The notes beneath the pieces were generated by a model that made no database searches, was not told where the DNA came from, and was given only the letters and a program-made list of their open reading frames with translations. A DNA stretch of 58,733 nucleotides, filler included, from Dugesia japonica (taxonomy: Eukaryota): assembly GCA_001938525.1 (NCBI GenBank). It is 5 parts of 5 records of this genome, joined end to end, with 100 filler letters (N's around TTAATTAATTAA, not from the genome) between each part and the next. Parts side by side here need not be neighbours in the genome. Positions count along the whole stretch, not along the records: positions 38,755 to 49,058 come from MQRL01358573.1; 4 more parts are not named here. One strand, given 5' to 3'. Positions 1 through 58,733 of this stretch are shown here, one piece after another; positions within the stretch are counted from its first letter, which is position 1, and every line of letters begins with the position of its first letter. A program made the translations under genes and the position numbers.

Positions 1-1508
1 ATTCTAATCATCACTAATATTCTTATTATTATGATAATTAATAGACTTATTATTATTTTGATTATTATTTCTATTAAGCTTATTATAACTAATATCAATA
101 CAGTTATTATTACTGTCATAACAATATTATTATCGTCTATATTATTAAGATGAATTCCATGCCCCTTTTAATTGGATTCTAGTATTCGTTATTTACCATC
201 CCTACAATTTAGTTTTTAGGTATTAAGGAGAGAACATGGTGTCTATATCTACATTAATAACGGCGAAAATTCTGGATATTTGTAGTTAACATAAAATTAC
301 TACTAGCTTAAAATTATTTTCCATGAGATCAGTAATAAAATCGATTCGATCATAAAGTTACCGAGAGTGACTGATATCGTTAGCATTTTAACAACTAAGA
401 GATAGATGTGTCCCCCAGCAGTACATAACACTAGCATAATGATTTAGTAGTTAGTGATTGATTCATCAAAATAACTACGCAACCTAGTGAGGAAGTTGAA
501 TCATTTTTTGTTTGTAAAATGTTTAACTTTCAGGCACACATCGTTATTTCCTGATAAAGTGTGTATTGAACATGTCACTACTAAGACACAGGCGACTTTC
601 ATGGTGCTAGGAAACAAATAGCGCCTAAATTTAATTTAAATTAAAATCTATTTATTTCTAAATACTTGTAATTTTTTAACTCCTAGCTAACATGCTGGAA
701 ATANAGTAAAATNAAATGAATATNACCCTATAATAAATAACACCATGTAATAATATTATAATACTATTATATATAGTGGTATATAAATAGCGTAAAATTA
801 AATATTAGACGTTAAAATAAAAAATAAAGTATTATATTACTAATGTATTACCTTATTATTACTATATTTTATAGTAGTGTTATTAAAGTTATTACTACCC
901 AGGTTTATGGCATCATTGCTGTTACTATCTACGCATATTATCGAATAAAAACTATTATGGTAGACTTTACTAAAAGTATGATGTAAAGATAGTAGTGCCG
1001 TTGTGATTATTTCCACTTCTCACCTTAACTAGTAGGTTCAGGCTCTTGAACATCCCATGGGGTTAAAGTGAAGCTCGTTTTTTTCAATTATAATGAGTCA
1101 TTCAATTATAAGTCATGAGTATTACCCTTAATGATCAACGACAACAAATGTGTAAATATTAACTTGGTGAGAGTATGATAATATGAATCTGTTTAGAAAT
1201 CTTATGTCTGAATAACTTCTATTTACCCTTCAGTGAGAGCGCGAACGATCACGCAAACGGCAATTAATAGGACATATCATAGCCCCAAGTCTGGTTATGC
1301 ATCCCGACGAAACAGATTTGATTTGCTTCACTGAGATGTTTCCGTTGACAGTGAACACGGATATGAATGAGAAATGATGATCGTATCGATAATGAAACTT
1401 ATTTAGTTGAAATAAAATATAGGATGGTCTAAAGCTCTAATTTTTAAATTTTTTTGTTTATTAATGTTTATATTAACGTTTATAATTAAATAAAATCTCT
1501 GTTATAGG

Positions 1509-1769
1509 ATGAAAACTATATGGGAAAGAATTGTTGATCGTATCATTTTCAGGCGACACCACAACCCATTTAACCGAGGTGCCGGGATATTAGTAGATCG
1601 CTTGAATTTGCCTCCCGTCGAAGCCGCAGTAGCGCGAATTCAAAATTTTGGAAAGCGGCTTAATTTCCAGCAATGGAATGGGCCAGTGCGCAATCACACA
1701 ACTGCGCTCCAGTATCAACCTCCGGCCCCAACCCCAGTCGTGCAGGCTTTCATCACTAACTTGCTCTGA
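1509..1769 (+). CDS. Orphan cargo ORF of family A element, distant homolog of 43698-44009
   Basis: ATG directly after acceptor-like gttatag; QQWNGPVR vs YQWTGPDR and PAPTPV vs PSPMPV; AATAAA near 1875. Confidence 0.5.
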   Translation: MKTIWERIVDRIIFRRHHNPFNRGAGILVDRLNLPPVEAAVARIQNFGKRLNFQQWNGPVRNHTTALQYQPPAPTPVVQAFITNLL

Positions 1770-2049
1770 GGCGTTAGAGAACCCTATGGCGTGGAGGACG
1801 CCGAAAACGCCGCTCCTACCATGGACCCCACAACTAATCCGCAGTGACTCTTTTGTTTTATATTAGAATGTAGAAATAAATACGTATCTTTGTTTAATAT
1901 TATCTTGCTTCGTTTNCTTCAAGGTTTTAATAAAAGAAAATTTTTAATGTTGTGATAAGTATATTTTGCTGTCCTAAAATTGGGAAGGGTTTCGTGTATT
2001 TCAGTTATGTCGATGATAGCATATTTAGTAAACATTTACTATTTTGTAG

Positions 2050-2420
2050 TGCATTCCTCTCTAAACTGTTCTTCAGCTCCTACCAAGAAGATAAGAGACA
2101 CCAGTGAGGACCAAGAAATAACTTGGGACCTCTATCGCCTGGCAAAGCGACGCTGGGAGGCCGAGATAGCCATCGCCAAAAGTAAGATGAGTCGTTATAA
2201 AAAGAAATGCCTAGCATTCAAGGCAGAAGCTGAAGCTTCACATAAACAGGAAAGAGTCTGGAAGGCTCAATTAGAATCTTTCACTGAGATTATTCGGTCC
2301 TACCAAGACCGAGAGAATAAACTGGTTCAGGATATTCACAAATTGAAAGCTGCAATGCCCCTCGAACCATTAATGGTCGACAAGGGACACAGGTTCCGAA
2401 GGTTTAATATATACCTTTGA
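2050..2420 (+). CDS. Coiled-coil orphan cargo ORF, starts at splice acceptor; homolog of 44180-44538
   Basis: Similarity to the second copy begins exactly at ttttgtag|TGCATTC; ITWDLY, YKKKCLAFK and TEIIRSYQDRE are conserved; AATAAA after the stop. Confidence 0.7.
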
Positions 2421-2526
2421 ATAAATAAATGTTTTAATATTAAATTTTATTTTAATTCTATTCCTTTTGCTAGTTAATTGGCCTGTTTGTTACCTAACTA
2501 ATAAACTAATGTTATATCTTGTTTAG

Positions 2527-2909
2527 TGCCGCGAATTACATTCCCAAACAGTTTAAGAAGATGGTACCGAATTATGCGACGTCTCCTAGTCGAGTGACAG
2601 CTTAAACGAAAAACCGACCGAGCACTTTTGAGGCACCTTAATCAGAGAGATTGATTAATAAAAAGGCTTGACTTGATAGTCAAATGACAGGGCAGCCTGA
2701 TCGAACAAACTAAGGCTCTCACACAAGAGACACAGTTACTGTTGCAGCGCTAAATAGATTTTTTGAAACAATATATTGCAGATCTCTCCCGTCAGCTAAG
2801 AAATCCTACATGGGTCCAATGGGACGATAATGACGACTCGGCGTCGTTCAACTTTTTGACAACCAATCCCGCCCAGTGGTTAAACCCGGGCGCATTGGAT
2901 CTCATATGA
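2527..2909 (+). pseudogene. Helical orphan cargo ORF with in-frame stops; homolog of 44669-45027
   Basis: gtttag|TGCCGCGA start, PRI.FPNSLRR and C-terminal QWL.PGA.D shared with copy 2; internal TGA/TAA stops. Confidence 0.7.
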
Positions 2910-3161
2910 TTTTCATGTAAAATAAATTTTTTTCTTGTTCAACTCATTTTAACCTTTAAAAACAAATTCGTGATAATAGGGAAATTAGTGAACCCAAATC
3001 CAAAGGCCTATGGGCGCGCACCTCCCATTAAGCGAGAGGTCAACCACCATAAGCTGAATACCTAAACTAGGGGCGTTAGGTTAATTCTTGAAAGGTTCCC
3101 CTGAGGGCTGTTTTTCCCCAACCACATTTTTTCTTCCTCCTTCTCAGGTGGAATCCCAACA

Positions 3162-3264
3162 GTTTTACCAAATTAATTACTATTCTTAATTAGCCCCTCA
3201 TTATTTTTTTATATAGATCTTTGGTTTGGATTTCCTTTTTGAAACCGGGTGTTTCACCCCAACA
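3162..3264. mobile_element. Terminus of family B TGT...ACA element (...GGGTGTTTCACCCCAACA)
   Basis: Same terminal motif at 29649 (inverted), 38847 and 50320; 3162-3264 aligns with about 50203-50320. Confidence 0.75.
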
Positions 3265-4553
3265 GTTGTATTTATTTTATTTTTGAATATTTGAATTTTT
3301 TATTTAAATGTTGAAATATTTAATACGTGACTATCAGAAGAATTCTTATATCATATAAGTTAATTTTCTAATGAAAAATGTTTATCCGCAGAGCTGCGCT
3401 TTTATTTTAACTTTCAAAAACTTTCGCTTTTCTTTAAAATTTTAAACTTTATTTGCTGGGTCAGGAACTATACGTCTGAGTTTAGTTTCAACTGAAAGAT
3501 TTTTTAGTATCAAGTTTAGTTTCAACTTTTACAAATTATATTAAAAATATCATTTCAACTCTGTACACTTATATACTTTAAATACATTTAGAATTTTTTA
3601 TGAATTGGTTCCTCATTCGGGTACCAAATCTGTTGATATACTTTGGGGATTGTGGCCAAAACAAATCAACAATTCCGTGGGTTTATAGGAATTTTAAAGT
3701 ATTGTACAATCCAAAAATATGTTCGTATAGTAATTTTATATGGCAAACCGTATATGTGACTTAATATCGTTAATATATAATTAATATTATTATAAATATA
3801 CTATATAGTCAACTGTTGAATAACGTAAAAATTAACTTTTGAAATAATTTTTATCTAAAAGCGTTAACACGTTAGTATTTTAATTTTTTTTGCTGCTACT
3901 CGGTAAGTTTTAGCGTTTTTGCAATTTCAAAAATAGGGTAAATTGGACTGAGAATCTGTCGCTATTTATACCAAAATTAATTACATGCAAGTATTGGCAT
4001 ACAAATGAAAAATAAACAAAAATAATAACTTAAAAATTCTTAAATATTTGGTTATTTATTTAATCCAAAAAATATTCATTTTTATTTACATAATTTTCAT
4101 GATTTAATATTTCTCATAAATATTTTATTATTTACATAAAAGAATTCCATTTACATTGGTCTAAAAAATTTTCATTCTAAAATGAATTATTTTCATAAAA
4201 GAATTTCATTTACCTTATTTTAAGAAAATTTGTATAAAAATAATTAATACAAGCCGTTCATACATTATAATATTAGACACCATTATAATAATAAAATAAA
4301 TAATAAAATGTGTCAGGTTGAATAGTCAGAATGAACAAAAATAAAGGTAAAATCACTGCAATAATTAAAGTCAAATTAAATCACTTATTAGATTGATAGT
4401 CTTGCATCACTGATTCTGCTTTGAAGATATTGATTAAATTTATGTATTCTTTTGATATTTCTTAAAATTGTTCAATTTACTATTTGATTTTCAATATAAT
4501 TTCCATAGTTAGCAGTTACAATACTAAGTAATTCATCATTTGATCTAATCATT

Positions 4554-4895
4554 TCACATCTTATCATAACTGCACGAATAATTATATTTTTGCAACTTTA
4601 AGTGTTTTTTCATTGCGCTCATTAATCTAAATGTAATTTCCAATTTATAAAAACTAGCTGTTTTATCCCTTGCATCTATACGGCATCTTTCTCTAATTTT
4701 AACAGACTTATCACTGATCATTGATTGTAACTTCAACTTTTTAGAAATCCATATTCTAATTGTTGATTTACTAATACACACTTGTTTCGATAATGATCTT
4801 AAACTTTTACCAGAAGTTTCCACAATGTTGGTAAGTTATAACTTTTCATGAATACAATTGAAATTATTGCGATAATAATTGTTGGACGTAACCAT
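4554..4895 (-). pseudogene. pogo/Tigger-like transposase remnant (N-terminal HTH)
   Basis: GKSLRSLSKQVCISKSTIRIW resembles a CENP-B/psq-type HTH; ATG at 4895 is followed by an in-frame stop; 5' part has an inverted copy at about 21045-21128. Confidence 0.55.
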
Positions 4896-4910
4896 TGGTC
4901 GTTTTTACAG

Positions 4911-5043
4911 AATTCATTTAAAATAAAAGCTTCGATCAAAATTTGTATTTTTTTAATTGTTGATAACAATTCAATTCAATTTTGAATTGTTATTAAAATC
5001 CAAAAAAACAAATTTCGATCAAAGCTTTTATTTTAGATGAATT
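4911..5043. repeat. Imperfect palindrome of about 130 bp
   Basis: aattcatttaaaataaaagcttcgatcaaaatttg vs caaatttcgatcaaagcttttattttagatgaatt. Confidence 0.85.
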
Positions 5044-5456
5044 TTCATGAATTTTATAGCTTTTTCTTTTTTCTAATGTCGTAAAAAAATTGATTCAAAA
5101 ATATTAACCAATTATAACGTTAAAACAATTACATAATAAATTCAATGCAAATAAGTTCTGTTATATTAATTCTGAGAATTTTTTAATGTTAATGTTAAAT
5201 GTGATTTAGTCTCACAAATCCAAAAACTTTAATTTTATATAATTTTTTTTAAACTCAAAATTCAATAGAATTAACCTTTGTTTATATATTGCTCTTTAAT
5301 AATTAAATTTTAAATAAGCTCTTTTAATAATATAATTTAATTGAAAGTTAATAAATTTATTATTATGGTTAGATAATAATTTAGTTTTCACAATTTCTTT
5401 ATTTGATCATTTTTATTACGACATACAGAATTTTATCAAGTTTTTCTTAATTTTAG

Positions 5457-8400
5457 GTTTGGTTTGCGTATTTCATTAGTGAGTCGTACTCACAGTTAAT
5501 AGAACAAGCTTTTGAAACATTATCAAATGATGAAGATGTGAAAGCAATAAAAATCTCATTTCACGATATTTTATTGAATTTTAACAAATTGGAAAGAAAT
5601 TGTTGCTTTATTTTTTCTGTATTTTCTGGTGAAGCATTTGATTTTCTCGTGTCTAAACGCGCTAGTATTTTCGGTCCAAATGTTATTTTGGATTGTATAA
5701 AACAAGAAGTAGGATTACCAAAGTATGATTATCCGTTATTTAGTCGAAAATTAAAAGATATGAAGATTTGTATATCTCAAATAGATGCGAAAGAAAAAGC
5801 CAAATTATTTAAACATATTGAAAGGATGGAAGGATTAAACTATGAAAAATTAACTAATTCCGTTAAAGTTTTATTAACGAGAAATGTAGATTCACAAAAA
5901 TACGTTGTTGCTCATCTGAATAAAATACACGTATTGCTTCCCGATTGGATTTATGAAAATTGGAATTTATCAACTCAAATCTCGGATTTTAATCCGTTCA
6001 GTGAGGATTTTCTCAAAAAATTTCAAATTCCAATATTTTTCAATTTAAAAATATGTTTATCTGGATTTTCTGTGGAAAATAAATCTTCGCTTAAGAAAAC
6101 AATCGAAACCAACGGTGGAATTTACTTTAGTGAACTGAAAAACAATGAAGTAACTCATCTAGTAACAGAAAATAATACCAGTCAAAAATATGTTTACGCT
6201 AGGCAGTGGAACATAAAAATCGTCACAGAGAAATGGTTAACGGATTCTATTAGTCGAGGATATTGTTTAGAGTGGAAAAACTATGAATTCCAGAGGAATT
6301 CAACGTTTTCCGAGTGCGTTATTGGATTTGTTGGCTGTTCTGAAGAGTTTATCGCTAAATGGACTCGTTTAATTGAGTTGAGTTCCGGGAAGGTGGACAA
6401 AGAAGAGAATGAAGGAAATAACCGGCTAACTTCAACTCATGTTGTTGTAGAGAAATTAGATAATTTAAATTTGAAAATTGGATTGAATTACGTAACGAAA
6501 TGTTGGTTGGAACAATCATTTGAATCGGGGAAATGCTTACCGGGGGACGCTTTCAAATTGGAGTTATTCGATGAAGATTTATTCGATTATGATTGGGAGG
6601 ATGATGATGATTTGCTTGGGCAAGATACAGGCACAAATACAAGCACGCAACACTCGTCGATCATCGATACAATCGATAGTAATACAAGAGGAACACCTGG
6701 AATAACAACAGGAACAAATCTATTTAACAACTGTTTAATTCTGTTTCATGGATGTTCCGATCGATTTATCGAGAAATGGACAAAGATAATTGTAGATAAT
6801 CAAGGAGAAATTATAAAAGAATTGAATAATAATAGTCAAACCGAGGAAGAAAGAATTATTGTTGTCGTCGACAAGGAAGAGAATCTAATTAGAAAAGAAC
6901 GATTGAAATATGTTAATAGGAATTGGTTGGAGGAATCCTGGAAAGAGAAACGATTATTACCGATAGAAGAATTTCATTTAGAGTGGGAGAAAGAAGATTT
7001 ATTGCTCCAGGAGAACAAGAATCTTTTTACCGGTTTTGTAATCGGATTTTATGGATGCTCTCAAGAATTTATCGATAAATGNAGACTGCTAATCGTGAAT
7101 TATTCTGGCGGAGTTGTAGTAAGTGGAGATGATTCGAGAAACACGACGACGACAACTCATATCGTTGTCGACGACGAAACAAATTTATCAACACTTTCTC
7201 AATACATTTACGTTAGGAAATCTTGGTTGGAGCAATCATTTGAAGAGAATAGAATTCTCCCAGTCAGAGGTTTCTCCGTTATTGAAGAGTGTGATATCGA
7301 TTTGATTGAGCTGGACACGTTTATTGCAAATGAAGGAACATCAGCAACAACAGCAACAACTAGAGAAACTGTTATAATCGATACCAACTCGAGTAATTCT
7401 CGATTGTTTTCTTTGATTTCGTTCTTTATCGATGAAACTCTGTCGAATTACGCATCGGCACGACTGATAAAATCAATAACGCAAAATGGCGGCCAAATTG
7501 TCACTGAGAACGCGATGAATGCGAATTATATCGTGGCGAATTGTTTTTTGAATAACCAGTATAAATGCGGGAGAAACACGAAAATCGTCACGGAATTCTA
7601 CGTTCGGCAGTGTGTAANCGATAATCGATTGGTGGATTTGTCGGAGAATTTTCTCTACTGTCCGATTGTTGTGAGAGATTTTGTGAGGAGGAATTTGTTG
7701 GGCAATTGCGTTTTATCATTCACGGGATTCGAGTCGGTGGAGAACGAGGAGTTGATATGGTTTGCTCACCAGTTGGGAGCGACTGTTCAAGAGATTATCA
7801 TGCAGCAAGAATGCACCAATAAGAAATTGAGGGCGAATACACACGTTATCGCTCAGGATAGAAACTCGAATGGATTCAAATCGACAGTAAAATGGAACAT
7901 TCCTGTTGTTAGTAAAGAATGGTTGAATAGCTGCGCTGTTAAAAAAGCACAACAAGATTATACCGGGTTTCTTATTGATATTAAGCAAACATTTGATTGG
8001 CAATTACAATCCAACATTCACCCCCCTATTCCTGTTGAAGATAATGGAAATGTTAATTTCGAAATTGCTCGTCCTCCCACTGTTAGTTTCGGTAAGATCT
8101 ATTATTATTATTGATTATTAATATTGATTATTATTATTGATTATTATTATCGATTGTTATTGATTATTATTAATATTGATTATGATTATTATTGATTATG
8201 ATTATTATTAATATTGATTATTATTAATATTGATTATTATTATCGATTATTATTATTATCGATTATTATTATTGATTATTAATATTGATTATTATTGATT
8301 TTTATTATTGATTTTTAATATTATTATTATCGAGGATTGTCGGTTATTACATTGTGAGACGCAAATAATAATAATTATAATAATAACACTAAACTTTATA

Positions 8401-9391
8401 ATTTTAATTCGACCAAAGAGCTAAATTTTTCCCATTAAAGGAATTTTAAGGTACTAAATAAATTGAAATCTGTCGGTGCAATGTCTGCGGAATAAGCCGA
8501 ATGAGGTAGCGCTTTCCAACTTAATCATTTCAAAAATTCCTAAATATTGCAACTTGTTTTATTTCCACAAACTGAAAATCGGCTCAAACCTTCCGGCCAA
8601 CCCAATATAATATAGCTGCTATACTATCCTGCTAAAATTATATAACTAATAATAATAAAATCTCGTTCTTATCTTAAATATAGTGTTTTAATCTGAGGCT
8701 CTGTGAACATTTTTCTATATTAGATACATATAAAATTAGCAATTAAAATCCAGCGTTCCTCTTCAAAATCAAAGGTTGACTGTTTAAGCCAGTAAAAATT
8801 TTTAATCGGAAATTGGGTTTTCTTCCGCAGTTCGTTTCAGTAAGGTTTTTCTTTTCTTAAATAATTTGTATAAAACTGTGATGCCGCTAAAAAATTTCAA
8901 TATTTGATATCTTCTACAAAATGACAAATCTGAAAACGAATAAAAATTCATTGATTTGTTCATAATTTGTATAAAGCTATTTTCAAACTAATAAAAATAA
9001 TAATAGACTGACTTATTCAGAAAGACTCTTGAAACTGTTTTATAATAATAAATTCGAAAGATTATTTTTTAAAATATCTGTTTCAGTTGATGTTCCTAAA
9101 AATCAGGAAGATAAAGAAATTAAGAATTTAACAAATGTCATTACTCGTTCCTTAAAAAGGAAAAATAGTGATTCCACACCGATTGCAGCAGAAGCTGTTA
9201 AGGAATCAGACCGTAAATCTGTACCTTCTATATTAGATCAAGATTTACAGTACAGAGAGGTACTGACATATTAAACGTGATCGTTAATTGTGATATTAAG
9301 TATAGGTTGGCTGGAATTATGAAGTTTCAAATGATGTTATTGAGGTTGATAATTGCATAAAAACAGAAGCTGTGAACGAGAATGTTAAAAG
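5457..9391 (+). CDS. TOPBP1: TopBP1-like multi-BRCT protein; exons about 5457-8091, 9087-9259, 9306-9391; 3' end lost at gap
   Basis: 858-aa open frame with serial BRCT domains (ICLSGF..IETNGG..THLVT..KYVYARQWNIKIVTEKWL; LSFTGF..LGATVQE..THVI..WNIPVVSKEWL); GT-AG introns keep frame; VGW motif recalls the ATR-activation-domain Trp. Confidence 0.85.
8100..8330. repeat. Degenerate (ATT/GATT)n microsatellite in TopBP1 intron
   Basis: Direct inspection. Confidence 0.9.
8430..8606 (-). mobile_element. Deleted mariner remnant
   Basis: Minus strand WKALPHSAYSADIAPTDFNLF matches the mariner YSPDLAPSD motif; TIR-like end TATTGGGTTGGCCGGAAG near 8606. Confidence 0.7.
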
Positions 9392-9448
<57 letters not shown>

Positions 9449-9548
9449 NNNNNNNNNNNNNNNNNNNNNNNNNNNNNNNNNNNNNNNNNNNNTTAATTAA
9501 TTAANNNNNNNNNNNNNNNNNNNNNNNNNNNNNNNNNNNNNNNNNNNN
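9449..9548. other. Artificial contig spacer (N-TTAATTAATTAA-N); also at 30019-30118, 38655-38754, 49059-49158
   Basis: Four identical 100-nt blocks with stop codons in all six frames. Confidence 0.95.
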
Positions 9549-9550
9549 AA

Positions 9551-9820
9551 TTGATTATATACAAAATTAAACATTACTTCTTTAGCATATTCTAAAATAG
9601 TGAATCCTAAATATGGAAACTTTTTATTATTTAAATTAGTTTTTGACATGTGAACTGCAGCCATTGTATCAATAATTTCATTATCTATTGAGAAACTTTT
9701 ACTNNNNNNNNNNNNNNNNNNNNNNNNNNNNNNNNNNNNNNNNTTTTCATCACCTACAATAAACACGTTACATCTATTTCTAATATTTTCAAGTGTCTTG
9801 CCATAAAATGAATTATTCAT
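9551..9820 (-). pseudogene. Polinton pPolB fragment
   Basis: NNSFYGKTLENIRNR (motif B) and YLGFTILEYAK. Confidence 0.85.
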
Positions 9821-10229
9821 ATCTTAACAAAAGAAAACACTTTTTAACCAGACAAATATTGAGTTGACCGGAAAAATTCTATTGTCACAAAGGTGATTAT
9901 TTTTCATTAATTCATGGTGTAACGATTTCCGACTCGAGAAGAAACAGTAATGGCGGACTCCTCAAATCTTTAATTTCAACTGAAGAATTCACAATCCAAA
10001 TGTTGTGCTTGCTCCAGATCGAGATCCAAGTTACGTTAGTTTTGTTAATTATGTTAACTATTAAATTATTGTATCTCCAGTGAAATTTAAATCATAATGT
10101 ATTTTTCACTTACAAATTCTTTTGTTTTTCGGAATTATTAAATATCTATTAAGATTATAATCAATTATAGGGTAACGGAAAATTATTAACGGATATTCTT
10201 AAAAGCTAATTTTGATTAGAAAATTAAGC

Positions 10230-10451
10230 GAGTATCATGTAAACGAACCCGAACTAAAGGAATGCGAGTCTGTACTCGAGCTACGAGTCAACGGCTTCAT
10301 TCCGAAGATCTGGATTTTCGGGGGACGCCAGATTTAAATTGATCGCGGAGTTTTACCAGGTCAATGACCCTAGACTTAATTTAATATAAAGTTCGACCCC
10401 CCTAGATTTAATCACCTAAATAATCAACCTACAAAGGGTAAAACTCCAACA
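10230..10451. mobile_element. GC-richer terminus of another TGT...ACA element (...GGTAAAACTCCAACA)
   Basis: Reverse complement TGTTGGAGTTTTACC resembles family A/B ends; the Polinton minor-capsid region follows. Confidence 0.45.
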
Positions 10452-10764
10452 ATAATAATAATAGTACAATTTGTTAAGAAAGTGTTTGGTCAATTGATAT
10501 TGAGGAAAATACAAAAATATTTAATTTAAATAAAACAATTAATCAATATTTTGACCATCAATTTTCTATTAATATACAATCATTTAAAAACGATGACTCT
10601 ATTGAAAGAATAAAACTTAGTTATAGTTTCTTTACTGTAAGTGATCATACATTTTGATTTGAGGATGAATTAGAGGATGAAAGAATTTTAAAAAATTAAA
10701 TGAATATATTATTAAAAACTGTTCAAAACTATTTAAATCATTCACATTAAAGCCTGGTCAGTTA

Positions 10765-11193
10765 TTGGAATTTGAAATAGGATATAAAATTAGAAGTATC
10801 ATATTCGATTTATTCTTGATAAAAACTCTTGGATTAGAAACACCGCAATATATTCGAACTAACATCAATGTATCAGGTAAAATACTCAAGATTATTAAGA
10901 AACCTAAATTACTAAAGTGTCATAATCAAATGTTCTTCTATAGTAGTATTATCGAACCGATAATTGTAGGTTATGTAAATGTTCCTCTTTTGAAAACAGT
11001 TTGGATAGATAAACAAAAAACTGATAAAACAGTTCAAATAATTGTTGATAATCTCATGTATTTGCCTATTTCTATATCACGTACAAACAATATAGAAATT
11101 AATATACGTGATGATAGTGGACAGCTAATTTCGTTTCCAAAAGATACAAAAACTCATTTAACATTACATTTTCGAAAGATAAATGAATCCTGA
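10765..11193 (+). pseudogene. Polinton minor capsid (penton) C-terminal part
   Basis: YSSIIEPIIVG..VPLLKTV..YLPI..IEINIRDDSGQLISF..LTLHFRK. Confidence 0.85.
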
Positions 11194-11616
11194 AATTGTA
11201 GCATTGTATAGTACCGGTCAAATTGCCATACTTATTGGAAAACAGTATAGATCTGGTTGGTTGCAAACAATTGGAAAATATGCTCTGCCGATTCTTAAAC
11301 GTATTGATTCATTTGGTATAAAAGCTGCTCAGGATGTGCTGGCAAAAAATGGAAAAATACTACCAACACTAAATCAAATGCATTAGCTGAACTTGGAAAT
11401 GTAATGTCTTCATTACCGTCTGGAGTAACCAATATGATACCGAAAGTAGGAAACATGTTGCCAACAAGCATAGCTAGATAGATAAAGAATAGTATAACTA
11501 ATATTATAACAAAACAACCTACTAAAAAACCTGCAAAATAAAATAAAAAACGTAAGAAATCAAGATTATCAGGTATAAACAAACAAATGAGAGGACATGG
11601 AACTATATTCGATTAA
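11183..11616 (+). pseudogene. Polinton core (protein VII-like) gene, frameshifted
   Basis: SGWLQTIGKYALPILK..AAQDVL, basic tail ending RGHGTIF; sits between penton and MCP. Confidence 0.65.
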
Positions 11617-12341
11617 TGATTTGCGGAAAAAACTGAATGGCGTATTTTCGACCGACCATCTTCCCAAGTGGTTATTAAATACGGGTCGTTTGAAGATTTT
11701 TTTCAATGAATTCAATATCTGATCCAAAAAATGATGTGGCTTTTTTGAAAATGGTTCACAAACTGAATATTTAGATTTGAATGATACTCTGTTGTCTATA
11801 CAAGTAAAAGTAGTTGATAAGACTGGAAAGATATTGGATGAGAAGTCAGATGTTTTTTCTTAGCAACTATATGTTTCACACCTTGTTCAAAGATGTAATT
11901 CTGTCATTTAATACTTACAAATTTGAAGGTGGAAATGGAACTTTTATTCAAAAAGCATTGATTGAAACTATACTGAATTATAATAGTGATAGTAAGAATA
12001 TATGTCTTACTGCGATGGGATATGAAACAGAAGCAAATAGAAAAGAGTATAAAGAAATCATTGTCTCTGTGTGAATCAATACAACTCGACTTTATGGATC
12101 AACCAAAATATCTTATTCCTGGAGTTAATGTTCAAATTTGAATGAAAATGCATTTTTTAAAATGTGTTTGGAATTTCAAACTGATGAACCTAGATATAAA
12201 ATAATGGATGAAAAATTAATGGTTAGATCCGTACGAGTTAATCCATCTGTATTGACTGGTCATAAAATTCGATTAAATAAGCAAAATGTAGTGTACCCAA
12301 TAAGAAACATGGAAATAGTTGTTTTTGCTATTTATAAAGAT
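11616..12341 (+). pseudogene. Polinton major capsid protein, N-terminal part
   Basis: EYLDLNDTLL, FHTLFKDV, QKALIETILNY, DQPKYLIPGV, VYPIRNMEIVVF across frameshifts. Confidence 0.85.
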
Positions 12342-12670
12342 TTTGGGTTGTTAGGCTTTTGGATGTTGTTTAATTAATTCTTTGTTGATTTTCATTTTTC
12401 TCTCATGTGTTATCACTTTCTCTCTGATTATCTTTTCTCTCTGGGGGATGAGACCTAACAACCACAGAAATTTGTGTTACTCTCTCCAGCAACGCGATCC
12501 CCCTTTTTCCGGATTCAGCGGGACTATGCTGTATCCCGTCTTAGGTTCAATTTCTTTCAATCCGGCTCTCATTCTTTCGACATTTAGATTTTACTAAGCA
12601 ATATACATTTATTTTACTTATCTAATAACGCAAAGGATATTTGATACAACACTGTTCATTATTTTCTAGA

Positions 12671-13006
12671 TCACTCGTCCAGCTCGATCACCTCGCTAGC
12701 TTTCTCCTTAGANNNNNNNNNNNNNNNNNNNNNNNNNNNNNNNNNNNNNNNNNNNGTTGCGATCAGCATGGTTTCTCTGTCGGCGTAGGATTTTATTATG
12801 TCGGCCATCGCTCGACATGTCTGAGCCAGTGCTATTTCTCGCTCTTTTAGTATGCCCACCTTTTCTCGGAGTTGAGTATTCTTGTGTTTTAAATTGATGA
12901 TCTCACCCCTTAGCTTTTTCTGCAGAGAAATCCACTTGGCTTGGATGTCGATCTTTGATCCCTCCGTGAGCTTTTTCACTTCAGTCACATTAAATACGAA
13001 ATACCT
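12671..13006 (-). CDS. Orphan coiled-coil ORF, no ATG, follows acceptor-like site
   Basis: Open frame KWISLQKKLRGEIINLK..; GC above background; AATAAA downstream near 12610. Confidence 0.5.
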   Translation of the reverse strand, partial: RYFVFNVTEVKKLTEGSKIDIQAKWISLQKKLRGEIINLKHKNTQLREKVGILKEREIALAQTCRAMADIIKSYADRETMLIAXXXXXXXXXXXXXXXSKEKASEVIELDE

Positions 13007-13362
13007 TGTAATTAGTTTATTAGAACTTTAATAGTAAATAAAAACATTCATGGTATCATTCCACCAAATATTTATATATCGAAATCATAGAATTTAATAT
13101 GAAATTTATCTTTAATCGAAAATTCAAGATGAAAAAATCTTTAACGAAAACTATATTACGGACAACACACTAATCATTGGATGGTTACACTAATGTCATC
13201 TGCGTTGTCTAAAGGTATGAGTACTTGCTGAAGTACAGTCTCGACCTTACAGGCTAATCTTTCTGAAAGTTTGTTATATTCTTCCCCCTCGCGTTGTGTC
13301 GTTTTCATGCACTGAATGACCGTTTGCTCGGATTAATCATGATATTAATTCTTTCGATATTG

Positions 13363-13578
13363 TCATCTAGTAATCTCCGTCACTTGCAATTGATGCTGGC
13401 TTTCCTGCTGCTCGACGCGTATCTGTAGGACATTAATCCGCTTTATTTGTTCGGCAAATTGATGCCGTTGTCGCATTATCTTCTCTGTCATCTCCGTGAT
13501 TTTGTCCTCCTTGATTCGCAGCTGTTCCTGAACGATCCACCAGGGTTCGACGTCGGTTCCCTTAGTAAACACCGAATC
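13363..13578 (-). CDS. Orphan coiled-coil ORF starting at acceptor ttgtag|GAT (probably frameshifted, continuing to about 13175)
   Basis: PWWIVQEQLRIKEDKITEMTEK heptad-like pattern; no ATG at the start. Confidence 0.5.
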   Translation of the reverse strand, partial: DSVFTKGTDVEPWWIVQEQLRIKEDKITEMTEKIMRQRHQFAEQIKRINVLQIRVEQQESQHQLQVTEITR

Positions 13579-13868
13579 CTACAACAGTGTCTGTTTTCTA
13601 TGACGATTTTGCTATTAAAATAAATCATAATGAAAAATGATTTAAAAATAAAATAGTATCTTAAGCAAAATTCTCTGTTTTAAAATCAAAACTATGCATT
13701 TAAGGATAACATTTCATTAATAGGATCTTCTCAAAAAAAATAAATAAATCAATTTCCTTCACATTAAATCACAAATTCTCCTGACATATTTCGAAATAAA
13801 ACATAATTTTAAAACATATTGGATATATCACATATTGTTTACACTAATACCTTTTAATCCACATTCGA

Positions 13869-14342
13869 TTAAACCAATACTGTTCTGTTGACGTTTATTT
13901 GAATTTCCTTTTCAAATAATCCATAAATTAATACATATGCCGGTACAGACAAAGCTTTTGCAAACTTTATATCCAATCGTAAATTACCTGGTAGTGGTAA
14001 TTGACTTTGATTTATATTAAAATCGAGTGTTAATAGAAATGTAAAGAAGGTATATTTGGTTTTAAATTCTTCAAGTGTGATTCGACAATTCCCATGTTTT
14101 TAACTATAGATTGCATGTATGTCATACTATAATTTTCCTTTTCAAAATTTTTAGTATATATCTCTCGATAATCAGTGTTTTCGATAAGGAAATAGAAGTA
14201 GTATTGAAGTGTTTAAATGTTGAACTTGAACTTTTATAGACACCATTTAATTGTTCTTTAATGTGAAATGTGATTTGAATAAAGTTATGCAAAGAACGAT
14301 TACCAAATATTTGCTCCTTATTAAACGAAGAACTATCTTTAT
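13869..14342 (-). pseudogene. Polinton major capsid protein, C-terminal part (inverted)
   Basis: SSSFNKEQIFGNR, NGVYK..FKHFN, GNLRLDIKFAKAL..LIYG.FEKEIQINVNRTVLV*. Confidence 0.85.
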
Positions 14343-14750
14343 GGGCTGAAACAGGCCAGTTCATTAAAATAAATAACTAAAATAATTGATCGAAAAGAAG
14401 GAATAACCTTATCGAAATTAATGAGAAATTGGGAATTAAAGAGAAGCATTAATTAGAATAAAGAAAATGAATGAATCTGGGTAAGTAATTATCCGGTGAA
14501 AATATAATAAGAGATGAAATCAAGAAATAAAAGTGCTCAAAAAGACAATAAATCAAAAGAATGCTCAAAAGATAAATGAAGATTAGAAAGAAAAATGACA
14601 TATAATTAAGATGCATGTTTCCAAATGCAACATAAATGCAAATGCAACATGAATGCAAATTTAACAAAGAAATATGATTTTATTTATAGAAAATAATATG
14701 GACATTTTAAATAAAATAATCGTATAGATTTAACTTCTTAATATTTCTAG

Positions 14751-14975
14751 ATGGATGTAAGCTTTATCCGAAAATACTGCTCAAATTCAGTACATAAAAA
14801 CCATTGTCATACTATTATGGAGCAATATTATGGTCAATGGTATTATGGGAAAAGATACTACATCTGTCCCAACTGTGAAAAAATAAGTGTAGGAACATAT
14901 TTTAAATTTTATATAAAGCATGCGCAGCATTTAATAAAGTTTATTAGAAAAAAGAAAATATTATTTAGGGAATAA
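14751..14975 (+). CDS. Small Cys/His protein upstream of pPolB
   Basis: Intact ATG ORF after acceptor-like ttctag; CSNSVHKNHCH and CPNC. Confidence 0.4.
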   Translation: MDVSFIRKYCSNSVHKNHCHTIMEQYYGQWYYGKRYYICPNCEKISVGTYFKFYIKHAQHLIKFIRKKKILFRE

Positions 14976-14986
14976 GGGAAAATTAA

Positions 14987-17900
14987 ATGAATGGCTCTCC
15001 AGCAAAGAAAAGGAAGCAAGATGACGTTATCCTTTTGTTTGATGACGAAACTGTGGAGGAAGAAAATTGTCGGATTGTAGAAGAAGAAGAGAATTGTTAA
15101 ATTACAGAAGAGGATTGTCGGACTGTGGAGGAAAAAGCGGACACCCAGAATACAGAAGAAAATGATTGTAATATTATAGAGGAAGATTGTCGGAATGTGG
15201 TGGACGAAGATTGTCAGGTTGTAGAAGAAGAAGAAGATTGGAATAATTATGAAATTGTATATGAGTTAAATGGGGAAGTAATGAATGAAGAGGTTTTAGT
15301 CGGTGGCTCAATAGATTTAGATTCTACACCAGATGTAGAAATTGAGTCGAATTGGTATAGATGTCATCAGATTTTGAAGATGGATATCTCAAAATGGCAT
15401 ACAGCGTAAATTGTATTACCAAATAAATTGATAGATAGATTATTTGCCATAATTAACCAAAGGAAAAATGTGAAGATACAATTTGGTATAATGGTGGAAT
15501 TCGTAAAGGAAAAAGACATAAAAAATTGCAGATTATTGAATCGTTCAGTTCCACTAACAGATGATTTTTTCGAGGAAGGAGTAAGACAATTAAATGAGAA
15601 AAAGAGCATCCAGAGCGACCTGGGATCAAGTTGGATTCTCAGTCGCATATTAGAAATTAATTTCAAACTAACAAAAATATCAAATATATGTCGGCTGTCT
15701 GGAAGTGGATATATAGAAACACCTGCAAATTTAAATAAAAAACGGGCTGTTTTAAACGTTTTCAACAACAATGACAACAACTGTTTCTTTCACAGTAATC
15801 TTGCAATTCTCAAAAAGGATGAGGTGGATGGAAATCAATCATATGCAAATATGATAGATTCATGTCTGAATATAAAGTCGATGAAATTAAGTGATATTAG
15901 AAAGTTTGAAAAAAGAAATCAGGGTTTATCAATAAATGTGTAATCATGGAATTCGCAATGTATTGAAGACAGTGGAAATGATGTGGTGATGAAACATCCG
16001 AACCTTGATATCATACATCGATCAAAAGTTGATGGTGGAAAGAAGATTAATTTATTACTGCTTGTGGACAAAGAGAAATTTCATTATACCGCAGTATTAC
16101 ATTTAAATCGTTTAATGAACCGGAATATGAAATCAAATTGTGTAAGGAAACAGACATTATGATGTCCCAATTGTCTTAATGAATTTCGTTTGGAGGAGAC
16201 TTATGAAAAGCATATACCTATTTGCGATAGAATTCAAACGGGCACTACTATATACACCATGCTAGAGAATATAAAAGAGCTGCATGTAATTCATGTAATT
16301 TGACGAGAAAAGTAAATATGCAGCTACCGGTCATGTTCTTTAATTTCAAAGGGTATGATTTACACCACATACTCAAGTATGGATTAAATAAATTTACGAA
16401 ATAGAATATAATTTGTATTCTCACAATATCTGAAAATTTTTTATGCTTGATAGTCCATCAAAACAATTACCCTACTATAAAATTCATTGACAGTTTGTAA
16501 TTCATAAACTCGTCATTGGATAACGCTGTGAAGTGCTTAAAAGTAATACCTTTGACAACAAGATAGTTTCAAGATAGTAGGGTAACAATGTCAAAAGGGA
16601 TTTATCCGTATAATTATGCAACCAGTATGCAAGTTCTGGTTGAGACAGTTGAGATGCCACCAATATTGGAGGATGAGAAGGAGGAAGAATACAACAAGAC
16701 AAATTTTGTTAGATTATATGATGTATTTAAAGCTGGACGTGTTTCTGTTAGCGGACTTCTTTCAGAATTTTAGAAGAAAATCATTGTCGCATAATAGTCT
16801 GGAGCCCCTGAATGTTTTTGGAATACCAGGAATAAGTTGGGCATCATCATTGACGTCATTAGATGAGCCAATTGAATTGTTAAAGATAATGATATGTACA
16901 CCTTCTTTGAAGGTGGAATTAGAGGAGGGCTAACATTTGTTAACAAACATCATGTTGCCTCCAATGAGAACACAAACTTATTATATATCGACATTAATAA
17001 TCTGTATGGATGGGCATTAATCCAGAAGCTGCCCTATGCGGATTTTGAGTGGGTCCACAATGGATTAGATGAAGTTTTGGAAGAATGTAAGTCGGCGGAC
17101 CTTGATTCGTTGCCATATGGATATTCATTGGAGGTGGATATGATGATTCCATCGGAAATACATGATTATATAAGCGATCTTCCAGTAGCAGCGGAATACC
17201 AAAGCGCTCCATGAAGTAAAGTGAAAATACTAATGTTAACACATTATCCGAACAACTAAATCATTCACTGGAGGATGCTACAGATGTATATGAAGTTAGT
17301 TGTGGTGGTTACAAAGGTACACGGAGGAGTTCGGTTTATACAGGGACAAATTTTCAAAAAATACATCGATGTGAATACCAAACTGCGGTCAGAATCAGAA
17401 ACGGAATTAGATTAAAATTATTATAAACTGCTCAACAATAGCTTATATGGTAAAACGCTGGAAACCCTGAAGAAACGAATAAATTTTGGCTTGTGTAATT
17501 CAGCCAAGAAGTTAATGACATATACATCGAAAGCTGAATTTCAAAGATCAATCAAAATAGATAATGATCTGATAGCTATCCTTTTCAATAAGGAAATTGT
17601 ATGTTTAGATCAACCGAGCTACATTGGACAGATGGTACTTGACCTCTCAAAGTTAAGAATGTACCAACTACAGTACATCGAGTTAGAAAAGTTTCGTCGA
17701 GTAGAGAATTGTAAAATAAATATCGTAGCCGGCGATACGGATAGCTTTTTCCTTGAAGTTGTAGAAAAGCTAACCGGTTTCATGCTGAAGGATCAGTTGT
17801 TGGAAACCTCAAATTACAACACAAGTCATTTCCTTTACATTAACAGTCTCAATTCTGTTATTGGAAAATTTAAGGATGAAAGTAAAGGGGTTAAGTACAA

Positions 17901-18193
17901 AGAATGGATTTTCTTGAGACCGAAGTGTTATAGCCTTTTGAGTGATGATACAACAATGAAGGCAAAAGTCATAACAATAAAGAACAGTAATTTAAAACAT
18001 CAGTCATACCTTCACTGTTATGAAAATAATTTGCCAGTCTCAATAGATCAATTTAGAATTGGTTTGATAAACCACTAGCTATGTAGTTTAAAAAAACAAA
18101 AAAGTTGCACTGACTAATAACGACGATTAGCGAGTGTGGACTAACAAAAACATATCAGTACCATATGGACATTACACATTAGACAGCATATAA
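14987..18193 (+). pseudogene. Polinton protein-primed DNA polymerase B (stops, frameshifts, internal deletions)
   Basis: GGIRGG, YIDINNLYGWA, KLLNNSLYGK, GDTDSF, GKFKDE, LRPKCYS, C-terminal PYGHY. Confidence 0.95.
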
Positions 18194-18705
18194 AACAGAA
18201 TAGTATCTTCACTACAGATGGACAATGAAGAAATGATAGCTAGTATATTTTTTATATTAGCAATAATGTTATTTATAATTTTAACTTTAGATCTCAATTG
18301 TATATGAAGACAATCAATGTCCTCAATCAAATTTAAAAGTTTGAAATGATATTTTTATTTTATTTTATAATTTTTTTAGTATAGTAATACCGAACAAATG
18401 TAAAAAAAATCAAAAGAAAATTGCGAATATTTTAATAAAACCTATTTATTTATTTGTTTATTTATTATTTCAACCTATTTATGGGTTTCTTTTTTTTCCT
18501 AAATAAAAAAGTCAAATAAATAACAACTTTTAAAGTAAAATTTATTTAAAACAATTTTTATTTAATTTGAATTTCTGACTATTAAGACAAACAGGATCAA
18601 AAATAAATTATTAAAAACATATAACAAGTTTACCCACATAGTTATTCAACTTACAACCTTGAATTTTGCTTAATGCCTCCACCCTAGCAATTAAGTTTAA
18701 ATCAT

Positions 18706-19137
18706 CTAATATTTATTTTTTACTTGTTGGGGAATTCCAGAGACATTTAATTTTATCATTTTCTTCACTGATTGTAAATATCTTTCTTTATATGTCGAAA
18801 CTGCTTTTGTTTCTAGCACTATGCCCATCGAATTTGTAAATTTACCAAGAAGAAAGCTGCTGTTTTCTAATTTTTCCAAGTCGAATGACATTTATTTTTC
18901 CTCATCATTATATTTTGTACTCATAGCGAGAGATTCCAAAATTTGGACTTGAATTGTAGCCATAAGTCCATAGTGGATTTTCTTCTTCAATTTCCAGCGT
19001 TTCAAAATTAATTCGGTATTGGAGATTTTTGCAATCTGGTTAACCCAATTGTTTAATGGATATCTTTTATCGATTTCTTTTCTTGCCACCTTGCATGCTT
19101 TCAAATATTTCTTATAAATCAACGTAGAGATACCCAT
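18706..19137 (-). CDS. Two abutting small Polinton accessory ORFs of unknown function (19137-18892, 18891-18706)
   Basis: ATG ORFs, stop directly followed by the next ATG, convergent on pPolB. Confidence 0.4.
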
Positions 19138-19989
19138 TGTATTTGTCTATATTGTTGAAAGTTTTGATTTGTGTTTTGACGGGAAGGAATTATTTATCGT
19201 TCTTTTTTCCTTCAAATTTTTCTAAATAAAAATTAATTACATTAAAATAAAAAGAATTTTACCACTGCTTGCTTATTGCACGTATCCGCGACAGCGTGCT
19301 TCCATTGGAATTGATTTGGATTCATTTTTATTTTAATTCGTAAAAAAAATGAAATGAGAATTTGTTTATGATCATTCATATTATATTATCATTGGTTGGT
19401 CTTTAATTGATTACTTTGCTCTATGTGTGTTGGAGAAAAAAATAATAATAAACAAAGACCTGCAGTTGAAATGCAAGTTTAACAAAGACATTGATAGGTC
19501 ACGTGACCTTGAGAAAATTTTTTAGAGTTGTGATTCCGTGAGGCGGTCTTTGTTCTGACTCAGAAAAATTTTCAAAAAAAGTATGACTCATCAAAAAAAA
19601 TTTTAAAACAAAATTTTAAAAAGTGGAGTGTACTCCTTGGAATGTGAACTCCTCGAGGGGCCCTGGTTTGGTGCGCTCATATCTACCTACGTTGTATATA
19701 TAACTTAAAACTACTACATAAATATCTTAGAGGTCCGTATAAAAACTTATAAGTGAATATTGTTATGATTATATAAGGTTTATGGGTGTATTATTTGCAT
19801 AGTAACCCTGTAATATAGGGTTTATAAGTAATATAGGGTTTATGAGTGTCTAGGGTTTATGAATGTGAGACATTTGTATATATAACTTAAAATTACTGTA
19901 TTACATTATTAGTCTATAAGCGAGGAACATTTTTGAAAATAATTCATAACAATTAATATAAAAAACTACTTAAATAAAATAACAAAGCT

Positions 19990-20885
19990 ATATATCCAAA
20001 TAAAGTTTATTTTATATAACTAATTCTCTTTTAGAGACATTCTAGAATTAGCCAACATTATTAATGATAATATTAAATTCACTTTAGAGAAATCAATTGA
20101 CTTTTAGATTCCTTTTCTGGACACTAATCCAAAAGAAATCTGGTGAAATATTAACTGCCCAATTATATATGAAACCATTTCACAGTGGTCATATATTACC
20201 TTGGACTAGTAATACTACCATCAGCCAGAAAATTGCTGTAATTAAAAGTGAAAGAATTCAAGCTGAGAGACTATTTTCAAATGAAGAAATGAAATTGAAT
20301 TCTCTGAAGTTGATAAAAAATAAATTTTTAAATAATAGCTATCCAAAAAATATTATATCGAAATATTTATCTTTAAAGACAAAACAAAACAAAATCAAAC
20401 CAATAACAAACACAGTTATTAAATTACTTTTTATTAATGAGAAATGTAGCCTAATCATGCAAAATATAATAAAGAGTTCTAAACTAAAACACATTCCAAG
20501 AATTATATTCAAAAACGAAGCACCTTTGGGCATCCAATTACAGAAAACAATGCAAAACAATTGTGGTCTCAAATGCAATCGTGCTGGTAAAAATATGTGC
20601 AATAAAAAAAATGTCACTTATAAAATAACATGCACCATTTGTCAAGAAACATATATAGGTGAAACATCGAGAACCATCCGAACAAGAATTAAGGAACATC
20701 TGAAACAAAAAGAAAGTGAAGTATTCAAACACTTTCAACACAAACATAGAATTTCATCAGAACAACATTACATAACATAGAAAACACTTGGAACAGACTA
20801 CATTTCTACACTACATAGAAAAAAACTGGAAGAAATACTAATCAAAGAAGACAATCCTAAAATAAATATAATTTACAATAATTAA
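19990..20885 (+). mobile_element. 5'-truncated Penelope-like retroelement (RT C-terminus + GIY-YIG endonuclease)
   Basis: IKFTLE..IPFLD, YMKPFHSG, NVTYKITCTICQETYIGETSRTIRTRIKEH. Confidence 0.9.
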
Positions 20886-22721
20886 ATTAAATTAAATTTA
20901 AAATAAGAATTAAAAAACCCGATAGAAATTTAATAAAAATGAATTAATTCAAAAATTATTACTATTATAAACATAAATCTTGAATAAATTAAAAAAGTCA
21001 ATTCCTTTTTAAGGCAAAATCGAAATATCGAATCAATCTCTAAAAACAAAAAAATTTTGATCGAAACTTTTATCTAAAAAACGATAATTGGTTATGTCCA
21101 ACAATTATTCTCGCGATAATTGCAATTGTTAAACAATTATATATATATGTATAAAATTAACCAAAGAGAGTGTTTGAATTGACCAATCAAAATGATGAGT
21201 TCATGCTGACCTATCAACCGTATATTTGTTTTAATTATGCCTGGTTACCAGCAATTTCAAATTTTTTGTTTAAATTAACAAGTAAATTTAGCGGAAAATT
21301 CAATTTTTTTGTTTATTTTAAAGAAAGCAGTGATGATATGGTGTCCTGTCAACCGTATGACTTAGTTTTTGTTTTAATTAACAAATGAATTTTGCGGGAA
21401 ATTCAAATTTATAAATTTTTTTCAAACGAAATTATTTCTTTGAAAAATTTTTTTAGCATTAAATTTAAAAATTTTTTCATTTCTTCTTCTTTTTCTTTCC
21501 TCTATCTTTTATTTTTTTTTATCTTTTAATTTTTTTTATTTTTCAGGGTTTTATATATTTGTATACAATGTCATAGATAATTTTATACAAAAATCTTCCT
21601 GTTGGTTACAGTGTCGTGTTATCGGATTTCGGTTAAATGAGTCTAGTGTTGTGATTTTTTGTTAAATTTTGATGATCTTTGGTTTGAATAAAAAAGAGAG
21701 ACGGGGAACTGGTGATGGTATAAAGATTTGGTATATTGTAGGGGATAGTTTGTATGTGTGTAAAAGTGTATATTTTTAAATTGAAAATCACGACAGAATG
21801 TGTGTAGGATTATGATTTTTATGTTTTGATGATACATCTGATTTGATCATCGAAGTCGGTTTATAGTTTGCCATATGTAACTAGAGCTAAAATGATTGAT
21901 TTGCATACATGCATGTTTTGTGTTACAAAAACGATTTTCAAGTATATTTTTAATAGTTTTATGAGATTAAAAGTTATATGAAATGTGATTAAAAATTATT
22001 AACCATGTGATTTTGGATGATGTGTGTTGCATCTGTGTTGCTTCCCTATTATCTTTTTAAGAAAAGAATTCATTTCAATGGACCTTTTTAAAAAAAAATT
22101 CATTACAATGGAACTTTATATAAGTAATTCATTAAGCGTAGAACTTTTTTAAAAATAATTCGTAAGCGTGGAATATTTTTTTAAAAATAATATAAGTGTG
22201 AAAATACTTTATAAGACTATAAAAAACTTAAGTAGAAGGGATAACTTCAAGTTTAGTCGAGACCGTAGCTCTAAAGCTGTGCAAATGATAAAATATACTT
22301 ATTATGAGTGCAAACGATACCAGTACAAAAAAAATCAATACCAGTCGAGCAGAAATTAAGCAGTGATTACATAGGAAAAAAAAGAGGGTAATCATTACCA
22401 GTGGAACAAAGTTTGATACCAGTATAAAAGCCCAACGGTTTCCACTTAAGAATAAAAAAAACCAAGGCTTGTGTTTTCGGTCTGTGTTTTTGGCTTCGAT
22501 TTGTTTATTAAATTTCAGCTTGTAGGTTTGCGGTTTCATAATAAAATACATCAATGCACATTTAGGAAAAACATGTCGATGAAACTCGTAGTTATCCTCT
22601 ACTTGTAATTAGATTTTTTATTTGTTATTTTGCATTAATAAAAAAATAGAAACGCAAATGCAAATGTAAATGCAAATAGATTTTTTGATTATTTTATTTT
22701 GTTATTTTATTACTAAAGAAA

Positions 22722-22890
22722 ATGGTTGATGCTACAAAATTAAATTTTGATAATAATATTAATTTTCAACACTTTTTTCTAAAAAATGATGTTTTAAGAA
22801 TTTCACCTTCACCTGGTTCAATTAATAATTTAATGTCTTCTGGAGGTATTGTTTTTCAATCTTTACAATCAACAAATCCATTAGATATTT
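22722..22890 (+). pseudogene. Probable N-terminus of a second Polinton/adintovirus-type MCP, cut by a minisatellite
   Basis: DNNI..ISPSPGSINNLMSSGGIVFQ..PLDI resembles MCP N-termini; the frame then runs into repeats. Confidence 0.45.
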
Positions 22891-23560
22891 GTAAATATGT
22901 AAATAATATACGCATAATACATGGTTACTATGTAAATAACAGACTCATAAACCCTATATTACATGGTTACTATGTAAATAATACACACAAAAATCATATA
23001 ATCAACGGTTGATATGTAAATATTTCATAGTACCTAAACAAATAATACACGTGTAAACCTTATATTACACGGCTAATATGTAAATAATATACTCATAAAC
23101 TCTATATTGCATTTTTACTATGTACAAAGAACCAACATAAGCCTTAAATTACACGTTTGTTATGTAAATAATTCCCTCATAAATCTTATATTTCAAAAAA
23201 TCTTAAATTTAATGTTTGTTATGTAAATAATACAGGGCAACTATGCAAATAAAACATGTTTGCTATTTAAATAATACAAGGTAACTATGCAAATCATACA
23301 TTCATTAACCATATACAATCATAAAAATATTTTCTTATAAGTTTTTATAAAGAAATATTACTTATTAGTTATCTAAAATTGACATGAACAAGACGAGAGC
23401 ATGCATTGTGCATGATGACCTTATATTACATGGTTAATATGTAAATAATATACTCATAAAACTTATAATGCAGGGTAACTATGCAAATAATATACTCATA
23501 AAACCCGAAATAAAGGATTACTATGTAAATAATGTACTCATAAACACACATACACTGAAA
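22891..23560. repeat. Degenerate ~40-bp minisatellite (ATGTAAATAATA..CTCATAAAC); inverted relative at about 19750-19870
   Basis: Direct inspection. Confidence 0.8.
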
Positions 23561-23629
23561 ATCACGTGACTATGAATTTTAGACTGCCACATCCTTTAAA
23601 AAATACCAAGGATGCCCGAATTCTTGTAA

Positions 23630-23890
23630 TAATATAGAGACTATCTATACCATGTAAAATATAGAGTCTGTCCATACCATGTCAAATATCAAGACTGACC
23701 ATACTATGCTAAATATTAAGACTGGCCATACCATGCAAAAATACCATGCTAAATATAGGGACTATCCCATGAAAAATTTAGAGATTCATCCATGCAAAAA
23801 TATCAAGTCTGCCCCTATAATGCTAAATATAGAAACTCCTCATGCTAAATATCAAGAATGATCCATTTCATAAATAAATATAAAGTCTGC
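23630..23890. repeat. Degenerate ~24-29-bp tandem array (AAATATCAAGACT..CCATGC)
   Basis: Direct inspection. Confidence 0.75.
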
Positions 23891-23899
23891 TCCAAAAAA

Positions 23900-24720
23900 A
23901 TTTTAATTTCTCATGCAAAAATAAATTTTTGAATTTCCCGCAAAAAATATCAAGACTCCTCTCTTCCTGGTTCAAAAAATCTTAAAAAACAAACCTTCCC
24001 GGTTCAAAAATACATCAATTTTACAAAAATAAAGATTTCAAAAAATTATGACGTCATACACTACAGCCCGAAAAATTTTAAATAAATCTTATAAAATCCG
24101 ATAATTAATTGTCTTTCCATACATGCCACTCTACCTCTCCCGAAAAATTATTTTAACACACTTATACTACTTACAAAAATCAACCAATCAAATTCAAGCC
24201 TTTAAAATAAAAAATCAAAGCACAAAAAATCAACCACATACAAACCTACAGCCTCCCAAAAAATACTCCCGCGATAACTCATATGACTGATCTGATGCGC
24301 TACCACACATCTAGCAAAATCCATCCATCCAAACTCATAAGTCCTTTTAACAATATATAGACCAAAATTTTGGCCAACAACCACCAAATCTTAAAAACTA
24401 CAAAAAATTATTTCCAAGATCTCCAGCTACTCCTCGAGTCCAAAACCATTCTTTCACACACACACACAACAACACACAAACTCAACCTGACCTACTTTTT
24501 AAAAAATAACTTAACAACCCAAACACACACAAATTTTAAAATTTAAAAATACACACACACCACCAGGATTAAAAAAATATGATCCGATCAAAAGTTTTTT
24601 GATCCCAAAAATCTTAGAAAAAAAACTAACCAATAAATCATAGCACAATCTTTATGTGTTTTCGAGCCCCCCCACCCCGGGGGTTCTGTGCTCAATTGGC
24701 CTTATGCGCTACTATCTACT
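23900..24720. mobile_element. Polinton terminal region ending ...GCGCTACTATCTACT
   Basis: Reverse complement AGTAGATAGTAG fits Polinton 5'-AG/AGT-repeat termini; PLA2-integrase coding sequence starts abruptly at 24721. Confidence 0.75.
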
Positions 24721-25756
24721 TACTGTAATCCAAAATCTGGAGAAGAACCAATTAATAGAGTTGATGTAGCAGATTTAAAACATGATTTATCTTATAAATC
24801 AGAAGATTTAGGAGATAGACATTTGGCTGATGTAAGTTTAATTCATGATTTCAACAAAATTGAAAACTCAACTATTTCTAAAAAGATGCAAAGAGGTTTA
24901 GTAAAATTAGCAATGAAAGGTAAAATTATTTTAGGTGCTGGTGTACGCTCAAATAATGAAACATTATCAAATGAATTTCATAAAGATTATAGAAAACCTA
25001 AAAAATATTTAAAAGTAAAAATAAAAGAAAAAGATAATTCTTGGGGTTGTGATATTATTGATATGGTTGAAAAATCTATTGATTAAGAAACATTTAGATA
25101 TATTTTGGTTTGTATTGATTTATATTCCAGATTTGGTTTTTGTATTCCAATGATAAATAAAAATCAAGAATCATTAAGAGAAGAGAAAATATATTTGAAG
25201 AAAAAAATAGAATTCCAAATTATATTTGGTTTGACAGAGTCAGCAATAAGATCAAAATATTTTGATAAATTTCTTAAAGAAAATGATATTAATTTATACC
25301 ATACAGAAAATGAGGGTAAATTAGTTTTTGCTGAAAGATTTATTAGAACTTTAAAAACTAAAAGGCGGAAATATTTTACATTTGTTGAAAATCAAAAAAG
25401 GAATAAAATCTTGTTAGATAAAATTGTAGATGATTATAATAATACAATTCGTTCTAGTATAAAAATAACTCCAAAGGATGCTTGTAAAAATCCAGATAAA
25501 ATAAAAGAAATAATCGAAGATCATAATCATGACAATGATAATATAATATTTTAACAAAAATTTAAAATTGGAGATAGAGTTAGAATCTTTAAATATAAAT
25601 ACAAATTTGAAAAAGGATTTACAGCTAAATGGAAAAATGAAATATTTGTAGTAACAAAAGTGTATAATACAAAACCTTTTACTTATGGAATTACTGATTT
25701 AGAAAATGTAAAGATTTTGGGTAGATTTTAATGAACTTCAGAAAACTGTTTTATAA
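24721..25756 (+). pseudogene. PLA2-like domain fused to retroviral-type (rve) integrase
   Basis: PINRVD..KHDLSY..RHLAD (PLA2-like); WGCDI, CIDLYSRF, IWFDRES, AERFIRTLK, YNNT, KFKIGDRVRI. Confidence 0.9.
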
Positions 25757-26287
25757 ATTTTAAATTAATAAATTAAAATGAGTGAGAATTTCTTTGATGG
25801 GACCCGTTGAGATTTTATTTTAAAAAGTATTTTAAAAGAGGACTCAAAAAATACTCTTAAAGAAGAAATTAAACAAGAATTAAAAGAACCTCTTAAAGAG
25901 AAATTAAAAGAAGAATTTAAACAAAAATTTAAAGCAAGAATTTAAAAAAGAATCAGAAGAAAATAAATATTTGAAGAAATCACTTGCAGCTGTAAATTCA
26001 CCAGAATTATTTTGGAAGTGGATAATTATAAATAAGCCTAATGATAAAAAATATGAAACCATGACATCTGAAGAAATAGATGAAGAAGTTGTAGTATTAA
26101 TCAAATATTTAAAAAATTTCAATTTTACTAATACGGATCCATATAGTAAAGTATATTAAATTTAATAGTAAATAAAATAAATGATGAACGTATGGATAGT
26201 TATATAGATCAAAGTGAAATAAAAGAATTCTTTGATAAAAAAATAACTTCTGATTATGAAAATAAATTTTAATTTTTATTAGATAAA

Positions 26288-26560
26288 ATGTCTGAGTTAA
26301 TTAGTAAAAAGATGATTACCAAAACGATGATACTTAGTTTGTCCATATTCTTTTTTATTAATCGGAAAACAAACCTAGCAGTAATTGATTTGTTTACAAA
26401 CGAGGTATTTATAGAAAGTAAATCATTATTAACAAGTTCACTTGGAAAAATATTTAATACTTATAATAGAATTCCAAAAAATTTATGGGTTTTAAGAGGA
26501 AGTGTATTTTTGAAATCTTATTGTCAGGAAAATAATATTAATTTATTTTTTATTAAATAA
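26288..26560 (+). CDS. Miniature integrase-core paralog
   Basis: AVIDLFT..KIF..NRIPKNLW..FLKSYCQENNINLF parallels CIDLYS..IFEEKNRIPNYIW..FLKENDINLY of the upstream integrase. Confidence 0.6.
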   Translation: MSELISKKMITKTMILSLSIFFFINRKTNLAVIDLFTNEVFIESKSLLTSSLGKIFNTYNRIPKNLWVLRGSVFLKSYCQENNINLFFIK

Positions 26561-26562
26561 AA

Positions 26563-27330
26563 ATGTCTAAGTTGATTTGGAATAAAAACAAATACATATT
26601 TAATAATAAAATCTTTCCATATAATTTTAGATTATTAATAATTGGTTCTTCAGGATCAGGTAAAAATGTTTTGTTAATGAAAATGTTATTAACTCCAGAG
26701 TTTTTAGATTATGAAACTTTAATAATTTATTCTACAACTAAAAAATCAATTCGAATTACAATTACTCTATCAAGGTTTTGAAAACGGATTAACAAAAAAA
26801 GGTATTATTTTTATTTTTGAACATCAAAACATAGTTCCTGATTCTTTAATTACTCCTTTGCAAGTTATCCAATGATTTATAGAAAAAAGGTATTTAACCA
26901 ATAAACCAAGATTAATAAACGTAGTTTTAAGTAATAAACTAAATGAAATTATTCCTTGTGAAAATTATCTAAACAAAAAAAGAATTTAATAATTTTTGAT
27001 AATGTTGTAAATGTCAAAGATCAAGAAATACAAGTTATTTTACTAGAGGAAGACATGTAAATTGTAATGTGAATTATATTTCTCAAACTTATTTTAATTT
27101 AGATAAAAACTCTATTAGAAATAATTCCAATTGTTTCATCTTTTTCAACTTAAATAAAACAAATAAAGATAATGTTTATTATGATTTATTTAGTAATATA
27201 TTTTCTAGTAAAACGGAATATGATTATAATGTAAATTTACATTGAAAAACTAAGTATAATTATTACTATTTAGATAGAGAAGCTGGTGTATTAATAGAAG
27301 ACTTATTCGAAGAGGAGGTGAAAAGAGGAT
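26563..27330 (+). pseudogene. Polinton packaging ATPase (FtsK-HerA/A32-like)
   Basis: Walker A IIGSSGSGK, Walker B LIIFDN, FTRGRH, ISQTYF, SIRNN. Confidence 0.9.
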
Positions 27331-27431
27331 GATAGAGGTAAAGAGGTGAAAGAGGAATTGAAAGAGGAGAAAGAGGATTTAAATTTGTATACTAAACATA
27401 AATAAGAATATTTTTATTATTTTTTAAGAAA

Positions 27432-27912
27432 ATGTCTTCAGTATCAGAACAAGAATTAATGTAAATCGGTAAATATAAATGGTTAAAACTATTGGATTGC
27501 TACTAAAGTTAAAGAAAAAGTAAAAAAAATTAGGTAAATAACATGGAGGTGGTTTTGCTTTCCTTGCTGCAATACCAGCTATAATTTCTGGTTTAGCATC
27601 AATAGCTGGAAATGCGACTGGAATAACATCAACTGTTAGTAATTCTAGAGATGCAATTAAAAAATAAAAAGAAACTGAATTAGTTGAATTATAGAAAAAG
27701 GAAAAATTATTTCAAATAAAAAAATTGGAAAAAGAAGGTTTAGAAAATAAAACTGGAAGTGGATTATATTTAAAACCTTATCAAGGAAGCGCAATACATA
27801 AATATTTAAAAAACAGTTTATCAAACCTAGAGTTGAAGTTGATTACTAAAAACTTTAAAAAAAGGAGTACAAATAAAAACTAGTGGCGGTGGTTTATATT
27901 TAAAACCTTATA
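27432..27912 (+). pseudogene. Core/protein VII-like precursor
   Basis: HGGGFAFLAAIPAIISG and repeated GSGLYLKPY / GGGLYLKPY protease-site-like motifs. Confidence 0.65.
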
Positions 27913-27915
27913 AAA

Positions 27916-28690
27916 ATGGATAATAAGGAAATGTTGGCAAGAATAAAACTTTTAAAAGAATTAATTAAAGTACAAGATAATTTTAATAATTGATTAACTG
28001 GTAATCTAATTGAATCCCAAACTTTAACAGATACTTTAACCTTTGAACAACAACTTACTTTTAAAGCTATTGAAAAATTAAACACAAAACCTATACACCC
28101 TTTTGAAAATAGAATACCATTCTTTCCTAAAATTAATTTAAATGTTGATAATTTATCTAAAACAATTATACCCATATTTGAAATAGAAGTTATTAATAAT
28201 AAAAACTTTCAAAATATAATTTACCCACACAAAGAAATATATTTATTTGAAGAAGATGGAAAGAAATACTTTTTTTATCTAATGAAGAACTAATATCTTA
28301 TTCTGAAAAAGTAATGAATTTAATTTTAGGAAACGGAAGTAATGATCCTGAAGCAAAATATATTTATTTAAATAAATTAAATATTACATTTCCTCCTAAT
28401 TTTAAATATTATAAAGTTTTAACTGGGAAAAAACTACTAAAATATTTAAGCTTAAAAAAGAAACTCCTGTTAAAAAAGAAATCCAAGAGAATTTTATGAA
28501 AGGTGAAGGTTTAAATTTTATTTCAAACTCAGATCAGCTATCTTTATTTGAAAGATTAGCATTATTAATTTAGCAGTGAAAGCAGGTCATAATAATTTAC
28601 ACAAAGAAATTAAATCTATTTATAAAGAATTATTAAACCAAGAATTAATTACCAAAGAAAAATATAAAGTTTATAAAAGTAAAAATTTTA
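27916..28690 (+). pseudogene. Conserved Polinton/adintovirus protein with GEG and AGHN motifs
   Basis: KGEGLNF..LFERLALL..KAGHNNLHKEIKSIYKEL. Confidence 0.55.
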
Positions 28691-28700
28691 GTTAAATAAA

Positions 28701-29366
28701 ATGTCTCATCAATTTTTAGTTGTTGGTAAAGAATCTAATTTAGAAGTTGATTTAAGATTTACAATTTAATTAGATTCTGACAATGAAATGGGTTTATTAT
28801 ATTTTAGTTGTTATAATATAATTTTAAATGTTACTAGTAAAAATAATACTTTTATTTTAAATACAGAACAAAAATACATTGAGCCAGGTGCTTATGAAAT
28901 AAAAGAAATATCTAATAAATTAAAAGATCATGGAATAGAAGTTACACCAGATCTTTCAACAACAAAATGTAATTTAAGAACAAAACATACAATAAAATTT
29001 AATGTTAAATCTTTTTTTCACACAATCTTAGGTTTTTCACCTCAAAATAATTTAACAGGAAAATATTATTCAGAAAATAAAGTTGATATTTCAAACATTA
29101 ATGTGATAAATATAACTTGTAATTTAGTTAAAGGATATTATATTAACAACTTTCCAATGAATTTATTATCTTCTTTTCCTGTAAATACTGTTGGTTTTGG
29201 TTATAAAATTATAGAAAGACCTCCAATTCCTATTTATTCAAGATTAAACTCTAAATGTATTGATTCTATAAAATTTAATATTATAGATGAAAATAATAAT
29301 CCAATTGATTTTAATGGTGAAACTATTTCTTTATTAGTTCATATAAGAAAATGTATACAATCTTAG
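28701..29366 (+). pseudogene. Polinton minor capsid (penton), one 5' frameshift
   Basis: IEPGAYEIKEI, ILGF, VDI..INITCNLV, GYKIIERP, IDFNGETISLLVHIRK. Confidence 0.85.
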
Positions 29367-29575
29367 ATTTTCTATAAACATTTGGCATAAATACTAAAAC
29401 TAATTTTGATTTGTATTCCATTGCAGATTTTTTAAATTTAGAAATTGAGATTTAAATGTAAGATGAAATTGAGAACGAAATCTTGAAAAATAAAAATAAT
29501 TTTGGTGACATGCATGTCACGAAAAACAAAAAGTATATTATTAATTATCAAAATACAAATCAAAAAGGAAGCTCA
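29351..29575 (+). pseudogene. N-terminus of maturation (adenain-like) protease
   Basis: TNFDL..DEI..YIINYQNTNQKGS precedes the expected catalytic His; truncated. Confidence 0.55.
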
Positions 29576-29648
29576 CAAAAGAAATCACCAAAATCTTAGA
29601 AAAAATTACAAAACTAGCAAAAGAAATTAATAATTTATCTAGTAATTG

Positions 29649-30018
29649 TGTTGGGGTGAAACACCCATTAATTTATAAAGTAAATCAATGGAAGAAATAA
29701 AGCAAAAAGAAAAGCAATAATAAAAGGAAACGAAATGAAAATGAAGAAGGCGGGGAAGAATTGGAAGCTATTTATGATCGTTGATTAAGAAAATTTTAAT
29801 AATTAAAAGAAATAACCAGAAAAAAATAATAGAGAAATAATTAATTAATATGGGAAAATTAATTAATTTCAAACAAAAAAATTAATGAAATTAGATGAAA
29901 ATATGTTTTTTACAGATAAATCCGGTCCCGGACGTCAGAAAATGTCCAAACAAGAAAAATCGAGAAGAAAATAGTTAGGTGCAATAAGAACCCTAAAAAG
30001 AAAAAGCGTACCACCTTT
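29649..30018 (+). mobile_element. End of family B element (TGTTGGGGTGAAACACCC...) running into gap
   Basis: Inverse of ends at 3264, 38847, 50320; internal similarity to reverse complement of 49950-50320. Confidence 0.75.
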
Positions 30019-30118
30019 NNNNNNNNNNNNNNNNNNNNNNNNNNNNNNNNNNNNNNNNNNNNTTAATTAATTAANNNNNNNNNNNNNNNNNNNNNNNNNN
30101 NNNNNNNNNNNNNNNNNN

Positions 30119-30178
<60 letters not shown>

Positions 30179-30369
30179 GTTAATATTAATATATTAAAAA
30201 TTACCTTTTTCGTTGTTTTTTGTTATTTCTTTGGAAAACTGTGTTTCTACGGAATAAATAAATTAAAAATTAATATTGAAACTATTCAAAATCATTTCAG
30301 TAAATTATTGTCTTTTTAATAAAATAACACTGCGTTCCCGATACTACAAGATTATACTTTATTCATGCA

Positions 30370-30925
30370 TTAACACCACAAATACATAATATATAAACAC
30401 AAGATAATATTTTCAAGAAGTATATAGACAAAAATACGGAGCTAAGATCGAAAAGTACATGAGACCTAGATAGAAATTATTATAAGCTTTTAAACAAAAG
30501 TCTATATAGATAAAAAAATAGAAAATCTAATGAAACGGATAAATCGCAGACTATGCAATGCAGCCAAAAAGCTTATTACATACGCTATGTAGCCAATGTT
30601 TAATAATACAGTTAAAATAGACCAGTATTTAATTGTGGTATTGCTGAATAAAGATACATTTTGTCTCAATCGTCCTAGATATATTGGTCAAACAGTCTTG
30701 GACTTGAGTAAGCTAAGAATGTATCAGCTCTAATTCATCGATCTTGAGAAATATAGGAGAAATCAAAAATGTTTCATAAATATAGTGCAGAAGATACAGA
30801 CAGTTTTTTCGTGGAAGTGAAAAATATAAGATTGGAAAGATTGATAAAACTGATAGTTCAGAATGAGTTGTTAGACACTACAAATTATAATTCAGACCAT
30901 CCGCTTTATAATGACAAGTATATTA
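30370..30925 (+). pseudogene. Polinton pPolB fragment related to 17340-17850
   Basis: IFKKYIDKNTELRS, YYKLLNKSLY, YIGQTVLDLSKLRMYQL, DTDSFF. Confidence 0.85.
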
Positions 30926-31139
30926 GTAAACGAACGCAAACTGGAACTCACACAAAACCCTCTTCACACAGAATTAGAAAATGAAGTCACGGGACAGTGT
31001 TTCGTGACCTTTTGTTCAATCTTGAAAAGAAAGAAAAGAAGAAGAGATTTTGTTGTGCATGCCCATAAATAAAATAAATATTTAAAATCATATTTTGATT
31101 ATTATTATTAATTAATTAATTAATTGCATTAAAATCTGA

Positions 31140-32400
31140 AATATGTCTTCTTTAAAAGCATAGTTTGTAATAAATGTAAGCTTTTCAAATTTCCAAAATT
31201 TGTTATTCGTATATACAAGTCGAATATTTAGTAATTTCTTAAACTTACAAAGAAAAACGTGACATAACGTTTATATCTTCAATCTAGACCAATACAAATC
31301 ATTAAACCCAATACATGCATTATTCCAATGCAATAAATAAACCGAGTGCATGCATTAAATATATTGAACCTAAACATTTAATATGATACAGTAAACCAAT
31401 AGATATAGTAAAATCAGTGTGATATAGTAGGACCAAATTACACTATATGTTAATATAGAACCTTACTTACTTTACCTAAATCTATTCAATTCACTTAAAA
31501 TATACAATTACATATTCATTCATTTCAAAGTTACCCCCAATAAATTCAATTTATATATACCTTTTCAATAAATGTTTAGATCAAACACTTAAAAGAAATT
31601 ACAAGATTTATTATCTAAGATTTATTAAAGCATATACATTATCATCAACTTCTTTAATCTATTACATGTATATTTCTAATACCTAAATAGTCTAAATTGT
31701 ATTTATATAACAGAAATGTTTAAATTCATTAAGAATTTCTGAAATTATTACCAAATCCAAGTAATTACATTAAAATGTATAGACCCATGATTAATATATG
31801 GACTAATTTTATTAGGAAATGTCAAATTTCCATTAATTTCCTTACTTTCTCTAAGTTTTATAAATTTCACAGAGTTTAACAAGGGATACAAAAAGCTAGT
31901 AAATAGAGTAAACAAGTGGATAGAGTAGAAAAACGGTACAGAAAACCGATCTGATACAGTAAAGCCTACTTGCTACAGTAAAATTAATGAATACATCTAA
32001 ATATGTGATACACTAAATACAATGAGTTTCCAAAAAACCATTGTAACACATTAAAGCCCATGTGCTACAGTAATGACCAGGTGTTACAGTAAATACAATG
32101 CATTTCAATAAAATCAATGTTACACAGTAAACAATTAGACAAAGTAAAGCAGTAAAGTGTTTCAATAAAGCTAATGAATAGAGTAAGCCAGTGTAACACA
32201 GCAAGCCCGGGTATTTCAGCAAAGCATATGTGTTTCAATAAAACCAATTTTACACAGTAAAGTCCCTGTGTTTCAGCAAACCAATTAATATAGTATGTAA
32301 ATGAACACCAAACATTACATGACATGAAGTATTTTTTCACAATGTATGATCTAATTAGCAGATATTTTAATTTATTACAATAATTTAATTTAGTTTTAGA
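31140..32400 (+). repeat. Non-coding dispersed repeat with internal ~19-20-bp arrays; second copy about 56270-58060
   Basis: Shared blocks TTTTCAAATTTCCAAAATTTGTTATTCGTATATACAAGT and CATTAAAATGTATAGACCC in the same order. Confidence 0.75.
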
Positions 32401-34849
32401 CTATTAATTTAATCTAACTTAATTATGCTCAGCAAAATTTGTACTATTAAGAAAAATTATGTGTAATTAATAAGTGTTGTAATTTAAATTTGTATGCTTT
32501 TATTATTGTCGACAAATTAATTTTGTATATTTTATAAATTTTTGAAAAATTTAAATTTTACACGTGTTACCAATAGCAATATTTTAAGTTTTAATTTCTT
32601 ATCAATGCAATTTAATTATTATTTTTCAGTATTTAGTTTTTCAATGGAAATAGTTTGTAAAAATTTAGCAGAAATATTAAACATGCATTATAATTGGGAT
32701 CTATTTATGTCATCGTTGACAGAGATCTCAAGCAATGAGAAATTATTGAATCGGTATAAGTTAGAAAAGAAGTTCCAAGATTGGCTCCATACATTAAAAA
32801 AATGAAACTCCTTGATAGTTGAGTTGTCATGAAGAAAGGTGAATGTAAAGATAATCTCAGTTACAATATAAAATAACTAGAAAATATGAGATTTTTAATG
32901 AAAAATCTCGTAATGTTCTTCAATTTTCACCCGCCATTTGCAGCAATCAAATTTTATAAAGATGAGAAGAAAATAATTAAAAACAGATTGAACTTGGACT
33001 GTAGATATCAAACAAACATCAAAGTACAAGCTCTATCTATTTCGTTGGGAAACAACGCCAATGTAAAATAGAAAGAAATAAAATAATGATAATTATTTTT
33101 ATTTAATAAAAAATTAATAATTTTAGATTAGATCATTTCTTTCAAGAGAAAAGCTTATGGATTCACCAAGTTTTATTTTTATGAAAACATTTTTTATGCT
33201 ATTTTCTTTTATTTGATGTTAATTTCAATATCTAATTATGTTATTAGAAAAATACTATTAAAAGAAATTGGTTTTTTTAATTATTTTAATCATATTTAAA
33301 AAAAGAAGAATAATATTACTTCGATTATTTGGTAGACTTAATTGAATTTCACCTACAGAATCATTTTTATCAATGCTTTCAATCATTTGTTCTATTACTG
33401 AATCTAAATTTTCTGCAACTGTATAACCTTTATTAAAAAAAACCGTTAGTCATCAACGCCAATATTTAGCTAGACACAGATCTGAAAAATGGTAAATAAT
33501 TCAAAGTCAACTGTTGTCAATTTAATACATGATAATTCATAAATCTATAAATTAAATCACTACAGAAAATCATGACTTATTATCATTGAAAAATCATTAC
33601 TAAAAATTCATGAAGTTAAATCATTAAAGAAAAACATTAATGTTTATATAAACTTTATTACAATCTAATTTAAATGGAAATAAATCCTTACTTATTATTA
33701 AAGTTCATAATAATGATCATAATTCGTAATAAGTTACCATATTCCCAATAAATTTAATAATATAATTAAAAATTCATAACGTATACAATTTTTTATCTGA
33801 ACATCAATTTAATAAATTAAAAGAAATATTTAATTTTAAAAATTGTTAACTTAAAAAAAATCATTACAAAAATTATTAAAATTAAAGATATTCATTACCG
33901 TATAATTTAAATAAAAAATATCCTTACATGGTTTATCAAATTTTATAATTAAATTGATCTAAAAAAGCTTTCATAATAAATACTCATATAATATATATAA
34001 TAACTGATTTTAGAACAAAACACAGATAATAATTCAGTGTCTAAACCACTGTATTATTATCAAATAAAATTTAATGAACCAGAGAGTAAACAAATAATAA
34101 TCGAAGCGAATTTATATTTGTTCAAAAACTAACTAAAATATGACCTTTTAATTTAACTGCTAATAATTAGCTTTGTAAATTTCAATATTGCTAGTTAGCC
34201 GTACTCATAATGTAGCTTTAAAATTTTTGTCTAAAAACCACTGATTTGCAATCAGTATTTATACCAAATTTGTGTTTACAATTAATTTAACAGATTTCTT
34301 GATTAAACAAAACGTTTAGAAGTAATTTTAATTTCTATTTACCTAATTTAGAAATTGGAACTAAAATAAATAATGTTAAATAAATAAAAATTTTAGTTAC
34401 TATTTTTAATAATTGATTTTAAGAAAAGAAAACTATTTAATAACCTTGAGTAATGAATTGTAAAATTAAAACAATTTGAAATTTTAATAAACTAAATAAA
34501 AATTTCATGAATGAATTTATAAACTAAATAAATTAATGTAAGCTTAGCTTACAACCTTAACACATAATATATTTCCCCAAATAATCTAAACTAAATTAAT
34601 AGTATATCAAGTTAAATAAAAAACTTTACTTGATATTATTAAAATGACGGAATAACGATGAAATAATATGAAAATATTTCATTTCAGCCATATTTAATTA
34701 ATATGTGAAAACCAAATAATTTAATAATAAATAATTGCTTGACGTATTTCAATTAATATTATTTAACACAAATCAATTTTAAATAACATTAATTATAATT
34801 TTAAAATGCATTAATTCTAGCTGATCAATTTTAAGATAATAAATTTTAA

Positions 34850-35090
34850 ATTCTATGAGTTTAAGATGTTAAATTCTAATTTATATGAATTTTAAGCTGA
34901 TAAAATTTATTCATAATAAATTTAAACTGATAAATTTTGATTCATTTTGATTTAAAACTGATAAATTTTAATTTTTATTACTTTTAAAATGTTAAATTTT
35001 TATTCTTATAAATTTTAAGCTGCTAAAGTTTGATTCTTATTACATTTTAACTGATAAATTCTTATCTTAAAATATTATGAATTTTAAGGT
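34850..35090. repeat. Degenerate ~29-30-bp tandem array (TTTAAGCTGATAAATTT)
   Basis: Direct inspection. Confidence 0.65.
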
Positions 35091-36129
35091 TTATGATGAA
35101 ATTCGTATGACGACTTCTATACTTTCTATGTAGTTGTCTCTTATTTTCTATGATGACTCGTGTATCTACTATGATGCTACCTGTATATTATATGATGAAG
35201 TGTCTGTTTTATGTTGAAACTGTAATTGTCCATGACAAAGTGATTATTTTACATGTTGTAGTATTTATTTTCAATAATGAATCCTATATTTGACATGTTG
35301 ACTTGGAAATTTAATGCATTGTTTTAGAATTTTGTGTGATGAAATCAAATCTAAACTAACTACTTTTTATGATACCCCTAATAATACTAGGGAAATTTAC
35401 AGATTATGTTTGCTAATACGTATAATAACAATTATTATAAATGCCAGTAATCATAACCATAATGTTTTTTTGCATTATATGTGAGGCTGATTCCAATTTT
35501 TTATCAATGTTCGAACCAGAGTTAATTTTCATATTACGTTTTATAATTAATTTAACTTTCATTCTTTTCTTGCTAATAATAATTTGGTTTAATTTTAGGC
35601 CACTTATTCCATTTTCATTCGTTACATATTATCCCATCTCTGTGATTTCTCACTTTTTCGTTACAGCCTAAAAAATTAATTGATTAAATTTAAAAATTGT
35701 ATTGAATGATATAATTTTATGTATTAAGAGACTTAAATAAGTTGATTGAATGAAATAAGTGAAATAAACTGATTGACTGTTTAGAAAGGCCGGGAAATTA
35801 GGAGAGTGAATTAAATGAGTATATTTAGCAGTTAAAATCAATAATTTATTTTAAGTGAACAATTGTATAAATGAATTATATTATGTAATCAGCCGATTCA
35901 AACAATGCGATATATTACGTAATAAATTATATGACATTGCTACTTTATGTGATATGATAAATAATAAGTCATTATCAGTTTATATGTTAAATTAAACTCT
36001 TTTTTGGGGAAATATTATCATAAAAAAAATTTATTTATTTAAAGAAAAATAAAACCCTGAAAATGTTTTCCAATTAAATAGTTTATTATCAGAAAATATA
36101 AAATAAAATTAGGAAAAAAATATTTTCTT

Positions 36130-37214
36130 CAATCAAAATCACTAAATAATAAATATTTCTCAATGAATTCATGTTTCATTAATTGATCTATTGTTGCTCT
36201 CTCTTTTGGATCTTCTTTCACACAACAATCAATAAAATTGACTAAATCTGGTGGTTTGTTTGTTCTATCATATTTAATTGTGTGAAACGTTTTGATTTCT
36301 GCCATGTCGTCACATTCAAATAATCCAGGAAATAGTTGAGCACCTTTAATTAATTAATAAAAATAAATCATAGTCAGTATAATATTCACCTGTGATAATA
36401 TCTATCATAATAACACCGAGTGACCACACATCAATACTCGCTTCATGAGGTTTACTATCCAATATTTCTGGTGCAACAAATGTCAATATACCATCTCTTT
36501 GTTTGAATTTATTGGGTTTATCATCATTAAGATGATCCAAATATTTATTCATATTGAAACTTGGTAATTTCACATCATATGTTAATATTTCATTAGTTGA
36601 CAAGAACATTCTCATTAGTATCTTAATTATTAGAAATTATAATTTCTCATACATGATGAAACCTTTGTTGAATTCTCTAACCCGATATAGATCCACTAAC
36701 AATCCATATAAATACCAAATATTTGTATAAATCTTGGGTGAGAATTTTGTTGTTTAAAACATTTGGAAATCTTCCTTCAAAATCATCAATAAATCGTTAT
36801 CATGTGCAGTTTCCTTTAAGCCTTGGCTATATTGGCTTATCAATATTGGCCTATCAAAGATTTTACTTTTTGCTTTGTATACATTAATAGGACCAAAACT
36901 CTTTATTGTTGAAATAACTTCAATTTTATCCAAACTAATTTTGTTTATAATTTATATTTAATCATAATAAATTCACATCGTGTGAAATAACAAAATTCCA
37001 CCAATGATTTACTATCAGTATTATATTCATAAATGGATTTATCATTTTGTAATAATTTCTTATTGAGAAATACAGCATAATGATTGGTTGCCATTTTATG
37101 TTGTATTTTCTGAATAGATTTCTTTATAATGTCTGATACANNTTCAAATTTTGAGANTTCAATTGATATTGTTTCTTTATCACTGAAAATTGATTTCATC
37201 GTAATATTTTGCAT
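36130..37214 (-). pseudogene. Ubiquitin-like domain + degenerate protein kinase, with short introns
   Basis: GILTFVAPEIL, IDVWSLGVI, CCVKKDPKERATIDQLMKHEF; N-terminal Ubl (FLNKKLLQNDKSIYEY); stops in the N-lobe. Confidence 0.75.
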
Positions 37215-37865
37215 TTCTCTATTTTATAAAGATAAAATATAATTATTTTGATTGACGTTTAATTATATTTATATTATTAGAACGTAATTAGATTGCAAAT
37301 AGATTACATCTTCTTTACGTATTTTATATAATAAATGTATAAATATAATATAATATAAATAACTATAAATGTCTAAATATTTATGTAATATTCAATAAAG
37401 TTATCGATACCTCTATAAAAACACTATAAAACCATGTATACTCTTTAAAACGTTGAATAAAACTTACATATAATATCCACATTAAACCTCTATAAATCAC
37501 TCAAAATTTATTTAAATCACTAAACGTCCTTAAAACCCGTATAATGAATCTGGCAACAAAGAAACGAATACCTGAAAGACATTTTCATATACAAAATGAA
37601 AACAAGTAGAAGGGCAAGTTTATTATGACAACACGGAAATGATTTTTTTGGGCTGCACTCTTACGGCTTCTAAGTTTGTTGGGTAAAGTGCCTGCAACAA
37701 GTGCAGTTGGTGCTGCTACAGGATATACTACAAAGAAAAATATTTATTATGTAAAATTAATTTAAATTCTTTTTGATAATGCAAAATAAATGGGTGTTGC
37801 ACCTTTTTCCCCTAATATTCCAGACATTTCACTAAGTATTCGTTGATGTATTTTGCGCGACCACG

Positions 37866-38045
37866 TTGATGGAACAACTATGGTGCAATTTAAAGGAGCC
37901 AGTTGGATACACAGGTATTTCAAAGCTTTCAAATGTCGAAAATGTTTCGTTAAAAGAGACAAAGAAATGGTTTGGTAATCACTTTGCGTATAGTTTGAAT
38001 AGACCAATGCGAAAACGGTTTCCAATACGGACATATATTGTTTTA
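37866..38045 (+). pseudogene. Polinton integrase N-terminal fragment
   Basis: PVGYTGISKL..KKWF..AYSLNRPMRKRF. Confidence 0.7.
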
Positions 38046-38340
38046 ACATGCTTTTATTTTTTAATGACTATGTAATGAAAATGGATAATGAAAAACAATT
38101 ACGCAATGATAATGTACTAGTAACATAATATTGATTGTGTTATTGGGAAGCGGTTACAAAATGATTAAGCAACGATTACGTTCTTGCTAAATGGCTAATA
38201 AATAACTATTACTTAACGTGTCAGACTTCGCATAACCCCGGTGTAAGTAAAGGAAAATTTGCTTGATATTTTGAAAATATCAAAACATAAAAAGAATAAA
38301 AATATTATCAAATTGCATACAAATAAATTTAATTATTTAC

Positions 38341-38565
38341 CGAAATTTGTGCACACATTTTAACCAATCGTTGTCCTCTATTTTGCAATCATCAATTTTT
38401 ATATTATCATATAATTCTTTAGATTTGTAGAAAATCAATAAATCTTCATGATTAGTTTTATTCAATTCAGAAATGATAACTTTTAAATCTTTGATTTGTT
38501 GATCTTTCCAAATTTGCAACATTTCAAGGTAAATATTGTGACATTTTAATTTTATCACAATCATT
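38341..38565 (-). CDS. Exon encoding a ubiquitin-like domain
   Basis: IKDLKVIISE..LLIFYKSKELYDNIKIDDCKIEDND fits the Ubl pattern; ends at a GTAAAT donor. Confidence 0.55.
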
Positions 38566-38754
38566 GTACTATTAAAACAAAATAATAATAATAATGACAA
38601 ATTTTTTGAAATATTACTTGACATCAACATTATTATCAAATTCACAGAAAATTGNNNNNNNNNNNNNNNNNNNNNNNNNNNNNNNNNNNNNNNNNNNNTT
38701 AATTAATTAANNNNNNNNNNNNNNNNNNNNNNNNNNNNNNNNNNNNNNNNNNNN

Positions 38755-38847
38755 GAATTCTTCATTTTCTTTTCTTATGTAGATTTTTCGAATTTTGTGT
38801 TTACTTACGCCATTTTATTTGCCTTAATTCGGTGTTTCATCCCAACA
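38755..38847. mobile_element. Family B-like terminus (...GGTGTTTCATCCCAACA)
   Basis: Terminal motif; pPolB sequence follows directly. Confidence 0.65.
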
Positions 38848-40380
38848 GAAGTATTGAAATGGTTATAGATATTACAAGCCCGACTGTAATAATATGTCCC
38901 ATAATAAAAGTAATCTATATCTAGGTTATTATGAAAGGCATTACTTTTGGATTAAAAGATTATAGAAATCTCGGTGAGAAATCTTCACATACAGGGAGTG
39001 GTTCATAATTATGTGACAGATGTTTTAATTATTCAAGAACAATAGATGCTTTCAAAACGCATAAAGAGTTTTGTGAGTCAATTGATAATAAATCTAGATT
39101 AATTTTTCCGGTTGATATAAAAAATCAGTTAAATGAGGCTATAAAAAATATAATCAATGTCAACATCCAGTAAAAAGAAGAGACTTACTCGAAAAATGCA
39201 CAAAACTAAAACACAAATATGAAAGAATGTCTAATCTAAAGTTTTCACAATTTTATTATAAGTTAAAACAACCGTTTGTGATTTATGCCGTTATCGAGTC
39301 GTATCTGGCAAAAACACCAAGAGTTATTACTACTGTTGCAAGAATAGTAAATACCAATATTCCATATACAATTACGCTCTATTTCAAATCTTTATATCAA
39401 GAATCAGCGCAAGATTATACTAAGGTTTTCTATGGACCTAATTGTATGGAAGAATTTATTAAATTTGTGATCGGAATAGAAATCGGAGTGTATAACACTC
39501 TTGAATAATTTTTAAAGAAACCTATATAGCAAAACTAACAGATGATGATTTACTTAATTATTCTAATTCTTCCGATTGTTGGATTTGTGAAAAACCGTTG
39601 TGTGGTAATAAGGTTTTAGACCATGACCACTTTAATGGAAAATATAGAGGAGCAGCACATAAAAGCTGTAACTTAAATCTAAGTTTGAAGAATTTATTTT
39701 TACCTATATACTTTCATAATGGAAGTGGATATCATTTTCATTTATTTATAAAAGAATTAGCAAAACAAACTAGATTAATAGGACGGGTAGATGAAATAAA
39801 TATAATACCTTAAACAGAAGAGAATTACATGTTAATTTCATATTGGAAAGTGAGATTTTTAGATAGTTATCGAATGTTGCAAAACTCAATAGAGGCAATA
39901 TCAAAATCATTAACAAAAGATGAAAGTAAAATATTATATAATTTTTGTAAAGAATCAACTAGATTAACTCAAGATATTAAAAGATTAACTTTCGAAAATA
40001 CAACGAATGATATTATCGGAAATCAAATAAATGGAGAAATAACTAATAATGTAGGTGAAGGATTAAATATAGAATCAGTAATTCTTGAATCAGTTTCACC
40101 TGATGCATTATTTGACTTAATCAAGAAAAAAGGAGTTTATTCATACGAGTGGATCGATAATCCATCAAAATATTATGAAACACATTATAAAATAAATGGT
40201 GGATTTCATCTTTTATCAATTAAATCGTTTTATTCAAGATTATATAATTATTTGCCGATTCTTGAGTATTTAATATTAAGTCAGATGATTTATATAAAGA
40301 AATAAGAGAAAAGAATTTTAAAGAAATATTTAACCTCAGCAATTATAAAATAAATAGCGCTGTTGCAAGAGAATTACAAT
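38848..40380 (+). pseudogene. Polinton pPolB N-terminal half with endonuclease VII-like insertion
   Basis: CWICEKP..LDHDHFNGKYRGAAHKSCN, FHNGSGY, RFLDSYR, KKGVYSYEWID. Confidence 0.9.
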
Positions 40381-40715
40381 TGTTGGGGTTCCACCTAAGT
40401 TTATGGTAAAATAAGATGGCTGGGAAAAAGTCAGCCCTTCAAGGGACCCTTTCAAGAACCCGGAGTTTCAAAACCCGGAGTGCTTGTACTCAAGTCAGCT
40501 TTGTCTAAATACATAGAGAAAGGGTAAGTTAAAAAAATATAAAATAATAATATATAAAAATATACATAAAATAATAATCATCTAATAAATATATATGTAT
40601 CTCCGTAAAATATGGAAGCTGTGAAAAAAACATAGTATATAACTGTGAGAATTAAAATTAATGTAAATAAATAATATTGCATAACCAGAAACAATTACGC
40701 ATATAAATGTAGATA

Positions 40716-41912
40716 ATGGAATTTGGTCTGGACTTATCGATAAACGAGGCGAGACTTATAATGAATGATCCAGATATTAAGTTACATTGTATGAGCCAAG
40801 GTCGGGAGAAAATAAAACAAATTTCAATAGTCCAAAACATAATGCACTACCGTAACAGTTTGGGAGCACCAGAAAATTTCATACGCCGAAGAGTATGATA
40901 TAGTCAAACGAAGGTTTTCGACGAAAAGTATCCAGATGAAAATACAAGAGCAAAATCTTTACTCGAGTTACCTAAATATTTGCATGGACTTATTCAGGCT
41001 ATAGCCAGATTTGGGTTTTATTACACCGGTACCCAAGAACGGCCAGATAAATTAAAATGTATATATTGCCAAGGAAACCTGTGCAAATGGAGCATGAACA
41101 ATAAACCCAACCGAGATCATAAGAAATGGTTTCCTACCTGTCCTTTTCTGTTAAATCTAGATGTAAATAATAAAACAAAACTCGTCAAATGAAAGAAATC
41201 AAAAATTGAAAAAATAACTCCGGATCCAAAAAAGTTATATTGTAAAATTGTAAAAAATCTAGTGGAAGTAACACTACCTGATGATCTTGAATGGAATGTC
41301 GAAGCTAGAGAAAAAGCTTTTCAAGAGGCACCAGACCTAATAGAAGAGGCCATGGAAGGATTATATATCATCCAACGGACAAATAACCAAGTTATAAAAT
41401 GCACAACATGCAAAAGAGAAACGTTGTTATTAAAGGGGGTAGAGAAATTGCCAAAGGATATATTCCACCACAAAACATGTTCAAGATTGAGCCAAAGTAA
41501 TGAGGAAGAATTACCAGTAACCACCTGTAGAGTCAAATGGAATATGTCCAATAACAGAATGGAAATGGCGATCGAATAACAGCCAACAGACTAACCAATA
41601 TACTTAAGTTAAAGAGGGAAAACATCAACCAACTGATAAAACAAACGGTCGCAGGGAAAGGGACAGAACTAATCACACCTTATGAATTATATCAACAATC
41701 ATTCAGAAAAGAGAATCAACAAGTAAAGTATGAGCAAGAATGGGTATTAATGGATAATAATTGTGTAATATGCCCGGAAGAAACAATCGAAGTCATATTT
41801 CTTTCATGNNNNNNNNNNNNNNNNNNNNNNNAATTCCGCGATAAATTTAAATGAATGCCCTATGTGCCGGAAAGTAATCGAACGTAGGGTATTGGGAATA
41901 AAATTTCATTGA
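40716..41912 (+). pseudogene. Inhibitor of apoptosis (BIR, degenerate BIR, RING), intronless, with stops
   Basis: ARFGFYYTG..DKLKCIYC..W..DHKKWFPTCPFL; second KCTTC..HHKTC; RING CVIC..IFLSC[gap]..ECPMCRKVI; ORFs 40716, 40980 and 41262 share one frame. Confidence 0.9.
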
Positions 41913-42013
41913 TCAAATAAACGTAAAATACGTAAATACTGTATATTAGATATATATATTTGTCAAACACTTTATTTAAACTAAATTAATCACTCCCTCT
42001 AATTTTAGAAAAA

Positions 42014-42961
42014 ATGAATACCGAAAATTTAATAAATCATCTGATAAACGAAATTCAAATCTTGCAAATTCAAACCCAAACTCTCTCAACAATACCCGAA
42101 GTTACAAAATGGAAACTAGAGTAAAAAATAAACGCCCTCTCGAATCTGCAGCTGCAAAATTACAACAATGAATTAAAGGGACAGATAGAGAAAGCTCGCC
42201 ATGAGCTAGAAACCAAAAAACGATCTTGCAAATCCCACCAAAAATACATAAAAAGCAACATAGACACAAATAAAGCTAAAATAAATGCGATAAAACAAGC
42301 ACGAAACTGAAAGATCAAATATGAGCAAGTCGAACCCACAAGAAAAAAACTCAAAAATCAGTTACGCATTGAACAAGAAAACACCCAAATTCTCAGAATG
42401 AAGTTATTTAACACACAATTCAAGAAAACCCGCCTGGCAAGAGAAAATCAACTACTGACCAGCCTGGCCAATCAAGACGGTGTCAGAGCTGGCATAGATA
42501 AACTGTCATTGGAATTTGAATGTATAATTCAAGAGTATCAGAAGCAGAACGAATACAACGAGCAGTACAAATCCGCACTAGAAAAAGAAATCATCGAGTT
42601 GAGTAATCTTTGTCTAGAAAAGGAAACAAACATCAACAAGAAATAACAGCATCTAATCAAACAATTCGCAATAATCAAAAAGCTGCAGCAATTGCATGTA
42701 GTTTGTCAACCTATTTCTCACCCAGTTGTTACTTGGAATGTCATACCAGTTCTACCTAGTACAAGAGGCCTACTCATTCTAAACCCACCAAAATCATCAC
42801 TAAACCCAGCAGCCCCAGCATGGAAATTAATACCACCGATAATCTCGCCAATACCAAGACAATCAACACCTCTAATAATCCAGGAACCCAAAAATTATAG
42901 ACACAATCTCTCAATCCCAACGTGGTCAATAAGCAAAACCTCGGTAATCAACCAAACCTGA
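42014..42961 (+). pseudogene. Long coiled-coil protein with Pro-rich tail
   Basis: ATG just after ttttag acceptor; Q/E/K heptads; several stops. Confidence 0.6.
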
Positions 42962-43697
42962 CCAAATAGACGCCAATGAGAGTTCTAAAACTCTGCAAAA
43001 AAATCTAAAAATTATGGGCACCACCAATCAAAGCAAGACAGTTGGAATTAAAAATAACCAGCCAATAACAACTATGTCGAGTTGTAAATGAACAGCTATT
43101 AACCCCCCCCCCCAAAAATTTAGACGAAAACACTTTTTTGATATTCACAAAATTTTGAGTGGAGATTGCAACCATTACAAATACATAATCTTAAAGCAAA
43201 GAAACTCTCGACAATTAACCAGTGTAAGCCGGTAAACTCTAATTGTTGATTTCAATTGTTACAAACAAATTGTAGAAACAAATCTCGCTCACCAAGTGGA
43301 AAAAATTCTTATTATAACCCAGTGGAATTAATTGAAGATACGAATAACCGAATTTGCTCAGCATTCATCCTCTTCGCAGAAAATTTTTTATCTATTAGTA
43401 AGTGAAGGGTTCATATTTGTTTATTAAAAAATATTTGTTGAAAATTATATAAATGATTAATAAATACTTAGTGTTAATTTCCATTATTATTTCTCAAACA
43501 TTACATACAGTATTTAACATTAGGAGTATTTTGATTCATAGATAGAAAAGCGATGGCCTCATAAACGGACACATTAGTCCCGATCAACCAGTGTCGATTT
43601 TATATCTTGATGTAACCACAAAGTTTGACATCGTGGACTTACGATATTTCAAAACTCATACAATCGAGACGCCGGCGTACTAATATAAAGAGCAAAT

Positions 43698-44009
43698 TTG
43701 TCAGCTAGAGTTACACATGAGGAAAGACTGATGGACGCCACTGACAGACAAGCATATTATCAGTGGACCGGCCCAGATCGTAGTCGCGTCATCCTTTCGG
43801 CGCGCGTGATATCTACTAATTACGCCAATGGAATGCCAATCTACGAACGAGTATGGATAGAGAACACTACACCGTCTCCAATGCCCGTCACGACACTGGT
43901 AAGATTAGCGGGGTTGATTAACGATAACCTTTGGAGAGCTCGGAATGCGTCAAACAATAACAATGATGAAAACTCAGATCCCTATCCAGCCGACGAACCT
44001 TTTATTTAA
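43698..44009 (+). CDS. Orphan cargo ORF (3' part), distant homolog of 1509-1769
   Basis: YQWTGPDR motif, same slot in the element, AATAAA near 44025. Confidence 0.5.
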   Translation: MSARVTHEERLMDATDRQAYYQWTGPDRSRVILSARVISTNYANGMPIYERVWIENTTPSPMPVTTLVRLAGLINDNLWRARNASNNNNDENSDPYPADEPFI

Positions 44010-44179
44010 AATTGGTGTTATGTGAAATAAATATAGATAATGAAATCTTCTTTAATTTAGTTAACTTTTGTTCTCTACCAAAATAACTCAAACTTTCACG
44101 TAACTTTATTTAACAAATAATTTTAAAATCGGTTATATACAATTGTCTTCTTGTTCTAACTTATAATCTACAATTTTAG

Positions 44180-44538
44180 TGCATTCTTCATCAAATCGAG
44201 CTGTAGTGCCCACCAAGAAAATAAGGGAATCCAGTGATGAGACCAAGATCACATGGGACCTCTATAAGCTGGCGAAAAAGCGATAGGATGCCGATACTGC
44301 TTCGACTGAAACCAAAGTCCGCAGGTACAAAAAGAAATGCCTAGCATTTAAAACAGAGGCCGAGGCGTCTCATGACTAGAAGAGGGTATGGAAAACCCAA
44401 TTAGAATCGCTTACGGAGATCATCCGGTCCTACCAAGACCGAGAAAGTAAACTGGTTGGTGATATTTTAAAATTACGAAGGGTTATGCCCCTTTCACCAC
44501 TTATGGTGGACAAAGGAGTACAAACTTCCCGACCATGA
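44180..44538 (+). pseudogene. Coiled-coil cargo ORF, homolog of 2050-2420, two TAG stops
   Basis: ttttag|TGCATTC start; codon-level conservation with copy 1. Confidence 0.75.
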
Positions 44539-44668
44539 ACTTCGCTCATTAATTTTAATCGTATAATAAACAACTTCATTTGTCTGGGGTTTTAGAATAA
44601 TTCTTTAGTTTATGTTTAATTACTGTCTTAAATAACCTGTAACGAATAATTAATGTACTTTTATTTAG

Positions 44669-45027
44669 TGCCACGTATAATTTTCCCTAACAGCTTACGG
44701 CGTTGTCACAGAATAATGCGGAGACTACTTCTTGAACGACACCTCAAACGCCAGTTCGAATGTGCATTGATCAAACACCTTGCACAACGAAATAAGCTTA
44801 TAAAAATGCTAGATCTCATAGTTAAGAAACAGGGAGATATAGCAGAACAAACGAAACAACTACTTCAAAATAAAATCGATTTTTTGAAAAGATATATTAG
44901 ATTTATCCTGCCAGCACGGAAACGCGTCATGGTTACAATGGAACGACAATGACGATGAAGCGGCATTTAATTTTTTAGATGACGATCCCCCCAGTGGTTA
45001 GACCCGGGTGCTATGGATTTCATGTAA
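44669..45027 (+). pseudogene. Cargo ORF, homolog of 2527-2909, frameshifted near the end
   Basis: atttag|TGCCACG start; PRIIFPNSLRR..QWLDPGAMDFM*. Confidence 0.75.
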
Positions 45028-45701
45028 TATGATACAAAATATAATTTAGTTAACGCTTTATTAATTGATTTTGAAAGTGATAGTATAGGGAAAATAAAAA
45101 ACCCGAACTAAAGGTGTATGAGTGTGAACCTCCAGTAAAGGTCGAAGGTCAGCCGCTCTACACTGATTATCTAATTTAGGGACATTAGATTTAATTTCTT
45201 GGAGGGGTACCCCTGATGGCCGTTTTTCCCCGGCCAGTATTTTTGTTTATCGTCAGCTCAGGTGGGACCTCAACAATATTATTATTTATTTACCTACTTA
45301 CCTCAAAACTCAAGCAACGAAAGGATTACACCTGAATCACATGCATAAGTCATTGTTAATAAATTTCTTTCACGTAAAAAAATTATCAATTTTTTAATGA
45401 GTGCGCTACGCACTGAAAATTGCTTGCCCAACAGTGGATTGAAATAATTAATTAATTTTTTGCAATCAATAACAGTCAATAAATTAAATTTTGTTAAATG
45501 AAAAAAAAAATTGGTACTAAAATAACAAATAAGTATCATATATAAACTTTAGACACTCTGATTAACCTTTATGATTTATTTTTAAATATAACTTCGAAAA
45601 TAAAATTATAAAGACTAAATAATAAAAACAAAATTGAATTATTTACTACTTTAATAAAATGATTTACTAATGGATTTTAATATTAATCTATAGAATTATA
45701 T

Positions 45702-47090
45702 CTAGAGCTTTAGAAAATCATTTTTAATTCTATCTTGCATTACTTCAAGTGAAAATGAACGAGTAGATTCTCGACTGAATCTTATTAAATACAATCCAAA
45801 CATAACCGCGAGGGGTAAATCCATACGTCCGTCGAAATAATGTATAATGATTTGATTTAGAGCAGTATCAAAACAAGCTAAACTGATTCCATTAATATCT
45901 ATGGATACTTTTATCCCGTGATTTAATAATTTTTGAACCAGATAAAGCTGAATTATTCCTATCACTACAACTGCTGATACTACTTGAGGTAAGTGCACAA
46001 TCTGATACGTCAGAGTAATGATTACCAATACGTTTCATAACTTCAGGTTTTTTCGTACATGAATTCAAGAAATGATTTATATTTATTCTTTTATCTGCTG
46101 GTACTGATAAATCTTTAAAGAAATATGAATAGAAATTTCCAATACTAATGATATCACCCGGCTGTAATACCATATAATCAGCAACTTCAATCACATTAAC
46201 GGAAATGGTTAAATCGGGAATAGAATATAGATTTTTTAAATGTAACTGAACCGTTTATTTTACTATTTTCTGGGTTAAGTTTTTTAAATAGACAAATTCT
46301 TTGATTTGGAAAATGAGTTAATTGTTTTAATATAACGTCGACATTACAATTTGGAGATCCAAATAACAGTTTGAAGATATTGGAATCATAAAATCATTAC
46401 CATCCAAACCGTCACCTTTTAATGTTAATGAATGAGGAATTTTTGGTGTTTTCATTGATGACTTGCGTCGTGTTGCAATTCAGGGAACAGTTTGTTGATA
46501 GGTTTTATTTGATTAACTTTCATATTCAGTGCTACTTTTTTGTTAAGATGACGAAAAAGTATCTTGAAGAGATTTAAAATGTGCTAAAAATGATTCATGA
46601 TTTCACTATCACAAGAAATCATTTGACTATTTTTTGCTGCTGAGCAAATTTCAATTCGTNNAGAAAATCCAATCATGGGCTTCTNGTAATTTAGCAATGT
46701 TAAGATANAATCAGAATTCATTAGTGTTCTTNGATTTTGTTCTATGAAGATTGATGGTTGTCCACTCTTAGCTATAGTATTTGTAGTACTTTCATCTTTA
46801 GCAAGCAGTAGGCAACGAACAACCGTTTCCACTAACACAAATTTATCCATTGATTTATTCAATCTAAAAATTTTAATCATTCTTCCATATTATCCACTGA
46901 TTGACAAAAACTTGTTATTAGACTTATAATATGGATCAATAGATAATTCAACATTTGCACTTACTTTACTGTATAAAAAATCAGTCTGTGGGGCAGTCGA
47001 ATATACTAAAAAAAGTAGTGTCATGTGACGGCGATTTAATAACAATACCACACGCACTTAAGAATAAGACTGATAAAACATAATTTCACA
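45702..47090 (-). pseudogene. Unidentified frameshifted gene divergent from MED7, possibly OB-fold
   Basis: Chain of minus-strand ORFs; VLQPGDIISIGNF is OB-fold-like; Ns and frameshifts. Confidence 0.35.
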
Positions 47091-47507
47091 ATTTTAATAC
47101 ATAAACGAAAAGATACACACAAATCATTAAAATGGATTATAATGAATTTTTATCTTTGAAATTTTAAAGTCTTTATGAATGCTTATTTATATTTAATTTA
47201 GATTCAATTTAAATAATTTTTGAGAAAGTATTTTCATTAGGTTTTAATTTTTTTTAAATAATAAACAACAACTTTTAAATGACATCAATTTTTAAATTAT
47301 TTATCTAAAAAATTGTGTATCAAAATTGTGTATTGAAAATAATTTTGAATAACTGACATTTTCATTTTTTGTGTTTAAATGTTATTAAATATTAATACTT
47401 AATATTCGTGTAGTTTTAAATTAGTTACTTTTTAAAATTAAATTTAAGAAATTCAAATTTTCTGTAAATTAATTAATAAATTTTTGAATATTGTGAAGCT
47501 TAGTAAC

Positions 47508-48333
47508 ATGAAACCAGTTACAAATAACTTTAAAACTCATGATAATACAAATGCAATTCATCGAACTCCTTTTCCTCTTGCACCTAAGTCTTACGTTTCG
47601 AAAGATACCAACGAAGCAGTAGCTAACGATTCTTTTCCAGAGCCACCTCCACCACCTATTCAATCATCAGAATATATGAGTTTTGATGAACCTTGTTTCA
47701 AAGTTGACCATGTCATACGATCACTAGAATCTCAAGGTGTTCATGGATTATATCCTCAAGTAATATTTGTATTTCTGTTAATCTGTAAATGATTTTTTTC
47801 AGATTTATGACCACAAAAAAGAATTTAAATTATACGTGTCAATAGTTGCTAATTTCTTAGAACTTGTACAAATATTAAACCAAGAACCAGGTTCCTCGAA
47901 AAGAGTGGAAAAACCTGAGAATATTGCCCACATTGTTATTAAAATTTATAATTTACTCAATGAATATCGACCACATCAAGCAAGAGATACATTAAGAGAT
48001 ATTTGGAAAATTCAAGTAAATTATTCAGCATCTAATTTATTTTTCATTTTTTATTTATTTCAGGCAACTGATAAATGTTATGTGCTACCCATGATTTCTA
48101 TTACGAAAAATAATTTGAATTCAAAAAACGACGATGAACTTATAGATCGTCGTGAAATAAGCTATGATGATTTAACAAATCAATTGGAAATAAAAACTAT
48201 TCAATTAGTTGCCTCATGTTGTATGTTAATTGGATCCAACATTTTTAAAAATGAAGAGTTAATGCAGAAAAATAATTTATTAAAGCTACTCTATGGTTGT
48301 TTTTTGTTTTTAATATTAATATGTGAAAAATAA
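47508..48333 (+). CDS. MED7: Mediator subunit 7; introns 47760-47802 and probably 48016-48063
   Basis: PPPPI, IRSLESQG..LYP, DHKKE, SIVANFLELV, LLNEYRPHQARDTL. Confidence 0.9.
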
Positions 48334-49696
48334 TTTAAAATCTTTAATTAATAAATTTAAATAATTGTAACAATCAATTAAATAATTTTTTAAATAATTT
48401 CTGATCATCTTGAATATTTTTAAAATTTATATTTGAAAAATTGTATTTGAGAATATTTCACTGGTGTATTAGCGAAACTTTAATTTCTTCTAACCGTTTA
48501 AATAGTAAGTTTACATTTTACATGAACTACTTAAACAGATTTTTCTTTGAGTAAACTTTTTATCGACGCTCACGCTAGGTTGGGTACATCCGATCTAGGA
48601 ATTTTAAGAGCAGCACTGAGTTTCATTAGTACTTATAACGTGAGGAAAGATTAATTAACTGTATTATTAACGACACAAGTTGATTTCATGAGTTGAATTA
48701 CAACATGAGAATTCTTTTAATTAATAATTGATTTTCGTCTCAATAATTGATTTTTTATGTGTTTGCCATAACAGTTTTTCAAATGTATTTATATATATTT
48801 CTATTTGTATTTTGTATCTTCTGTTTTAGTCAATGCATCCGATAACAAAATTAGAGACAAAAATATGACATCAATTAGAGTTGATATAGATAGGTATAAT
48901 AAACTAACATTTTTATTTTAACTTAAAAATGCTTTAGTAGAAAAAAAATGGTTAGAATAATGAATAATGGTCAAAGTATACCAGTAGTAATGCATAAAGA
49001 GCATAATCAAGTTTTACCTGATAAGAAATGTAATGCAACTAAACAATCAAAATTAAAGNNNNNNNNNNNNNNNNNNNNNNNNNNNNNNNNNNNNNNNNNN
49101 NNTTAATTAATTAANNNNNNNNNNNNNNNNNNNNNNNNNNNNNNNNNNNNNNNNNNNNATCAAATGGATTATATAACATAACATGGTAATCCGTGATTTT
49201 ACTAAAATAAAATATATCAATTTTAAAATTTTTTCTTTTTTATTTATGTTTAATGTCATTATGAATAAATTAACAGTAATCGAATTGAAATTACATCATA
49301 TTTTATTGTCGAATAAATATTTATCAATAACACATTTTAAATAGAACTATAAAATTTAATTTAAAATGATTATCAGGTTTCTGCAACGGATTTCCGCAAA
49401 TTTTTCTTCTTTTCTTAATCGGTTAAACAGGTGCGATCCAAATTATTTTTGAAAGATATCTTCTGTTTTTTAATTAAATGATTACCTCAAGTCCGTATAA
49501 AAACTTTATTACTTGGCCTTGATANNNNNNNNNNNNNNNNNNNNNNNNNNNNNNNNNNNNNNNNNNNNNNNNNNNNNNNNNNNNNNNNNNNNNNNNNNNN
49601 NNNNNNNNNNNNNNNNNNNNNNNNNNNNNNNNNNNNNNNNNNNNNNNNNNNNNNNNNNNNNNNNNNNNNNNNNNNNNNNNNNNNNNNNNNNNNNNN

Positions 49697-50320
49697 ATTT
49701 TGTTTTATGTTTCTTATTGGTGCTGGTGCCAAATTTTTGATTTTTTCTATGAATTTTTTATTTACTATTGGTGCCTATTTTTGGAGCACCTTGTGATTCT
49801 TGTTTCTTTATTTCACGTTTCTTTTCTGGCCTCTGATTGGCCTATTCTTCAAAACCTTTTATAGGCCCTCTTGATAATGGTAGGGTATTCTTGTTAGAAA
49901 ATTTCATTGCCCCGTAACATTTTTTCTTCAGATTTTATTTCTAGGGTCTCTTGTGATCTTCTAGAGCAAAGATATCCTACAAAAACTGATTTTTGTTCAA
50001 TTAAACTTCTTTATCGGAGTAAATTAATTAATTTTTCCTTGTTAATTAATTATTATTTTTACCGATAATTTTCTTGTTTTTCCTTAATAAATAATAATTT
50101 TCTTTAATTATTGAAATTGATAAGAGTTAAATTCATCCATCTGATGTTTTTTTTCTGCATTTTACCTTTCCTTCTGATTTTCCATTAATTATATTCATTA
50201 TAGTTTTACCGGAATGATAATTATTCCTAATTAGTTTTCCGGCTTCCTTTCTTCATTTTATTATTTCTAACTTGGCCCCTGGCCCAAATTCCTTCTAAAA
50301 CCGGGTGTTTCACCCCAACA
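49697..50320 (-). mobile_element. Family B element end with decayed Lys-rich reading frame
   Basis: ...CCGGGTGTTTCACCCCAACA terminus; layout similar to 29649-30018. Confidence 0.75.
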
Positions 50321-52597
50321 CTTTTATTGATGATATATAACTTATCTATGTGAATTCTGTCTTTCACTTATATATTTATTATTCGAAAGTCAGTATTTTT
50401 TGATTCAGTTTTTGATTTTGTAAATAAATCTTTTCATTTGTTGAATATTTCGAATAAGACACTAATTCCTAGTTTATCATTTTTCTATACTTTTTTAAAG
50501 AAGTTTGAAGCTTTCTCCCCTGATTTGACTACTGAGCCCTGTTTTAGTCATTGTTTCGAATAATAAGAATGGAAATTATTATATCATAATTTGAACTATG
50601 ATATTTGAAATCATAGCTTAAGATTTAGTAATATTTCAAATATATTTCAATGAATCAGAAGTGGTTCAGTTTTTATTTGTTATTTAAAGTAGTAGTCTTA
50701 GTTTGATTTTAGTTTGATCTTACTCAGAAAAAGTATTTTTTCATCTACTGTTGCAGTCCTACTGCCCTTTTGTCGGTTAATTATAGTGTCCGTCAAGAAT
50801 GTCCACACCAAATACTTATTTTCAACCTCACCTCTAATTCGGTACTTGAAGAAACTGATTTTCTTAAGGAAGGAGCTATTATCAATAACATTTAAATTTC
50901 CACATTTGCGTAATGCTGACAAAATTGTATTGATAGCAGAAAATCTGATGTTTCTTCAATCGATGGTTGATATTACCCATCACCAGGCCAAATATAGTGA
51001 CCTTGAATTCAATGCTAACAAATATAGTTACCGAACATCGAACAACTTAGAAAACCATCAATTTGTTCTAATTGAACCATCTATTTCCAACATCAGTTAC
51101 CTGGAAATCTATCAGTACTTTTGAGTCATAAAAGGTAAAGATATTAAACATACCACATACAGTCTTTAAAATGTTTATATCTGACTTATAGATATCGCTA
51201 CAGCTGTGTTGGCAAAGGATCCAGGCCAAGTTTTTAAAAAATTTTGAAAATGTTGAGGTCAATTTTGAAGTCGATTGTGATACAAAATCCTAATTTGTTG
51301 TGTACGAATCTAAAAATATTAAAATAATTCAAAAAATGCAACATTATTTTTTGAACGCTTTATTTTTATTAAAATAAATGAAAATTAATATTTTTCAGGC
51401 TCTGTAATCATTAATTAACTTTATTTCTCAGCATTTTTACCAGAAAGAAAAACATTTCGATGAATATAATGAATATCTTCCAAATAGAACAACATCTAAG
51501 ATAAATTCTTTAAGTGAGCGTTTTCTACAAGTTTTTCAAACCACGATTTCAACTGAATATCAAATGCAAGATTCCGAAAAATTGTGTTCTTGAAATTATC
51601 CAAAAGAATTTAGTATTCCGAGTATTCTTCATTGTAGTGTTCAAAGCAGCTAATTAGTAATATAAAGAAATTTTTCAGGGATCTTTTTATTGTTTGATAT
51701 TTCAAATCTTGTAGAAACAGAAATGCTTGAACCCTTAAAAGAACATCACCGCTTCAGATCAAAGAATAAAAGAATCCGTGGTTCAGCGGAATCCAAAAAA
51801 TTTCCAGTTAAATGCGGAAATTGTGTACCAAAATGGCATAACATAATAATTAATAAAAATTAATATTTTATTTATTATAATTGTGGCATTTTTTGAATTA
51901 TTTTATATCCTTATTTATTATAATTAAGGTGGTAAATTGTGTTATAATTTAATAAATAGTTTATTAAACTAAATGTGTATTCTTTTAGTTATTTCTTTTA
52001 TTATTTATAAACACATATAAAAGTATATTTTATTTGTAATAGCCGAAAACAAATGTTGAAAATGTAGAAGAAAATTAGAATACCCATACCCATATTTTTA
52101 ATAATAATTTGGAAATTATATTAAATTAAAATAAAAATTCGATAACGATAACTAATTTCAATAAAATTTAATTATTAATTTCATTAATTTAATTGAATTA
52201 TTAAATTAAAAACTAATTAATAAAAAACAATAAATTAAACAAATAAATCAAGCGTAAACTTAATTTCATTATTAAAATATGATAAATAAATTTTAAAAAC
52301 CGAAATTTATTGAGAAGAAAAAGAAATTATTAGATTTTAAAAATTAAAACAAAATTTGTAAAATTCAGAAATAAAAAAATGACATGAATAATACAGAAAT
52401 AACACTGATATTGTTACTTAGTTTTAATAAAAATAAAGTAGTAAATCAGAAATTTCAAATAATTTATTCTCTGTTAAAAAAATAAAACACATCATTGAAT
52501 ATATTAATATTCCAGAAGAATGTTGGACAAAACATTTTGAAAAAAACTAGATCAAAGACCATACCCATTGAAGATCTAGAAATATACGTGATACGTA

Positions 52598-53361
52598 CAG
52601 TACGCACAAAAAATCCAATCACTATCCAAAAAAAATAAATTACTTGAAACTATTGTTATAGTTTCAATCAATTTATTACTAAACCATTTATTAGATATCA
52701 ATATGTCGTTTATTATCCATCATTGTCAATCATAGCTTGGCATCTGCGTGGCATACTTCCAACTAAGTTAGTGAGGAAATCTGTTTGTAAATTTTCCATC
52801 TAACTTCTAAAACTTTACATAATTTATTTTCATTTGTTGGATGTATGTCTGTTAATGGTTTTTCAAAGAAAATCCATAACTTTTAATAGGATTTAAATCT
52901 GGACTTCGAGATTTAGATATCTTTTGATTTGTTTCACAGAAATGGTACTAGCACTTACTGTCTCAGATATAATATTTTGATCATCAGTATTTGTAGTTTT
53001 TCTTTGTCTTCCACTACCAATTTTACGTTCGTAATTCCCACGTGATTTGTAATCTTTAAGAAAAGTAGCGACTGTCTATTGAGGTTTCTCCATTTTCTTT
53101 ACCATTTCTCTCCGTAATCTGAATATGCTATAATCTGTCCTTTTTCAAAATTAGTTAGCTTTGCCATTGATATAATCTTAATGCACAATTTTAACTATTT
53201 AAATTTCCACAAAACAATACAAAACAAATACTTATTCAATTTATTTGATTTAATTGATTTCACAGCAAAATGTGTATGAAATGTTATATGATCGGATTTT
53301 TATTAAATTGTTTCAAGTAATTTGTCTTATTTGGATAGTGGTCCGATTTTTGTGTGTATTG
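52598..53361 (-). mobile_element. Internally deleted Tc1-like transposon with TIRs and TA flanks
   Basis: TA|CAGTACGCACAAAAAATCCAATCACTATCC.. and ..GGATAGTGGTCCGATTTTTGTGTGTATTG|TA; MAKLTNFEKGQII, GSGRQRKTT, SPDLNPI. Confidence 0.9.
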
Positions 53362-53904
53362 TATATAAGTCTACTTAAAGTTTACATAAGACCAACATCC
53401 CTATTTTATGATTCATTTCATTAACTTCTATTCTATATTTACAATTTGGCTTTTTATTCTCTTTTCATGTTTTCGATATTTGCTAACAGTAGATTAAAAG
53501 TGACGTTGATAGACCGATTGACATATATCAGAACTTAAATTGCAGATATTGTATTATAATATAATATGAAGGTAATATATTACAATAATATANNNNNNNN
53601 NNNNNNNNNNNNNTATATTATAATATATTATAAGTAGATATATAGTGACGCACTGAATCAACACACAAACACCTCCCACGTGTGTAAAAATTATTATGTA
53701 TTTTTTTCCTATGTAAATAGATGGAGACACGAATTTGTGTGCATTACGTAACTGTTGCTCGTATTTTTGAAAAGTTTACAGAATTATCGGGTTTTTATAC
53801 AGCGAAACACATTTGTGTGTATTACATATGNNNNNNNNNNNNNNNNNNNNNNNNNNNNNNNNNNNNNNNNNNNNNNNNNNTAATAGTTAAGCTAATTTTT
53901 TCAA

Positions 53905-54030
53905 TTTTCTGGACGATTTGATAAGGAAGTTCTTCAATAAGGTTGATTTTTGGGTGATTTTGTAAGAAATTTCCTCTGTAAGGGCAAACTTAGTTGATTA
54001 TTTACTCACAAAGGTCAATTTTCTAGAATT
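53905..54030. repeat. Dispersed repeat with inverted copy at about 58600-58722
   Basis: TGGACGATTTGATAAGGAA..GTTGATTATTTACTCACAAAGGTCAATTTT shared. Confidence 0.85.
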
Positions 54031-54089
54031 TAGGGCATTATTCACCTATAAATCATACTTAGTATAATTTTCACAATCATAATGTTTAA

Positions 54090-54275
54090 GTCATAGTACA
54101 TAATTCTCATTATCAACAAGTCATAACATACACAATACTCGCTATCATCAAGTATTAGCATACATAATACTCGCTATCAACAACTCTTAACGTACACAAT
54201 ACTCGTTATCATCAAGTATTAGCATACATAATACTTTCTATCATCAAGTATTAACATACACAATACCTGTTATCA
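54090..54275. repeat. ~29-bp minisatellite (ACAATACTCGCTATCATCAAGTATTAGCAT)
   Basis: About six units seen. Confidence 0.85.
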
Positions 54276-54651
54276 TTATTTACCTATTGATTATTCAGTT
54301 ATTATTTTAATTTGTTCATCGCTTATAGTCAACTNNNNNNNNNNNNNNNNNATATATGCTTACAACTAATAACTGGTTAAATATTCACATATTTTCTCGT
54401 TAATATAGAAAATTTCTTTGAAAATATACCTTCTAATGTGCTTTATTATCCAATTAATCGTCCCCTTGGAACATTTATTTTATTTAATCATTAAAACTTC
54501 TTACGAATTATTCATAAACTTATTATTATTCTTTTAAATTAATTAATTAATTAATTAAATCCTCAAATAGAAATCCTCAAAGTAAAATAGTAAATGAAAA
54601 AATTTATGATTCACCATTAGTGAAGAGAAAAGACATGCACATAGAGAAGAA

Positions 54652-54800
54652 AACCAGTGCACAGTGAGCAGAGCTTTGATGACTGAGGACTAGTATGCAG
54701 TGTACAGTGAGCAGAGTATTGATGACTCAACACCAGTGCACAAATAACAGTGTACAGAACTTTGGTGACTGAGAATTAGTGAACAGTGAGAAAACCAATA
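54652..54800. repeat. ~40-bp tandem array (CAGTGCACAGTGAGCAGAG..TGATGACT)
   Basis: Three to four degenerate units. Confidence 0.7.
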
Positions 54801-55283
54801 AGATCAATGAAGAGTAAATTATCACCTAAGAGTCAAAACCAGTTAAAAAGTAGACTTGATTTTTAACATCAATGCTGTTTGGAATCATCCATTATTTAAT
54901 ATTANNNNNNNNNNNNNNNNNNNNNNNNNNNNNNNNATTTTTGATTTATTTCATTAAGGATAACGTATGTTGATTATATTACTAATATTAGTAAATTTTA
55001 TGTTTTTTTAATGATTAAATCAATATTATTAATATTTTTTAAAATTTTTATTTACTCTGAAATTGTAATTTTTAGACTAATTAAATGAATAAAATTCGTT
55101 ATTGTCGAATTTTTTTGAAAAAGTCTAGGTTTTGATAATTTTTTTCCTTATTTTTTTAAAAATTAGAAACTTTCACCAATTCTGTGTTTTTTCGAATTTT
55201 AAATATAAAATTGAAAATATTAGAATTTTATTTCAAAAAAAAATTCATTTTTGAATTTTTCAAAATACTACATAAATCTTTGA

Positions 55284-56200
55284 TTAAATTAGTATTTTTT
55301 TAAAATCAATCAAATTGTTTGTAACATGAAAATTCCAGATTTTTGCTGAATTTTCCATATTAGCAAATGCGCAAGATTTGATGAGATTATCAACCGATTT
55401 ATCAGGAATGCCAATTAAAATCAAAGTTCTACGAGTTTCAATTGGTATAGTTCCAAGTGCTCCAAAAATACAAATGAATAAATCTACTTTATAGTCTGGC
55501 TTTGATGTTTTTATTTCATTTTTTAAACCATCATATTTACTTAAATTTAGGTCATCAGCATTTTTAAAATTTTGTAATGTGTCAAGTGGGAATTTAATAT
55601 CAACCATGAAAATATGACGTTTTTNGACATTTGTGATTATAAGATCAACTCTTTCTCTAGAACATTGGACTAAAGGACAAGTGTGATTCATTTCAACTAA
55701 AAGATCAGGAGATAAAAGACAATCATAAACTTTTTGCAAAACCATATCATGTCTTTCAGTAACTAAGGTCATATTTGGAACNCATTTTTGAATGCAATGA
55801 GATAAGGTCTCTTCAAATTAAAGGCATCGCCTACACAAACGCTTAGCCTTATCTGGGTTCATAGCTTCTGCATTAAACGGAAGTGTATTGGTTCTGGCTT
55901 TATGAATGAAANTCCAAGTGAAAGTACCAATATAGCTCCTAAAAATAGATTTGTTAACAATTGAGCAAAGCTTTATGGAATCTGCAATTGCACTGCTTAC
56001 AAGACTTTTACCACATTCATAGGAATAAGCTTCAAAAATGATGGAATGCAAATAATCAGATAGTTCTTTTCTCATATTACTTGTGAAATATCGGTATTAC
56101 GAGATTTACTAGTAACATCCTTAAACTTTAATCGCATCAAATTAATTAAACAACATGTGTAATCAGTTTATATGAACACGTTTCATTTCGTCATAATTTT
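55284..56200 (-). mobile_element. 3' fragment of an RLE-type non-LTR retrotransposon (R2/R4/NeSL-like)
   Basis: KARTNTLP, CRRC..ETLSH zinc knuckle, RHD, RVDLII..VDIKFP, KYD, GALG. Confidence 0.9.
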
Positions 56201-56269
56201 ATAATAAATAGACCTACTGTAGATTTTAATTAATTTTAATTAAAATTAGTAATTAACTGTATTCAAATG

Positions 56270-58060
56270 TTAAATATGTCTTGTTTAAATTCATTGTTTG
56301 CAAAATATGTAATCTTTTCAAATTTCCAAAATTTGTTATTCGTATATACAAGTTAAATCTTTAGAAATTGTTCAATATTAATGTGAGGAAATTTGTGAAT
56401 ATTTTAAGTATTTTATGTGTATGTAAATTAATTAATTTTAATTAGTTAGCGATTAAGATTTTGTTTTAATATTGATACTGTGTGAGTGTTTTAAAAAACG
56501 TACTGTAAAATTTCGTTGATAATTTATTTTGAAAAACATTGCAAGTTAATGTTTTATACTGAAGATTTATTTATTGTATTAATTTATTTTTGAAGTTGTA
56601 AATTAGTAATTCAGTTGTAAATCTATCAATTTGGTAGATATTAATAAATTTTAATATTGCAGCCATTTCAGATTTTCTTATTATTTTATAATTATGAACG
56701 AAGATTTTAATGGTAAATATGAACCCGCTAACAATTACAAAGGAAAATTTGACTACATCTGTATACCTTCTATCTAGACCAAAACATATCAATAAACCCG
56801 ATACATTCATTAACCCAATACAGTCAATAAACTTACTACATTAAATGCACCCGATACATTTTTTAAACCTATACATTCAATTCATTTATGTATTTGACTT
56901 ACATATTGTATTCAATGCTTTCATTTTTCTTAATCTAATCGTTCAGGTTAATAAATACACTCACGTAATCCATTGAATATACTAAATTTGTTACATTAGA
57001 CATAAATCTTTAAGCAATAGTCACAATTTCCAATTAAAATAAACACTAAGCCGATTCTAATGTTCACTGAGGGTTAACATGATTCTATAGTTATAATCCT
57101 TTTATTTTACAACTAATGATACAGTTAACCAAATACATAATTATCAAGTTATATAAATTTTCTTCAAGTTAAATACAGTAAATTAATTCATTAATCAATG
57201 AACACAGCAAAGTCTATGTGACTATTTATGCAAAACTAATAGATAAAGTAAGAAAATAAGTACAGTAACCTAATGCGATAGAGTGGAACCAATGGAACCC
57301 AGTAAAACCAGTGAAACATAATAAAGTCAACGAATACCACATTTAGTACCCGATTGAATCAAATTGTTAAAGAAAATTTTTTGACTTATTATTAATTTAT
57401 CAACTGAATATACATCAAGACTAATCATCTATACAGTAATTTCATAAAGCCATGAATAAATTGTAGTCATCTACAAGCAAATTATCACCACTTATGTACA
57501 AATGATTAACATTTATGTACGAATTACAACCATCGATGTGTAATTTACTGTCACTTATGCACAAAGTTTAGTCGCATATAAGCAAATTATCAATGCATGT
57601 GTAAAATATAGTAAAATATGTACAAATTATGGCAAGTTATGAGCAAATTAAACCACTATGAATAAATTATAGTCACATATAAGTAAATTTTAACCAACTA
57701 TGTGTACGTTCTCACCATCTATTGTGCATTGAGACATTAGTTTGAAATTTTGCAAGTTTAAATTTTATTTGAATAACTTGATTTTAAAAAGTTTCATAAA
57801 ATATCAATAAATATATACTACGTCCATAAGCAAGTTCATTAAAATGTATAGACCCGTAATTAAAATATAGAATAATTTTATTATGATTTGTTAAATTTCC
57901 ATTCATTTCAGTAAAGTTCATCAAATATTAAAGGTTTATTAGATTTATAGTGCTTATTATAGTTCAGCAGTTGTATTTACACAGTAGGTTATAATATATG
58001 GATAAGTAAAAACAATAGTTTACCATACAAATATTATAGTACTTTATTCCTAGATTATCA
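56270..58060 (+). repeat. Second copy of the 31140-32400 repeat with an extra ~30-bp array at about 57440-57710
   Basis: Shared blocks; additional AAATTATAGTCAC.. tandem units. Confidence 0.7.
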
Positions 58061-58733
58061 TGATTTAAATGAAGAATATTTACAAGTAATGATTTTATTT
58101 TGATATTTCACAATAGTATAATTATAACATTTAGTAATTTCAATCAAGATAGTAATTAATCGAGTCACCCATTCATCAGATTTTCATTTTGATTTGTTTC
58201 ATTACGATTAGAGAAGAAATATTTCAAAAATTCTCGAAAAATTACATGTTGTTCCTTATTTCCTCAGCACTCAACATGATTTGGCGATTTTTAACTAGGT
58301 CAGTCATGATCAGCGGAAAATTCTCTATCGAATAGACTACTATATAATTAAATTCAAGAACAAAATATTATTCGAAAGAAATTTTTTTAGGAGAAATGAT
58401 CCCGTGGTCATTCTGAATCGATTTATGTAAAAATCTCGTCCAAAAAAATTTTTCAAATTTGAATTGTTTGCCCAAATTCTCATAAATATTTCAAGTATTT
58501 TTAAAAAATTTGAATTATTTAAATAAATTCGTCTATTTCCCACGAATTTCCGTAAAAAATTCAACCCAAACAGACCAACCCGAAGAAATTATTGATCAAA
58601 ATCATAGAAAAATTGACCTTTGTGAGTAAATAATCAACCAAATTGCCCTTACCGAAAACATTTCTTGCAAAATCACCCAAAAATAAACCTTCTCGAAGAA
58701 TTTCCTTATCAAATCGTCCAAAAATTTTAAAAA

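Follow-up and report, generated by a model that had tools for sequence, protein, structure and literature searches.

Positions 40381 to 45275 of the window (the whole 58,733-nucleotide stretch of Dugesia japonica DNA that was analysed) hold a real, decayed 4.9 kb unit with inverted ends and five broken genes, namely an IAP and ORFs A, B, C and D. On balance, this unit is probably a solo LTR of a giant Ty3/gypsy (Burro-like) retroelement, the genes of which would have been expressed as separately spliced, polyadenylated last exons. The original prediction of a mobile, gene-rich unit that lacks a transposase gains support from termini shared with a sister copy, from similarity between the copies that stops at the end, and from selection on ORFs C and D.

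Shared inverted ends delimit the unit

The unit has TG...CA termini, opening with TGTTG and closing with CAACA (Table 1). Inverted ends of about 80 bp starting with TGTTG had been predicted by eye and are borne out: the left and right ends align over approximately 80 nt with a score of 41 (58/82 identical), a score that was reached by 2 of 1787 random pairs at equal spacing. Both ends are also related to the end of the sister copy at 3161 (left, 60/79 identical; right, 59/80), and the three ends in the window are 71-76% alike. An outer block, a spacer and an inner block are seen in all three; in the left repeat these are a conserved outer 19 nt, a variable A-rich middle and a conserved inner block. 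The likeness between left and right ceases at about nt 80, with only 58/130 positions identical in the inner part, which gives the repeat a sharp inner border. The GC-rich tandem at this border is a possible promoter element. No fold common to the ends was found when they were searched for terminal hairpins (z -1.0, -2.3 and 0.35), and an Rfam search gave 0 matches.

Table 1. Positions of features in the window. A slash within a motif marks the predicted exon border.
Feature	Position	Strand	Details
Left flank: broken DNA polymerase B region, endonuclease VII-like zinc domain	39137..40380	+	outside the element
Left terminal inverted repeat	40381..40458	+	78 nt; starts TGTTG
Tandem GC-rich unit of 15-16 nt	40451..40481	+	two copies at the left repeat's inner edge; seen in sequence
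Splice-donor-like site AAGG/GTAAGT	40520..40529	+	only near-perfect one upstream of the genes; 0.02 expected per 250 nt
IAP pseudogene	40713..41912	+	acceptor-like AG 3 nt before ATG 40716; AATAAA 41916
ORF A pseudogene	42009..43405	+	AG 5 nt before ATG 42014; AATAAA 43459
ORF B pseudogene	43547..44009	+	AG 7 nt before ATG 43553; frameshifted; AATAAA 44026
ORF C	44180..44538	+	starts TAG/TG, without own ATG; stops 44284, 44377; AATAAA 44565
ORF D	44669..45027	+	starts TAG/TG, without own ATG; frameshifts near 44890-44990
Conserved non-coding subterminal block	45076..45195	+	85/125 identical to sister copy; shuffled mean 0.47
Right terminal inverted repeat	45196..45275	-	80 nt; CAACA end on +
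Sister copy, right part only	1234..3161	+	X, B, C, D, right terminal repeat 3085-3161
Sister micro-gene X	start at 1233/1234	+	CAG/TG; one frameshift
Sister B	1509-1847	+	
Sister C	2050-2420	+	open
Sister D	2527-2909	+	four stops

The sister copy had been described as diverged and colinear. This holds for 2034-3161, which is 66% identical to 44166-45275; ORF B, however, is only weakly related to its counterpart (E 0.001 in the window), and no IAP, ORF A or left end was found within 200-1480 (best z 3.4 among 18 frame pairs). A different gene, X, occupies the place of ORF A. Similarity between the copies stops at the terminal CAACA, and the flanks beyond match at 30/63 positions, the level of the shuffled mean.

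Spliceosomal-type acceptors and poly(A) signals would also be expected of exons of the host, or of a cluster of host genes between fortuitous inverted ends, and IAPs are host genes. That possibility, which the original prediction had itself raised, is largely refuted by the stop of two-copy similarity at CAACA, by the one 80-bp repeat common to three ends and by the decay of the genes in both copies, and we consider it very improbable.

A target-site duplication of 4-6 bp, proposed earlier as a check, is not readable in the window. The AT-rich flanks of this approximately 6% decayed copy, CAAT and ATAT, agree at 2/4 positions (chance 0.39), ACAAT and ATATT at 3/5 (0.20), and the 6-bp flanks at 0/6 (1.0). 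The sister-copy flank is GTTT.

The unit carries a broken IAP and four further genes

One BIR in the IAP is certain from its sequence: at approximately 40944-41156 all four zinc ligands are kept (CxxC, H, C), Pfam PF00653 matches with an E of 9e-17, 83 PDB sequences were matched, and the Atlas places it with BIR clusters (0.93). This confirms one part of a predicted BIR-BIR-RING architecture. The second BIR, at approximately 41298-41480, stands at the level of a motif, with no Pfam match at E<=10 and a z of 0.4 against the first BIR (1594 of 5000 shuffles were equally good). The candidate RING at approximately 41765-41885 shows CxxC...CxxC, but 23 Ns (41809-41831), together with a frame change, interrupt its middle, and the match is weak (E 0.017). 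Stops at 40896 and 41190 and frame changes near 41560 and within the N gap break the IAP frame. Word searches with the IAP gave no match, which signifies that there is no close relative with exact shared words and nothing more, and its single-sequence fold yielded no usable model (pLDDT 32.5).

ORF A has a charged, helical-type N-terminal half and a Pro-rich C-terminal half. It is interrupted by stops at 42122, 42308 and 42644; its frame is otherwise open up to 42961 and probably extends across frameshifts to about 43405. The N-terminal part of ORF D is basic and Leu-rich, and its tail is acidic and aromatic. For the sister-copy ORF C protein the predicted fold is a single 84-residue helix, a model that matched no viral structure at E<=0.001. 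No heptad signal emerged for A, C or D from a test of hydrophobic periodicity, so the long coiled-coil gene of the original prediction stands as a by-eye reading.

All genes of the unit are broken, a point absent from the original prediction, with 7 premature stops in 815 codons (IAP, A, C and D) and frameshifts besides; this copy is dead, at a decay of about 6%. Comparison with the sister copy nevertheless indicates that purifying selection acted on C and D as the two diverged, given a dN of 0.22 and a dS of 2.3 over 111 codons of ORF C, and a dN of 0.25 with saturated dS over 62 codons of ORF D.

The prediction of at least three orphan ORFs agrees with our searches of B to D, in which a B-C-D profile had 0 matches among 1.84 billion representative proteins and none in metagenome contigs. 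For ORF C, a word search of 5.8 billion proteins (75-240 aa only) gave no homologue and the Atlas returned low recognition, with hypothetical clusters only. PHROGs gave nothing for 8 ORFs of the unit or sister copy. A six-frame Pfam scan of the unit (X at stops) detected the BIR and a sub-threshold DUF496 only, confirming that no transposase, RT or capsid is recognisable.

Alternatively, the unit could stem from a larger DNA virus-like element (a Polinton relative or another integrating virus), either by internal deletion or as a segment-like piece. DNA viruses typically have compact rows of genes with acceptors and poly(A) signals, and IAPs too, and the window is rich in remnants that we take to be of Polinton type. 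The left end of the unit adjoins the broken end of one of these, a polB region that we assign to Polintons from its motifs and that resembles another polB remnant near 16 kb (z 10.3). The right flank resembles none of the polB remnants of the window, which gives no support to a clean insertion of the unit into polB. However, no polB, capsid, ATPase or integrase match lies between the ends, the flanks of the sister copy have no polB similarity, and no relative was found in viral contigs with ORF C or with the end pattern. (The end pattern had 0 matches in metagenome contigs as well; its 3 matches in the window arise by construction.) A viral piece is improbable, and the earlier suggestion of a Polinton satellite is not supported, given that the polB remnant stands beyond the left end and that the unit contains no Polinton gene.

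The genes resemble putative last exons

A point missed in the original prediction is that each of the five genes opens at a splice-acceptor-like AG and closes with a stop codon and AATAAA. C, D and the sister-copy gene X begin with TG directly after the acceptor. If the parent was a Ty3/gypsy element, it would have supplied RT and integrase, and recombination between its two LTRs would have left the unit behind. Each gene would have been expressed as its own spliced and polyadenylated last exon, and one upstream leader exon would have given the first base of the start codon to C, D and X. This leader may have resided in the lost internal region, or it may have ended at the donor-like site at 40524 with the genes antisense to the genomic RNA. 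No A/GT[AG]A site occurs from the left end to the first acceptor, and no conserved one was found in the right end; because C and D require an exon-final A, this fits a donor outside the unit.

Two other arrangements were rejected. Flatworms use trans-splicing to leaders that end in AUG, but the frame that would result for ORF C shuts within 9 codons in both copies. A coding first exon inside the left end would contain two stops in 40 codons.

Retroelement end or DNA element

A solo LTR would at once explain the TG...CA ends, the lack of an enzyme in six frames and the selection on cargo genes, as an autonomous virus-like parent would presumably be selected as a whole. Several observations argue against it. 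The inverted repeats are 80 bp long and sharply bounded at three ends, and LTR attachment sites are inverted but usually short, far under 80 bp. A sense genomic RNA would be truncated by the five poly(A) signals in U3 if these were used independently of splicing, and a near-perfect donor lies within the unit at the very position that a self-contained cassette would require. There is no PBS-like TGG after either right end and no clear purine tract before any end, and no RT, gag or gypsy integrase among 71 flanking ORFs; these absences also count against an LTR, yet they are expected of solo copies. Gypsy LTRs have target-site duplications of 4-6 bp, and none is readable at this approximately 6% decayed copy.

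An alternative is a DNA element of the cut-and-paste type that lacks its own enzyme, from Ginger or another DDE group with TGT ends, and that would have been moved in trans via its 80-bp repeats. Such a unit would have a left-end promoter, a leader exon to 40524 and a choice of five last exons, with 5' cargo, the IAP for example, open to exchange. TGTNR ends are given for Ginger, and the 78-80 bp repeats fall within the ranges of Ginger1 (40-270 bp) and Ginger2 (50-180 bp), as does the length of the unit within the total size of 2.6-7 kb (PMC2836005). The Ginger-type termini of the original prediction thus fit in pattern and length; however, TGTNR is assigned to Gypsy LTRs as well in that paper, and a solo LTR had not been considered. 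The sharp repeat border, the block layout of the ends, the donor upstream of the first acceptor and the absence of a PBS and of retroelement genes next to either end all favour a DNA element as well.

Ginger elements, however, have a gypsy-integrase-like DDE transposase and the unit has none in the six-frame Pfam scan; extra domains described for Ginger (OTU, Ulp1, PHD) are fused to that transposase, whereas the cargo of the unit consists of separate genes (PMC2836005). The flanks differ from the 4-bp CCGG or CCGT/ACGG duplication of Ginger1, and although they are AT-rich like the RTATAY target of Ginger2/Tdd (4-5 bp duplication), they show no exact duplication (PMC2836005). Moreover, an exon ending at 40523 would finish in G and give C and D no ATG in this copy, and it would be hard to explain why several trans-acting genes stayed under purifying selection over a long time in a passive non-autonomous element. 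We regard a DNA element of this kind as a tentative alternative.

Comparison with known systems

The closest parallels to the favoured solo LTR are the Burro/GYPSM1 elements, giant gypsy-like elements of planarians that are longer than 30 kb, of which up to 25 kb is internal. They are mobile like the unit, contain accessory ORFs and regions of BIR, BCL2-like and env-like type, with BIR/RING cargo that is anti-apoptotic, and have sizes that imply multi-kb LTRs (PMC6431247). A RING+BIR protein of Burro1, 'B-IAP', is reported to protect stem cells (Poulet et al. 2026 Dev Cell, as cited in PMC13465017). Against a Burro-like LTR, the Burro BIR is described as a polyprotein domain rather than LTR content, whereas the IAP of the unit forms a gene of its own within TG...CA ends; unlike the Burro elements as described there, the unit has five acceptor-led, separately polyadenylated genes, 80-bp inverted ends and no linked gag-pol (PMC6431247). 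Genes in Burro LTRs may already be described in figures or supplements of Poulet et al. 2026 or Grohme et al. 2018.

A start codon made by splicing onto a downstream ORF is described for env of springer-subclade errantiviruses (bioRxiv 10.1101/2023.08.03.551782), by analogy with what we propose for C and D. That leader gives AU to one target ORF in the account cited; the exons of the unit begin with TG, would require only A and involve several ORFs, with splicing predicted.

Genes within LTRs have precedents among complex retroviruses, which hold spliced accessory genes there (MMTV sag, HIV nef and foamy virus accessory genes). In those LTRs there is one gene and one poly(A) site, whereas the unit has five genes with a signal each.

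Biological implications

The IAP is predicted to block apoptosis in a cell carrying an active element. Promotion of host-cell survival, suggested in the original prediction, is plausible for the ancestor; the IAP of this copy is broken.

The unit may, with some doubt, exemplify a class of enzyme-less, self-expressing gene cassettes with integrase-type mobility, one leader serving five last exons, and swappable 5' cargo. The 80-bp inverted ends would let an integrase-type enzyme move the unit alone, a single leader exon would be spliced to any of the five last exons, completing some of their start codons, and the 5' slots would swap cargo, here a stand-alone IAP. Such a cassette could be a satellite without a retro stage or an LTR turned mobile by itself, and would spread by keeping the host stem cell alive.

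In the case of a DNA element, an enzyme-less unit with several genes under selection would represent a satellite of a new kind. In the case of an LTR, a retroelement end would have become a five-gene array with swappable cargo, in which the IAP was kept as a separate gene outside a Burro-type polyprotein. Every solo LTR might then amount to a dispersed cassette against apoptosis, in an animal with stem cells that reportedly depend on a transposon IAP.

Terminal repeats and flanks of the unit

With 18-39% GC per kb, the window is rich in AT. Its content is eukaryotic and comprises genes for Med7 and a TopBP1-like protein, together with a GIY-YIG ORF and remnants of Polinton type. All analyses of the unit, which carries an IAP gene and ORFs A to D, were based on two copies within the window and on public collections. 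The unit is bounded by TGTTG...CAACA, and the alignment of one end with the other scores 41. Among 1787 random pairs with equal spacing, 2 reached this score, and those two may overlap the real ends. A third related end, at 3161, belongs to the sister copy, which comprises only the right part of such an element. Identities are 58/82 between the left and right ends of the unit, 60/79 between its left end and the copy, and 59/80 between its right end and the copy.

Likeness between the left and right ends ceases near nucleotide 80 (inner part 58/130), and that between the right ends of the unit and sister copy extends 120 nt further inward (85/129). Outside the terminal CAACA the two copies are unrelated (30/63 identical; shuffled mean 0.48). 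These comparisons indicate that the terminal repeat is a family trait.

No target-site duplication is readable in the flanks of the unit, where the partial agreement of CAAT/ATAT and ACAAT/ATATT has chance probabilities of 0.39 and 0.20. On its left, the unit adjoins a broken polB-type region (z 10.3 against another remnant in the window), and no continuation of this region was detected in the right flank. That the unit, lying beside such a remnant, is itself a Polinton-related piece seems improbable to us.

Genes of the unit and the sister copy

All five plus-strand ORFs of the unit are broken. Seven premature stops occur in 815 codons (IAP, A, C and D), and a simple simulation fits approximately 6% decay. 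Six-frame Pfam searches of the unit revealed no transposase, RT, integrase or capsid. One IAP BIR gives a clear Pfam match (E 9e-17) and has all four zinc ligands; the acidic stretch ahead of its histidine is not conserved in alignment with NAIP, through either decay or real loss. The second BIR is recognized by motif only, and the RING is half hidden by Ns. Homologues of ORF A were sought in Pfam and PHROGs scans.

Between the unit and the sister copy, third codon positions account for 60 of the 102 differences in ORF C and 40 of the 68 in ORF D. The dN and dS values are 0.22 and 2.3 for C; for D, compared over the first 65 codons, dN is 0.25 and dS is saturated. These differences mark ORFs C and D as true coding sequences. 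Structure prediction models ORF C as a single 84-residue helix. No homologue of ORFs B-D was found among 1.84 billion representative proteins or in metagenome contigs, nor one of ORF C in viral contigs. The proposal that the unit consists of host exons is very hard to credit.

In the sister copy, micro-gene X occupies the position of ORF A, and no IAP similarity was found at 200-1480. Thus, either the copy carries different 5′ cargo or it is cut short in this part. Elsewhere in the window, a third row comprises three short ORFs with AT-rich spacers, each preceded by AG. Its middle ORF opens with AG/TG (slashes within such motifs mark the proposed junction) and is weakly similar to ORF C (z 4.1-4.2; 0/300 shuffles). 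No terminal repeat was found for this row, which is possibly a more distant decayed family.

A shared leader exon may serve all genes

Conservation of ORF C begins at TAG/TG (upstream 35/64, shuffled 0.51; downstream 42/60, shuffled 0.45), and the pattern at the start of ORF D is similar. YAG/TG opens all four C and D starts plus micro-gene X, and the word occurs once in the 1015 nt of spacer. For the IAP, A and both B genes, YAG lies 1-7 nt ahead of the ATG (4/4; background 133/674).

AATAAA lies within 66 nt of the gene end in 9/9 cases (AT-rich windows, 0.33), a count in which only six genes are independent, the ORF A end is inferred across frameshifts, the X end is taken in the motif frame, and the offset for the sister copy's B is measured from 1862 (its stop is actually at 1845-1847, giving a true offset of 28).

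This layout of acceptors and AATAAA signals, which was absent from the original prediction, suggests one leader exon joined to alternative last exons. For C, D and X, the A of the ATG would come from the leader. The sole strong donor-like site upstream of the genes is at 40524, and an exon there would end in G; A/GT[AG]A does not occur within 40381-40712.

Other features of the window

The putative Polinton-type remnants, so labelled partly from their motifs, include an integrase with a weak rve match (E 0.011).

Features of the window and their coordinates
Feature	Position	Strand	Remarks
Unit	40381-45275	+	IAP, A, B, C, D
Sister copy	1234-3161	+	X, B, C, D
Micro-gene X motif	1234-1380	+	HI-x6-MHPDETDLIC-x3-MFPL; sister copy
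Third row	12350-13580	-	
Multi-BRCT ORF	5457-8114	+	885 codons, uninterrupted; TopBP1 BRCT0 match; large exon or retrocopy
Med7 gene	47448-48333	+	two pieces, short intron-like gap between
Decayed Polinton-type remnants	8975-11193, 15100-18078, 24637-29366, 39137-40380		polB pieces; the last adjoins the left end of the unit
GIY-YIG ORF	20088-20780	+	probably 3′ part of a Penelope-like element
Inverted pair	53897-54031, 58599-58733		136 nt, 87%, ~4.8 kb apart, reaching window end; possible second TIR-bounded unit
MITE-like element	52609-53351		inverted arms 46 nt, 85%, 651 nt apart
Protein kinase fragments	36132-36636	-	
Tandem arrays	22891-23528, 34845-35068, 54096-54307		periods ~42, 31 and 32 nt, respectively

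Identity of the unit

We lean towards a giant gypsy element as the source of the unit, which would be its solo LTR. This reading accounts for the TG...CA ends, for the absence of enzymes and of a leader, and for the selection acting on the cargo. It also fits the giant gypsy group that includes Burro, whose members carry BIR, BCL2-like and env-like regions (PMC6431247). For Burro1, a protein with RING and BIR domains is reported to shield stem cells (as cited in PMC13465017).

Several features argue against a solo LTR: inverted ends of 80 bp, a donor-like site within the unit, the five poly(A) signals, and the failure to find a PBS, PPT or retroelement gene near the unit. These same features favour an enzyme-less Ginger-like DNA element, an alternative that we consider possible but less likely. 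Ginger transposons have TGTNR ends, repeats of 40-270 bp and 4-bp TSDs, and Gypsy LTRs too bear TGTNR (PMC2836005). The CCGG/CCGT target of Ginger1 is absent at the unit.

The unit is a real but dead copy of a gene-packed mobile element, and we assign it to neither Burro nor Ginger. No published description of such a unit appeared in literature listings and the opening parts of abstracts, and the primary Burro papers may cover LTR genes. The idea of an IAP-bearing transposon has already been published, for Burro1. What is unusual is the combination of a stand-alone IAP, a five-gene acceptor-led array and long inverted ends.

Follow-up and report, generated by a model that had tools for sequence, protein, structure and literature searches.

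A decayed mobile element in the planarian Dugesia japonica with an IAP-like gene, four further ORFs and a candidate one-leader, many-acceptor transcription unit

Units in which one leader serves several genes are rarely described for transposons. In flatworms, operons with a spacing of up to 300 bp are resolved by trans-splicing, and the reported flatworm spliced leaders end in AUG, as described in the available part of PMC12582326. Burro elements, according to the accessible text of PMC6431247, are longer than 30 kb, 25 kb of which is interior, and encode BIR and Smc-like domains. Ginger elements have been defined by TGTNR termini, inverted repeats of 40–270 bp, a duplication of 4 bp (or 5 bp) and a Gypsy-like DDE transposase, as given in the available sections of PMC2836005 and PMC10045372. 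The portions of PMC8532177 and PMC11410931 at hand contained nothing further on structure.

The stretch of DNA analysed here (the window) comprises 58,733 nucleotides, filler included, from D. japonica (GCA_001938525.1), and consists of parts of five records joined end to end. It is AT-rich animal DNA with host genes, among them a TopBP1-like BRCT gene, Med7 (introns of about 45 nt) and a kinase. Debris of Maverick/Polinton elements (PolB, ATPase, phospholipase and integrase pieces) is plentiful in it.

The unit at 40381–45275 of this window is a decayed mobile element with a selected architecture. The whole element, referred to as copy 2, measures 4895 bp on the plus strand and has TGTTG...CAACA ends; its left terminus reads TGTTGGGG and its right terminus CTCAACA. 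Five broken plus-strand ORFs were recognised in it, namely an IAP-like gene, a coiled-coil ORF and ORFs C, A and B. The initial annotation had placed a transcription unit at 40501–45027; the pattern noticed there is real, but it belongs to a larger unit, a mobile element bounded by inverted repeats. The element ends at 40381 and 45275, the identity of the IAP-like gene and the weaker acceptor candidates at 40712 and 43541/43545 had escaped that description. The features are as follows, with positions counted from the first letter of the window.

1506–3161, plus strand: copy 1, right part, with ORF C (1509–1847), ORF A (2049–2420, open) and ORF B (2526–2909, 4 stops)
40381–40460, plus strand: left terminal inverted repeat of about 80 bp, containing small palindromes
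40381–40523, plus strand: putative leader region of up to 143 nt, phase 1 without in-frame ATG
40524–40529, plus strand: splice donor GTAAGT, consensus G/GTAAGT, 143 nt inside the left end
40711–40712, plus strand: weak acceptor candidate before the IAP-like gene, ATG 4 nt later
40716–41912, plus strand: IAP-like gene, broken (stops, frame changes, N gap), AATAAA at 41916
42007–42008, plus strand: acceptor-like AG before the coiled-coil ORF, preceded by 57 nt free of AG, ATG 6 nt later
42014–42961, plus strand: coiled-coil/proline-rich ORF, broken (3 stops in 315 codons), AATAAA at 43459
43540–43545, plus strand: two weak acceptor candidates before ORF C (AG ending at 43541 and 43545), ATG at 43553
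43553–44009, plus strand: ORF C, broken, with a donor-like site at 43899, AATAAA at 44026
44179–44539, plus strand: ORF A of copy 2, AG/TG start in phase 1, 2 stops, AATAAA at 44565
44668–45027, plus strand: ORF B of copy 2, AG/TG start in phase 1, conserved Met17, frame change near the end, AATAAA at 45093
45028–45275, plus strand: conserved right-end segment, 63% identical to copy 1 (z 17), with the terminal inverted repeat at about 45194–45275

The two ends of copy 2 form imperfect inverted repeats of about 80 bp with 69% identity (z 9.2 against dinucleotide shuffles). Its left end is 74% identical, in inverted orientation, to the right end of copy 1 at 3161, and the right ends of the two copies are 73% identical; all three pairings lie at z 8–9 against dinucleotide shuffles. 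Around 40381–45275 no target-site duplication was found at any length tried, with two of four and three of five positions matching. Because this duplication is absent and the left end resembles its own right end no more than that of copy 1, the ends of copy 2 may derive from separate insertions. On the left, a Maverick PolB frame (Endonuclease VII match) runs right up to the element end at 40381, and the later motifs in this frame are presumably Maverick PolB too. The right flank of 45275 does not continue the frame, and therefore the flanks were probably not contiguous.

Copy 1 has C, A, B and the right end in common with copy 2, and its left part is unrecognisable within the window. The region upstream of it (1–1500) gave no noteworthy Pfam match and lacks the A-rich skew typical of the cargo ORFs. 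The copy comparison covers the copies inside the window, which include one left end. A six-frame Pfam search of 40600–45275 and 1–1500, in which stops were read as X, detected no transposase, integrase or reverse transcriptase. Folding of the terminal segments gave z values from +1.1 to -2.8 that were inconsistent between strands, and no conserved RNA structure is claimed; an Rfam search returned no matches.

Each of the five ORFs is higher in GC than the spacers. Counted over both copies, the eight ORF segments contain 13 stops in 1296 codons, and both copies are therefore decaying. The IAP-like gene encodes a BIR domain (PF00653, E 3e-16) with matches to BIR structures in the PDB, a second Cys/His cluster and a RING-like C-terminus which is weak (E 0.046) and split by the N gap. 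The combination of BIR and C-terminal RING that defines an IAP was thus found, with a weak RING and in a broken gene. A search for longer relatives of the BIR piece, which is a weak test, gave none, and no loci were obtained in viral contigs. The coiled-coil ORF may continue in other frames to about 43420 and contains a motif which we take to be PAM2-like. For this ORF and for ORF B, Pfam, the only search applied to them, gave no meaningful match. ORF C is 31% identical between the copies; its predicted fold (pLDDT 46) was unusable, and the ESM Atlas returned nothing for it.

ORF A shows 68% amino-acid identity between the copies, with 26, 16 and 60 mismatches at the three codon positions (pN 0.19, pS 0.69, dN/dS 0.12). 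For ORF B, pN is 0.21 and pS 0.85, the latter being saturated. These divergences argue that A and B were real genes formerly under purifying selection. The ORF A protein is predicted to fold into one 84-residue helix (pLDDT 77). Nothing related to it was found in a set of 5.8 billion sequences; three matches among 1.84 billion representatives were rejected as tandem-repeat proteins. Neither the protein nor a 20-base motif common to both copies found loci in metagenome or viral contigs, and the ESM Atlas gave unnamed clusters only, with low recognition.

The arrangement of splice signals around these ORFs was examined in both copies. The consensus donor with its GT at 40524, pointed out in the initial annotation, is present and is the highest-scoring of the GT sites of 40381–44668. 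Its score is reached by 3 of the 5188 GT sites of the window, both strands included, on a generic donor matrix, under which the two Med7 donors of the host score no more than 0.2 and 1.7 bits. The six AGs named as acceptors (ending at 42008, 44179, 44668, 1507, 2049 and 2526) are likewise present, each with 19–117 nt free of AG upstream, and in five cases a branch-like pentamer lies no more than 45 nt away. The acceptors of the IAP-like gene and of C are weak (41–53% pyrimidine). That homology in the ORF pairs begins at the AG was also borne out: from the AG onward, nine of nine bases are identical in ORF A and eight of nine in ORF B, against 1–3 of nine and 1–6 of nine in four upstream blocks. 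The spacers before A and B (106–219 nt) are unconserved except at the AG, and as a whole show no detectable conservation (z 1.5 and 1.7), while the ORFs themselves reach z 25 and 26. All four A and B sites read AG/TG in phase 1, as had been noted. In AT-rich DNA, TG followed 15 of 239 acceptor-like sites (about 6%), a count in which the four A and B sites are probably included.

On the 3' side, AATAAA lies within 50 nt, a window picked after looking, of six of the seven stops tested. The shuffle chance is 0.04–0.18 per spacer and 3e-6 combined; for copy 2 alone (three of four stops) it is 0.006. The next AG follows each AATAAA at 86–174 nt, and the order of signals is acceptor, ORF, AATAAA, about 85–175 nt, next acceptor. 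The earlier statement that the ORFs end in stops mostly followed by AATAAA rather than by donors needs one amendment, a strong donor-like site (5.2 bits) at 43899 within ORF C of copy 2, which is unmatched in copy 1. No donor common to both copies that would join the ORFs was found. Stops with AATAAA, unconserved spacers and the lack of such a joining donor lend good support to the separate mRNAs that had been proposed, as judged from the sequence.

The start codons of A and B pose a problem of their own. The ORFs had been described as beginning right after the AG, and the two alignable pairs as lacking a conserved ATG. A and B begin with TG; the IAP-like gene, the coiled-coil ORF and C have their own ATG 2–8 nt after the AG (6 and 2 nt at 42008 and 1507). 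For ORF A the description holds, since copy 1 lacks Met ahead of codon 47 and copy 2 ahead of codon 103, codon 103 being the first shared Met. In ORF B Met17 is present in both copies and the absence of a conserved ATG does not hold. Over codons 1–16 of ORF B the amino acid is kept in 13 of 16, nine of these with a synonymous difference, and three amino acids differ. This synonymous pattern ahead of Met17 indicates that translation of ORF B began upstream of that ATG. The exon before the donor at 40524 ends in G and contains no open phase-1 ATG; an in-frame stop lies two codons before the donor. Over the 400 nt preceding A or B the two copies have no ATG-supplying donor in common; the donor-like site at 43899 could provide a phase-1 ATG in copy 2. 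At both Med7 donors the exon ends in A. Since both ORFs start AG/TG in phase 1, no shared local donor supplies an ATG and none is open in the 40524 exon, the first codon of A and B was likely made of the last base of the leader plus UG and completed at the junction. An unseen phase-1 coding exon for A and B is possible.

The reading preferred here, to which we give about even chances, is that of an enzyme-less, non-autonomous element with integrase-type ends, whose cargo was expressed from a single leader joined to alternative acceptors, in combination with alternative polyadenylation, and in which the junction completed the start codon of A and B. Its mobility would likely have depended on an integrase supplied from elsewhere. 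A promoter within the first 140 bp would give one precursor RNA, in which the donor at 40524 would be used. Cleavage at each AATAAA would compete with read-through, so that every AATAAA would be used part of the time. The leader would then be joined to whichever acceptor comes last before the 3' end in use, and each of five mRNAs would consist of the leader and one terminal exon. For the IAP-like gene, the coiled-coil ORF and C, the leader would join 2–8 nt ahead of the ATG. For A and B, the junction codon would be GUG, preceded by A at -3, if the 40524 donor is used, or AUG if the exon of the donor ends in A. Because the 40524 exon ends in G and is interrupted by the in-frame stop two codons before the donor, this model calls for a different donor or for initiation at a non-AUG codon. 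The IAP-like protein would serve to keep the host cell alive, and A and B would likely be helical, basic proteins with, tentatively, a nuclear regulatory role.

The initial annotation had left the choice between a shared leader spliced in cis and a spliced leader added in trans. In the latter case the unit would be an operon whose precursor is cut at each AATAAA and whose downstream genes are capped by spliced-leader trans-splicing, which we regard as unlikely. The 86–174 nt between AATAAA and AG would correspond to a short intercistronic spacing, a long U-rich tract and an AG 4 nt ahead of the ATG are seen at a host gene near 48829, and a G-ending leader would yield the same GUG. The element, however, carries its own top-scoring donor. 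Moreover, an AUG-ending leader of the flatworm type, an argument that applies to a flatworm host, would be out of frame at all four A and B acceptors, opening only 8 and 4 codons at ORF A of copies 2 and 1 and 3 and 9 codons at ORF B of copies 2 and 1, and it would open 2 at the coiled-coil ORF. Cis-splicing from a shared leader therefore appears to fit better.

Alternatively, the unit could be the giant solo LTR of a Burro-like Gypsy element, whose accessory genes would have used a splice donor located either within the LTR or in a lost interior, which could also have supplied the start codon. This too is improbable in our judgement. The TG...CA ends, the length of 4.9 kb and the mismatched flanks, as after recombination between copies, would agree with it, and other TGTTGGGGT ends in the window resemble what we take to be Gypsy LTR starts. 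For an LTR, however, inverted repeats of 80 bp are long. Gag-pol, primer-binding site and polypurine tract are absent beside all ends examined, although a solo LTR would also be without them. Five sense poly(A) signals would, in addition, hamper a full-length RNA. BIR and Smc-like domains are indeed carried by Burro, but its BIR sits within a polyprotein rather than in a separate gene, as far as the available text of PMC6431247 describes it.

It is quite unlikely that the ORFs were independent genes with their own promoters, A and B being translated from an unspliced GTG or from a small local first exon. The IAP-like gene, the coiled-coil ORF and C have their own ATG, AATAAA and TTTAG are common in the AT-rich spacers (3.5 and 2.0 per kb), and TATA-like hexamers occur in an AT-rich stretch before the IAP-like gene and at 43446 before C, so that own promoters for these two are possible. 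The four spacers preceding A and B, however, are short and unconserved outside the AG and contain neither a TATA-like hexamer nor a shared local donor, and an unspliced GTG would have T or G at -3. That the ORFs were exons of one multi-exon gene, as the donor-like site at 43899 might suggest, is very improbable, given that copy 1 has no matching donor, the best donors near the ends of its ORFs A and B score below 0 and conservation extends to the stops, with AATAAA thereafter.

Public RNA-seq runs exist for the host species. Should RNA confirm the one-leader reading, the adenovirus-late strategy would be seen to be used by a small mobile element as well, and a natural example of splice-completed start codons would be at hand. 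The presence of a stand-alone IAP among the selected cargo suggests an element that manipulates host cell death. Narrow word searches of the literature found no account of a transposon whose genes share a leader through alternative acceptors and alternative polyadenylation, nor any direct precedent for start codons completed by splicing. It is a speculative possibility, rather doubtful as it stands, that the element represents an undescribed class of small virus-like elements. These would be enzyme-less, with integrase-type inverted ends, would carry an IAP and four orphan regulators in one adenovirus-style unit, two genes of which gain their start codon only by leader splicing, so that splicing itself would turn on their translation, and might be satellites of Mavericks or giant Gypsy elements.

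Compared with the known systems, as far as the available parts of the cited sources describe them, the element shares features with each. Like Ginger1/Ginger2 (TDD; PMC2836005), it has TGTNR ends (TGTTG here), repeats of about 80 bp within the 40–270 range and a length within 2.6–7 kb, and introns are known in that group; unlike them, it has no Gypsy-like transposase and no 4-bp duplication, its repeats are 69% alike and it carries five unrelated cargo genes. Membership in Ginger was rejected on the duplication and the transposase, while ends and repeats agree with it. Polinton/Maverick elements (PMC6431247) have inverted ends and several small ORFs as well, and Maverick debris abuts the left end here, but the unit is far shorter than 15–25 kb and contains no PolB, integrase, ATPase, protease or capsid gene. 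A Maverick identity was rejected, the PolB- and integrase-type matches being located outside the unit only. With Burro, the giant Gypsy of planarians (PMC6431247), it has in common a BIR and coiled-coil cargo, TG...CA ends and possibly the size of the LTR; it differs in its stand-alone IAP, the absence of gag, pol and env from the unit and the long inverted ends. Spliced-leader operons of flatworms and nematodes (PMC12582326) show the same same-strand genes, short spacers and poly(A) signal followed by an acceptor, but the present unit has its own upstream donor and is located in a mobile element, and at A and B an AUG-ending leader would be in the wrong frame. From the adenovirus major late unit (PMC7070027) it differs in several respects: its leader is predicted to be one exon, each gene has a single poly(A) signal, it is 4.9 kb long and integrated, it has no capsid or polymerase genes, and two of its ORFs are without their own AUG. 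Shared with that unit, here at the sequence level only, are one upstream donor with a putative non-coding leader, acceptors placed just before the ORFs and several poly(A) signals, a likeness which we consider to be one of layout and not of kinship.

A unit resembling the cassette of copy 2 (the decayed 4.9-kb element with inverted TG...CA ends and five cargo ORFs) was observed at positions 13579-12364 on the minus strand. Its order was found to be an acceptor-like AG, a coiled-coil ORF, a spacer, a second ORF, an AATAAA and a TG...CA-type end. Pairwise comparison revealed a weak likeness (E 6e-4) of the second ORF to ORF A, the ATG-less cargo ORF that begins AG|TG in phase 1. The two candidate sites of this unit are as follows:

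13579, minus strand: acceptor-like AG at the start of the unit
12979, minus strand: in-frame AAG|TG within the second, weakly ORF A-like ORF

The TG...CA-type end at 12364 interrupts a Maverick capsid-like gene, and the unit comes after another C-terminal piece (13869-14099), which we take to be capsid-like. A third right end was observed at 10200-10451, terminating …CTCCAACA. It has a 15-base motif in common with copy 2, located about 200 bp inside the end, while its terminal repeat differs and forms a fold-back with an 11-base complement inside the end.

Maverick/Polinton fragments in the window comprise ORFs of PolB, phospholipase A2-like, integrase, ATPase and capsid-like type:

9500-9830, 10681-12364, 15400-18080, 22700-29400, 30400-31000 and 39137-40380: decayed Maverick/Polinton fragments

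Three of these element ends, at 40380, 10451 and 12364, adjoin or sit near Maverick-derived sequence, which may reflect targeting, or chance given the Maverick-rich region.

Upstream of ORF C in copy 1, the second, partial copy of the element, two GC-richer stretches were noticed (130-640 and 930-1420), and the fewest stops in them were found on the minus strand.

Host genes and two ubiquitin-like ORFs were also recognized in the window:

5457-8114: TopBP1-like BRCT gene, 885-codon exon, internal repeated segments
36129-38702, minus strand: pieces of a kinase, together with the two ubiquitin-like ORFs

Within 48790-48835, a long U-rich tract and an AG lie 4 nt ahead of the ATG of a further host ORF, and would mark either a trans-splice site or an intron of the 5' UTR.

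Other mobile-element sequence includes the following fragment:

20088-20780: Penelope-like fragment with GIY-YIG endonuclease

The fragment at 55284-56096 (minus strand) gave no match in a Pfam search; it presumably resembles the end of a non-LTR retroelement that carries the restriction-like endonuclease. A separate family with ends TGTTGGG(G/A)TGAAACACC was observed at 3264, 29649, 38847 and 50320. The copy running leftwards from 50320 displays CCAAT- and TATA-like boxes, and we take it to resemble a Gypsy LTR.
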